From Promethearchaeum syntrophicum (GTDB taxonomy: Archaea > Asgardarchaeota > Lokiarchaeia > Sigyniarchaeales > Promethearchaeaceae): a stretch of 32,000 nucleotides of DNA. The translations under genes and the position numbers were made by a program. The stretch is taken from the NCBI RefSeq assembly GCF_008000775.2, contig NZ_CP042905.2, positions 1,500,001 to 1,532,000 on the forward strand. Direction: 5' to 3'. The notes beneath the pieces are model-generated. The model ran no database searches. It was not told the DNA's origin and saw only the letters and a program-made list of their open reading frames with translations. Positions 1 through 32,000 of the stretch are shown here, piece after piece (within the stretch, counting starts at the first letter, position 1; every line of letters starts with the position of its first letter).

Positions 1-662
1 CAATTGGCACATATTGGAACAAATTCATCAACCACTTGAGTAAGGGCATCCAATTTTTCTTTATTTGCTTGCATTAATAATTTCATTAGATTATGCGATA
101 GATTATAAATGAGAATAGATCCCACAAAACTAAGATTGAGCGTAATCAATCCAAAGAAAATATAAAAAAAAGCCCCTGTTTCTTCTTCGGGAGTTAATCG
201 ATATACCATTGCACTAAAATGCACAATATAAAGAATATTTGCAATGATCGTATGAATAATTATTTGTCTTCGCTGAATTGCATATAGTCCAAGAAGTAGG
301 ATAGTAACTAATAGTAGGGAAATCATTTCATATAAGCGTGATAATGGCATTATTTGATCAGAATACAAAGCTTGAAAAATATAATACCAAAAAAAAGACA
401 CAATGATTAAAGAATATGAATAAACTGCCAATTTTGGATGTCCATGTTTAATAAAAAAGAACATTAAAATTGCAGCAACTAAATTAGTAAGATCGCCCCC
501 CAACATCCACCATCGAAAAGTGTTTAAAAAAGTATTTAAAAGTTGCACGCACATTACTGTAAAAACAAAACCAGCAAGTATAAATAAATATTCCATTTTT
601 TTCTGAATTTCATAACCTTCATCTTGATATTTTTCAAACAAATATGAACGAATTTTATTCAT
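1..662 (-). CDS. Multi-pass membrane protein; its 3' end runs off the left window edge (about 220 N-terminal residues visible)
   Basis: Hand translation of the minus strand gives an open frame from ATG at 662 (MNKIRSYLFEKYQDEGYEIQKK; alternative ATG at 596, MEYLFILAGFVF...) to position 1 with no stop. It has several hydrophobic segments, then ...NKEKLDALTQVVDEFVPICAN at the edge. It is absent from the ORF track because it is open-ended. Confidence 0.6.
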   Translation of the reverse strand, partial: MNKIRSYLFEKYQDEGYEIQKKMEYLFILAGFVFTVMCVQLLNTFLNTFRWWMLGGDLTNLVAAILMFFFIKHGHPKLAVYSYSLIIVSFFWYYIFQALYSDQIMPLSRLYEMISLLLVTILLLGLYAIQRRQIIIHTIIANILYIVHFSAMVYRLTPEEETGAFFYIFFGLITLNLSFVGSILIYNLSHNLMKLLMQANKEKLDALTQVVDEFVPICAN

Positions 663-949
663 TATTCTTTAAAACAGATGGATTCCTAAATAGATGCTGT
701 TCTGTCTTTAAATATTTGTTAATCCTTTTTAGAATAAGAATTTCTCTCCTATTTGAGATATTACATCCAATTTTATATTTAAAATGTTTAAATCTGAAAA
801 TGCTGAATTTTTCAACATTTACTGTAATTCTTTCTTCACAATAAAATCAGATATACCAATGCAATTTCCATACCCGAGAAACATAGAATTTTGAATGATG
901 GAATTGCCTTTATTTTAATAATAAGAGAATTTAAGTTGAAACAAATATT

Positions 950-971
950 TTTATGAATAATTATTCATAAA
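950..971. promoter_or_regulatory. Perfect 22-bp AT-rich palindrome just upstream of the small ferredoxin ORF
   Basis: TTTATGAATAATTATTCATAAA reads identically on both strands and ends 10 nt before the ATG at 981. Confidence 0.3.
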
Positions 972-980
972 GTGTTAAAT

Positions 981-1145
981 ATGCAGTGGAAGATTGAAGA
1001 TGGTTGTATGGGATGTGGAATATGCACATTTCAATGTCCTGATGGTTTAAAGATGGATAATGGAGTTGCACGAATAATCAATGATTCGTCAACATGCTTA
1101 GTACGAGCTGCGGAAGTATGCCCTAGGCAAATTATCCATCAATGA
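981..1145 (+). CDS. Small 4Fe-4S ferredoxin-like protein (54 aa)
   Basis: Hand translation: MQWKIEDGCMGCGICTFQCPDGLKMDNGVARIINDSSTCLVRAAEVCPRQIIHQ. It has a CxxCxxCxxxCP motif plus a distal C...CP, typical of small mono-cluster ferredoxins. It is below the 60-aa cutoff of the ORF track. Confidence 0.6.
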   Translation: MQWKIEDGCMGCGICTFQCPDGLKMDNGVARIINDSSTCLVRAAEVCPRQIIHQ

Positions 1146-1399
1146 TATCAATTGATAATATACAAAATTAGTCAAATTCGATTCTAAATGTCCATGGAAT
1201 TTTTTATTATATTTTTTTTTGAAGTTCCTTAAATTACGATTTTTTGCTTTATTTTGAAGAAGGTCATTTCTCCAACTCAACTCCTTCGCCATTTTCATCT
1301 TAAACATGATTTTTACTTATAGAAAAGGAAAGCTCTTTGAATTTGTGTAATTTTGGAATTCATACTTAGGAATCCATCACCAAAAGACTTTTTGGAGCA

Positions 1400-1954
1400 C
1401 TTAGCACTCCGAAAGTATTAAATAATCTGCCGACAAAATAATAATTACCGCCAATCTACTCGTTGCAGGCGGATCCCAAGGGGACTGGAGAACAATGTTC
1501 TTTTTATGTGACTCGGTTCGCCCGATCATATCGAAAAAAAATTTGTCATTCCTTTGCGTGAGATCCGAATTCCAAGACCATTCTTGGGATTTGAAGCTCG
1601 AGGTCACCCATCTTTCAAAGACTTTGGCTAACCTCCGTGAAAACTTACAGGGAAGATCCACAGAAAGCTTCTTTTCCAGGTGATCACGGGAGTGGTCATT
1701 TAATAAAATATTGTCACGCCTCACAGCATTGGATGCAGAGCCTTTTGGGATCTTTTTTGGCTTTGCATCCGCTTTGAGGGTCTGAACAGACCGTGTAAGG
1801 ACCAATCCCTTGTGAGATCCGCGTGAAATGGTGTGATATTGGCGAAAATCCTTTCATTGGTAAAAAATCCGACCAAAAGAAAGAATTGAGAGCAATTGCA
1901 ACGAACAATTGCTCTCGGTGATGGATTCAATCAACCTGAATCCAGTGAGTTACA
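1400..1954 (+). ncRNA. Candidate structured non-coding RNA (bridge-RNA-like) in the left non-coding end of the IS110 element
   Basis: Several clean hairpins: GAGAGCAATTG-7nt-CAATTGCTCTC (1888-1916), TGGATTCA-7nt-TGAATCCA (1922-1944), GGTCTG-AA-CAGACC (about 1779-1792) and CCAAGA-CCAT-TCTTGG (about 1572-1587). The track ORFs here overlap each other on both strands and have no recognisable motifs. Confidence 0.3.
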
Positions 1955-3490
1955 ATGAGTCATAATCCCTCAAAAAGCTTTAGGAAAAAAACAACCCGTC
2001 GAAAATCCAGGAGAAGTTCTCAAGGATCTACTTCATCTGGTGCTGAAATTGAAATTGTCCGATATGGGGTCGGCTTAGATGTTCATAAGGAGAACATTGT
2101 GGTGAGTGTCGCGGCCCAAACTGAGCAAAACTTGATTATTCAAATTCGAACCCATAAATTTCGAAATCAACCTCAAGGATTGCAGGAATTAACCCAGTTC
2201 TTACAGAAATATCTTCCCGTTTCCCATTATTTAATGGAATGCACAGGCATATATCATCGACCTGTATATCACGCCTTGGAAGATGCATTTCCGAATTCAA
2301 AGACGAAAATTATTGCAATGAATCCATTATTGGTCCACCGTAAATTGACCGATTTGGGAAACAAACATGATAAAGCAGATGCTCAAGGCATGGCAGAACT
2401 TAGCTTCTACGATCGATTAATACGACCAAGTTATATCGGTACTCCCGAGTTTTTCCATTTGCGGGATACTCTGCGAAATTACAAGCATGCAAAGAAAGCA
2501 GCTAATAAATACGTGAATCGTATTCATCGAGTATTATGCAGTGTCAATTTCATGCATAAACTTAATCTTCATCATGAATGGGAATTACACTTGCTCGATT
2601 TTATGATTACAACTGAAGGTCCGATGAAACGGGCATTTAAAGCAATGGTAGAATCATCTCAGTTAGAAAAGCGATCAATCAGCAGCTTGATGAAACATCA
2701 AGATGATTATGTGCCTTATTTTAACATAGAACTTCCCAAAACTTCTCGGTTCAACTTGCGACAATTAGTCATCCAATATCTCCAAGCAGAAACAAATGCT
2801 GCCCAATATTTATTGCAAACCGAAAAACAAATTCTTAAGGATGCTGAATTCGAATATTGGTACCTCCAACTTCTCCGAATTCCCTGTGTAGGGCAAGTTT
2901 CCGCCTTGCGTTTAATTACTGAATTAGGGGATTTTCGACGGTTTGTCAATTGGAAGGCTTTTGCTAAATATTGCGGAGTAGTTCCTGAAATAAAGGAAAG
3001 TGGAGGAACATTTACTCCCGGTCATATCAATCGGTTTACTAATACTCATCTTCGGACCGCCTTATCACAAATTGCCATGTTATATGTCAACGGTTATGCC
3101 AAGGGAAGCGACTTAGCTAAATTTGCTCATCGCCAGTATGTTTTAAGAGGACTTCCTTACAAGAAAGCCGTGATGCGAGTGGCTCAAAAACTCAGTCGCA
3201 TTATATATCAAGTCCTAGTAAATAATGTTTCCTATGATGCGACTTTTGAACAAACCAAGGCGAAAATACAGCGATTGCAGCGCCGAAATACCAAACACGG
3301 TACAATGTTAGAATTTCCCCAAACTCGCAGTCTCCGTCGTGATATATCTCAACTTTTGGTTACCAACTCACAATATATGACCTCCAAAAGTCGCTTCTTC
3401 TTGATAAAGGGTTTCCAACAATTGATACGGAAGGCAAATGTAGTGGAACTGCAAGGGACTAAGGTGGATTCAAAAAAAAATAAGATTTAG
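1955..3490 (+). CDS. IS110-family transposase (DEDD RuvC-like N-domain plus Transposase_20 C-domain)
   Basis: N-domain motifs are VGLDVHK, MECTGIYH and KHDKADAQGMAEL. The C-domain has IPCVGQVSALRLITELGDFRRFVNWKAFAKYCGVVPEIKESGG, the family hallmark. An unusual 36-aa basic N-terminal extension is present (KKTTRRKSRRSS). Confidence 0.9.
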   Translation: MSHNPSKSFRKKTTRRKSRRSSQGSTSSGAEIEIVRYGVGLDVHKENIVVSVAAQTEQNLIIQIRTHKFRNQPQGLQELTQFLQKYLPVSHYLMECTGIYHRPVYHALEDAFPNSKTKIIAMNPLLVHRKLTDLGNKHDKADAQGMAELSFYDRLIRPSYIGTPEFFHLRDTLRNYKHAKKAANKYVNRIHRVLCSVNFMHKLNLHHEWELHLLDFMITTEGPMKRAFKAMVESSQLEKRSISSLMKHQDDYVPYFNIELPKTSRFNLRQLVIQYLQAETNAAQYLLQTEKQILKDAEFEYWYLQLLRIPCVGQVSALRLITELGDFRRFVNWKAFAKYCGVVPEIKESGGTFTPGHINRFTNTHLRTALSQIAMLYVNGYAKGSDLAKFAHRQYVLRGLPYKKAVMRVAQKLSRIIYQVLVNNVSYDATFEQTKAKIQRLQRRNTKHGTMLEFPQTRSLRRDISQLLVTNSQYMTSKSRFFLIKGFQQLIRKANVVELQGTKVDSKKNKI

Positions 3491-3498
3491 TCTTTAAT

Positions 3499-3539
3499 GG
3501 GGGTCAACGACCCCCAGGCTAAATTTTTTTTCTTTTTTT
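3499..3539 (+). terminator. Hairpin plus oligo-T tracts after the transposase stop
   Basis: GGGGGTC-AAC-GACCCCC (3499-3515) is followed by T8 and T7 runs (3524-3539). Confidence 0.5.
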
Positions 3540-3713
3540 CTTTCAATTTTAGGAAACATTTTCATTCTGTATTAATCACATAAAACAGGTTCTAATTTTC
3601 CCCTGTTCGATTTATCCGTAAGCAAATCTTCCATTGTTTCCAGCTAATATCATTTTATTTGATTGGTTTGCAATTTGCACAAACTAGAACGAATTCATCA
3701 ACAACTTGAGTAA
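3540..3713 (-). pseudogene. Decayed 3' fragment of a paralogue of the left-edge membrane protein gene
   Basis: Positions 3671-3713 match positions 1-43 at about 37 of 43 bases by eye. The translation is TQVVDEFVLVCANCKPIK-stop-NDISWKQ, with no start codon, a premature TAA at 3655-3657 and an apparent frameshift further on. Confidence 0.45.
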
Positions 3714-3741
3714 AAAAATTGATAATCAAGCAATTTTTAAT

Positions 3742-6700
3742 TTAATCCGAATTTAAATCTGAATTGCTTGAATTTTCCAACTTTTCGTTTATTTTTTTGT
3801 TTACAATAGATTCCAGTTTTTTCTTCTGATTCAAGCGGATCTTGATACCTATTATTCCAAAACCAAATGTCATAATTGTTCCAAGTATAGTCCAAAATAG
3901 ACCGTTCTTATAAAAAGGGACTTCATCACCAGGATCCATTGGATCAAGAGGATTTGTTTCATGCTCAATCTCCCATCCATCTTGATATCCATCTCCATCA
4001 GTATCTGCAATATTCGGATCGGTGTTATATTCATATTCTTGTAGATTTGTTAAAAGATCCAAATCTTTATCTTCATCTGCATCTTCAGCATCTCCAGCAT
4101 TAAATCCATTTTCATACTCCCATAGGTTAGGCATTCCATCTTCATCATAATCAAGTTCGGTATCATCAACCAGAGGATCAAGTCCACTGCTAACTTCATA
4201 GGCGTCATCCATTAAATCATTATCTGTATCATTATCAAAAGGATCTGTTCCCGCGTTAAACTCTTCTAAATTAGTGAGAGCATCTTCATCTTCATCATCA
4301 TTTGCATCATCTACAAGAGGGTCAAGTCCCTGCGTGATTTCATAACCATCATCCATTAAATCATTATCTGTATCATTATCAAAAGGATCTGTTCCTCTAT
4401 TAAATTCCTCTATATTCGTGAGTGTATCCGCATCTGCATCGTCATTAGCATCATTTACCAGCGGATCAAGTCCATTGTTTACTTCATAACCATCACCCAT
4501 TAAATCGTCATCAGTATCAATATTATTAGGATCTGTTCCTCTATTAAATTCCTCTATATTCGTGAGTGTATCCGCATCTGCATCGTCATTAGCATCATTT
4601 ACCAGTGGATCAAGATCATTGTCTACTTCATACCCATCATCCATTAGATCATCATCACTATCATCATCATTAGGATCAGTACCATGGACCTGAATTTCAT
4701 TATAATCATTAACATTGTCATCATCACTATCTGCATCAAAACGATCTGTAGGCTCATTTCCGTATCCATCATTTAATGTTCCGTAAACCTCCTCATAATC
4801 TAACAATCCGTCTGAATCCGAATCTTGATATAATGAAGAATCGGGATATTTCATGGGCAGATAATCGATACCTTTAGGTGTTATAATTACCGGATCATCG
4901 ATAATACCGTTTCCGTCAACATCCGGAGTTGTAACATTGTCCCAATAGTTTCCCTTTTCTGTATTGTTCCATGAATTACTTCCCAAGTCGTGTGCATGAA
5001 TGTTATTTGAATTAAATATATTTCCGTAAATTAAATTATAATTCACAGTGCTTTCATCTATAAAAATTCCTCTATCTGCATGATTTTGAATTCTATTATC
5101 ATAAAAAAGTCCTCCATTGCTTGAAGCAGTAAAATAAATGCCTCCTGCATTATTATCAAAAGTATTATTGAAAAATGTCGAATTTATGGATGTGTGAATG
5201 TAAGCTCCATATCCACCATTATTTTTAATTGTATTATTTTCAAAACTATTCCAATCTGCTCCATCTCTTAAATAAATACCTTGATACAAGTGATCTTCAA
5301 TAGTATTGTTAATAATCTCGTTTGAGGAAGACCCAAAGCGTAATTGAATTCCGTAACCATTATCCCTAATTTCACAATTTTTAATTTCATTATCTTCTGA
5401 ACTTCCTATATATACACCATAACCATTGTCTTTAATTTCACACTTGGTTATTATATTGTTTTGACCATTCTCTTCAATATTGATACCGTAAGTGCTCGTA
5501 AACATTTCATAATTATTATTAATAATGCAATTTTCAATAGTATTAAATGATGATCCATCCTGTAGAGAAATGCCTTCCCACCCATTACTCGCATTGCAAT
5601 CTTCAATAACAACATTATGGGAATTTATCAAAGTAATACCATGGGTTGCTTTAGATACATTTTGATTTTGAATTTGTGCAGTATCACACCCAATTAAGTA
5701 GATCTGACCCGCGTTTGTGAAATCTGAATTATCTAAATCATTCTGATTAACGTAATAATAGAATTTTCTTCCATTTACTGTATTATTTTCGGAATAAAAA
5801 GTGAGTGATTCTAATTCTTCATTTTCTCCAGAAATCTCATAGCCTCCACCGTTTATTAAAGCATTGCCTCCGAAAATTCCCCCATCAATGTTTACAATAT
5901 TAATTCCAATAACATTCTTGGCATCGACTGTATTATTATATACTTTCAGATCGGTAATTCCACTTAATGAGAGTCCATAACTCTGAAAGTGTCCATTTGT
6001 ATATACCGTGTTGTTTATAATAGTGAGATTAGTAATACTAGTTCTACAATCTATCCCTGTAGCAGAGTCTGCTGTTAAATCTATACTATTATTTTCGAGG
6101 AGAGTATCTTGGATATTTGAACGCACATTAATTCCATTATCATCACTTCCCGTGATTTGGTTATGTTTAACTTGGTTTCCATTTGAATACGTGTAAATAT
6201 CAATACCATCACCACAATCAATAATTGTGGTGTTAAGGATGAAATTATCATTAGAATACCAAGTCAAAAAAATTCCATCAAAAATATTAGACTCGAATGT
6301 ACTATCTGCAATCGTGTTATTCTTGCTATTCCAAGCTAGGTAGACACCAAAATCATTTGAAGATGACGTACAGTTTACTATTGTTCCGTTACATGTTTCT
6401 TCAAAATAGATTCCAGCATCTACAAACCCAGTAGCGGATACATTTTCAATTCTAAAATAATAATTTTTCGAATTCATGATTATTAAACCATCATCACTTC
6501 CAGGAGAGAGAATCAAATCTTCAATTACATAAGGATCCTCAAATGTTCCTGAACCGCTGCACCATGGTTGATTCACTGCCCAGTTCCAATTACCAGAATT
6601 TGAAGTGTTAAAGCCTTGTGTAGGATCAATAGTTAATGTGGTGTTAGTATAACTTGCATTTGGTTTATTTTGTGAGAAAGTAAAGTTAGATTCTAGTTCA

Positions 6701-6837
6701 TGATTGAACGCAACCAAAATAAGTGAATTTATTATCAAGCTTATCAAAATTATACCCAAGATTAGTGAACTCCTAGAAGATGATCTAATCTTTGGTCTCC
6801 AATTAAATTGTAATCTTATTTTCATGCATCCCATCAC
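3742..6837 (-). CDS. Large cell-surface protein: N-terminal signal/anchor, parallel beta-helix (PbH1/NosD-like) repeats, acidic calcium-binding-type repeats, C-terminal TM anchor
   Basis: The N-terminal hydrophobic segment is SLILGIILISLIINSLILVAF. There are many N-x-[ST] sequons and repeated NN.I..N...GI.L units typical of right-handed beta-helices. The Asp-rich region (DxDxDxxxD, thrombospondin-type-3-like) covers nt 3922-4824. The C-terminal TM is LFWTILGTIMTFGFGIIGIKI, followed by a Lys-rich tail. The track start at 6837 is GTG; ATGs lie at 6834 and 6825. Confidence 0.85.
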   Translation of the reverse strand: MMGCMKIRLQFNWRPKIRSSSRSSLILGIILISLIINSLILVAFNHELESNFTFSQNKPNASYTNTTLTIDPTQGFNTSNSGNWNWAVNQPWCSGSGTFEDPYVIEDLILSPGSDDGLIIMNSKNYYFRIENVSATGFVDAGIYFEETCNGTIVNCTSSSNDFGVYLAWNSKNNTIADSTFESNIFDGIFLTWYSNDNFILNTTIIDCGDGIDIYTYSNGNQVKHNQITGSDDNGINVRSNIQDTLLENNSIDLTADSATGIDCRTSITNLTIINNTVYTNGHFQSYGLSLSGITDLKVYNNTVDAKNVIGINIVNIDGGIFGGNALINGGGYEISGENEELESLTFYSENNTVNGRKFYYYVNQNDLDNSDFTNAGQIYLIGCDTAQIQNQNVSKATHGITLINSHNVVIEDCNASNGWEGISLQDGSSFNTIENCIINNNYEMFTSTYGINIEENGQNNIITKCEIKDNGYGVYIGSSEDNEIKNCEIRDNGYGIQLRFGSSSNEIINNTIEDHLYQGIYLRDGADWNSFENNTIKNNGGYGAYIHTSINSTFFNNTFDNNAGGIYFTASSNGGLFYDNRIQNHADRGIFIDESTVNYNLIYGNIFNSNNIHAHDLGSNSWNNTEKGNYWDNVTTPDVDGNGIIDDPVIITPKGIDYLPMKYPDSSLYQDSDSDGLLDYEEVYGTLNDGYGNEPTDRFDADSDDDNVNDYNEIQVHGTDPNDDDSDDDLMDDGYEVDNDLDPLVNDANDDADADTLTNIEEFNRGTDPNNIDTDDDLMGDGYEVNNGLDPLVNDANDDADADTLTNIEEFNRGTDPFDNDTDNDLMDDGYEITQGLDPLVDDANDDEDEDALTNLEEFNAGTDPFDNDTDNDLMDDAYEVSSGLDPLVDDTELDYDEDGMPNLWEYENGFNAGDAEDADEDKDLDLLTNLQEYEYNTDPNIADTDGDGYQDGWEIEHETNPLDPMDPGDEVPFYKNGLFWTILGTIMTFGFGIIGIKIRLNQKKKLESIVNKKINEKLENSSNSDLNSD
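4180..4611 (-). repeat. Three tandem 144-bp (48-aa) coding repeats inside the surface protein gene
   Basis: The units read DPLVNDANDDADADTLTNIEEFNRGTDP..DTD.DLM.DGYE....GL. Units at 4324-4467 and 4468-4611 share long identical DNA stretches (for example the run starting GGATCTGTTCC at 4385 and again at 4529). Confidence 0.85.
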
Positions 6838-6913
6838 GCAATTTTTCGGTTTAATCTAAAATATAATTAAATGCCTACATATTTTAGCAGATTAAATCCT
6901 AAAAAAATGATTA

Positions 6914-7714
6914 CTAGGGAATTCGTTTTTTGTGGATTCGTTTTACAATAATAGCAGCAAATGCTGCTGCCCCAAATCCATTATCAATATTTACCACTGC
7001 TAAGCCTGGAGAGCAAGATTGAAGCATTGTGGTGATCGCGCCCTTCCCTTTTTCTCCTATACCATATCCACTAGAACAAGGTATTCCAATGACTGGGATA
7101 TCTACTAAAGCAGAAACTATACCGGGTAAGGTTCCTTCCATTCCCGCGACTACAAGGATGACATCCACATTCCTAGTAATCATTTCTTTTAAAGCAGGAA
7201 AAATTCTATGCATTCCAGCGATCCCAACATCATAACTGTTTACAATAGTAATCCCCATAGCTTTAAGTAAGAGGGTTGCTTCTTCTGCCACAGGTATATC
7301 CGATGTACCTGCAGTAATTATTCCTACCGTGCCTTCTTGTTTATGGAAGCTATATGATTTTTTCGCAATATAGGCCGTTTTTGCCGTTTTGTTAAAGTCA
7401 CAAACAAAATCCTTCTTATCTTTGTAAATTGATTCTAATTTCCCAAAATATTCAAAAGGAAGTCGCGTAATAATAACGAAATTATTTTTATCGAGCATTT
7501 TTTTCGCAATTTCAAGAACCATGTTAACCGTTTTACTTTCAGCAAATATTACCTCGGGGATCCCAGTTCTTATGTGCCGACTAAAATCCAAATGAGCCAT
7601 TTTATCAAGTTCATCAATATAATCTAATTTTATCAATTCTTCTGCTTGTTCAATTGTGATTTCTTTGGATAATAACGCATCCAAAATCTCTTTAAGGGTT
7701 TTCATTAGGATCAA
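6914..7714 (-). CDS. larB: LarB-type AIR-carboxylase-like protein (nickel-pincer cofactor biosynthesis, pyridinium-3,5-biscarboxylic acid mononucleotide synthase)
   Basis: The PurE-like core includes GIITAGTSDIPVAEEA, DVGIAGMHRI, VVAGMEGTLPGIVSALVDIPVIGIPCSSGYG and NIDNGFGAAAFA. The track start at 7714 is TTG; the more likely ATG is at 7705 (MKTLKEILD). Confidence 0.75.
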   Translation of the reverse strand: MILMKTLKEILDALLSKEITIEQAEELIKLDYIDELDKMAHLDFSRHIRTGIPEVIFAESKTVNMVLEIAKKMLDKNNFVIITRLPFEYFGKLESIYKDKKDFVCDFNKTAKTAYIAKKSYSFHKQEGTVGIITAGTSDIPVAEEATLLLKAMGITIVNSYDVGIAGMHRIFPALKEMITRNVDVILVVAGMEGTLPGIVSALVDIPVIGIPCSSGYGIGEKGKGAITTMLQSCSPGLAVVNIDNGFGAAAFAAIIVKRIHKKRIP

Positions 7715-7751
7715 TATGGGTTATTTTAATTTATTAAATAGAATTTAATTA

Positions 7752-8804
7752 TTAATCATTAGGATTATTTTCACAATAATCCACAATATATTCATTTTCA
7801 TTTCTTTTTCGGATGTTGTCTAAATAATTTAATTTTAATGCGGTTTCTTGTTTTGTAATAACAGAAAAGCCTAATTTTTCATTATTATACTTGGTTGGAC
7901 CTTTAATCTTAGTTCTTTTATTAATGAAATCAATGTGGTTTTTGATTCTTCTCTTTATGTAGTTATTCGCAATAGGTTTTAAATTTTCAATATTTGATTC
8001 TATAATATCTTTCATAGAAATATCTATTTCAATCCCAATACTATTCCGTTCGGAAGTCATTGCCGCAATACTAGTTGTACCAGTTCCTAGAAAAGGATCA
8101 AGAATTGTATCTCCCTTTGTTGAGAACATATTAGCTAATCTATATGCCAATTCAAATGGGAAGGCTGCACTTCTTTTTCTTGTGAGTTTATTATTTAGAT
8201 TTTGTGAAATTCCTTTAAAATCCCAGATATCAGAGAACCAGATATTTCTCTCTTCCCAAAAATATGAACTTTCCCTACGATTTATCTTCCGATTTTCTTC
8301 TTTGAAATCTCTTTTATTGCCTTTTCTAAATATTAAAATAAATTCATGTTCTAAAGTAACATACGCCCCTGGAGGAAGCATTCCAGATCCCATGAATTTA
8401 TTAGGGGCATTGGTCTGTTTTCTCCATATAATTTCTGGTAAAGATTGAAATCCTAATTCTAAAAAATGCTCAATAATTCTTGCATGAGATGGAAAAAGTT
8501 GGAATTTTTTATCTATTGTTCTTGTTGCATCACCTATATTAATGCAAACAATTCCTCCCGGAACAATAACTCTAAATAATTCACACCAGACTTTCTTTAA
8601 TTCTTCATGCATAAGCTGAAATGCTTTCTCACTTTCGGATTTTTCCAAGGCATCTTTAATTTTGGAATTTTGATTGCAGAAAATTTCATCCCACATTTCA
8701 ATCATTGGATACGGTGGAGAAGTAATTACCAATTCAATAGATTCATCTTTAATTTCTCCTAGATTATCCGCAGATTTGTAAATAAATTTATGCGATGTGT
8801 TCAT
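7752..8804 (-). CDS. Beta-class DNA methyltransferase (N4/N6 family, SPPY motif)
   Basis: Motif IV (VITSPPYP) is near the N-terminus and motif I (DPFLGTGTTSIAA) near the C-terminus, which is the beta-class permutation of PF01555-type enzymes. Confidence 0.85.
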   Translation of the reverse strand: MNTSHKFIYKSADNLGEIKDESIELVITSPPYPMIEMWDEIFCNQNSKIKDALEKSESEKAFQLMHEELKKVWCELFRVIVPGGIVCINIGDATRTIDKKFQLFPSHARIIEHFLELGFQSLPEIIWRKQTNAPNKFMGSGMLPPGAYVTLEHEFILIFRKGNKRDFKEENRKINRRESSYFWEERNIWFSDIWDFKGISQNLNNKLTRKRSAAFPFELAYRLANMFSTKGDTILDPFLGTGTTSIAAMTSERNSIGIEIDISMKDIIESNIENLKPIANNYIKRRIKNHIDFINKRTKIKGPTKYNNEKLGFSVITKQETALKLNYLDNIRKRNENEYIVDYCENNPND

Positions 8805-8825
8805 GCTTATCTGTCCTGAGATATT

Positions 8826-9872
8826 TTATGACTTAATAAATTTAAAAAGTGTGCTGTTTTTATCATTATCCAGATTTAGTTTTTTTCTTATTTTTTCAAC
8901 AATATTCGAACTAATATTCATTTTCTCAAGAGTATCTAGAAGAATTTCTAGATTGATTCTATCTTTTTTTGTTTTCAAATCTGATAATTCTGTGTTTGTG
9001 TTTTCTAATAATTGTAGTAATGTTTTAATTGATCTTTCATAATGAGGAATCAAAATAGGTGTTTTTGGTTCATATTGGCTCTTATTAATAATTGTTTCTT
9101 TGATGAGATTTTCACGAGGGAACATTTCATAACCATATCCTTGTAATCCTAAAGAATTAGCGGCAGCCAGTGTTGTTCCAGTTCCTAAAAATGGATCTAA
9201 AACGGATTTTGCATTAGGTACGGCTTTAATACAGGAATATGGTAATCCAATTGGAAATGGAGCATCATGACCTTTTTTAATTGTCGCTCCTGTAGTTTTT
9301 TCATAGCAAATATGAAGCAAATTTCCAGGATCCCGTAAATCTGAACTTCCATATCTTCCTATATTCGATTTATCTGCATATGGTATTCCAATTGCTTTGG
9401 GATTTAATTCATATTTTTTTTTATCTTTTACAAAGAGGAATATATGTTCCCATACATTATTAAAACGTTTGTTTCCTCCTGAAGGAGTATAATGTCCTTT
9501 TCCATATATAGATTTTACCCAAATAATATCTTGTATACGTATCCAACCTGCTTGTTCTGTAGAATTTGCTACTTTTTCTGATAAACCTTGAGTTGTTGCA
9601 GAATCGCCAATGTTTAAAAAAAACACTGCTTTTTCTGAAGAAACACGAAAGCATTCTTTCCAGACCCTATTCAACATTTGAAAATATTCTTTTTCTGGAA
9701 GTGAATCATTATATTTTACATTTGAATCAGAAGAATAATGTTTTCCACGATTATATGGGGGAGAAGTTATTATGATATCGATAGTGTCATCTTGAATTTC
9801 ATCCATTTTCTCTGATGATTTAAAATAAACTGTTTGATTGTCAATAACTAACATTTTCGAAGATCCATGCAT
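8826..9872 (-). CDS. Beta-class DNA methyltransferase (N4/N6 family, SPPY motif), paralogous to its neighbour
   Basis: Motif IV is IITSPPYN and motif I is DPFLGTGTTLAAA. The gene ends 21 nt before the start of the downstream methyltransferase gene on the same strand. Confidence 0.85.
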   Translation of the reverse strand: MHGSSKMLVIDNQTVYFKSSEKMDEIQDDTIDIIITSPPYNRGKHYSSDSNVKYNDSLPEKEYFQMLNRVWKECFRVSSEKAVFFLNIGDSATTQGLSEKVANSTEQAGWIRIQDIIWVKSIYGKGHYTPSGGNKRFNNVWEHIFLFVKDKKKYELNPKAIGIPYADKSNIGRYGSSDLRDPGNLLHICYEKTTGATIKKGHDAPFPIGLPYSCIKAVPNAKSVLDPFLGTGTTLAAANSLGLQGYGYEMFPRENLIKETIINKSQYEPKTPILIPHYERSIKTLLQLLENTNTELSDLKTKKDRINLEILLDTLEKMNISSNIVEKIRKKLNLDNDKNSTLFKFIKS

Positions 9873-9977
9873 TTTAAATGTAATTAAATTCTCTTTTCTT
9901 TTTTAAAATAAATTTCTATTTTTTTTGTAAAAAACCCAATTAATAAACTATTAAACATAAAAAATTACACTTCTAAT

Positions 9978-11501
9978 TTGAAGATGTCTAAACTTAATGA
10001 GAATTTTATTGAAATTTTACTCGATAATATCTTAGATAGCGTATTTTTCTTAAATTCAAATGGAAAAATAATATATATGAATAAAATCGCACAAAATCTT
10101 ACCGAATGGCTCTTAAAATCTGCTCAAAATAAATATTTCTCAGACGTTTTTAAACTTAAAAAATCTAAAAGTGATTTCGAAACCTATGATTGTTTCACTG
10201 AAATCCTCCAAACAAAAAAACCACAGATATGTAAAAAACCTTCGATTTTAATCACGCAATCTGGGAAAGAAATCGAGGTAAAGTGTAATTTTTTTCCAAT
10301 ATTTGGAGAGAATAATGAATTTTTAGGATGTTTAATTATAGCTCAAGATTTTACTGATAAAAGAAAATATGAAAATGCACTGCAAAATGCCATGCGATTA
10401 AATTCATTAGGTCAATTATCAAGCGGTATAGCACATGATTTCAATAATGTATTGACTACTATTTTGGGAAATATTAGTTTAGCCAAATTAAATTTGGATG
10501 AAAAAGGTGAGATATTTAACCTTCTAAATGAAGCAGAAGAAGGTATCGATAAAGCCCGTGTTATGACTCAGCAATTGCTTACTTTTGCGAGTGAGAATAA
10601 AACAGATAAGGAAATTTTAGAAATCTCTGAACTCTTAAAAAATTTTGTTTCATTCACTCTCTCTGGTAGTAATGTTAAATGTAACTTTCGTTTTTCAAAG
10701 GATCTAATGAATGTTGAGGGAAATCGATCTCAATTAGGGCAGTTTATTCATAACATCATAGTTCATGCCGTTCATTCTATGCCTGTTGGGGGAAATATTA
10801 AAATTTCTGCAAAAAATATTAAAATTCCTAAAGAAAACAATTTTGAATTAGAACAAGGCAATTACGTAATATTAACAATTCAAGATAATGGAATTGGGAT
10901 GTCAGAAAGTGATCTCTCTCATGTTTTTGATCCATTTTATATGAGTAATATGACAGGCAAAGATATGGGTCTTGCAATTGTAAAAGATATAATAGATCAA
11001 CATAATGGCACTATTTTAATTGATTCGATTGTCGGAGAAGGGACGACCTTTACAATCTATCTTCCTGCAATTTTTCAGGATAGTTCTTCATTTAAAGATA
11101 TTAAAGGAGAAATACCTCGAAAACACGGGAAAGTATTGGTGATGGATGATGAGGATATTATACGTAGAGTTTTATCTAAAATGTTAACCCAATTAGGTTA
11201 TGAAGCTCATGTTGTAAATGAGGGTGTAAGTGCAATAAAGACATATAAAGAGTTTTTAGCAAACAATGATAGATTTGATGTTGTCATATTGGACTTAACC
11301 ATAAGAGGGGGGATGGGTGGAAAAGAAACGATTGAGAATCTCCTCAAAATTGATCCAAAAGTAAAAGTTTTGGCTTCAAGTGGATATACAACAGATGATA
11401 TCATGACTAATTATGAATCATATGGTTTTTCTGGGGCTTTGGTTAAACCTTATCGAGTAAATGAATTGGATAAGGCCTTAATTGACATTCTGAATAATTA
11501 A
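9978..11501 (+). CDS. Hybrid sensor histidine kinase (PAS, HisKA, HATPase_c, receiver)
   Basis: The PAS-like N-terminus is NILDSVFFLNSNGKIIYMN and the H-box is GIAHDFNNVLTTILG. The ATPase motifs include NGIGMSE and GEGTTFTIYLP. The receiver domain has VLVMDDEDIIRR...VVILDLTIRGGMGG. The track start is TTG; an ATG lies at 9984. Confidence 0.85.
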   Translation: MKMSKLNENFIEILLDNILDSVFFLNSNGKIIYMNKIAQNLTEWLLKSAQNKYFSDVFKLKKSKSDFETYDCFTEILQTKKPQICKKPSILITQSGKEIEVKCNFFPIFGENNEFLGCLIIAQDFTDKRKYENALQNAMRLNSLGQLSSGIAHDFNNVLTTILGNISLAKLNLDEKGEIFNLLNEAEEGIDKARVMTQQLLTFASENKTDKEILEISELLKNFVSFTLSGSNVKCNFRFSKDLMNVEGNRSQLGQFIHNIIVHAVHSMPVGGNIKISAKNIKIPKENNFELEQGNYVILTIQDNGIGMSESDLSHVFDPFYMSNMTGKDMGLAIVKDIIDQHNGTILIDSIVGEGTTFTIYLPAIFQDSSSFKDIKGEIPRKHGKVLVMDDEDIIRRVLSKMLTQLGYEAHVVNEGVSAIKTYKEFLANNDRFDVVILDLTIRGGMGGKETIENLLKIDPKVKVLASSGYTTDDIMTNYESYGFSGALVKPYRVNELDKALIDILNN

Positions 11502-11617
11502 CCTTTTTCATTTCCTTATTCCTATAAGAAATCAGATATTTTAGGCTATATGTAATAAGAAAGTTCTTTATTGGGTTCAGCTCGAAAGTTTAATTATACA
11601 ATTGCAGATGAATAATC

Positions 11618-11731
11618 ATGACAGAAGAACACACAATTAAATGTGGTGCATGTGGAGAATCGTTTTCTGGGGCTACGATGGAAGAAGCCAAAGCCTTAGC
11701 AATGCAACACAAAGAAGAACACCATTCCTAA
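11618..11731 (+). CDS. Possible 37-aa Cys/His-containing small protein
   Basis: Hand translation: MTEEHTIKCGACGESFSGATMEEAKALAMQHKEEHHS. It lies in an otherwise empty intergenic gap, has a CxxC plus a His-rich tail, and resembles small metal-binding DUF1059-style proteins only loosely. Confidence 0.3.
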   Translation: MTEEHTIKCGACGESFSGATMEEAKALAMQHKEEHHS

Positions 11732-11836
11732 GGTTTGGAGATTTTTGAACACGCCGATTAATATCGAAATTTAGTAATTCCAATGTAGTTTCAATATCTT
11801 TTTTTTCTTCATTTTCACATAATTACTTTTTTCTTC

Positions 11837-13558
11837 TTATATTAATAGCTTTTCTATTCGAATTCTTATCCCATATTCTAAAAGCTGTAGAAGATAACTC
11901 TCGGCACTCAGTATTGAACTATATCTTTGCTCAAACTTTCGGCGAATGTAAGGTGAGCGCGGTTCCCAAGAAACCTTATTCCACACCTTTTTGCGTTCTT
12001 GTTCAAGCATCATTCGCATCCGAGCTACATGCCATCTGTTATAAAGTATCATTCCCAATTCTAAATTCCACTGACGTTGGGTAGACTTGCGACTCCTTGA
12101 TAATCGAACAAACTTAGCTTTACCCTCTTTAAACCCATTTTCAATAGACCATCTTTCATGATACACTTGAGCAAGTTTAATGAAATAATCTGTGTTATGT
12201 TTAATCGCTTCATCTATTGTCGATGATATGGTAAAAAACATAAGAGAATTAAGCATCAATGTTTGATTTTTCTTTAATTTCTTGAGATACTCCATAGACT
12301 TTATTATCTGCTTATATTTCTTATAAAGTTGTGAATTTCTGAACTTAGTCCTTTTTCTTTGAGTTATTTTTTTTATTATAGAAGGATTCTTGATTCCTGC
12401 TTGTTTTTGAAGATCAATGTATTCTTTCTGATATTCATCAATTCTATCTTCGGAGGACTTGATATTTTTCTTAGTAACCATCCATTCATGTTTAAGATCT
12501 TTGAGTTTTCGATTCCTGTTTGTCTGATATCCATCCACAACAGCCACTAATACAACAGGAATATGATACATTGAATCATATGTTTTCATTTCAGATGCTT
12601 CACAATATCCTTTTAATGAAGGATGCGTATATTTCGATAAATTAATATAATCCATAAATACTTCTTTTGAATTTGGGTCTTCTAAGAATGCAACCTTTTT
12701 TCTAACCTTTTCCCTGGCAAATTTTTTTGGTACAATAACTCTAATATTATCGTTATGCTTACATTTACTACTAATTTGATTGAAATATGCAGCTGTAAAT
12801 AATTCACCATTATAATACCCTCGATCAGCGTCAATAAACTTTACTTCAGATCCTGCACCTTCAACTATCTTGCAAGAGTTTTGTAACTGCCCAATAAAGG
12901 CTTGAATTGTAGTATTCTCGTATTTAGGTTTATGGTAATTCTGATGTAGTGTACTTATAAAGAGTTGATTGGTGCAATCATACACAGATGAATAAGTAAA
13001 GCCTCGTTTCCACGTATTATTTTGACCAATATGGACAAATGAATATTGATCATTCAAGTATTTAGAACGTGTTTCTTCAGGCGTCGTGTCGATAGCAAGG
13101 ATTACCTCCTTGGATTTACCGTTAAACTCATTTAATTCTTTCATACATGCGGTATAGTTTTCATTAAGTTTATCATCAAGATTGGGTTTACTATCTTGGA
13201 TGACATTGTCAGTAACTGCTTGACGACTTGCGGATAGAGGAAATTTCCTTGATTCTGGCATAAAAATCTCAATTGCATTATTTAATGCTGTGTCTGTATC
13301 TTGCGATGCCTTGATGGACGACAACACCGAATAAATAGATGTTGAAATTACGTTCAAGTGTTTCTTTCCAATTTCCAATGATGATTTAGTCAACATTGAG
13401 GAGATCAGAGTCAAAATAACCCGTTCTTTTGTATTTTGTGAGGAATTTACCTTCCTTTTCTGTTTACTCGTTAATCCGAGCAAATCAAGTTGTTCCGAAA
13501 AGACTAAATGGAGTTGTTCATTATCTAAAGATGAGATGCTACTTACCTCTTGGTACAT
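11837..13558 (-). CDS. IS4-like DDE transposase
   Basis: Candidate DDE residues lie in LAIDTTPE and FIDADRGYY. YHERWSIENGFKEGK fits the Y(2)R(3)E(6)K signature of IS4-type transposases. Confidence 0.8.
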   Translation of the reverse strand: MYQEVSSISSLDNEQLHLVFSEQLDLLGLTSKQKRKVNSSQNTKERVILTLISSMLTKSSLEIGKKHLNVISTSIYSVLSSIKASQDTDTALNNAIEIFMPESRKFPLSASRQAVTDNVIQDSKPNLDDKLNENYTACMKELNEFNGKSKEVILAIDTTPEETRSKYLNDQYSFVHIGQNNTWKRGFTYSSVYDCTNQLFISTLHQNYHKPKYENTTIQAFIGQLQNSCKIVEGAGSEVKFIDADRGYYNGELFTAAYFNQISSKCKHNDNIRVIVPKKFAREKVRKKVAFLEDPNSKEVFMDYINLSKYTHPSLKGYCEASEMKTYDSMYHIPVVLVAVVDGYQTNRNRKLKDLKHEWMVTKKNIKSSEDRIDEYQKEYIDLQKQAGIKNPSIIKKITQRKRTKFRNSQLYKKYKQIIKSMEYLKKLKKNQTLMLNSLMFFTISSTIDEAIKHNTDYFIKLAQVYHERWSIENGFKEGKAKFVRLSRSRKSTQRQWNLELGMILYNRWHVARMRMMLEQERKKVWNKVSWEPRSPYIRRKFEQRYSSILSAESYLLQLLEYGIRIRIEKLLI

Positions 13559-13819
13559 TTTATGGGTTTGCTCGACTTTATAAAATGAAGCATCTCTCTT
13601 ATATTTTATGCATTTATAGCCATAAATTTTGTAGATTTTTTCCTTGATACGGAGGTTTTGTAAAGATCACAATTTCAACATTAGAAACTTCCGGATATCT
13701 TGTCTGGTGCTTGAATTGAGCCGAGGGCAATATTTAAAGATTAGAATGTGCTTGAAAAGTCATAAATTTTGTCGTCCGTTTAAAAGCACTAGAAAAAATT
13801 AATTATGTGATTTTCTGTT

Positions 13820-14917
13820 TTAAACATTTTTTACATAATCTAAAATTTTTTTCTGATTGGTCTTCACAGTTTCTTTTAAATTTGAAAATTTTAACCCAAT
13901 TAAGCGAATTTTTTTCTTTTTCTTAAAAAATTCTTGATAAAGATCCAAAACAACCTCTAATGCTTTCTGCTTATTTCTAATTGCAGAAGTAAAGGATTTA
14001 GACCTCAAATAAGTCTCATATCCCTTAAATCGTATTTTTAAACTGATTGTTCTATATAAAATACCTTTCTTTTCTAAAATATCATGAATTTTATCATTTA
14101 AATCGGTGATTTTTGATAATATTTCTTGATAATCATCTGTATCTTCATAAAAAGTGCGTTCTTTAGAAATTGATTTTCGATGATAAAAATAACTGGAATC
14201 ATGAACTTTTCTTTCTTCCAAGCCATTAATCAAATTGTATATCCATCTTCCACGATCTCCAAATTTTGCAATCATTTTATGCTTTGGGATTTTTAAAAAA
14301 TCTCCTATTAATTGAAAACCATGTTTTTCATAATATATTTTAGATTTTTTTCCAATACCTGGAATCCTAGTTATTTTTAATGGACTTAAAATAGTTTTAT
14401 AATTATCAGGGTTAATTATCGTAATTCCATTTGGTTTATTGCAGTCAGAACCAATTTTTGCAAGAGATTTTGTAAATGCAACACCAATAGAACAAGTTAT
14501 TCCGACTTCTGATTGCACTTCATCTTTAATTTTTTTTGCAATTTCATTCGCATGATTCATGTCAATAGCTATTTCACTCATGTCTAAATAGGCTTCATCG
14601 CTCCCTACTTGTTGAAAAACTGGGGAATATTTATCAAGAATTTTCATTACTTGAGATGATATTTCTCTTATTCGACCAAAATTTGATTTAACATAAATTC
14701 CGTGTGGGCATAGATGATAAGCTTTTGAAATTGGCATTCCTGAATGGAGTCCAAATTCCCTAGCTTCATAAGAACATGTGGTTACAACCCCTCTCCCTTT
14801 TCCTTTTTTGGGATCTGCCCCTGTAATAACAGGAAATCCCTTATATTCAGGATGATCTAAAATTTCCACTGCAGCAAAAAAACAATCGAGATCTACGTGG
14901 AATATAATACGATCCAT
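13820..14917 (-). CDS. dinB: Y-family DNA polymerase IV (DinB/Dpo4-like)
   Basis: The N-terminus is IIFHVDLDCFFAAVE, with a SxDEAYLD-type motif (GSDEAYLDMS) and a helix-hairpin-helix ITRIPGIGKK. Confidence 0.9.
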   Translation of the reverse strand: MDRIIFHVDLDCFFAAVEILDHPEYKGFPVITGADPKKGKGRGVVTTCSYEAREFGLHSGMPISKAYHLCPHGIYVKSNFGRIREISSQVMKILDKYSPVFQQVGSDEAYLDMSEIAIDMNHANEIAKKIKDEVQSEVGITCSIGVAFTKSLAKIGSDCNKPNGITIINPDNYKTILSPLKITRIPGIGKKSKIYYEKHGFQLIGDFLKIPKHKMIAKFGDRGRWIYNLINGLEERKVHDSSYFYHRKSISKERTFYEDTDDYQEILSKITDLNDKIHDILEKKGILYRTISLKIRFKGYETYLRSKSFTSAIRNKQKALEVVLDLYQEFFKKKKKIRLIGLKFSNLKETVKTNQKKILDYVKNV

Positions 14918-14970
14918 AACATTTTCGGTAATGAATCTTCTTATTTAAAAAAAAGGTCTGAAAAAATTTA

Positions 14971-16866
14971 TTAAATTCGATTTTTAAACCGGAATGAAAA
15001 TTCAAAGGTCTCTCCATAATCATCAAAAATAACTTTATATGGTAAGTTTTTCAAGATTTTTAAAATACCGATATTCTGAGCAAATACTTCCCCAAAAAAC
15101 CCGCTTATCCCTTTTTCTTGACCTATTTCACATAATCTAGAAAAAATGTGGAATCCTAAACCTAATTTATGCCATTCATTTGAAATCCATACAGCAATTT
15201 CTGCCATGTTAGTGCTACCACTTGGATCCTTATAATAACTACCTGATGCTACGATTTTTTTACTTTCTTCGTCTCCTACTAATCCTATAATTACCATTGT
15301 ATTATGATAATCAATATTTACTTCAAATTGTGCATCTTCGTGAGGAAATGCGGTCTTGGGAGTGAGAAATCGAAAAATTCGCGATTCCTCATCCATATTA
15401 TAAAAAAATCGTTGCAATATTCTTTCATCCGTTGGTTTTACTGGTCGAAAATGAATTTTTTCTTCTGTTTTTGTATCAAAGTCCCACTCATATTGTTCCG
15501 GATAAACGATCACTGATCCATCTTTTGTTAAGGGTAGTAACTGATCTTCGTATAAATAATGAAGTTCTTTTGCTTGTTCCAATAAATCTTTTCTGAATTT
15601 AGGGTGAGAAATCCCTATTAACTGCAATGCTCTATTTCTTACATTTTTTCCCGCCAAATGTGCAATTCCCCATTCAGTGACTACATAATGAACATCATAT
15701 GCAGGTAAACTACATCTCCGAACTATCGGAACAATTCTTGATTGAGAACCATCTTTAGTCGTACTGGGGATTAATATAATCGTTTTTCCTCCTGAAGATC
15801 GACTACTTCCTTGTACAAAATCATGTTCTCCTCCAATCCCCCCATAAAATCTATCTGGAAGGTGATTAGTTATTTGTCCTGAAAGATCAACAAATAAAGT
15901 TCCATATATTGAGCATAATTTTCTATTTTTAGCAATATTTTCAATATTCAATATATATTCTGAACTAAATAATTTAATAAATGGATTTTGATTAACAAAT
16001 TGATAATTTTCTTTAGTACCCAATACAAAAGATGCCATGATGTGCTGGTTCACGTTTTTTTTGCATGAAAGGGTTTTATTCTTTATCAAGGAAATTAAAT
16101 CAGAGTTTAAAACTAACATTTCTGAAAAAACTGCTAAATCCTTTTTATTCTTCAAAAATGGCCAAATTGAATTCGGCAGTTTTCCTAATCCAATATTTAA
16201 AGTAGATTCGTTTTCAATTAATCTGGAAAGATAATTGCCAATTTTCTCTATAATCTCTAAATCTCTGTTATTAAAATCATATTTAAATTCTAATAGTGGA
16301 TAATCTTTGAATACAAAAAAATTAATATCCTCAAAATGAATACTTGAATTTCCATATGTAATAGGCATTTGCGGATTTATCTGCACAATTACTTTTTTTG
16401 ATACTTGAGCAACTAATTTATTAATATCAACATTGATTCCAAGTGAACAATAACCGTATTCATCAGGAGGAGAGACTTGTAATAAACATACATCTATTAT
16501 TAAAGAACGCGATTTTAGCAATTTAACTATTTCCGATGTCTTTATGGGTATAAAATCACTCTGACCTTTTTCAACTGCATTACGAATGTTATCTGTCCCC
16601 AATATAGATAAAGTATTATGGCGAAATCGAGTTGGAAACTTATCACTGAAGAATTTTTGATCTGAAAGTGTAAGTAAATGAATTATCTCACAATCTGTCC
16701 AACGATATTTATCATGAACTAATTCACGAGTTAGAATTATCGGCTCCGAACACGCAGTACCGATAAATATTCTGGATCCAGGGCTGATTAATTTTACCAA
16801 ATCACTAGGTTGTGTCTCTTTCTCTTTATATTTTTCCCGCCAGGAAGAAAGATCAAAATCAGCCAT
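14971..16866 (-). CDS. Acetyl-CoA hydrolase/transferase-family domain fused to a C-terminal GNAT-like acetyltransferase domain
   Basis: The CoA-transferase signature is YGGIGGEHDFVQGSSRSSGGKTIILIPST. The C-terminal ~170 aa begin with FRPVKPTDERILQRFFYNMDEESRIFRF and continue into a GNAT-like core (EIAVWISNEWHKLGLG). Confidence 0.7.
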   Translation of the reverse strand: MADFDLSSWREKYKEKETQPSDLVKLISPGSRIFIGTACSEPIILTRELVHDKYRWTDCEIIHLLTLSDQKFFSDKFPTRFRHNTLSILGTDNIRNAVEKGQSDFIPIKTSEIVKLLKSRSLIIDVCLLQVSPPDEYGYCSLGINVDINKLVAQVSKKVIVQINPQMPITYGNSSIHFEDINFFVFKDYPLLEFKYDFNNRDLEIIEKIGNYLSRLIENESTLNIGLGKLPNSIWPFLKNKKDLAVFSEMLVLNSDLISLIKNKTLSCKKNVNQHIMASFVLGTKENYQFVNQNPFIKLFSSEYILNIENIAKNRKLCSIYGTLFVDLSGQITNHLPDRFYGGIGGEHDFVQGSSRSSGGKTIILIPSTTKDGSQSRIVPIVRRCSLPAYDVHYVVTEWGIAHLAGKNVRNRALQLIGISHPKFRKDLLEQAKELHYLYEDQLLPLTKDGSVIVYPEQYEWDFDTKTEEKIHFRPVKPTDERILQRFFYNMDEESRIFRFLTPKTAFPHEDAQFEVNIDYHNTMVIIGLVGDEESKKIVASGSYYKDPSGSTNMAEIAVWISNEWHKLGLGFHIFSRLCEIGQEKGISGFFGEVFAQNIGILKILKNLPYKVIFDDYGETFEFSFRFKNRI

Positions 16867-16938
16867 ACTAAAGAATTATTGGAAAACTCAGTCTTTAAAC
16901 TATTTCCTAAAAAAAGTAGATATTTCAATGTAATTGAA

Positions 16939-17373
16939 TCAGCGTTTAGTCGATTTTTTCTTTTTGTTTATCTTATCAAAATATTCCTTTAGTGGATCCC
17001 AATAATAATCGTGCCACCCTTTCTCAATATCTTTTACACATACCTCTGGAACACCAACATGGGTGAATTCTAATTCAGTTCCATCATTGATTTCTTTAAA
17101 ATTCAACGAAATTTCTGAAAAATGTTTTTTCGGCCAATTATCTTGATCTGCGATCCATGTTTGGACAATTTTTTTATTAGGAATTAATTCAATTGTTTTT
17201 CCCTTCATATAACCATCGCCACAAACAAATTTTCCACCTACTTTTGGATCCAATACCGATTCAGTATCTGTAAATTTCGAATGCTTTTTTGAATCCATAA
17301 AGGCTTCATAAATTTGTTTTGGTGTGCAGTTAAATTTGATTTTTTGCTTTATTGTACTAGTAGGAATTGCCAT
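16939..17373 (-). CDS. SRPBCC / Aha1-domain (AHSA1-like) protein
   Basis: The size and pattern (PKQIYEAFMDSKKHSKF...ELEFTHVGVPE...GWHDYYWDPLKEYF) are typical of the PF08327 family. Confidence 0.65.
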   Translation of the reverse strand: MAIPTSTIKQKIKFNCTPKQIYEAFMDSKKHSKFTDTESVLDPKVGGKFVCGDGYMKGKTIELIPNKKIVQTWIADQDNWPKKHFSEISLNFKEINDGTELEFTHVGVPEVCVKDIEKGWHDYYWDPLKEYFDKINKKKKSTKR

Positions 17374-17425
17374 ATCTAATAGTTAGTATTTCTCGATTTA
17401 ATATTTTCACAGTAATTCATATAAG

Positions 17426-18304
17426 CTAACAAAAAAATTTTAATGTTTTTTTCACTTTTTCATCAATTTCATCCATCTTCATCAAAGCAATTTCCTTAAA
17501 ATTACCTTCTTCTTCCCAAGATTTCACAATTTCATGCCCCAAATAATACCCTGTTTGTTTTTTGCCCTCAATTTCAAACCAACTACCAAAGAAATTTCGT
17601 TGCATCTCCGTATTATTATCCCCACTTTCATCCAGAAATTTCTGAGCTAAGTAAGAAAGATGCGATTTACACCATAAAACCCAATTTTCTTGGCCCATTT
17701 GCTGATGCCAAGATTCTTCTTCCATAATTTTATGTTCACAACGCATTGCAAATCCTTCTTCATATAATTGCCAGAAAGGAGAGTGGTTTTCAATGGGTAA
17801 ATTTCTATCTTTTCGCCAGTGAAAATGGATTAAATGACCAATTTCATGCGCACTTAGTGGTGCTAAAGATTCAAAGGTTTTCCAACCGCATTCGATTATA
17901 TTTTCAAGCCCATATAAAACCGCTGGTTTTTCCCGAAATTCTGTAGCCCATCCCGCCCCAACTCCGATCCCTACATAAATAACGAAATTTAATGGAAAAT
18001 CGAGTTGAAATTTTTGAAGAGCTCTTGGAGCAACAAATTTTATTGCTTTTTTTAATTCGTTTCTCACCTGTTTCATATATTGAACTGATTCTTTGAGTTT
18101 TGGAAAAACATGCTCTTTTGCGATTTTTTTCCAATCTCCCCCATCATTCTGGTAACTTTCTATCTGCATCTTTAAAATATAGGGCCATTTTTCCATATAC
18201 AATGTTTTCCAAATCTCAATCTGATTTTCAATATCAGCATTTTCCATTAATGACCAAATTTCTTCAAAATCATCAAAGGTATCGAAAATCTTCCAATTTT
18301 TCAA
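17426..18304 (-). CDS. HExxH metallopeptidase-like protein (DUF2268-like)
   Basis: It has an AHEIGHLIH zinc-binding-type motif and no signal peptide. The track start at 18304 is TTG. Confidence 0.45.
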   Translation of the reverse strand: MKNWKIFDTFDDFEEIWSLMENADIENQIEIWKTLYMEKWPYILKMQIESYQNDGGDWKKIAKEHVFPKLKESVQYMKQVRNELKKAIKFVAPRALQKFQLDFPLNFVIYVGIGVGAGWATEFREKPAVLYGLENIIECGWKTFESLAPLSAHEIGHLIHFHWRKDRNLPIENHSPFWQLYEEGFAMRCEHKIMEEESWHQQMGQENWVLWCKSHLSYLAQKFLDESGDNNTEMQRNFFGSWFEIEGKKQTGYYLGHEIVKSWEEEGNFKEIALMKMDEIDEKVKKTLKFFC

Positions 18305-18343
18305 ATTCTCTTCACTTTTTTTAAGAATGTTTACTAATTTAAA

Positions 18344-19768
18344 TTGATTAAGATTAGTTTAAAAGAAAGAAGAAAATTCGGTCAGCATTTCACTTCACCA
18401 GTGATATTTGAATTGTATATACTTCCTGAGATAAAACATAACCTTCATAATTATGTTTGGGTTGACTTATTTGCTGGATCAGGTAATTTAATTTTACCCA
18501 TTTTAAAAACAATTCCGAAAAAGCAACGAGTCGATTTTTTTAAAGATCATATCTATTTATTTGATGTTCAAGAGCAATGCATTGAAGAAACAATTAAACA
18601 TGCTGTAAGCTTAGGTATCCCACGAGATATCGCTAAAAAAAATATTATTCTTAACGATTCACTTAGATCATTTCCAAAAATTTTATCGAAATCACATCTA
18701 AAATTTCCAATTTTCCATATAACAAATCCTCCTTATCTATATTTAGGATACATCGTGAAAAGTAAAGAAACTCAGAAATATATCAGTCTTTTTCAAGGAG
18801 ATAATAAAGGATACCAAGATTTATACCAACTAGCGTTAATAAATGATCTTAGAAATAACGTAAAAGACATGATTTACATAATCCCCTCCAATTTTCTCTT
18901 TGGAAACTCTGTCTCAAATAAAATTCGCGATGATTTATTGAAATTTTATCGAATTAAAAATATGTATATCATTGAAAAAAAAATTTTCAAATATACAGGA
19001 ACTAATGTAATGATTACTTTCTTTGAAAGGAAGGATGAAGTGAAAAATGAGATATTAGAGTTTAAGGGTGTAAAAATTGGGGAAGATAAAGAAATTGAGA
19101 AAGTTAAAACTTACAAATTAAGCCCGAAATACCATTATAAAGCCGGATTCGAATTTGAAGATTTTATCGAAAAGATGAAAGCAAAAACACCATTAAAATC
19201 ATCATACTATCTTAAAATCTCTGAAATTAATTCTTGTTTGGGTAGTACTAATGTTAATTTAATCGATTCAAATGATTTCAACGGTTCTTCTTATAGAAAA
19301 ATTAATTTCCCTGTTAATCAAGAATTATTCGAAAAAATAAAAACTAATCCCCTTTGGATTAGAACTGTTGATACAGGATCATGGAATGGAAGAGCTGGGT
19401 TATATTCAATTAATGAAATTTTCAATGTAGATGGAATTCTTGTGACTAAAAATACTTACCGAACAAACCCCATTCAGATATTCTTCCATACACCTATTAC
19501 TGTTGATGAACAATTCCTACTAAAAGATTATTTTAACCTTATCCTGGAATATTTGAGAAAAATAACGGATAGTGAGTTTATGACTACCTATAAATATTCA
19601 GGAGCGAATTATACGAGAAAGTATTTCGGGCTTTCACAAGCAAAAAAACTTATCGAAACATTTCCAATTCGCGTTTTAAATGAAGCTCAACTGGAAAAAT
19701 TCAAAAAACTAATAAAATCAAAGGATTCCAAAAGTTTACTCTTTTTCTTAAAAAATAATAGAAATTAA
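18344..19768 (+). CDS. Gamma-class N6-adenine DNA methyltransferase-like protein with a ~230-aa uncharacterised C-terminal region
   Basis: FGQHFTSP lies near the N-terminus, motif I is VDLFAGSGNL and motif IV is FHITNPPYLY, in that order (gamma class). The start is TTG and there is no in-frame ATG nearby. Confidence 0.7.
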   Translation: MIKISLKERRKFGQHFTSPVIFELYILPEIKHNLHNYVWVDLFAGSGNLILPILKTIPKKQRVDFFKDHIYLFDVQEQCIEETIKHAVSLGIPRDIAKKNIILNDSLRSFPKILSKSHLKFPIFHITNPPYLYLGYIVKSKETQKYISLFQGDNKGYQDLYQLALINDLRNNVKDMIYIIPSNFLFGNSVSNKIRDDLLKFYRIKNMYIIEKKIFKYTGTNVMITFFERKDEVKNEILEFKGVKIGEDKEIEKVKTYKLSPKYHYKAGFEFEDFIEKMKAKTPLKSSYYLKISEINSCLGSTNVNLIDSNDFNGSSYRKINFPVNQELFEKIKTNPLWIRTVDTGSWNGRAGLYSINEIFNVDGILVTKNTYRTNPIQIFFHTPITVDEQFLLKDYFNLILEYLRKITDSEFMTTYKYSGANYTRKYFGLSQAKKLIETFPIRVLNEAQLEKFKKLIKSKDSKSLLFFLKNNRN

Positions 19769-19781
19769 AATATATACAATT

Positions 19782-21197
19782 TTAAGATCCTCTTGCTACC
19801 CAAAGCTGCAATTTAAGATATGATTTAGGCTCTATTTCACGGAAGGTAAATCTTTTCAACCAATATCCATTTAAGAATTTAAGAATAATATTTCTCCCTT
19901 TTCCCATTAACCATTCAAAACTAAATCTATTGTTAAATTTTTTCCAGATCTGAATAATCAAAAACCAAGATAGAAGAACTGTAGATACATATAAAATTAT
20001 TAAAGGAAAATTTGTTGAAAACGGTCCGTTATGCAAGAAAACAAATAGTAAATACCAACTTTGAGCAATTAACGGCTCTAAAATATAAATTGTTAAACTA
20101 AGATCGCTGTATTTTCTGATAAATTTTAAGAACCTTCTCTCTTTTTTCTTTATTTTTTTTTTTTTCTTCGAAGCTCTTACATCGAAAAAGTAATAACATA
20201 TTCCCAAAAGATAAATCATTAATCCAATATTTAAGCATTGCATTTGTAATAGAACAAGTTCATTTGCGAATGTCCCTATCATATCAAATCCATAAATAAA
20301 GCTAATTGCAAATACCATAATAAAACCCGTTCCAGAAATTATTACCCATCTAAATATTTCTTTAAACGGTACTTTCCCTGCAATAAGGACCCCAAATGCA
20401 GCGCCAATTAATGCAAAAGCAAATACTGGAAACATTGCAAAGCGAGATCCGTAAATAGTGAGAAAAAGATAATATTTTAGATAGGATCGATCGCTCCATA
20501 AAGATTCTTTTATCATCATAACTTCAGAATCTGAAACCATCCCTCTAAGATAACTAGTGATAAGGAAAACTGCAATTGCTAGAATTATTAAAGTTTTAGC
20601 CGTTTGTTTCGGTTTTGCTTTCTGATTTTTCCACATTATATAAAAAAATAAAGATAATAGCAGTCCTGAAAGTGCCATTGATTCCAAAGTATTACATGTA
20701 AATAAATGCAGAAATTCTGGGATTGAAAGATTTCCTGTTTCAAGAGATCCACTAAAAAGTGAATGTGTTACATACGGGTGATCCAACGTTCTCCCACTAA
20801 AGAAGAACAAGCTGATCTTGGAAATAACTAGAAGCATTAGGCTATTTGCTACTCGTTTTTTTAAGCTCTCATTAAGAGATTCTGGATTTTCAAATACGCT
20901 GCTACCCAAATTATATCCGGTAGATGCGCCGCTAATAAATGTAAATACAGGACCCCATATCGATAAAAGAATGATCGGAAATGCTAAAATTGCCAAAATT
21001 AATGGAATTTCGTTGACAACTTTTTCAAATTCACTTCCCTGACTAGCAAAAACTCTTTGAATTATTGCGTGAAGGAAAATTACATAGAATATCATGAACC
21101 CTCGTATTACATCAAGCGCATGTAAACGTTTTGAACCTATCATAATCACCATAAAAGTATGGAATATTTTTAATTTGTTAAAAATACATAGTACCAT
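19782..21197 (-). CDS. Polytopic membrane protein, acyltransferase-3 / DUF1624 (heparan-alpha-glucosaminide N-acetyltransferase-like)
   Basis: KRLHALDVIRGFMIFYVIFLHA is the family N-terminal signature, and there are about 10 hydrophobic segments. The true start may be an internal ATG (MVIMIGSKRLHALD, 21152, or 21143). Confidence 0.6.
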   Translation of the reverse strand: MVLCIFNKLKIFHTFMVIMIGSKRLHALDVIRGFMIFYVIFLHAIIQRVFASQGSEFEKVVNEIPLILAILAFPIILLSIWGPVFTFISGASTGYNLGSSVFENPESLNESLKKRVANSLMLLVISKISLFFFSGRTLDHPYVTHSLFSGSLETGNLSIPEFLHLFTCNTLESMALSGLLLSLFFYIMWKNQKAKPKQTAKTLIILAIAVFLITSYLRGMVSDSEVMMIKESLWSDRSYLKYYLFLTIYGSRFAMFPVFAFALIGAAFGVLIAGKVPFKEIFRWVIISGTGFIMVFAISFIYGFDMIGTFANELVLLQMQCLNIGLMIYLLGICYYFFDVRASKKKKKIKKKERRFLKFIRKYSDLSLTIYILEPLIAQSWYLLFVFLHNGPFSTNFPLIILYVSTVLLSWFLIIQIWKKFNNRFSFEWLMGKGRNIILKFLNGYWLKRFTFREIEPKSYLKLQLWVARGS

Positions 21198-21361
21198 AGT
21201 AGATTTAACAATATAAATTTTTGTAAATCTACATAGTGATTAAATTTTAGAGTAGGTGGATAATTTGATAATAGTAAAATTTAGCAATGAAAAGACAAAA
21301 TGTGAGATAAAGAAATGAATAAAGGAAAGAATTTAGATAGCTTTTTTTTATTTTGATATTG

Positions 21362-21802
21362 TTAAGGCAAAGTTAATAGATTTAATCCTTTAATTCTCTT
21401 AAAATGATTTATATTACCTGTTAAAAGATCCCTATATGAAGATTTGAGGATGATGCTAGCAATTATGCAATCGAAATTTTCTATTTTTTTACCTTGAGAC
21501 ACTAATTGGTGATAGATTTCAGCACTTTTTATTGCTGTTTGGCTAGTCATATTATATACTTTTAAATTTTGGACTAAATTATTCAATGCTTGTCTTTCGT
21601 GTTTTAATTTTTCTTGCGCTACTTTTTGTTTTGAATATTCTAATTGATAAAACCCAAAATAAAGTTCATATACATTTGCTGATGTCGTTGCAATTTGATC
21701 ATATTGAGAAAAAATTGAAGATAAATCAACAGAATCAATATTTTCATGCAAAATGCCAATTAACACATCTGTATCTACAAATAAAACGTTTTGCAAAACC
21801 AT
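21362..21802 (-). CDS. vapC: PIN-domain ribonuclease toxin VapC
   Basis: The N-terminus is LFVDTDVLIGIL, with acidic residues in PIN spacing. It lies 12 nt downstream of a small antitoxin gene. Confidence 0.8.
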   Translation of the reverse strand: MVLQNVLFVDTDVLIGILHENIDSVDLSSIFSQYDQIATTSANVYELYFGFYQLEYSKQKVAQEKLKHERQALNNLVQNLKVYNMTSQTAIKSAEIYHQLVSQGKKIENFDCIIASIILKSSYRDLLTGNINHFKRIKGLNLLTLP

Positions 21803-21814
21803 TTTAAAAATCTC

Positions 21815-22069
21815 TTAGTTTTCTCCATTAATTCGAGTGTTGAAAGATTTCTGCATTTGTTTCCTGGATTCTGCATAGGTTTCTATTGCAAATTTTTCAT
21901 ATTCAGGATCGTCTGATTTAGCAGCGCCATAAAATGAAAGAATTTTCTCTACATTTGAAGTGTTATCCAATAGACGTTCTATAATGTCGGAAAAACTTTC
22001 ATTGGTTTTTTTAGCTTTTTTTAAACGATTATACACATCTTGTTTAATTGAAATTTGTTGCGAAGCCAT
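21815..22069 (-). CDS. vapB: VapB-type antitoxin (archaeal DUF217/PF02697-like)
   Basis: ISIKQDVYNRLKKAKKTNESFSDIIERLL matches the characteristic family N-terminus. Confidence 0.75.
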   Translation of the reverse strand: MASQQISIKQDVYNRLKKAKKTNESFSDIIERLLDNTSNVEKILSFYGAAKSDDPEYEKFAIETYAESRKQMQKSFNTRINGEN

Positions 22070-22321
22070 ATCAATATATAGACAATATATATATTTATTT
22101 TTTTCTGGTTCTTTTATTTATATTTATGAATATTATTATTTTCAAGGGAAAAAAAAATACGAAATAATAATTACAATATTAAATAAACAAAAAATAATCC
22201 AATCCCATGCTACCTTTACCAAATGTTCTGAATTTTGTTATATACAATTTATATTTTCAAATCCTTTCTCAAGTTAATTTGTAAAGCCTCTAAAATAACT
22301 TATCAAATTTTTTAATTTTTA

Positions 22322-22353
22322 TAGTGTGTCATGAAGGTTTTTCTTACACACTA
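22322..22353. promoter_or_regulatory. Inverted repeat TAGTGTGT-16nt-ACACACTA upstream of the peptide array; third half-site TACACACT at 22419-22426
   Basis: Read directly from the sequence: 8-bp arms at 22322-22329 and 22346-22353, with the same half-site recurring 66 nt downstream. Confidence 0.3.
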
Positions 22354-22498
22354 ATTTTTCTTCAAAATAATGACTTAATTTTGATTATATTCGATTTATT
22401 AATGATACATATTTTTATTACACACTTTTTACGCAACCTTTAAATACTAGAGTCACCTTATTATAATTAGAACTTAGAAATTAAATCGGTGGAAAAAA

Positions 22499-22588
22499 AT
22501 GAAAAAAAATCGAAACTTATACGCAAAGAAAAACGCTTTTGATATGATGGTTCAGAATCCCGGATTAATCAGCTCAATCCGAGTATAA
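22499..22588 (+). CDS. Lysine-rich small peptide, copy 1 (29 aa)
   Basis: MKKNRNLYAKKNAFDMMVQNPGLISSIRV; GGTGG plus an A-run precedes the ATG. Differences from the other copies are synonymous or conservative. Confidence 0.65.
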   Translation: MKKNRNLYAKKNAFDMMVQNPGLISSIRV

Positions 22589-22636
22589 AATTAATAAATA
22601 ATTTTTTAAAATAAAAAACTTAACAGTGAAAAAAAA

Positions 22637-22726
22637 ATGAAAAAAATATTAAAACTTTACATTAAAAAAAACGCCTTTGATCTGATGGTAGAGAATCCCG
22701 GATTAATCAGCTCAATCCGAGTATAA
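22637..22726 (+). CDS. Lysine-rich small peptide, copy 2 (29 aa)
   Basis: MKKILKLYIKKNAFDLMVENPGLISSIRV; AGTGA plus an A-run precedes the ATG. Confidence 0.65.
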   Translation: MKKILKLYIKKNAFDLMVENPGLISSIRV

Positions 22727-22773
22727 AAATAATCAATAATTTTTTTAAATAAAAATCTAAACAGTGAAAAAAA

Positions 22774-22863
22774 ATGAAAAAAACTCAAAAAAAATACATT
22801 AAAAAAAACGCCTTTGATCTGATGGTAGAGAATCCCGGATTAATCAGCTCAATCCGAGTATAA
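22774..22863 (+). CDS. Lysine-rich small peptide, copy 3 (29 aa)
   Basis: MKKTQKKYIKKNAFDLMVENPGLISSIRV; AGTGA plus an A-run precedes the ATG. Confidence 0.65.
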   Translation: MKKTQKKYIKKNAFDLMVENPGLISSIRV

Positions 22864-22911
22864 AAATAATCAATAATTTTTTTAACTAAAAATCTAAACA
22901 GGGGAAAAAAA

Positions 22912-23010
22912 ATGAAAAATATGAAAAAAACTCAAAAAAAATACATTAAAAAAAACGCCTTTGATCTGATGGTAGAGAATCCCGGATTAATCAGCTCAAT
23001 CCGAGTATAA
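22912..23010 (+). CDS. Lysine-rich small peptide, copy 4 (32 aa, or 29 aa from the ATG at 22921)
   Basis: MKNMKKTQKKYIKKNAFDLMVENPGLISSIRV; relative to copy 3 it has an in-frame 9-nt 5' extension, so the frame is preserved. Confidence 0.65.
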   Translation: MKNMKKTQKKYIKKNAFDLMVENPGLISSIRV

Positions 23011-23188
23011 TATCAATAAAAATTTTTTCAAATTATATTGGGATGCAAAATGGCAAAATGAACATGTTAGGCATGTAATAACTAACAAATAATAAAAATA
23101 ATAATAATAACGCTCATAAAAATAATAAAATAAAAAAAACAACAATTATGATTATAAAAATAATAAATTGCAAACAAAAAATTGGTAG

Positions 23189-24364
23189 ATGATAATAATG
23201 ATAGAAAAAGATGACGATTATGATTTTGATGATGATTTAGACGAAGAAGACGAAGAAGACGAAGAAGAAGAAGAAGAAGACGAAGAAGACGAAGAAGAAG
23301 AGGATGATGATTATATGGATGACGAAGATGAAATTTCGGAAAGCCCAATGAAAATCTCGGGATCTATGAAACTTCCTGGGGGTAAAATAAATCGGGACTT
23401 AAGAGTCTCTGGGTCAGTTACGATAGATAGTGATTTTGAATGCGAACACTTGCGCGCATCAGGTTCTGTTTCTGCTTTAGGAAACATTACTGCCCATAAT
23501 GGAGTGAGATCCAGTGGATCATTTAATTGTAGAGGCAGTCTGTTCGCCGATGATGGAGTTGTAAAATTAACTTCTTCTTCGAATATCGAAGGAGATGTTA
23601 TACTTGAATGCATGATTAAAGCCTCAGGTTCGTTGCGCATTGGGGGAAGTTTACATGCTGAAGATTTAGCAAGGTTTAGCTCGAGTGTTTCCATCGGTTC
23701 AGATGCTGTGATAGATGGAGATATCAAAGTATCCGGAGGCTTCTCCTGTGGCGGATTATTAACTGCCGAAAAAAGCGCGCATTTTAGTGGAAGTGCTGAA
23801 ATTGGAAAGGATTGCGTTATTAATGAGAATCTTCATTCTTCAGGATCTTTTAATTGTAATGGTATGCTTCACGTAGATGAAAATACTCATTTCAGCAGTT
23901 CAGCATCGATTAAAAATGATGTTTTAATAAGTGGGTTTCTACATAGTTCGGGTTCCTTCAGCTGTGGGAGCAGTTGTGAAGCAGAAGCTGGTGTTAAATT
24001 TACAGGATCAAGTAAAATTAAAGGAAATTTGAGTTCTGAGAATACTATTGATATAATGGGTAGAGCAATAATAGGCAATAACGTAACCGCATCCAACCTT
24101 TATATTGGAGTGCATTCCAAAGGAATGAAAACACATTTGGAAAGTAGAGCATCGCGGATAGAGGGTAATGTCTCTGTTCAAAATCAAGTTCAATTGGAAG
24201 ATGCTTATGTAAATGGGGATCTTCGAGCTAGAACTGTGGATTTACTTAAAAATTCGGGTGTTGTAGGAACAATTTATTATGCTGATGAATTTAAAGCTCA
24301 TAAAGATGCAAAATATGGAGATGTTGTAAGAATTGATTCTGAAGATTTAGAGGAGAAAGAATAA
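23189..24364 (+). CDS. Bactofilin-like (polymer-forming cytoskeletal, DUF583-type) beta-helix protein with a poly-acidic N-terminal tail
   Basis: Residues ~8-48 are almost entirely D/E. After that, 13 [ST][GS][SG] triplets are spaced 17-18 residues apart (once 20), for example ISGSM, VSGSV, ASGSV, SSGSF. This matches the ~18-residue winding of bactofilin-type helices and the KISGSG-type openings of polymer-forming cytoskeletal proteins. Confidence 0.7.
   Translation: MIIMIEKDDDYDFDDDLDEEDEEDEEEEEEDEEDEEEEDDDYMDDEDEISESPMKISGSMKLPGGKINRDLRVSGSVTIDSDFECEHLRASGSVSALGNITAHNGVRSSGSFNCRGSLFADDGVVKLTSSSNIEGDVILECMIKASGSLRIGGSLHAEDLARFSSSVSIGSDAVIDGDIKVSGGFSCGGLLTAEKSAHFSGSAEIGKDCVINENLHSSGSFNCNGMLHVDENTHFSSSASIKNDVLISGFLHSSGSFSCGSSCEAEAGVKFTGSSKIKGNLSSENTIDIMGRAIIGNNVTASNLYIGVHSKGMKTHLESRASRIEGNVSVQNQVQLEDAYVNGDLRARTVDLLKNSGVVGTIYYADEFKAHKDAKYGDVVRIDSEDLEEKE
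23210..23332 (+). repeat. GAA/GAC/GAT-rich coding low-complexity tract (poly-D/E tail)
   Basis: There are runs such as GAAGAAGACGAAGAAGACGAAGAAGAAGAAGAAGAAGACGAAGAAGAC. The tract also generates the artefactual antisense ORF 23082..23348 (LLRLLR...). Confidence 0.85.
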
Positions 24365-24394
24365 ATAATAATTAGAAAAAAAAGGTGAAAAAAA

Positions 24395-25396
24395 ATGGCA
24401 CATTATGAAGAAGAAGAAGAAATTAAAAGATTGGGTGAAACAATTGATAGAATCAATGAACTAAATGAAAAAACATCTGATTTAATCGAAGATGCCAAAT
24501 CATACGCTCCTGATGCTGCTGATGTTGCAGATGATAAACTAGAAAATGCTAGAGAAAAATTAGATACTGCAAAAGAAAAACTGGGCAATACATGGGAGAT
24601 TTTACATGATTTTAAGGAAAGGGCTAGATTGGCTGCAGAAATCTATGATGAAGCACAAATGAGTGGAAATCCACAAATGGATGCCAAAGTTGAAAAAGCA
24701 AGATATACTGCTGAACGAACAAAAGCGAAACTTGAAGCATCAATTATGAAAACCTTAAGCAGTTTGGATAAAGCCAAAAATGCATCAGAAAAGGCTAATT
24801 CACGAGCGAATATTGCAGCTATTAAATCAAATGCAGCCGAATCCCGAGAAAAGGGAAAGAAAGTTCGTATAAATTTTACATTACCTGATGATATGAAACA
24901 ATCTTGGAAAGGTTTAGCAGATGACCTTAACATCTCAATTTCTCAAATGATAAGAACGGCAATGGATTCTTTTGAGAAAAATATAGACAATTTAGGGGAA
25001 TTAGGGGAATTAGGAGACTTTCATATTGAAAAAAAGAAGAAAAAGAAAGGAAAATTTAATGATCTAGAGCAAAGAATTGAGCGATGGGGAGATAAATTAG
25101 AAAAAAAATTTGAGCAAAAATATGAAAAATCTGGACAAGAAGGTGTTAAATTTTCAGAAGAAAACAAAGAAAAATTAAAGAAAAGATTAACCGGGTTCAT
25201 TAAAATTAATCAAAATATTCCTGTGGATAAATTTGCTCAAATATTAAATTGCTCAATTGCTCAAGCAGAGAATTTGATTTATGAATTAGCCGCAGAGGGA
25301 ATCGAAGGTTTTATGGAAAAAGGGGTATTCCGATATGAGAGCTCTACCGAAGAAGTTATTTCAGAACTTTTTAAAATCTTAGATCGGGAAGAGTAA
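24395..25396 (+). CDS. Coiled-coil protein with a central ribbon-helix-helix-like segment and a C-terminal winged-helix-like domain
   Basis: GGTGA-A8-ATG lies 30 nt after the preceding stop. The N-terminal ~150 aa are helical and rich in heptad-like A/K/E. KVRINFTLPDDMKQSWKGLADDLNISISQMIRTAMDSF looks like the strand-helix-helix of the CopG/RHH fold. IPVDKFAQILNCSIAQAENLIYELAAEGIEGFMEKGVFRY looks like a winged helix. Confidence 0.6.
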   Translation: MAHYEEEEEIKRLGETIDRINELNEKTSDLIEDAKSYAPDAADVADDKLENAREKLDTAKEKLGNTWEILHDFKERARLAAEIYDEAQMSGNPQMDAKVEKARYTAERTKAKLEASIMKTLSSLDKAKNASEKANSRANIAAIKSNAAESREKGKKVRINFTLPDDMKQSWKGLADDLNISISQMIRTAMDSFEKNIDNLGELGELGDFHIEKKKKKKGKFNDLEQRIERWGDKLEKKFEQKYEKSGQEGVKFSEENKEKLKKRLTGFIKINQNIPVDKFAQILNCSIAQAENLIYELAAEGIEGFMEKGVFRYESSTEEVISELFKILDREE

Positions 25397-25537
25397 TATA
25401 ACTAAATTTCCGAGTTTTTTTTTTTATTTCTTAAGGCATTTTCTGAAATTATAGTGTTATATATTTCATACATCTCTAATTTGAACAGATCTCATTATAA
25501 ATTAGCAAAAATTAAAAAAAATGGTTAAAAATAGAAT

Positions 25538-28282
25538 TTAATCTGAAAAACCAAGATATTCTAAAATCTGATTTAATTTTTCTTTATTTTTAGAATCTTC
25601 AGGATCAGATTTTAATTTCTTTTTTAGAAATACAATTTCACCTGCTTTTTGCTCTATAGCGTAAAGTAATGTCTTCCAATTGTTAAAATCGTTCATTAAT
25701 GAAGCAATAATTTCATCATTAGCGAAATTTTTAAATATTTTTTCATCTTTATCTTCTTTCTTATCTCTTCTTGTTTTGGTCTTCACTGATTTTCGTGCAG
25801 ATTTGTTAATCCGGTTGTTCGCATTGTTAATTATCCTTTTTAACACAGATTGGTCCTGCAAGATTTTTCGAATTGTTTCTTCAAGAATTTCTTCATAAGA
25901 GTCAATATCATTGGGTAATATATCGTTTTGGAGCAAAATATCACGTAACATAATGTATGTCCTTTCTAGATCCTCCAAAAATGGTGAAATCTCTTTTTTA
26001 AAATGTTCGCGTTCATTGTCCAGGTCTGCGTCTCCTAAAATTGAATCTGATTGAAAAACATGACTTTCTTGGTCATACACTCCAGTTAATCTCTTTTGTT
26101 CCATTAAATCTAGTAAAATTTTTTCAAGATACATAATACCTTCTTCACTTAATGTAATTTCTTCAATAACTGATGAATTGAGATCAATATAGCTTTTGGC
26201 TTCTATCATTCGTTCTTGAATTCCTCTTTCAGTTAGGAATTTTTCATTTTCCTTAATCCATAATCCGCTTATTTCTCCATTTTTGAGTAAATTTTCCAAA
26301 ATATTAATAAGAATGTGAGAGGAACACTTATATTTAGATACAAGTTCATTAATTTTCATTACATTGAGATTAAGAACATTTTCTTTAATTGATTGAGATA
26401 ATTTATTTTGTTCCTCATCGATTCTTTTCTTTGAAAAAATAATTTTATCATGGATAATTAAATACCCATCAGGTTTCTCTAAAGAATCGACAAATTTTAG
26501 AAATTCTTTCTGATCCATCTGTAAATCTCGTAACAGTGGATTAATTAAAAACTCATCTTTCTCAGAAAGCATTTTACCGATTTTATTGAGTTTTTCATCA
26601 ACTTTTTGAGAAATTTCATCCTTATCAACCTGAAGTTCGTCTGCTAAAGAATCTATTAATTTTTCTCTTTTAACAGCATCTAATTCATTTTGAATTGAGG
26701 AAATTCGCTTTTTGACATATTTAGAGAAATAGAAATTCTTTTCTTCTTTATTCCAGAAGCCATTTTTATGTTCAAATATTTTTTTGGTGATTTTATGTAA
26801 AATCGAAGGATGAATACCTAACTTTTCGGCTCTTTGTTCGACATTACAATCCCCAATTTGTTCGCAAATCCTTAATTCTTGTTGGATATTGGTAGTTCCT
26901 AAGTGGGTTAACCAAGAATGTTTATAGTGATATTTTGTAAAAATTTTTGTTCTACAGTATTCTTCCAATTTATAGAAATTTTCTTGAGTAAATCCTGATT
27001 TGTAAGGGCTAAGATCAATGATATTTGATCGATAACTTTCTTTTTCTATTTCTTGCGTGATTGCAGAAAAAGTATGGTATTTTGACTTCTCTAAATTATA
27101 TATTCCAAGAATTCCTTGAGTTTCAATTTCATTGATTAATTTATGGATGGTATCTTTATCGATTGATTTTGAATAATTTAAAATATCAATAGAGCCATAT
27201 TGTTGTAAACGTTGAAGAAATTCCTTTTTAAGGTAAGACCAATCATAATAATATTTTTTAGTAAAATACCCTCTAATAATGTGCTTCTCGAGCATACTTT
27301 TTATTAAAATCATTACGACTGCATTATTTTTTATGCCTAAATCATTGAATATTCTCACAATCTCATCCAATTTTATTTTTCGCTGAGAAAGGAATGATAT
27401 AATTTTCCCTTTTTCTAATTCAAGCAATTTTTTATGATTTTTATCAATGAATACTAGTGTATAAATCGTATCTTCATCAATCTGGCTGAGAAGATAATTT
27501 TCCACCTCTTCCAGAGATAAATTTTCCTGTTCCGAAATAATATTTAGATCTGTGAAGCGAATCAAAGTTGGGCGATTATCTATTTCTCTCAATATTTGAT
27601 TTTTTGACCAATTGGAATTCTCTCGTTTTTTAAGTAAAGGGATTTCTTTTTCAATTAAATTCAATATGATATCACTTATTTCAGCAGATTTATTATTCTC
27701 ATAGATGTCTCTCAATTGTTGGATATATTTTATGAGTATGATCAGGGACATTTTCGGCTGCAATCTTGAAAGTATATTTTGAGTTGTTTTTAGAACCTCT
27801 GAATTTGATTCGTCTTCTAAAATTTTGATAAAAATATTCAATTTCAATAAAAGCTGAGTATCAAATGAATCAGGAAATTGTTCTAAAAAGAAGCAAATAT
27901 TTTGCCGAGTTTCCGATTTTGAATCATATAACAGCTCAAGAAAACCATTTAAATGTGTCATATCTGAGTAATCTTCTTGAGATAAGAAATTCAGTAAACA
28001 AGAGCCATAAATAATTACCGCATTGATCTTTTCTTTTGTTTTATCCCCTTTAATGTAAGGGTCTATATCTGCAAATATTGAATGTGAAAAAGATTCGGGC
28101 ATTTCTTCTGCAATTAGTGAGAGAATGTAGAGAGCAGTATTTGATTCTTTTTTCAGCCATTTAATAACAGCATTTGAATGTGTCTCAAATTTGTTCCATT
28201 TCTCTCTTTCGTAATCTTCATTAATATTATTTATCAATTTAATTAATTTTTTATCCGTTAAATTTGGTATTTCAATAAACAT
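25538..28282 (-). CDS. Large (914 aa) uncharacterised protein: HEAT/ARM-like N-terminus followed by repeated winged-helix-like modules and coiled-coil segments
   Basis: It is a long uninterrupted ORF. At least five segments follow the pattern (label)-helix-x-G-x-I-x-G, for example SMLEKHIIRGYF, INEIETQGILGIYN, LENLLKNGEISGLWI, LLDLMEQKRLTGVYD. I recognise no catalytic motif. Confidence 0.6.
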   Translation of the reverse strand: MFIEIPNLTDKKLIKLINNINEDYEREKWNKFETHSNAVIKWLKKESNTALYILSLIAEEMPESFSHSIFADIDPYIKGDKTKEKINAVIIYGSCLLNFLSQEDYSDMTHLNGFLELLYDSKSETRQNICFFLEQFPDSFDTQLLLKLNIFIKILEDESNSEVLKTTQNILSRLQPKMSLIILIKYIQQLRDIYENNKSAEISDIILNLIEKEIPLLKKRENSNWSKNQILREIDNRPTLIRFTDLNIISEQENLSLEEVENYLLSQIDEDTIYTLVFIDKNHKKLLELEKGKIISFLSQRKIKLDEIVRIFNDLGIKNNAVVMILIKSMLEKHIIRGYFTKKYYYDWSYLKKEFLQRLQQYGSIDILNYSKSIDKDTIHKLINEIETQGILGIYNLEKSKYHTFSAITQEIEKESYRSNIIDLSPYKSGFTQENFYKLEEYCRTKIFTKYHYKHSWLTHLGTTNIQQELRICEQIGDCNVEQRAEKLGIHPSILHKITKKIFEHKNGFWNKEEKNFYFSKYVKKRISSIQNELDAVKREKLIDSLADELQVDKDEISQKVDEKLNKIGKMLSEKDEFLINPLLRDLQMDQKEFLKFVDSLEKPDGYLIIHDKIIFSKKRIDEEQNKLSQSIKENVLNLNVMKINELVSKYKCSSHILINILENLLKNGEISGLWIKENEKFLTERGIQERMIEAKSYIDLNSSVIEEITLSEEGIMYLEKILLDLMEQKRLTGVYDQESHVFQSDSILGDADLDNEREHFKKEISPFLEDLERTYIMLRDILLQNDILPNDIDSYEEILEETIRKILQDQSVLKRIINNANNRINKSARKSVKTKTRRDKKEDKDEKIFKNFANDEIIASLMNDFNNWKTLLYAIEQKAGEIVFLKKKLKSDPEDSKNKEKLNQILEYLGFSD

Positions 28283-28381
28283 GAGTTAGAATCAACCTTT
28301 CGTTATCTTTTATTAAATAAATATTGGATGTGCTCAAAATTTTATTGGTGCATATCATAAAAAATTAAGGTAAAAAAAAAA

Positions 28382-28849
28382 TTGGGAAGAACTAAAAAAG
28401 GTTTCAAAATAAATCGGATTATGGAACAAGAAAAAATAGAACATCGCGTTAAAATTACCTTAATTATTAATGGGATTGTTGATATCGCAATGGCTTTTTG
28501 TTTAATTATTATTCCTCGACTTTTTGCACAAATCCTTCAATTTGAGGATTTTAATGACAGTTTTCGCTTCTTAGCTGGAGGATATGGAATTGCTACATTA
28601 AGTTTTGGTATAACTCGTATTTGGGTAGCAAAAAAGAATTCATTTCTTTGGGAAACCGTCTTAGTAGGATTTATTGAAGGATTCCTTTTGGGAACTTTCT
28701 GTATGGCTATGGTGTTATATACAGAGATAACTATTATTAATGCTTTTTTACCAATATTAATCGGGTTTGGATTTATGATTATTCACTTATTATTTCTTAT
28801 TTCTCGAAAGAAATTAATCTTCAATAAGAAATTTCTACAGAAAACCTGA
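28382..28849 (+). CDS. Small integral membrane protein (4 predicted TM segments)
   Basis: Hydrophobic helices include ITLIINGIVDIAMAFCLIIIP, GYGIATLSFGITRIWV, VLVGFIEGFLLGTFCMAMVLY and LPILIGFGFMIIHLLFLI. The TTG start at 28382 follows an AGGT-A10 layout; an alternative ATG lies at 28421. Confidence 0.55.
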   Translation: MGRTKKGFKINRIMEQEKIEHRVKITLIINGIVDIAMAFCLIIIPRLFAQILQFEDFNDSFRFLAGGYGIATLSFGITRIWVAKKNSFLWETVLVGFIEGFLLGTFCMAMVLYTEITIINAFLPILIGFGFMIIHLLFLISRKKLIFNKKFLQKT

Positions 28850-28987
28850 AAGTTCTATTTAATTCTCTTTTTTTTTAAGATTAAAAAAGACACAATGTTT
28901 ATCAAAATATGGCTTATTATCTGGAAGATTTATTTCTTTTGGTATATTTCACATCCCATTTAGCAATTTCCTAAATTTCTAGAGAAA

Positions 28988-29740
28988 CTATTCAAATTTA
29001 TCATCTGGAAAAAGTTTGGGTAATATTTGAGGAATAGAGTTTATATCTGGAATAATATAGTCTGGATTGTGAAATTCTAATTCTCCTCGTGCACTATGAC
29101 CACTTAAAACTGCAATAGATTTAATTTTAGCGCGTTGGGCTGCTTGAACATCTGTGATAAGATCTCCGATAAATGCAACTCTGTTTCTATCAATTTTTGG
29201 AAAATGGTAATATTTCTTTATTTTAACTAATAATGCTAATAAAGGCACGGGACTTGGTTTAACACCATAAGTCTTTCTAACATCTCGAGAAATAAATAAC
29301 GGGAATAAATCATCAACATTTTTTAATTTAAACCACTTTGCAATTCGATCCCGATGTGAATTCGAAGCGGCTCCCAAAATAATTCCTTTTGAACGCAAAT
29401 ATCTGAGAGTTTCCTCCGTTCCTGGAAAGAAATCACTAAATTGCCAATCATATTTATCAATTTTTCTCCCCATCATCGCAATATAAACTAATCTTCTGAA
29501 TCTATTTGGGATTAATTCCTTAAAGTTTTTTAACATAGTAGCTAATGATGGAATCGATCGTTTCTTTGCTCCTGATTCAAACATTCTAATAATATCTACT
29601 GAAGTGGTTCGAGCGAGAATTTCATAATTCCAATTTGTAAACCGATCATGCATTGAATCAAGTGCTGCAAGAAAGTGACCTCGAGAGTCAAGTAAAACAC
29701 CATCGACATCAAATAACAAAATTGGAGGGTGGGGATGCAT
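28988..29740 (-). CDS. HAD-superfamily hydrolase (phosphoglycolate-phosphatase-like subfamily IA)
   Basis: Motif I is LLFDVDGVLLDS, motif II is GAASNS and motif III/IV is K...FIGDLITDVQAA. Confidence 0.8.
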   Translation of the reverse strand: MHPHPPILLFDVDGVLLDSRGHFLAALDSMHDRFTNWNYEILARTTSVDIIRMFESGAKKRSIPSLATMLKNFKELIPNRFRRLVYIAMMGRKIDKYDWQFSDFFPGTEETLRYLRSKGIILGAASNSHRDRIAKWFKLKNVDDLFPLFISRDVRKTYGVKPSPVPLLALLVKIKKYYHFPKIDRNRVAFIGDLITDVQAAQRAKIKSIAVLSGHSARGELEFHNPDYIIPDINSIPQILPKLFPDDKFE

Positions 29741-29800
29741 TTTTCTATCTATTTAATATTTGAATTTTAATGTTTATAATATTAATTTTATTGAGGGTTT

Positions 29801-30997
29801 TTATTCGGATTTTTTAATCAAAGGTATGAATTCTTCTTCATACTTTTTAACAATTTCATCCGCGCGATCTTCGAGTTCATTCTCCCAATATGGATTTTTC
29901 AACTGTTTCTCCTCGATATGCCAATTTTGATCTCGAAATTCAGTTGGAGGTTCCTCTTGCGAAAAACCCCATTTTTCATTAAAAGAATCAAGCCATTGTT
30001 CTGGTAAAGGGTCTCCAATCTTTACTCCCAATAATTCTGCTAAAAATAAAGACCATGACCTGGCAACAACTCCAACATTATAACCTCCGCCACCTAATCC
30101 GAGAAATTTATTATTACAATATTTTGGAACATTTTGGTTAATAATTTTAAATATTTTTTCATGCCCTGATGTAGAAAGACCCATGTTTGTGATTGGATCA
30201 GAGAAGTGGGTATCAACTCCTAATTGACAAACTAAATAATCAGGTCGATAAGCATCCATAATTTCAGGAACGAGTTTCTCAAAAATATTTATATAAACGG
30301 AATCAATCGTTCCTGGCAATAAAGGTACATTTAAGGCATATCCTTTGCCTTCTTCTTTACCATTTTCATCCAATAATCCTGATCCTGGAAACAAAGTATG
30401 CCCGTCTTGATGAAACGAAAGCGTTAACACATCTGACCTATCATAAAAAATCCATTGCACCCCATCTCCATGATGACAATCTATATCTAAGTACATAATT
30501 TTTGTGCCATTTGGCGATTTATCCAGAATATGTTGAATTGCTACCGCTGCATCATTTAGCAAACAAAACCCTGAAGCCATTTCGGGCATTGCATGGTGTA
30601 ACCCTCCCGTAATATTGAAACTTCTTGAAGAGTTTTCTTCCAAAATATAATCTGCTGCGGTTAATGAGGCACCGCATACTGCCATAGCCGCGTCATACAT
30701 TCCAGGGAAGATTGGGTTGTCTCCTGGTCCAAGTCCAAATTTAGGAAAAGCTTGGTATGGTGAACCCCCTACATTGTTGAGTTCTTTCAATTTATCTAAA
30801 TATCCGGCTTTATGAATACGTAACACTTCTTCTTCCGTTGCACTTCTTGGCGTAATTAATTTTAGATTCGGATTTTCAAAAAGATTATATGCTTTCATTA
30901 AATCATATGTAAGTTCAATGCGTTTTGGAGTCAAAGGGTGCCCAGAACCGAAATTGTATTGATTAAATTGCTCCGTAAAAATAAAACCAACTTCCAT
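29801..30997 (-). CDS. Histone deacetylase-family protein (AcuC/HDAC class I-like)
   Basis: It has GGLHHAMPEMASGFCLLND, YLDIDCHHGDGVQ and GGGGYN motifs. Confidence 0.85.
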   Translation of the reverse strand: MEVGFIFTEQFNQYNFGSGHPLTPKRIELTYDLMKAYNLFENPNLKLITPRSATEEEVLRIHKAGYLDKLKELNNVGGSPYQAFPKFGLGPGDNPIFPGMYDAAMAVCGASLTAADYILEENSSRSFNITGGLHHAMPEMASGFCLLNDAAVAIQHILDKSPNGTKIMYLDIDCHHGDGVQWIFYDRSDVLTLSFHQDGHTLFPGSGLLDENGKEEGKGYALNVPLLPGTIDSVYINIFEKLVPEIMDAYRPDYLVCQLGVDTHFSDPITNMGLSTSGHEKIFKIINQNVPKYCNNKFLGLGGGGYNVGVVARSWSLFLAELLGVKIGDPLPEQWLDSFNEKWGFSQEEPPTEFRDQNWHIEEKQLKNPYWENELEDRADEIVKKYEEEFIPLIKKSE

Positions 30998-31047
30998 ACC
31001 TAAAAAAATGTTTCCATCACTTTATTTTTTTCGAAAAGCAATAAAAT

Positions 31048-31578
31048 TTATAAAATAATTTTTTTGAAATCTTTTTTGAATTCGATTCCATGCTCATAAT
31101 AAAGTTCTGCTGTTTTTCTTGCTTCTTCAACTGCTTTTTCATCCAATTTTTTAATTAATTTTGCAGGATGCCCTAATATTAGACTCCTTTCTGGAAAATT
31201 TTTCCGTTCCGTCACTAAAGAACCTGCCCCAACCAGAGAACCTCGACCAATGGTAGTTTTTCCCATTATAATTGAACCAATACCAATTGTCACGAAATCC
31301 TTTAAAGTACATCCATGTATTACACAATTATGCCCGATAGTATTATATTCCCCTATATTTGTGCCGGAATCATGCAATCCATGTATTACTGTGCCACTTT
31401 GTATATTTGTGAATTTTCCAATTTTTATTTTGGTTCCAAGCCCTTCAAGCACAACACCGGAAAAAATCGTGCAACCTTCCCCAATTTCAACATCCCCAAA
31501 TATTATAACGTCATCGGCAATAAATCCCACATTAGGATTAATCTTAGGTTTACTATCTCTCAAAGCATAAACATTCAT
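31048..31578 (-). CDS. Gamma-class carbonic anhydrase-like / hexapeptide-repeat (LbH) protein
   Basis: Left-handed beta-helix hexapeptide repeats include IGEGCTIFSGVVL, IGHNCVIHGCTL and IGRGSLVGAGSLV. His residues are spaced as in the Cam/YrdA/PaaY family. Confidence 0.8.
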   Translation of the reverse strand: MNVYALRDSKPKINPNVGFIADDVIIFGDVEIGEGCTIFSGVVLEGLGTKIKIGKFTNIQSGTVIHGLHDSGTNIGEYNTIGHNCVIHGCTLKDFVTIGIGSIIMGKTTIGRGSLVGAGSLVTERKNFPERSLILGHPAKLIKKLDEKAVEEARKTAELYYEHGIEFKKDFKKIIL

Positions 31579-31610
31579 TTAAAAATCATCTAATATTGTT
31601 TTTTATTTTT

Positions 31611-32000
31611 CTAATCTTCATCTTCCTTAAGAAAATTGGAAAGCGTTTTCGCATCTTGCCCTTGCTTTTTGATGGTAATTGAAGATCCGATTCCTAAAAT
31701 CTGTCTTTCAATTTGTTGAATTTCAATAAGTGAAATTACTCCGCGTCTAATCATACCTTGTCGGAGATATTGTAACAATAGATCCAATTCAGGCATTATC
31801 TTTGGGGGAAAAATTTTTTGACGGATCTTAGCAAATAATTCATAATTTCTTTGTTTAATTATGTTAAGATATTGATTCGCGTTCGGTGCGAGTAATACGG
31901 CAAGAATTTGATCCATTTTGTTATCTATAGGCAATTCTACTCTCTGGGATCTTTGTTCTGCTTGTTTCTTCTTATTTAAGATTTCTTGCATTTTTTGCAT
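31611..32000 (-). CDS. PDCD5/TFAR19-type dsDNA-binding protein (archaeal DNA-binding protein family PF01984)
   Basis: It has a basic coiled N-terminus, then ILAVLLAPNANQYLNIIKQRNYELFAKI...LLQYLRQGMIRRGVISLIEIQQIERQI. The ATG is the very last codon of the window, so the true start could lie beyond the edge. Confidence 0.55.
   Translation of the reverse strand: MQKMQEILNKKKQAEQRSQRVELPIDNKMDQILAVLLAPNANQYLNIIKQRNYELFAKIRQKIFPPKIMPELDLLLQYLRQGMIRRGVISLIEIQQIERQILGIGSSITIKKQGQDAKTLSNFLKEDED

Follow-up and report, generated by a model that had tools for sequence, protein, structure and literature searches.

Organization of the locus

The window, that is, the whole 32 kb stretch of DNA that was analyzed, comes from Ca. 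Prometheoarchaeum syntrophicum, an Asgard archaeon. It carries a vapBC pair, a repeat array with four short open reading frames (ORFs), a bactofilin gene, an adaptor gene with ribbon-helix-helix (RHH) and winged-helix (wH) segments, and a gene for a 914-aa protein on the opposite strand. The features are listed below.

21362-22069, minus strand: vapBC pair, flanking the block
22323..22426, plus strand: three TACACAC-type heptads, two reading TTACACACT (22344-22352, 22418-22426) and one reading TGACACACT on the minus strand (22323-22331)
22439..22492, plus strand: putative promoter/leader of short ORF 1, with TATA-like TTTAAATA at 22439-22446 and SD-like GGTGG at 22488-22492
22475..23076, plus strand: four tandem direct DNA repeats, unit 137-147 nt, one short ORF per unit
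22499..22588, plus strand: short ORF 1, 29 aa, MKKNRNLYAKKNAFDMMVQNPGLISSIRV
22637..22726, plus strand: short ORF 2, 29 aa
22774..22863, plus strand: short ORF 3, 29 aa
22912..23010, plus strand: short ORF 4, 32 aa (29 aa if started from the ATG at 22921)
23189..24364, plus strand: bactofilin, 391 aa (Pfam PF04519 Bactofilin, 50.2 bits against a cut-off of 27.9)
23189-23347, plus strand: acidic N-terminal tail of the bactofilin, aa 1-53, net charge -37
24395..25396, plus strand: adaptor, 333 aa, QEE16122.1, with helical bundle, RHH and PCI-type wH
25538..28282, minus strand: 914-aa protein, QEE16123.1, a neighbor and not part of the core

All elements of the block outlined in the original prediction are present where it placed them. 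The block lies between vapBC on one side and a HAD hydrolase gene and a histone-deacetylase-family (HDAC) gene downstream on the other, and an enzyme domain was found in none of its four parts, both as described. The filament-type beta-helix protein with an acidic tail was identified as a bactofilin by Pfam, the amplified small cationic ORFs are four tandem copies with a coding substitution pattern, and the upstream inverted-repeat motif is real, being part of the TACACAC-type cluster.

Each repeat unit contains an A/T-rich TATA-like stretch, the short ORF and an oligo-T run past the stop, and copies 2-4 are near-identical, including their non-coding parts. The repeat units showed neither a stable RNA fold (z -1.05 to +0.57) nor a match in Rfam. 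The four peptides share the pattern MKK..Y.KKNAFD[LM]MV[EQ]NPGLISSIRV with a net charge of +4 to +6; short ORF 4 (QEE16120.1, DSAG12_01949) is the only window copy with a GenBank accession in the protein collection. The segment at 22439..22492, kept in loci L003, L004 and L010, is probably the promoter of the first short ORF.

Bactofilins are nucleotide-independent scaffolds that form filaments. In the window protein, an extended beta-helical bactofilin region comes after the acidic tail. In the adaptor, three long helices span aa 5-154 and an RHH-like segment spans aa 156-200; a K-rich disordered linker then leads to a PCI-type wH at aa 255-332. Taken alone, the window adaptor gives weak RHH_1 and RHH_5 matches. 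Its RHH and PCI identities rest on the whole family because this copy scores below the Pfam cut-offs (RHH 17.2 against 20.5 bits, PCI 13.1 against 22). Among 36 family members, 35 matched PCI, 25 Apolipoprotein, 23 RHH_5 and 15 RHH_1. The alignment of the family profile with CopG covers CopG residues 2-41. In the RHH segment, R158, S181, S183 and R187 are invariant, with I159 and N160 nearly so. When modelled as a monomer, this segment reached a pLDDT of only about 70. Of the more than 100 family members, all that bear a source name are of Asgard lineage.

Conservation of the operon in Asgard archaea

More than 40 Asgard loci were compared, 36 of them species-level loci used for gene order. 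Both the gene linkage and the domain identities are established. The bactofilin gene lies directly beside the adaptor gene on the same strand in 30 of the 36 species-level loci. Six loci, one of them in L. ossiferum, have the adaptor and the short ORFs but no adjacent bactofilin. The operon has one to four micropeptide genes ahead of bactofilin/adaptor, basic, SD-led and 23-34 aa long, with four copies in the window, three in L010 and L003, and two in L004 and L049.

In 32 of 40 loci, SD-led short ORFs with a protein-coding substitution pattern were found upstream, at a distance of 17-601 nt. When the short-ORF family profiles were run against 3,090 small ORFs from 630 kb, about 60 were matched at E<1e-5, and all but one were on the operon strand, 17-601 nt 5' of the operon. 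In each of the five short-ORF families, codon position 3 differed about twice as often as positions 1 and 2. GGAGG or GGTGG stands 6-10 nt ahead of the ATGs, T-runs follow the stops, and nearly every orthologous short ORF has an SD-like motif ahead of it. Judged by these patterns, the short ORFs are coding genes. Homology of the window peptide family (W) to the other peptide families was not demonstrable by hhalign (E of at least 0.013), and the families are treated as equivalent because their position, size and charge match. An acidic tail is paired with strongly basic peptides in six of six loci of the window clade and in none outside it; this pairing is weak evidence because it represents one lineage and one evolutionary event.

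The upstream motif is similarly conserved. Clusters of AATACACAC(T) sit in front of the operon across the Asgard loci, and TACACAC is the top-enriched 7-mer 5' of the operon (33 of 40 loci, 1.05 expected). Its density is 2.84 per kb upstream of the operon against 0.04 per kb elsewhere, a 72-fold difference. About 34 of 40 loci have heptad clusters at the front of the operon, and only four weak clusters occur elsewhere. The spacing peaks at 10-11, 31-36 and 67-77 nt, and the sites overlap or flank the TATA box. The heptads at 22323..22426 are the only exact copies in the window, and four Prometheoarchaeum relatives carry the two direct copies unchanged. Within the loci compared, these counts demonstrate both the motif and its specificity to the operon front. 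The window cluster is a putative operator for the adaptor RHH domain; no other DNA-binding gene consistently linked to the operon was found.

In 29 loci, which include most other lineages, 1-6 transporter genes of the MFS_1/MFS_3 ("secretion effector") type continue the operon, and in 7 loci a Peptidase_M29 gene lies between adaptor and MFS. The window clade has the most peptide copies and no MFS gene. This continuation hints at a membrane or transport role outside the model proposed below. The defence-like function raised in the original prediction was not borne out, as no defence signal was found.

The comparative sequence data show that the short ORFs, the bactofilin, the RHH/wH adaptor and the upstream motif are a unit conserved across Asgard phyla. 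The searchable literature yielded no description of this operon, and its locus tags are absent from searchable papers.

Proposed mechanism and alternatives

We propose, with moderate confidence, an autoregulated bactofilin scaffold operon in which the RHH adaptor sits on the heptads and acidic surfaces are served by the basic micropeptides as cofactors. The bactofilin would be co-expressed with its dedicated adaptor, which would dimerise via the RHH segment and bind AATACACAC(T) heptads arrayed at about 10-11 bp and multiples, ahead of the first micropeptide promoter. With the adaptor bound before the promoter, the operon would therefore be autoregulated and the scaffold directly linked to DNA. 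The acidic helical bundle and the PCI-type wH would be left free to contact the bactofilin and the peptides. The micropeptides would be produced in excess, each from its own promoter/terminator unit, would bind acidic surfaces (the bactofilin tail in the window clade, the adaptor N-domain elsewhere) and would thereby tune assembly. Because six loci have no adjacent bactofilin, the peptides may instead pair with the adaptor, or with neither of the two. We infer the RHH-motif binding, the peptide binding to acidic surfaces, the polymerisation and the cellular role. The fusion of an RHH domain to a beta-helix in Metallosphaera SegB is counted as a literature parallel.

Alternatively, the operon may be a partition-like DNA anchor, with the TACACAC cluster as a centromere-like site bound by the RHH adaptor and the bactofilin polymer positioning a chromosomal region. 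The model for this reading is BacNOP-PadC positioning ParB, or ParR/parC binding ParM. Type II and type Ib partition cassettes comprise repeated cis sites, a filament gene and an RHH protein gene, and the same order is found here. The cluster is locus-specific within the 600 kb examined, its sites are spaced in helical phase, and the paper on the Metallosphaera SegB fusions also cites a bactofilin-ParABS link. However, the bactofilin has no NTPase, a ParA, ParM or TubZ-type motor is absent from the operon, the sites are placed about the TATA box in operator fashion, and six loci do without the adjacent bactofilin. We consider this anchor unlikely.

It is quite improbable that the short ORFs are not structural partners at all, being either regulatory uORFs (arrest or leader peptides that work with T-run attenuators) or signal or antimicrobial peptides for export. 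On the export reading, the downstream MFS would carry the peptides out, and the RHH protein would have only a regulatory role. The constant position of the short ORFs between operator and operon with T-runs after them, the downstream MFS and Peptidase_M29 genes, the resemblance of near-identical tandem copies to peptide-precursor arrays and the retention of the ORFs where bactofilin is missing are consistent with such a role. However, the clade richest in peptide copies is the one without MFS, no leader/cleavage motif or modifying enzyme was seen, the full peptide rather than a few codons is conserved as amino acids across phyla, and a separate TATA-like stretch and terminator accompany each window copy.

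The original prediction was of a four-part module. In the version considered here, the 914-aa protein would pair with the adaptor via wH, like UFL1-DDRGK1, and work with the bactofilin and the peptides. The wH array of the 914-aa protein is UFL1-like, though divergent. The ORF has no Pfam match; in the model (pLDDT 82), an N-terminal alpha-solenoid of HEAT/ARM repeats covers aa 1-235, about eight wH in tandem follow at aa 240-745, and the C-terminal part consists of long helices. The best PDB fold matches are UFL1 (8qfc_B, E 6e-6; 8ohd_A; 8b9x), and remote profile matches of the family bear Pfam DDRGK, E3_UFM1_ligase and PCI domains. The adaptor in turn best matches chain 8qfc_D of the UFL1-ribosome complex (E 0.015), and a superposition of its wH on the UFL1-DDRGK1 chimera 8b9x gave 3.0 A over 64 columns. 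UFL1 and DDRGK1 have been traced to Asgard archaea (Picchianti 2023). The two genes lie 0.1-2.5 kb apart in four lineages, all of the window adaptor subfamily (Prometheoarchaeum, L049, L. ossiferum and L051). However, this adjacency carries little weight because the whole region (AIRC, DinB, HK-RR, HAD, HDAC) is syntenic throughout those lineages. About 30 other operon-bearing lineages have no 914 homologue within 10 kb, and distant 914 homologues keep the HAD hydrolase upstream with no adaptor nearby. Neither protein has a Pfam DDRGK or E3_UFM1_ligase match, and hhalign gave 1.6% probability for the adaptor against a DDRGK-type protein and 9% for the 914 family against the adaptor family, so that the winged-helix flavour said to be common to both is a likeness of fold only. 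UFM1, UBA5 and UFC1 were not found in the window. The proposed co-occurrence check thus upheld three parts and the motif, with six loci lacking the adjacent bactofilin, and placed the clade-limited 914-aa protein outside the conserved unit; we regard the four-part version as very doubtful.

A chance juxtaposition with recent local DNA duplication and no functional unit, suggested by the near-identity of repeat copies 2-4, is hardly credible, as the linkage, short ORFs and motif are kept in more than 40 loci of several phyla and the comparative data contradict it.

Comparison with known systems

The eukaryotic UFM1 ligase scaffold UFL1-DDRGK1 resembles the 914-aa protein in its tandem wH array and the adaptor in its wH; the extra parts are a HEAT domain in the 914-aa protein and an RHH plus a three-helix bundle in the adaptor. 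The RHH partition systems (ParR/parC-ParM, omega/heptads-delta, ParG and archaeal SegB) similarly have short direct or inverted repeats upstream of the operon and an operon-encoded RHH protein beside a filament or positioning partner. Unlike them, the Asgard operon has no NTPase motor, its bactofilin partner is static, and the RHH lies inside a multidomain protein of 300-350 aa.

Two archaeal systems were also compared. The halofilins HalA/HalB of Haloferax are cytoskeletal proteins of bactofilin fold, and some Asgard homologues are mentioned (PMC11459167), but no adaptor, micropeptides or operator is described in that paper. In the cdrS-ftsZ2 operon of Halobacteria, an RHH protein is likewise encoded with a cytoskeletal gene. 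CdrS is a stand-alone small regulator with a tubulin-homologue partner, and has no wH/bundle domain and no micropeptides.

In BacNOP-PadC-ParAB of Myxococcus xanthus, a bactofilin gene is similarly accompanied by a dedicated adaptor gene, the adaptor ties the polymer to DNA-associated machinery, and the core has no enzyme. PadC carries a ParB-like domain and works via ParA/ParB, whereas the Asgard adaptor has its own RHH and PCI-type wH. The Asgard operon differs further in the absence of ParA/ParB and in its micropeptide genes, its locus-specific heptad array and its archaeal host.

Composition and distribution of the bactofilin operon

The elements of the block and the other mapped genes of the window are as follows.

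22323-22331, minus strand: heptad copy, TGACACACT
22344-22352: heptad copy, TTACACACT
22418-22426: third heptad copy, 12 nt ahead of the TTTAAATA box
22475-23076: four direct repeats of 137-147 nt, one ORF of 29-32 aa per repeat
23189-24364, plus strand: bactofilin, 391 aa
24395-25396, plus strand: adaptor with a ribbon-helix-helix (RHH)-like segment and a winged-helix (wH) domain, 333 aa
25538-28282, minus strand: 914-aa wH protein
upstream of the block: vapBC
downstream of the block: small membrane protein, HAD hydrolase and deacetylase-family gene
1955-3490: IS110-family transposase
3742-6837: beta-helix/NosD/TSP3 surface-type protein, 1031 aa
7752-9872 and 18344-19768: a pair of neighboring N6/N4 DNA methylase genes, plus one more N6_Mtase-like ORF
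11837-13558: weak DDE-transposase-like ORF

The short-ORF repeats, the filament-type protein (a bactofilin), the RHH/wH adaptor and the multi-wH protein (914 aa) described in the original prediction are all present. The adaptor is QEE16122.1 (DSAG12_01951), and the 914-aa ORF matches QEE16123.1 of Candidatus Prometheoarchaeum syntrophicum at 100% identity. Exact-sequence look-up in the protein collection returned the 32-aa short ORF as QEE16120.1 and none of the three 29-aa copies; most micropeptide genes are too short for listing there, and the 32-aa copy was the only one found. The G+C content of the window is about 30% and falls to 23% across the peptide array. No tRNA and no Rfam family were found within the window. 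The methylase genes of the window have no obvious restriction partner, and the two-methylase arrangement is partly common to L. ossiferum.

Among the more than 100 members of the adaptor family, all those with a named source are from Asgard archaea (Promethearchaeota, Thorarchaeota or Hodarchaeota); a genome scan added a Hermodarchaeota locus. One genome per species was scanned, giving 36 loci, and these were then searched with our own HMMs. The bactofilin gene lies directly beside the adaptor gene on the same strand in 30 of the 36, with the order reversed in L012 and in L013 (Harpocratesius). It is not beside the adaptor in L. ossiferum, L014, L018, L022, L032 and L041. The linkage of short ORFs, bactofilin and RHH/wH adaptor is thus a conserved co-occurrence, as judged from this adjacency, from short ORFs in 32 of 40 loci and from the upstream motif in 33 loci.

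Other features of the compared loci were also recorded. One contig (L038, DATKTW010000144.1), labelled Candidatus Nanopelagicaceae bacterium, carries the same archaeal operon with peptides near-identical to those of L039, and is probably mis-binned. One to six tandem MFS genes (about 425 aa, Pfam MFS_1/MFS_3) follow the operon on the same strand at L006 (10064-12684) and 28 other loci (e.g. L019, L028, L031, L037), starting as little as 3 nt after the adaptor stop. A Peptidase_M29 gene stands between the adaptor and MFS genes in 7 loci; both gene types are absent from the window. Four loci (L016, L017, L033, L042) encode a 110-113 aa ubiquitin-family protein (Pfam ubiquitin, 26.8 bits) ending exactly in ...LLIPASTAG. 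Its gene lies 600-850 nt upstream of the operon, just before the motif cluster and on the same strand. The proximity of a ubiquitin-family gene to a DDRGK1/UFL1-like wH is intriguing.

The bactofilin assignment rests on PF04519 (Bactofilin/DUF583), which matched the 391-aa ORF at 50.2 bits (curated threshold 27.9) and four orthologues at 32-45 bits. Many bacterial bactofilins carry a short N-terminal membrane-targeting peptide. No such peptide was found here: the Asgard orthologues begin at MKISGSG, and the window protein has instead an acidic tail of 53 residues with a charge of -37. A match of the window bactofilin to GPIHBP1 was rejected as a compositional effect of this tail. As a bactofilin, the protein is predicted to form filaments without need of a nucleotide. 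After the beta-helix, the last ~20 residues of most orthologues hold the motif (N/H)EPIQI..E(E/D)L, a candidate docking peptide for the adaptor.

The upstream short ORFs and the heptad array

The window peptides carry a net charge of +4 to +6. At nearly every locus, the same-strand DNA ahead of the operon contains ORFs of 23-35 aa that begin with ATG; they fall into several families (W is that of the window).

Table. Short-ORF families, with consensus and pairwise differences at codon positions 1/2/3
A: MTYNKKIELxDIKCKIYSQVLT..; 308/279/627
B: MKIxNGYEDLExVKxNTYSKLLF..; 229/157/308
C: MNKKSLDGKELIIIKNMYYAHRF; 129/121/243
D (consensus for D/D2, differences for D): ..ENSYEYYKKIKAQFDA..AFIGK.YY; 87/60/141
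W: MKK..Y.KKNAFD[LM]MV[EQ]NPGLISSIRV (the four window copies); 172/122/255
Further families: E; F (44 aa)

Family profiles were run against 3,090 ATG small ORFs of 18-50 aa from both strands of 630 kb. About 60 short ORFs in 32 of the 40 loci matched at E<1e-5; with a single exception, they share the strand of the operon and precede it by 17-601 nt. The pairwise differences gather at third codon positions in each tabulated family. Almost all of the ATGs have a GGAGG/GGTGG-like motif 6-10 nt ahead of them, and after each stop comes a T-run. The repeat units gave no significant RNA structure (fold z -1.05 to +0.57) and no Rfam match. On this sequence evidence the short ORFs are regarded as genes. 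A structured RNA or pure DNA iterons in their place are excluded because of the fold z-scores, the absence of an Rfam match, the coding-type substitutions and the Shine-Dalgarno motifs.

Profile comparison linked A to B (84%, E 7e-6) and D to D2 (94%), and B weakly to D, D2 and E (E ~1e-3). W and C were unlinked to the remaining families, and homology of the W peptides to the others was not demonstrable in this way. Since the profiles do not connect them, the window's peptides are best described as positional counterparts of the other short ORFs, not as demonstrated homologues. The amplified copy number pointed out in the original prediction holds in that it varies within the window's clade: four W copies are found in the window, three each in L010 and L003, and two each in L004 and L049. 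In the position closest to the bactofilin, close relatives carry a shortened copy, MKKNQK.YIK..[AST][FY]DSG[FL].[FY]PFRA (L003 4857-4931, L004 15177-15251, L010 1278-1364). The window strain has a full-length copy in its place, and this replacement suggests gene conversion.

All six loci of the window's clade, and no others, combine W-type peptides with an acidic bactofilin tail. The N-domain of the adaptor has a charge of -13 to -29 outside this clade versus -7 in the window's. A pairing of basic peptides with an acidic surface would fit this charge pattern, though the pattern is a single lineage event. No natural fusion of a peptide to bactofilin or adaptor occurs among 273 retrieved proteins.

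Some peptide features are noted separately. Three loci with the adaptor-then-bactofilin order (L012, L013, L050) have a further short-ORF type directly upstream of the adaptor, sharing KKYYY[AG]HD as judged by eye, e.g. MFKKIKKYPNEKYYYGHDCFQTDLSY. Many D, C and E peptides and the L. ossiferum short ORFs end in hydrophobic-Tyr-X or Tyr (..LYF, ..MYY, ..RYY, ..QYY, ..LIIY), ends that recall the HbYX tails of proteasome activators. The window's W peptides differ in ending with SIRV.

The original prediction placed an inverted repeat in front of the block. The repeat is real and consists of the two heptad copies at 22323-22331 and 22344-22352; it does not stand alone and is part of a longer cluster. 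Four Prometheoarchaeum relatives show no change in the two direct heptad copies, the TATA box or the GGTGG leader, while the DNA further upstream cannot be aligned among them. In an unbiased 7-mer enrichment over the 700 nt upstream of the operon at 40 loci, TACACAC/GTGTGTA was the top 7-mer, present at 33 loci where 1.05 were expected. It is 72-fold denser there than elsewhere (2.84 versus 0.04 per kb). Clusters of two or more TACACA within 120 nt, about 50-750 nt upstream of the operon, were found at ~34 of the 40 loci, including L. ossiferum and loci without a recognised short ORF. The motif consensus is AATACACAC(T). Distances between sites are most often 10-11, 31-36 and 67-77 nt, and heptad pairs are mostly direct, with some palindromic. 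The sites adjoin the TATA box of the first short ORF or fall just after it. Elsewhere in the loci only four TACACA pairs occur, most of them inside predicted ORFs; they were rejected as regulon members, being weak hexamer pairs that lack the full consensus AATACACAC(T).

The adaptor and the 914-aa neighbor

The 333-aa adaptor alone gave only weak RHH and Apolipoprotein matches. Across the family (n=36), PCI was matched in 35, RHH_5 in 23, RHH_1 in 15, RHH_3 in 7 and Apolipoprotein in 25. The PCI matches are at E<=1 (best 1.8e-5; window member 13.1 bits, cut-off 22), and the best RHH match is at E ~2e-5 (window protein, RHH_1, 17.2 bits, cut-off 20.5). In the AlphaFold monomer model (pLDDT 82 overall), three long helices span residues 5-154 at pLDDT above 95. 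Next come an RHH-like segment, modeled at a pLDDT of about 70, a linker that is K-rich and disordered, and a clean wH at 255-332 with pLDDT above 90. The PCI wH of lid, CSN and eIF3 subunits is directly preceded by a helical-repeat region. No such region precedes the wH in the adaptor model, where the linker, the RHH segment and the three-helix bundle are found. Fold matches of the bundle to Lsp1/Pil1 (E 0.06) raised BAR-like membrane binding, which is unlikely because the domain charge is -7 to -29.

Within the RHH-like segment, R158 is invariant, N160 nearly so and T/S162 next on the beta-strand; S181, S183 and R187 are invariant at or after the start of helix 2. These include the RHH hallmarks of alternating polar/basic strand residues and a G/N-x-S motif opening helix 2. 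CopG matched the family profile against the PDB at E 0.09, aligned over CopG residues 2-41. From this alignment, we take the conserved adaptor residues to line up with CopG R4, T6, T8, S27 and S29, which presumably places them opposite its base- and phosphate-contacting positions.

The neighbor survey of the loci found no second conserved DNA-binding protein as a reader of the motif; only L028 has a gene (7977-8411) for a 144-aa RHH_8-family regulator immediately before the TACACA cluster. Short repeats in helical phase are typical binding sites of RHH proteins, and the heptad array next to the adaptor gene offers a suitable, highly specific set of potential half-sites. We infer that the adaptor would bind the heptads through its RHH, because no other DNA-binding domain shows a consistent link with the motif, because of its RHH residues, and because the repeats are in helical phase.

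The best PDB match of the adaptor wH is 8qfc_D, a chain of the UFL1-ribosome complex (E 0.015), and its superposition on the UFL1-DDRGK1 chimera 8b9x covers 64 columns at 3.0 A. Homology of this wH to DDRGK-type wH (hhalign 1.6%) or to the wH units of the 914-aa protein (9%) is unsupported by sequence. Neither the adaptor nor the 914-aa protein matched E3_UFM1_ligase (PF09743) or DDRGK (PF09756), and the latter has no Pfam match at all. Its model (pLDDT 82) comprises a HEAT/ARM solenoid at 1-235, about eight winged helices at 240-745 and long C-terminal helices. The top Foldseek PDB matches were to UFL1 at E 6e-6 to 1e-4 (8qfc_B 6e-6, 8ohd_A 1.5e-5, chimera 8b9x 1e-4), with HEAT proteins next. 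A profile search retrieved only 130 relatives among 1.84 billion representatives. Four remote relatives (P0260, P0247, P0262, P0267) have E3_UFM1_ligase and PCI above cut-offs, and three of the four also DDRGK. Together with the fold matches, these domains point to the 914-aa protein as a divergent, HEAT-fused relative of Asgard UFL1/DDRGK-like wH proteins. UFM1, UBA5 and UFC1, with which the UFL1/DDRGK1 scaffold operates, are not encoded in the window. Asgard UFL1/DDRGK-like wH proteins have been reported, with UFM1 and UFC1 as eukaryote-only (Picchianti et al. 2023).

Three gene arrangements around 914 homologues are recorded here. A gene of 503-505 aa without Pfam match lies between adaptor and 914 homologue in L. 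ossiferum (L002, CP104013.1, 12859-14370) and L049 (3373-4890), and is absent from the window. At L051 (7343-9288), an adaptor without adjacent bactofilin is followed by two MscS-type channel genes and then the 914 homologue. An actin-family gene fused to zinc-ribbon motifs (507 aa; L005 2881-4404, L046 33-341) lies a few kb from a distant 914 homologue.

Proposed function and relation to known systems

These data define a conserved Asgard bactofilin operon with three previously undescribed features: an adaptor combining a putative DNA-binding RHH with a PCI-type wH, micropeptide genes and a sharply specific cis motif. The reading with the strongest support, to which we give an even chance, is a bactofilin scaffold that would regulate its own operon, with a dedicated adaptor to bind DNA and basic micropeptides as cofactors. 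A partition-like DNA anchor is unlikely: a repeated cis site by the operon and a predicted DNA-binding RHH adaptor are present, but the sole filament-type protein is a bactofilin, and the operon has no NTP-driven filament, no ParA and no ATPase or GTPase. The downstream MFS genes led us to consider the peptides as regulatory upstream ORFs or exported products. This reading draws on the one to six MFS_1/MFS_3 genes in 29 other loci and the intervening Peptidase_M29 in 7, and is quite improbable. A RiPP/bacteriocin precursor array has its tandem peptides here, and no modifying enzyme or exporter was found in the window.

The four-part module of the original prediction, with the 914-aa protein as a member, is very improbable. 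In the 36-locus search, Prometheoarchaeum and L. ossiferum were the only lineages with a 914 family member next to the adaptor. Further look-ups extended this to L049 and L051, both of the window's adaptor subfamily. This adjacency carries little weight because the surroundings of these four lineages are syntenic too (AIRC, DNA methylases, hybrid kinase, DinB, HAD, HDAC). Distant 914 homologues (26% identity) have a HAD gene 19 nt upstream and following genes unrelated to the adaptor. The 914-aa protein as a core member is ruled out on synteny. Chance juxtaposition is hardly credible. A defence-like role, mentioned in the original prediction as speculation, was not borne out: PADLOC gave one weak match of unknown function (E 0.0023) and nothing else, with no defence-system similarity, and a defence system is excluded on this result.

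A further reading, rather improbable, is a lineage-wide and previously undescribed cytoskeletal device of Asgard archaea. In it, a bactofilin polymer would be tied to the chromosomal heptad array by the RHH/PCI-wH adaptor for micropeptide-controlled, motor-less anchoring or positioning. The PCI/DDRGK1-like wH, and the UFL1-like neighbor in some lineages, would mark the prokaryotic setting out of which eukaryotic wH scaffolds were recruited.

Eukaryotes have their closest known relatives in the Asgard archaea, whose cytoskeleton is central to models of eukaryogenesis. To our knowledge, work on the Asgard cytoskeleton has so far centered on actin, tubulin and ESCRT homologues. The literature pairing bactofilin with Asgard archaea or Lokiarchaeota mentions only some halofilin homologues in Asgard archaea, and the locus tags of the operon are absent from the searchable literature. 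The cultured species P. syntrophicum and L. ossiferum allow testing of adaptor binding to AATACACAC, of peptide binding to the bactofilin tail, and of the polymer relative to the nucleoid and protrusions. The placing of a UFL1-like multi-wH family in Lokiarchaeia is relevant to the origin in Asgard archaea that has been reported for UFL1 and DDRGK1.

Compared with known systems, the Asgard operon has a repeated cis site and a predicted DNA-binding adaptor in common with partition cassettes. However, ParMRC, TubZRC and type Ib cassettes have an NTP-driven filament or a ParA ATPase, and the Asgard operon is without either. The nearest archaeal parallel is found in the SegB orthologues that fuse an RHH domain to a beta-helix.

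Follow-up and report, generated by a model that had tools for sequence, protein, structure and literature searches.

Four very short open reading frames (ORFs), arranged as a tandem array upstream of a bactofilin gene in Promethearchaeum syntrophicum MK-D1, are best read as a lineage-specific set of tandemly duplicated, autonomous micro-protein genes. That they are real, translated genes in a conserved bactofilin-linked slot is, in our judgement, fairly likely. Asgard cell biology has MK-D1 as its reference organism, and three of the four genes are missing from its annotation: the preliminary description of this DNA had called the array invisible to the 60-aa ORF track, and in the annotation units 1-3 are indeed absent, whereas unit 4 is present as DSAG12_01949. 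In the stretch of 32,000 nucleotides analyzed here (the window), TRF reported a single array at 22493-23033 (period 138, 3.9 copies, 88% matches, score 758), and the successive unit starts lie 138, 137 and 138 nt apart, in agreement with the period of 137-138 bp previously given. The four ORFs and their translations, as first obtained by hand, were all reproduced by the ORF listing (Table 1), and a 29-nt core occurs four times in the window versus never in 100 shuffles.

Table 1. Features of the array and of the two genes that follow it (positions are those of the window).
Feature	Position	Strand	Basis
Inverted repeat TAGTGTGT-N16-ACACACTA, upstream TACACAC box, operator-like look	22322..22353	.	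sequence reading
Unit 1 promoter: TACACAC box 22419-22425, TATA box TTTAAATA 22439-22446	22419..22446	+	alignment A5 with relatives' promoters
Unit 1 Shine-Dalgarno-like GGTGG, 6 nt 5' of ATG	22488..22492	+	sequence
Unit 1 ORF, 29 aa, MKKNRNLYAKKNAFDMMVQNPGLISSIRV, unannotated	22499..22588	+	ORF listing
T6 terminator-like run 22602-22607, overlapping unit 2 TATA-like box TTAAAATA 22606-22613	22602..22613	+	sequence
Unit 2 ORF, 29 aa, MKKILKLYIKKNAFDLMVENPGLISSIRV, unannotated	22637..22726	+	ORF listing
T7 run 22740-22746, overlapping unit 3 TATA box TTTAAATA 22744-22751	22740..22751	+	sequence
Unit 3 ORF, 29 aa, MKKTQKKYIKKNAFDLMVENPGLISSIRV, unannotated	22774..22863	+	ORF listing
T7 run 22877-22883, overlapping unit 4 degenerate TATA-like box TTTAACTA 22881-22888	22877..22888	+	sequence
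Unit 4 ORF, 32 aa, annotated DSAG12_01949 / QEE16120.1	22912..23010	+	ORF listing, annotation
T6 run 3' of unit 4	23023..23028	+	sequence
Hairpin-capable core, 10-bp stem, 2 G-U pairs	22559-22583, 22697-22721, 22834-22858, 22981-23005	-	folding
Bactofilin DSAG12_01950, 391 aa	23189..24364	+	Pfam PF04519, E 3e-13, 50 bits (cut-off 27.9)
Bactofilin partner DSAG12_01951: coiled coil, RHH-like segment, C-terminal winged-helix-like region	24395..25396	+	synteny, alignment A2

Within the C-terminal 18 codons, unit 1 differs from units 2-4, as had been claimed, by two synonymous changes (GCT/GCC and GTT/GTA) and two conservative ones (M/L and Q/E). The sole length change inside an ORF is, again as described, an in-frame 9-nt ATGAAAAAT duplication in unit 4, where initiation at a second ATG (22921) would yield a 29-aa peptide with the sequence of unit 3; the spacers between units also vary in length, by 1 nt located in an A-run. 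The net charges computed for the peptides of units 1 to 4 (+5, +4, +5 and +6) fall within the range of about +4 to +6 previously estimated. A purine box plus an A-run precedes each ATG (GGTGG, GTGA, GTGA and GGGGA in units 1 to 4), and the layout of unit 1 is like that of the gene starting at 24395, which reads GGTGA-A7-ATG, with seven A residues and not the eight initially reported. The spacers carry a T-run followed by a TATA-like box, the arrangement that had been proposed: the runs are T6 to T7, and the boxes end 22-23 nt before the ATG (23 nt from TTAAAATA to the ATG of unit 2, 22 nt from TTTAAATA to that of unit 3). Among the 163 small ATG-initiated ORFs (20-60 aa) in the window, only four have both a TATA box at fitting distance and a T6 further downstream, units 2-4 being three of them. 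For unit 1, a transcription start is predicted at ~22470.

Homology searches placed the array in no known family. Rfam 15 yielded no match at gathering score over the whole window; a permissive search of 22200-23300 gave, as best hits by E-value, 15-19 bits versus thresholds of 50-90, and no tRNA or tmRNA was found. The match to a known non-coding RNA that the preliminary description had named as an adverse outcome thus did not appear for the units in Rfam. At the protein level, the peptide matched nothing in NCBIfam or among PDB sequences and, in Pfam, only Pox_I6_C below threshold (16 bits; cut-off 23), consistent with the initial statement that no family could be recognized. An exhaustive profile search of 1.84 billion representative proteins retrieved no homolog beyond the peptide itself. 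Two of its matches (P0022 and P0023) are attributable to chance, inflated by internal repeats, P0022 containing 11 repeats of FDYMIGQPGVLSGVRV. The unit 1 peptide is absent from a 15-billion protein collection, the bactofilin and the 32-aa peptide are absent from a contig index interrogated by exact look-up, and word-index protein searches gave no match with the concatenated window peptides or with the concatenated type A/C peptides described below. A codon-degenerate DNA pattern for NPGLISSIRV was also used to scan genomes, viral contigs and metagenomes: it produced three chance matches in Bacteroidota (among 185,579 species genomes), unrelated in nucleotide sequence and context, no match in viral contigs and a single true relative, L009, in metagenomes. 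A reading of the ENPG motif as a viral 2A-like element was considered as well. The viral 2A "ribosome-skipping" motif, D-x-E-x-NPGP, has an obligatory Pro after NPG; all copies of the peptide read ENPGL or QNPGL, and the absence of Pro after Gly led to the rejection of this reading. In the literature, no paper was found that mentions the locus tags, or that describes bactofilin-linked small proteins, in Asgard archaea or elsewhere.

Only two copies were found outside the window, L009 (ending in YIKKNAFDIMVQNPGLICSIRV and a stop codon) and L012 (ending in KKNAFDLMVKNPGLISSFRV and a stop codon). Both keep the frame and the stop, with none of the frameshifts or stops that had been named as arguing against selection on the reading frame, and this retention, together with an excess of synonymous changes, supports the proposal that the units are self-contained mini-genes. 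Specifically, pS was higher than pN in every pair compared, with pN/pS about 0.15-0.5 derived from few substitutions only; Fisher's p was 0.006 for unit 1 versus L012 and 0.027 for unit 1 versus unit 2, the remaining pairs being non-significant. In the last 20 codons, the variable columns are distributed as 4/0/6 over the three codon positions, with none at the second. Units 1 and 3 are separated by 13 substitutions with the frame intact, an outcome that random substitution at that level reproduces in 16% of trials, and indels were seen in the A-runs of the spacers, whereas the ORFs have none in their A7-A8 runs. The last 12 codons of L009 must be considered biased towards the peptide, because this copy was found through the codon-degenerate pattern; moreover, a rhodanese/TusA-like gene, not a bactofilin, lies 3' of its unit. 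As for expression, DSAG12_01949 has an RPKM of 277 (Imachi et al. 2020, Suppl. Table 3) versus ~226 expected from uniform coverage (10^9 / 4.43 Mb), and the table is uninformative because most genes, at 200-300, sit at the uniform-coverage value. A search for proteomic data on the peptides found none; the tryptic peptides to look for would be NAFDLMVENPGLISSIR from units 2-4 and NAFDMMVQNPGLISSIR from unit 1. AlphaFold modeled the peptide alone as two short helices with moderate confidence (pLDDT 72). Altogether, these sequence comparisons provide moderate evidence for coding of the four units.

The array is flanked directly upstream by a VapBC pair (DSAG12_01948 being the VapB-like gene) and is followed by the bactofilin gene, the coiled-coil/RHH gene and a gene for a 914-aa protein with no Pfam match. 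The bactofilin starts with a poly-Asp/Glu tail of 53 residues (charge -37), disordered in the AlphaFold model, which continues as a long beta-helix with strands over residues 54-381 (pLDDT 89.7); a Foldseek search of this model against the PDB gave generic beta-helix matches only. The -37 tail is confined to the lineage that has the +5 peptides, and the orthologs begin directly at the beta-helix (MKISGSG). DSAG12_01951 matches RHH_1 weakly, and its gene is syntenic in seven other loci (L004, L006, L010, L011 and L013-15). In some relatives, two MFS transporter genes are found 3' of the bactofilin pair.

In these same seven loci, the slot ahead of the bactofilin gene holds one to three small ORFs of 26-34 aa, of types A and C, as exemplified by GCA_016839915.1, GCA_048939445.1 and several Logan/JGI contigs. 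Their pN/pS values of 0.11-0.53 (p down to 0.0002), with third-position variation dominant, indicate purifying selection over the entire length of the peptide. They share with the window array the slot, the strand and the first promoter (TACACAC plus TTTAAATA), the succession of ribosome-binding site or TATA box, short ORF and oligo-T, and the adjoining bactofilin and coiled-coil/RHH gene pair. The unit 1 promoter aligns to that of L011 with a local score of 32 (shuffles 10 +/- 1.7, maximum 17) and to those of L006 and L010 with 24 and 23, respectively, scores reached by 0 of 500 shuffles; the TACACAC/GTGTGTA boxes around it recur in L004, L006, L010 and L011. On these alignments, the first promoter of the array is orthologous to the one heading the bactofilin loci of the relatives. 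The peptides themselves are different: those of the relatives are Tyr-rich and near-neutral, whereas those of the window are Lys-rich with charges of +4 to +6; hhalign gave a probability of 0.5% and shuffling a p of 0.13-0.6 between the two sets (p <= 0.004 between types A and C), and no similarity over the type A/C motif E-N/K-S/G-Y-E-x-Y ... D-A ... A-Y/F was detected in the window peptides. That the slot is the same is therefore deduced from the orthologous promoters and not from any homology of the peptides. The spacing also differs. The type-C ORF lies 22-51 nt 5' of the bactofilin start, and this adjacency, with no terminator-like T-run in between, suggests that the last small ORF of the relatives is probably co-transcribed with the bactofilin in one operon; in the window, unit 4 is 178 nt away from the bactofilin, with a T6 run in between. 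No comparable small-ORF array was found at the more distant bactofilin loci L007/L008 and L016. As judged from the loci compared, a conserved small-ORF slot heads the bactofilin locus across Promethearchaeota, a feature that we found in no paper, and the link to the downstream beta-helix gene that had been proposed at the outset is strengthened by the common promoter and by the selected ORFs in the slot. Because this position is occupied by different small genes in related archaea, the four units probably encode real but uncharacterized small proteins.

The spacers bear on a different explanation, namely that the repeat is non-coding and consists of duplicated terminator/promoter/operator cassettes or is a decaying repeat, the open frames being a by-product of A-rich, T-poor sequence. 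Such a repeat would fit the observation that the 3' spacers of type-A cassettes are more conserved than their ORFs (86% versus 75%), the presence of the operator-like TACACAC and CACGATCATC motifs, and the plasticity of the slot, which in L006 holds a truncated ORF beside an inserted nitroreductase gene and in L011 a single divergent ORF. We nevertheless regard it as improbable: it leaves unaccounted for that two unrelated peptide families at the slot both show an excess of synonymous changes and a codon-phase bias, that each ORF has an ATG suitably spaced from a ribosome-binding site or a TATA box, and that slippage-prone A-runs persist with no frame-breaking indel.

The main rival explanation, which the preliminary description had overlooked and which we still hold to be unlikely, is that the functional product is an antisense sRNA, the forward-strand ORFs being incidental or secondary. 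The RNA predicted on the minus strand has 57 nt (for example 22722 down to about 22665), with an A/T box TTTTTATTTAAA ~22 nt upstream of a CUCGGAUUGA-GCUGA-UUAAUCCGGG hairpin and a 3' part of ~25 nt of single strand with a U8 run, ending at the T8 complementary to the KK(N) codons. It spans precisely the invariant half of the repeat and fits the invariant C-terminal half of the peptides equally well, and its boundaries would account for variation in the N-terminal third of the ORF and not in the remainder. In addition, the hairpin is weaker on the forward strand because two G-U pairs become C.A mismatches there, both hairpin changes in L009 fall in the loop, and weak cmscan alignments to PrrF caught the same layout of hairpin plus U-run. 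However, no covariation was observed, and L012 has lost two stem pairs with no compensation; folding gave z-scores of only -0.6 to -1.3; and no Rfam family matches. Neither the 4/0/6 codon phase nor the synonymous excess in the forward frame is predicted by an RNA gene, and the orthologous slot of the relatives holds protein-selected ORFs with no conserved hairpin. Finally, in so A/T-rich a repeat, A-runs automatically yield T-runs and TATA-like boxes on the opposite strand. It should be mentioned that an antisense RNA could also act as an antitoxin-like partner of the sense peptide, in which case both readings are compatible.

The position of the T-runs raises the question of whether the ORFs could be translated solely as cis-acting leader peptides. 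Ribosomes on each short ORF would then modulate termination at the adjacent downstream T-run, so that the four cassettes act as an attenuator with several steps, controlling read-through into the bactofilin operon, and the peptide has no function of its own. Each stop codon is followed by a T6-T7 run within ~15 nt, AAA lysine codons are abundant in the ORFs and lie within A7-A8 runs, which can stall or slip ribosomes, and the location ahead of this operon is a conserved one. In contrast, what is conserved in amino acids is the C-terminal 18 residues, the Lys-rich part being variable; the peptides of the relatives are under purifying selection over their full length; and units 2-4 have promoters of their own, for which an attenuator has no need. 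To our knowledge, translation-coupled attenuation of this type has not been established in archaea, and we give this mechanism little credence.

A further proposal concerns the destination of the peptides, which might be exported or membrane-active, either as a leaderless multi-peptide antimicrobial or as the toxin of a type I toxin-antitoxin system. They are indeed small, cationic, multi-copy and devoid of signal peptide or leader, a VapBC toxin-antitoxin pair lies directly upstream, and the two MFS transporter genes mentioned above follow the bactofilin pair in some relatives. Against this stand their mean Eisenberg hydrophobicity, about -0.1 and ranging from -0.16 to +0.08, with no long hydrophobic or transmembrane stretch and a modest amphipathic moment, the near-neutral, Tyr-rich nature of the peptides of the relatives, and the fact that no transporter, immunity or processing gene adjoins the array in the window. 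The absence of such genes, and of any similarity to Pfam, NCBIfam or PDB entries, means that the leaderless-bacteriocin analogy of the preliminary description was not upheld, and an exported or membrane-active product appears very improbable.

Returning to the reading of the units as autonomous micro-protein genes, the following scheme can be envisaged. Unit 1 would be transcribed from the conserved, probably regulated promoter (TACACAC plus TTTAAATA), with its GGTGG ribosome-binding site in a short leader of ~29 nt. Units 2-4 would use their own TATA-like boxes and, given that archaeal promoter geometry places a box 22-23 nt before the ATG close to a start at or near the codon itself, would produce leaderless or near-leaderless mRNAs of ~110 nt. 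Termination would take place at the oligo-T found within ~15 nt of each stop, a run that abuts the next TATA box. The predicted products are cationic peptides of 29-32 aa, with a variable Lys-rich N-terminus and a constrained C-terminal half NAFDLMVENPGLISSIRV, whose dosage would be raised by the fourfold amplification. The array would thus be the occupant of the slot in the MK-D1 lineage, in a locus ordered as small ORFs, bactofilin and coiled-coil/RHH/wHTH protein, and the cationic peptides may bind the -37 tail of the bactofilin or, alternatively, cap or tether its beta-helix. A bactofilin-accessory function is the likeliest role but, taken by itself, is put forward only tentatively on the basis of this sequence context. 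The broader idea is similarly tentative: that the peptides belong to a trans-acting, fast-evolving and copy-number-variable class capping, bundling or membrane-tethering the Asgard bactofilin polymer, and that in MK-D1 the +5 peptides co-evolve with a newly acquired -37 tail. In any case, these candidate cytoskeletal accessory peptides form a testable set, for which the reagents would be 29-mers made by synthesis, a single clean tryptic peptide suited to mass spectrometry and a recombinant form of the bactofilin. If they are such bactofilin partners, they would help to shape the protrusion-forming cell of an organism that is, among those in culture, the closest relative of eukaryotes; if the units are antisense-RNA genes or attenuators instead, they would be rare documented tandem regulatory cassettes in an Asgard genome.

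Several known systems can be compared with the array. Aureocin A70 is encoded by several adjacent genes for leaderless cationic peptides of ~30 aa, an organization that the window reproduces; however, dedicated transporter or immunity genes are lacking in the window, there is no sequence similarity, and the array belongs to an archaeal chromosome, where it is tied to a cytoskeletal operon. The tandem type I toxin-antitoxin loci of bacteria (Ibs/Sib, Ldr/Rdl and Zor/Orz) likewise consist of very small ORFs with their own promoter and terminator and, possibly in our case, an antisense RNA, but the window peptides are neither hydrophobic nor transmembrane, and the antisense RNA is a prediction whose stem is not conserved. 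Bacterial bactofilins carry an N-terminal membrane-targeting sequence with the consensus MFSKKKK (PMC12448750), which, as the window peptides, is short, Met-initiated, Lys-rich and bactofilin-associated. No such tail exists in the bactofilins of Promethearchaeota, that of MK-D1 being acidic; furthermore, the bacterial sequence is part of the bactofilin chain, whereas the window peptides would be products of separate genes, and the type A/C peptides of the relatives do not resemble it. Lastly, the bactofilin-operon regulator BacR/YhbD of Bacillus subtilis is a DUF4004 transcription factor (PMC13649987) of normal size, and our literature search found no micro-protein partner of a bactofilin. It nonetheless offers a precedent for the general arrangement proposed here, in which a bactofilin gene shares an operon with non-enzymatic partners that control or bind the bactofilin.

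The preliminary description had derived, by hand translation of the + strand, four short ORFs encoding Lys-rich peptides, and the ORF list gives exactly the same four; Tandem Repeats Finder reported them as its sole array, with a period of 138, 3.9 copies and a score of 758. Four occurrences of a 29-nt core were counted in the window, against none in shuffles, and the four-unit array is a real feature. The unit alignment (A1) and the extracted codons bear out the four differences that separate copy 1 from copies 2-4 within the C-terminal 18 codons, two of them synonymous and two conservative. Unit 4 has an in-frame 9-nt duplication, the sole ORF-internal length change, and the spacers vary by one A. 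A T6-T7 run follows every stop codon, abutting a TTTAAATA-like box that ends 22-23 nt before the next ATG. Unit 1 carries GGTGG 6 nt 5' of its ATG, resembling the GGTGA-A7-ATG ahead of DSAG12_01951, the gene at 24395. A TATA-like box at the 22-23 nt distance together with a downstream T6 was found in 4 of the 163 small ATG-ORFs of the window, three of them being units 2-4. Just upstream of the array, a 25-aa hydrophobic ORF (MLPLPNVLNFVIYNLYFQILSQVNL) likewise combines a TATA-like box, at a distance suited to a leaderless mRNA, with a T6 downstream, probably by chance in this case.

In archaeal promoters, the start site follows the centre of the TATA box by ~26-27 nt. With this geometry, units 2-4 would produce leaderless or near-leaderless mRNAs, unit 1 would have a ~29-nt leader with a ribosome-binding site, and the T-runs would serve as oligo-U terminators; the TATA-to-ATG distance of units 2-4 recurs in several large genes of the window. 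The stop-then-T-run layout would also suit cis-acting leader peptides, but neither the conserved C-terminal residues nor the separate promoters fit that interpretation.

An exact look-up identified the 32-aa product as QEE16120.1, DSAG12_01949 of Promethearchaeum (Ca. Prometheoarchaeum) syntrophicum MK-D1, and the published gene table lists consecutively DSAG12_01948 (a VapB-like gene), 01949 (unit 4) and 01950 ("polymer-forming cytoskeletal"). Units 1-3 are unannotated, since the three 29-aa peptides were not found in a collection of 15 billion proteins. No match was obtained for the peptides in Pfam, NCBIfam or PDB sequences, and in Rfam nothing reached the gathering threshold, permissive settings bringing up no more than noise of 15-19 bits. 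When a four-peptide profile was scored against 1.84 billion representative proteins, it matched the peptide and two long proteins of repetitive sequence, which were rejected as homologs because their 4-11 internal repeats inflate the E-values. One of these two, P0022 (1009 aa), has 11 repeats containing FDYMIGQPGVLSGVRV, a sequence similar to FDLMVENPGLISSIRV; it was judged a repeat-inflated chance match, and is probably a spurious ORF spanning a tandem DNA repeat. As for expression, Imachi et al. 2020 (PMC7015854, Suppl. Table 3) reported RPKM values of 277, 327 and 331 for DSAG12_01949, 01950 and 01951, in a table with little dynamic range for single genes, in which most MK-D1 genes lie at 200-300, ~226 being expected from uniform coverage of the 4.43-Mb genome. 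The same table gives RPKM 0 across ~35 consecutive genes, DSAG12_01848-01883.

Outside the array, a codon-degenerate pattern yielded only chance matches in 185,579 species genomes and one true window-type copy in metagenomes (contig L009). Its peptide reads ...YIKKNAFDIMVQNPGLICSIRV*, followed by T10; the next gene, of 267 aa, is rhodanese/TusA-like as read from sequence alone, and not a bactofilin, so that the unit may exist in other contexts too. Shortly upstream of the unit, the contig breaks off in poly-A-rich sequence. A further copy, reading ...KKNAFDLMVKNPGLISSFRV*, was provided by the contig of a near-identical strain (L012; 99.7% identity in DSAG12_01951), which starts inside the last unit. 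In every pair among units 1-3, L009 and L012, pS exceeded pN, although the numbers are small and the last 12 codons of L009 are constrained by the search pattern; the excess was significant for unit 1 versus L012 (5/12.5 against 3/47.5, p 0.006) and versus unit 2 (p 0.027), and not in the remaining pairs. Over the last 20 codons, these five copies vary at 10 columns, again small numbers, which fall 4/0/6 by codon position. The window-type ORFs combine start and stop signals with frame conservation.

The most serious rival is an antisense small RNA. Read on the minus strand, a 10-bp hairpin (with two G-U pairs) is preceded at ~22 nt by an A/T box and followed by ~25 nt and U8, and the predicted RNA would have precisely the extent of the unit's invariant half. 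However, no covariation was found, two pairs of the stem are disrupted in L012 with no compensating change, fold z-scores are weak and the substitutions carry codon phase. Overall, the array quite probably consists of genuine micro-protein genes.

The bactofilin downstream (Pfam PF04519) has its best homologs, at ~33% identity, in Promethearchaeota MAGs, where the coiled-coil/RHH-like/wHTH-like partner again lies 3' of it (alignment A2). Small ORFs precede the bactofilin on the same strand in contigs L004, L006, L010, L011 and L013/L014. They are of two kinds, type A (MENSYEYYxxIKxxFDAKxAFNGxMY[FY]) and type C (...IEKGYExYxxIKxxI....AYLxLIF), whose mutual similarity is significant (p <= 0.004). 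With pN/pS of 0.11-0.53 (best pair 9/12 against 13/69, p 0.0002) and variable columns distributed 16/13/28 over codon positions, they are under purifying selection. The distance from a type-C ORF to the bactofilin start is 22-51 nt; a GGAGGT ribosome-binding site is present, no T-run intervenes, and the two genes are probably co-transcribed. The slot is conserved, fast-evolving and linked to the bactofilin pair; it is also plastic, as a nitroreductase gene separates a truncated type-C ORF (MERKESKEQGYEYYKAIKARLDA*) from the bactofilin in L006. The more distant L016 shows no small-ORF array over L016:640-1870.

Features of the window and of other contigs (L numbers)
Feature	Position	Remarks
IS110-family transposase	1955-3490	
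Beta-helix/NosD/TSP3-repeat gene	3742-6837, minus	1031 aa
Tandem repeat, 144 nt (48 codons)	4162-4677	3.6 copies, inside the 1031-aa gene
Two adjacent N4/N6 DNA methylase genes	7752-9872	
Weak DDE-transposase-like ORF	11837-13558	
VapBC (PIN/VapB) pair	21362-22069	directly upstream of array
25-aa hydrophobic ORF	22207-22284	
TACACAC/GTGTGTA boxes	22322-22353, 22419-22425; L011:545-600; L004:5340-5420	
Array	22493-23033	
Units 1-4	22499-22588, 22637-22726, 22774-22863, 22912-23010	29, 29, 29, 32 aa
Bactofilin DSAG12_01950	23189-24364	
Partner DSAG12_01951	24395-25396	
Small ORFs, L004		three, 27/31, 27, 34 aa; repeat of ~180 nt
Small ORFs, L010 and L013/L014		two each
Small ORFs, L006		one plus one truncated, beside inserted nitroreductase gene
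Small ORF, L011		one
Type-A 58-nt 3' stretch	L004:5568-5625, L004:5745-5802, L010:945-1002, L013:729-786, L006:1487-1544	
Nitroreductase gene	L006:1569-2414	
Window-type unit, L009	L009:1300-1405, minus	sole metagenomic copy
Two tandem bactofilin paralogues	L016:640-1870	behind sequence resembling a tRNA gene by eye

No similarity was detectable between the window peptides and types A/C. Nevertheless, the first promoter of the window aligns with those of the small-ORF/bactofilin loci (TACACAC box, TTTAAATACTAG, TTAATTAGAAC, GGTG-A-run-ATG), scoring 32 against L011 (shuffles 10 +/- 1.7), and 24 and 23 against L006 and L010, values reached by 0/500 shuffles. The array is therefore a positional counterpart of the slot rather than a demonstrable sequence homolog, and we consider it somewhat probable that it represents the MK-D1 version. 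In all six loci, the first promoter has its TATA box between TACACAC/GTGTGTA boxes, some of them arranged as inverted repeats, which have the appearance of a conserved operator. An obvious candidate regulator is the partner protein: it has a coiled coil at the N-terminus, an RHH-like segment (RINFTLPDDMKQSWKGLADDLNISISQMIRTAM) and, C-terminally, a winged-helix-like region, and may bind DNA or serve as an adaptor. In type-A cassettes, the 58 nt 3' of the small ORF read TAA-ATACAA-T8-A-T7/8-ATCACGATCATCAAATTAATTAAATTA. Between genomes this stretch is better conserved than the ORF (mean 86% versus 75%); besides termination, it may thus have a role that depends on its sequence, for example as the next promoter or as an operator resembling CACGATCATC. 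The same difference favors purely non-coding cassettes, a proposal contradicted by the excess of synonymous changes found for two families of peptides.

The MK-D1 bactofilin has 391 aa, compared with 227 in its closest orthologs, and comprises a disordered 53-residue Asp/Glu tail of charge -37, followed by a ~330-residue beta-helix (model pLDDT 89.7). The tail is exclusive to MK-D1, the orthologs beginning directly at MKISGSG; the L012 protein (374 aa, 17 residues shorter) differs from it in the acidic tail where the alignment covers both. A bacteriocin or toxin would find neither transporter or immunity genes nor hydrophobicity in its favor. We regard the peptides as a new family of small proteins and not as a novel type of system; their moderate interest is raised by the organism, MK-D1, and by direct testability. 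Peptides of +4 to +6 charge in four copies exist only in MK-D1, and could act on the bactofilin. Bacterial bactofilins bear in cis a Lys-rich N-terminal membrane-targeting peptide, MFSKKKK (PMC12448750), which the archaeal proteins lack; this absence, the -37 tail, the orthologs starting at MKISGSG and the basic peptides circumstantially make a functional tie to the bactofilin a plausible, if tentative, candidate.

Follow-up and report, generated by a model that had tools for sequence, protein, structure and literature searches.

A candidate long BacE/BacF-type bactofilin with a polyacidic tail and a conserved gene partner in Promethearchaeum syntrophicum

The canonical bactofilins, such as BacA of Caulobacter, TtBac of Thermus and CcmA of Helicobacter, share the PF04519 domain, triangular windings of ~18 residues and disordered termini with the archaeal protein described here, but they comprise only about six windings and carry an N-terminal membrane-targeting tail. 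A BacEF-like class with 13 windings, including archaeal members, has also been described (PMC11459167). In Bacillus subtilis, the gene for BacR, a DUF4004 protein with an HTH domain, lies upstream of bacE and bacF. BacR binds DNA, but when it is bound by BacE/F its DNA binding is lost or reduced and it is held at the membrane (PMC13649987). BacE/F form multimers, and filaments when overexpressed (PMC4627819). In Haloferax volcanii, the halofilin HalA consists of two six-winding domains in a head-to-head arrangement, linked by an α-helical hairpin, while HalB contains a signal peptide and a five-helix transmembrane (TM) domain (PMC11459167).

The window analysed here, a 32,000-nucleotide stretch of Promethearchaeum syntrophicum DNA, encodes a 391-aa protein (Table 1) that scores 50.2 bits (E = 3.2e-13) with PF04519 (Bactofilin/DUF583), above the gathering score of 27.9; the best-matching stretch comprises residues 274-360. 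Bactofilin is the only Pfam family above its curated cut-off for this protein, and 16 of 16 aligned relatives match it at E ≤ 0.01. Thus, the profile search proposed in a preliminary description of the locus confirmed the bactofilin-family assignment, and the non-polymerising family or signal/TM anchor, which that description had named as contrary outcomes, did not appear. The protein, with a pI of 4.35 (~7.9, near neutral, in the short-form Asgard homologues), contains neither a signal peptide nor a TM segment, nor a recognisable catalytic or accessory domain. Its profile and alignment matches place it in the bactofilin family, among the long BacE/BacF-type members. This kind of protein is known, the long BacEF-like class having already been described; we found no earlier description of the six extra windings, the polyacidic tail or the Asgard-wide linkage to a partner gene.

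Table 1. Positions of the features of the bactofilin locus within the window, with the basis of each assignment
Feature	Positions	Strand	Details	Basis
Putative archaeal TATA-box-like motif	22439..22446	+	TTTAAATA; upstream of first peptide gene	inferred promoter
Four tandem 29-codon basic-peptide genes	22499..23010	+	MKK..KKNAFDLMVENPGLISSIRV; 138-bp repeat, each gene followed by a T-run; net charge +4 to +5	
Bactofilin-family ORF	23189..24364	+	391 aa	ORF list, Pfam PF04519
Polyacidic disordered N-terminal tail	23189..23347	+	residues 1-53, net charge -37	composition, pLDDT below 50
Regular β-helix (predicted)	23348..24106	+	residues 54-306, ~14 windings of 18 residues, S-G-S corners	DSSP of AF2 model, anchors
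Codon of Cys85	23441..23443	+	second winding (E-C motif); only conserved Cys	
Lineage-specific insertion	23549..23875	+	~108 residues, six windings, residues ~121-229	gap fraction 0.78, 37-sequence alignment
Basic surface loop interrupting helix	24107..24151	+	residues 307-321, GVHSKGMKTHLESRA	pLDDT ~53, no regular strands
C-terminal windings with longer strands, then short acidic end	24152..24361	+	residues 322-381	pLDDT 96-98
Conserved partner gene	24395..25396	+	333 aa; starts 30 bp after bactofilin stop	
Poly-Lys patch in disordered linker of partner	25028..25054	+	EKKKKKKGK	alignment of partners

The repeat pattern of the core is pronounced. Thirteen [ST][GS][SG] anchors begin at residues 57, 74, 91, 108/109, 128/129, 146, 164, 182, 200, 217/218, 236, 253/254 and 272; this is the number noted in the preliminary description, with a spacing of 17-20 residues where 17-18 had been given. 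When overlapping matches are counted, the pattern occurs 17 times, whereas residues 53-391, shuffled 2000 times, gave 4.6 +/- 2.2 with a maximum of 13. The AlphaFold2 (AF2) model, calculated from a 16-sequence alignment, has a pLDDT of 88.1 and a pTM of 0.82, and the absence of a regular β-helix, which would have spoken against the preliminary description, is not what it shows. DSSP identifies three-residue strands in a strict six-residue periodicity from residue 54 to ~306 (pLDDT 92-99), equivalent to ~14 windings, and the periodicity resumes after a loop at residues 322-381 with ~3 further windings. The modelled fold is a three-faced, single-stranded β-helix with ~18 residues per winding. 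It is one continuous helix, in which a 15-residue loop is the sole non-β break and α-structure is confined to residues 384-387; the winding that carries this basic loop (307-321) has a net charge of +3. The model therefore retains the long, regular helix of the preliminary description but not its dimensions: instead of 13 turns, or twice the canonical length, the predicted rod would have about 17-18 windings, roughly three times the canonical six-winding core. The helix opens with the sequence M-K-I-S-G-S, which corresponds to residue 1 of most Asgard homologues, and most family members start at this first winding without a cap.

The closest characterised relatives are found among the long BacE/BacF-type proteins. 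Alignment of the Asgard family with 22 BacE/F-type Bacillota proteins by hhalign gave a probability of 100% (E = 8.6e-44) over template residues 5-246 of 248; the Bacillota set, of the yhbDEF type, stood in for the B. subtilis YhbE/YhbF sequences themselves. In BLASTP, the 391-aa protein matches P0243 of Bacillus salacetis with E = 6e-10, a protein encoded in a DUF4004-bactofilin-bactofilin (yhbDEF-type) locus. BacE/BacF (YhbE/YhbF) and the Asgard family have in common a K/D-I-S-G start motif, a conserved second-winding cysteine and the C-terminal windings, with residues 322-381 aligning to the C-terminal half of the BacE/F-type proteins in hhalign. Both are many-winding helices that are homologous over their whole length, and both are encoded next to a gene for a protein with DNA-binding domains. 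The differences are the six extra windings and the polyacidic tail of the 391-aa protein: the ~13 windings of the BacEF class fit the short Asgard forms, whereas the protein in the window has six more, about 17-18. The neighbours also differ, as the BacE/BacF operon contains the DUF4004 protein BacR, while the Asgard neighbour combines a ribbon-helix-helix (RHH) segment, a winged helix and a helical bundle. Because the Asgard host has neither flagella nor peptidoglycan, the functions of BacE/BacF in Bacillus cannot carry over directly.

The preliminary description had mentioned the halofilins as archaeal bactofilin relatives. Like the 391-aa protein, HalA and HalB are archaeal members of the bactofilin superfamily with extra windings or fused domains. 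However, the AF2 model lacks the helical hairpin of HalA and runs as one continuous helix, and the protein has neither a hydrophobic segment nor a TM-length helix that would recall HalB. Together with the description of the BacEF-like class, the full-length hhalign match therefore argues for a BacE/F-type bactofilin and not a halofilin.

A β-helix that does not polymerise, either a left-handed hexapeptide-repeat protein resembling acyltransferases or a surface protein resembling adhesins or ice-binding proteins, would produce some of the same signals. In the 391-aa protein, Hexapep (PF00132) scores 22.5 bits where 27 would be required, and no single stretch passes; FapA is likewise sub-threshold, and LbH_EIF2B, pAdhesive_15 and DUF2807 match some of the relatives. 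In a PDB profile search, bactofilins ranked behind ice-binding proteins and a phage tail fibre, and direct matches to the solved canonical bactofilins were weak (E 0.065-0.073). The 'predicted acyltransferase (DUF342 family)' label that JGI gives to some homologues points in the same direction. Weak repeat similarity of this kind is, however, common to all β-solenoids: NCBIfam returned only solenoid matches for the 391-aa protein, all far below threshold, and Foldseek searches of the PDB with the bactofilin and partner models gave only non-significant solenoid or helical-bundle matches. A non-polymerising protein also agrees poorly with Bactofilin as the only family above its cut-off, its match in all 16 relatives, the full-length match to the BacE/F type, the polyacidic N-terminus, the lack of an export signal, anchor or added domain, and the absence of any defence-system match for the bactofilin in PADLOC, which together make this alternative very improbable. 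A cytoplasmic bactofilin of the long BacE/BacF type is the preferred reading. By analogy with characterised bactofilins, its uncapped terminal windings would stack end to end, giving rise to nucleotide-independent filaments or small assemblies.

The relatives of the protein differ greatly in length. A word-indexed search returned only 32 homologues, all with ≤44% identity, the top ones from Asgard archaea (Promethearchaeia, Heimdallarchaeaceae) and the weaker ones being Bacillota proteins of about 240-260 aa; with a best identity of 44%, this search missed the true orthologues, which were recovered via the partner gene. An exhaustive phmmer search covering 1.84 billion representatives retrieved 437 relatives with E ≤ 1e-3, of which no more than three were full-length long forms. 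The fetched loci provided 37 distinct Asgard sequences. In its usual form, the Asgard protein has ~227 aa (223-239), starts at MKISGSG and contains no tail and a single cysteine. Some short forms are annotated as 'polymer-forming cytoskeletal protein', others as hypothetical. They are orthologous to the 391-aa protein, with which they share the partner gene, the invariant cysteine and the C-terminal region; the 391-aa protein adds the tail, a 108-residue insertion and extra cysteines. This insertion is absent from 29 of the 37 Asgard homologues, most of which are 223-239 aa long. Within it, 36-residue units of two windings begin at residues 146, 182 and 218 and have 15-17 of 36 residues in common (42-47% identity), which fits an ancient duplication event involving a two-winding unit. 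The long form probably emerged from the usual 227-aa form by insertion of three such units. Harpocratesius repetitus (L015), L008 and a Promethearchaeia MAG (P0002; L001, L014) have long forms that lack the tail.

The 391-aa protein contains eight cysteine residues (85, 114, 141, 187, 209, 223, 259 and 263), some of them in FNC (two), FSC (two) and FEC (one) motifs. The F-[NS]-C element emphasised in the preliminary description is thus present, although in 4-5 of 13 turns and not in many, and the recurrence of cysteine is not a conserved trait. Only Cys85 is invariant: all 37 distinct Asgard homologues carry it, and the matching column, which aligns in hhalign, is also invariant in the 22 BacE/F-type Bacillota proteins. 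The other seven are located either in the lineage-specific insertion or at positions where relatives carry Leu, Ile, Val or Ala (also Thr or Ser). As they pair with Phe at i/i+2 of a three-residue strand, with F-x-C in register, they would be core-packing residues rather than functional thiols. A metal-binding or disulfide role of the recurrent cysteines was considered and rejected on the same grounds of in-register strand position and replacement by Leu, Ile, Val, Ala, Thr or Ser in relatives.

The most widely conserved feature of the locus is the adjacent partner gene, which the preliminary description had missed. About 100 homologues of its product were found, all from Asgard archaea. In a scan of 47 partner loci with one genome per species, a bactofilin homologue was immediately adjacent and co-oriented at 31. 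Fifteen partner-family loci, including that of Lokiarchaeum ossiferum, had room for a bactofilin but no adjacent one, and two were located at contig edges. The adjacency is also found in L001, L006, L008, L009, L010 and L062. In the loci of P0002 and P0001, which represent one clade, the gene order is reversed and the adjacency kept, which argues for selection on the linkage.

The AF2 model of the partner (pLDDT 76.9) shows a three-helix bundle at residues 1-154 (5-154 in the model; pLDDT >90) and a PCI-type winged helix at residues 255-333 (255-331 in the model; ~85). Residues 155-200 form an RHH-like segment whose two helices (165-200) have low pLDDT in the monomer; a disordered linker follows. 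Among 29 members of the partner family, Pfam detects PCI in 21, RHH_5, RHH_1 and RHH_3 in 8, 4 and 3, respectively, and Apolipoprotein in 18; RHH_1 remains sub-threshold for the partner in the window (17.2 bits, cut-off 20.5). Two motifs, R-I-N..P...W...S.S...R and AENLIYEL, are invariant in the family. BAR-like and UFL1/DDRGK1-like resemblances in Foldseek were set aside, as all had E > 0.01, and PADLOC gave only a weak 16.5-bit match. Homology to BacR was rejected: PF13171 (DUF4004) has no match in the window partner at E ≤ 1 in Pfam, and hhalign against a DUF4004 protein gave a probability of 0.5%. The analogy with BacR-BacEF therefore rests on gene linkage only.

The recurrence of a BacE/F-type bactofilin beside a protein with DNA-binding folds favours a module of scaffold and adaptor or regulator. 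With a probability of roughly 0.6, the 391-aa protein would be a cytoplasmic scaffold of the long BacE/BacF type, likely paired with the adjacent gene product. Its rigid part would be the triangular β-helix rod of about 17-18 windings, and it would most likely work together with the partner, whose amphipathic three-helix bundle, RHH segment and winged helix suggest, by analogy with BacR and its sequestration by BacE/BacF, an adaptor or regulator that is bound and localised by the scaffold. A more specific version is possible, though on balance doubtful: an Asgard-wide two-gene module in which the filament captures or releases the DNA-binding protein would represent an independent, non-homologous reinvention of the BacR-BacEF switch in the archaea nearest to eukaryotes, to which Promethearchaeum may have added charge control through the tail, the K-patch and the peptides encoded upstream.

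The DNA-binding folds could also serve to organise or segregate DNA. Here, the RHH segments of the partner would dimerise and bind specific DNA, as in ParG-, ParR- or CopG-like proteins, and the bactofilin rod would provide an anchoring matrix and not a transcriptional feedback switch, an arrangement likened to Myxococcus BacNOP-PadC-ParABS. The partner family's 15 member-hits to RHH families, the best with E = 2e-5, the invariant R-I-N..P...W...S.S...R motif and the maintenance of the linkage across Asgard classes fit this possibility, as does the role of bactofilins in chromosome segregation in Myxococcus, summarised in PMC13649987. However, the surroundings of the gene pair showed neither a ParA-like ATPase nor repeated centromere-like sites, the locus is chromosomal with neighbours that differ between genomes, and RHH proteins act mostly as simple repressors, so that a segregation module appears distinctly unlikely. 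The pairing of a scaffold with an adaptor or regulator thus remains the preferred reading.

In Promethearchaeum and its close relatives, this pair is embedded in a charged context. As had been noted in the preliminary description, the N-terminus is almost purely acidic: 36 of 41 residues between positions 8 and 48 are Asp (18) or Glu (18). The net charge is -37 for the tail and -10 for the core, and the AF2 model leaves residues 1-48 disordered (pLDDT <50). At the DNA level, the tail consists of GAA/GAC/GAT triplet repeats, which TRF detects at 23239-23301. A GGTG-like (GGTGG) ribosome-binding motif is located 9-10 nt upstream of the second ATG (23198) and is kept in four orthologues; translation therefore probably starts there, at residue 4, with the tail included. 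The tail contains no amphipathic or hydrophobic membrane-targeting segment and, in contrast to that of canonical bactofilins, cannot bind anionic membranes; with this composition it cannot be a membrane-targeting sequence.

Polyacidic tails occur only in the window and in L009, L010/L011, L012 (Promethearchaeum sp.) and L062. The stretch ahead of MKISGS comprises 36, 59, 50 and ~90 residues in these four, respectively, and 53 in the window, and is always in frame. Comparison with L009, which has 97.5% nucleotide identity to the window overall, shows at least 99% identity in the helix core and in the partner, while the region of tail and upstream peptides is 92% identical and contains indels. 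Judged from these alignments, the tail is fast-evolving and variable in length (36 to ~90), with a conserved composition and a free sequence. It is probably a recent disordered appendage that may tune self-assembly by charge repulsion. Alternatively, it may dock basic ligands, such as cations, the poly-Lys patch of the partner or the basic peptides encoded upstream.

TRF describes the peptide array as a repeat with a period of 138 and 3.9 copies. Each peptide has a net charge of +3 to +5, and its C-terminal half, NPGLISSIRV, is conserved and uncharged; a sequence representing the peptides is MKKTQKKYIKKNAFDLMVENPGLISSIRV. Orthologous genes in 2-4 copies are present upstream of the acidic-tailed bactofilin in L010, L012 and L062, and L009 begins inside one; no peptide genes were found next to other, untailed bactofilin homologues among the loci examined. 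The ACACACTTTTTAC..TTTAAATAC context of the TATA-like motif recurs in L010 and L062. All eight full-length copies compared have 29 codons, and L010, L012 and L062 also contain shorter and longer divergent copies. In every differing pair of peptide genes pS exceeds pN, for example with five synonymous changes and one non-synonymous change between the copies of L012 and L010. This substitution pattern marks the upstream peptides as genuine coding genes under purifying selection. An interpretation of the 138-bp repeats as RNA elements was rejected because of this pattern and the conserved frame and length; scanning the window with Rfam and for tRNAs gave no matches, and the peptide matches no family in Pfam or PADLOC.

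Partners with the poly-Lys patch are confined to the clade with acidic-tailed bactofilins; clades that have neither the peptide genes nor the K-patch also lack the tail. The distribution fits the electrostatic partnership of tail and peptides suggested in the preliminary description, and could reflect an electrostatic system of three components in Promethearchaeum-like archaea, in which the tail blocks formation of a filament or bundle until it is neutralised by the peptides, the K-patch or both. In that case, the peptides would serve as dedicated co-factors of assembly, which extends the scaffold-partner explanation and is not exclusive of it. The co-occurrence of tail, peptide genes and K-patch in five lineages (window, L009, L010, L012 and L062), the absence of all three from the other loci examined, the purifying selection on the peptide ORFs and the complementary charges (-37 for the tail, +3 to +5 for a peptide) agree with such a system. 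However, the five lineages form a single clade and count as one evolutionary event, and the charge of the peptides is moderate, with an uncharged conserved half. Since each peptide gene has its own T-run and apparently its own TATA-like motif, co-transcription with the bactofilin is not implied. Moreover, a metagenome scan for peptide-gene DNA found only two short contigs, and on one of them (L059) the peptide gene precedes not a bactofilin gene but one for a DUF4386 membrane protein, whose first seven residues are those of the peptide. Peptide-dependent assembly is therefore considered unlikely, and the scaffold paired with its neighbour remains preferred.

Among known prokaryotes, the Asgard archaea are most closely related to eukaryotes, and studies of their cell architecture have focused on actin, ESCRT and tubulin-like proteins; no study of Asgard bactofilins was found in the literature searched. 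The loci analysed here indicate that Asgard genomes widely encode a BacE/F-type bactofilin, tightly linked to a partner with DNA-binding folds, and that in the cultured genus Promethearchaeum this bactofilin is longer by half and carries a polyacidic tail. The short, long and long-plus-tail forms constitute a natural series for the contribution of winding number and tail charge to assembly, and the components are small soluble proteins that are open to direct expression and testing. Elsewhere in the window, PADLOC gave no defence-system match for a 914-aa neighbour. The window is low in GC and also contains transposases (IS110 and DDE), a VapBC pair and DNA methyltransferases.

The basic peptides encoded in tandem upstream of the 391-aa bactofilin, itself a long β-helix with a polyacidic N-terminal tail, belong to a gene family of 29 codons that occurs in two to four tandem copies, with the consensus MKKN.K.YIKKNA[FY]D[LM][MI]..N[PS]G[LF]I[SC]SIR[VA]. 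An SD-like motif accompanies each copy, and a T-run follows it. The copies are under purifying selection, and Pfam and PADLOC contain no family matching these peptides. About 50 nt 5' of the first peptide gene lies a conserved element, ACACACTTTTTAC(G/A)CAAC(C/A)TTTAAATAC, which looks like an archaeal BRE/TATA promoter. A similar TTTAAATA context is found in L063, within a long intergenic region 5' of the gene for the partner (the 333-aa protein encoded 3' of the bactofilin in the window). In locus L059, one peptide-gene copy is followed by a gene for a DUF4386 membrane protein, and the first seven residues of both products are identical (MKKNLKL), as if a promoter-start module had been copied.

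Comparison of window 22941-31388 with the Logan contig L009 (run DRR199588) gave an overall identity of 97.5%. Conservation is highest in the bactofilin core and the partner, with about 1 mismatch per 150 bp, and lowest in the acidic tail and peptide region, at 92% and with a 51-bp length difference. The partner contains a poly-Lys patch, EKKKKKKGK, which is limited to the clade with the polyacidic-tailed bactofilin. Besides the upstream basic peptides, this patch would be an alternative electrostatic counterpart of the tail.

Coordinates of the features in the window and in relatives (L numbers denote loci or contigs of relatives)
Feature	Location	Strand	Remark
Peptide genes	window 22499-23010		
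Peptide genes	L010 4236-4581		
Peptide genes	L012 996-1225		
Peptide genes	L062 about 670-900		
Peptide gene	L059 527-616		
Promoter-like element	window 22420-22447		equivalents in L010, L062, L063
Poly-Lys patch	window 25028-25054		partner residues 212-220, disordered linker
914-aa protein gene	window 25538-28282	-	convergent to partner gene
Counterpart of 914-aa gene	L013 8879-11635	-	
Putative counterpart of 914-aa gene	L062 4988-7358	-	by size and position
Putative counterpart of 914-aa gene	L063 4762-7193	-	by size and position
Neighbourhood of a partner-family paralogue	L022 3612-4289		equivalents in L027, L030, L055
Mobile and defence-type genes and NosD protein gene	window 1955-3490, 11837-13558, 7752-9872, 18344-19768, 21362-22069, 3742-6837		
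95-aa ORF, SepF-like	L001 9059-9346	-	convergent with long-form bactofilin; also L002, L003
Tandem bactofilin-like genes	L004 5001-6652 and L005		Asgard MAG GCA_013166775.1

The 914-aa protein encoded next to the partner gene had no match in Pfam or PADLOC. Lokiarchaeum ossiferum encodes a 918-aa protein with 47% identity to it at the equivalent relative position, and genes of similar length (916 and 918 aa) occupy this position in L062 and L063. Between the partner gene and the 914-aa-type gene, L013, L062 and L063 share a further conserved gene of 503 aa, of which a truncated version of 263 aa is present in L063; the window lacks this gene.

Partner-family paralogues without a neighbouring bactofilin have other recurrent neighbours. 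A Ras-family small GTPase gene lies about 1.3 kb 5' of the paralogue in L022, and ORFs of matching size and position are present in L027, L030 and L055; a different conserved ORF of unknown family is located upstream in L035, L045 and L050. Downstream, many loci contain two genes of 420-440 aa, which are MFS-type in L006.

The surroundings in the window are rich in mobile and defence-type genes, including an IS110-family transposase, a weak DDE transposase, two adjacent N4/N6 DNA methyltransferases, another N6 methylase and a VapB-PIN pair. The window also encodes a NosD/right-handed β-helix protein of 1031 aa that includes a TSP3 repeat; in L006, the gene for a similar protein of 1030 aa lies close to the bactofilin pair.

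At other bactofilin loci, the L001 ORF of 95 aa that converges on the gene for a long-form bactofilin (108-residue insertion) scores 24 bits against the cell-division protein SepF (PF04472), just under the cut-off of 27. In GCA_013166775.1, two paralogous bactofilin-like genes adjoin SRP54, and no partner gene was found near this locus. One product (296 aa) has an N-terminal helical extension, SHOCT-like by eye, and the second comprises 250 aa, in a tandem arrangement that resembles bacE/bacF.
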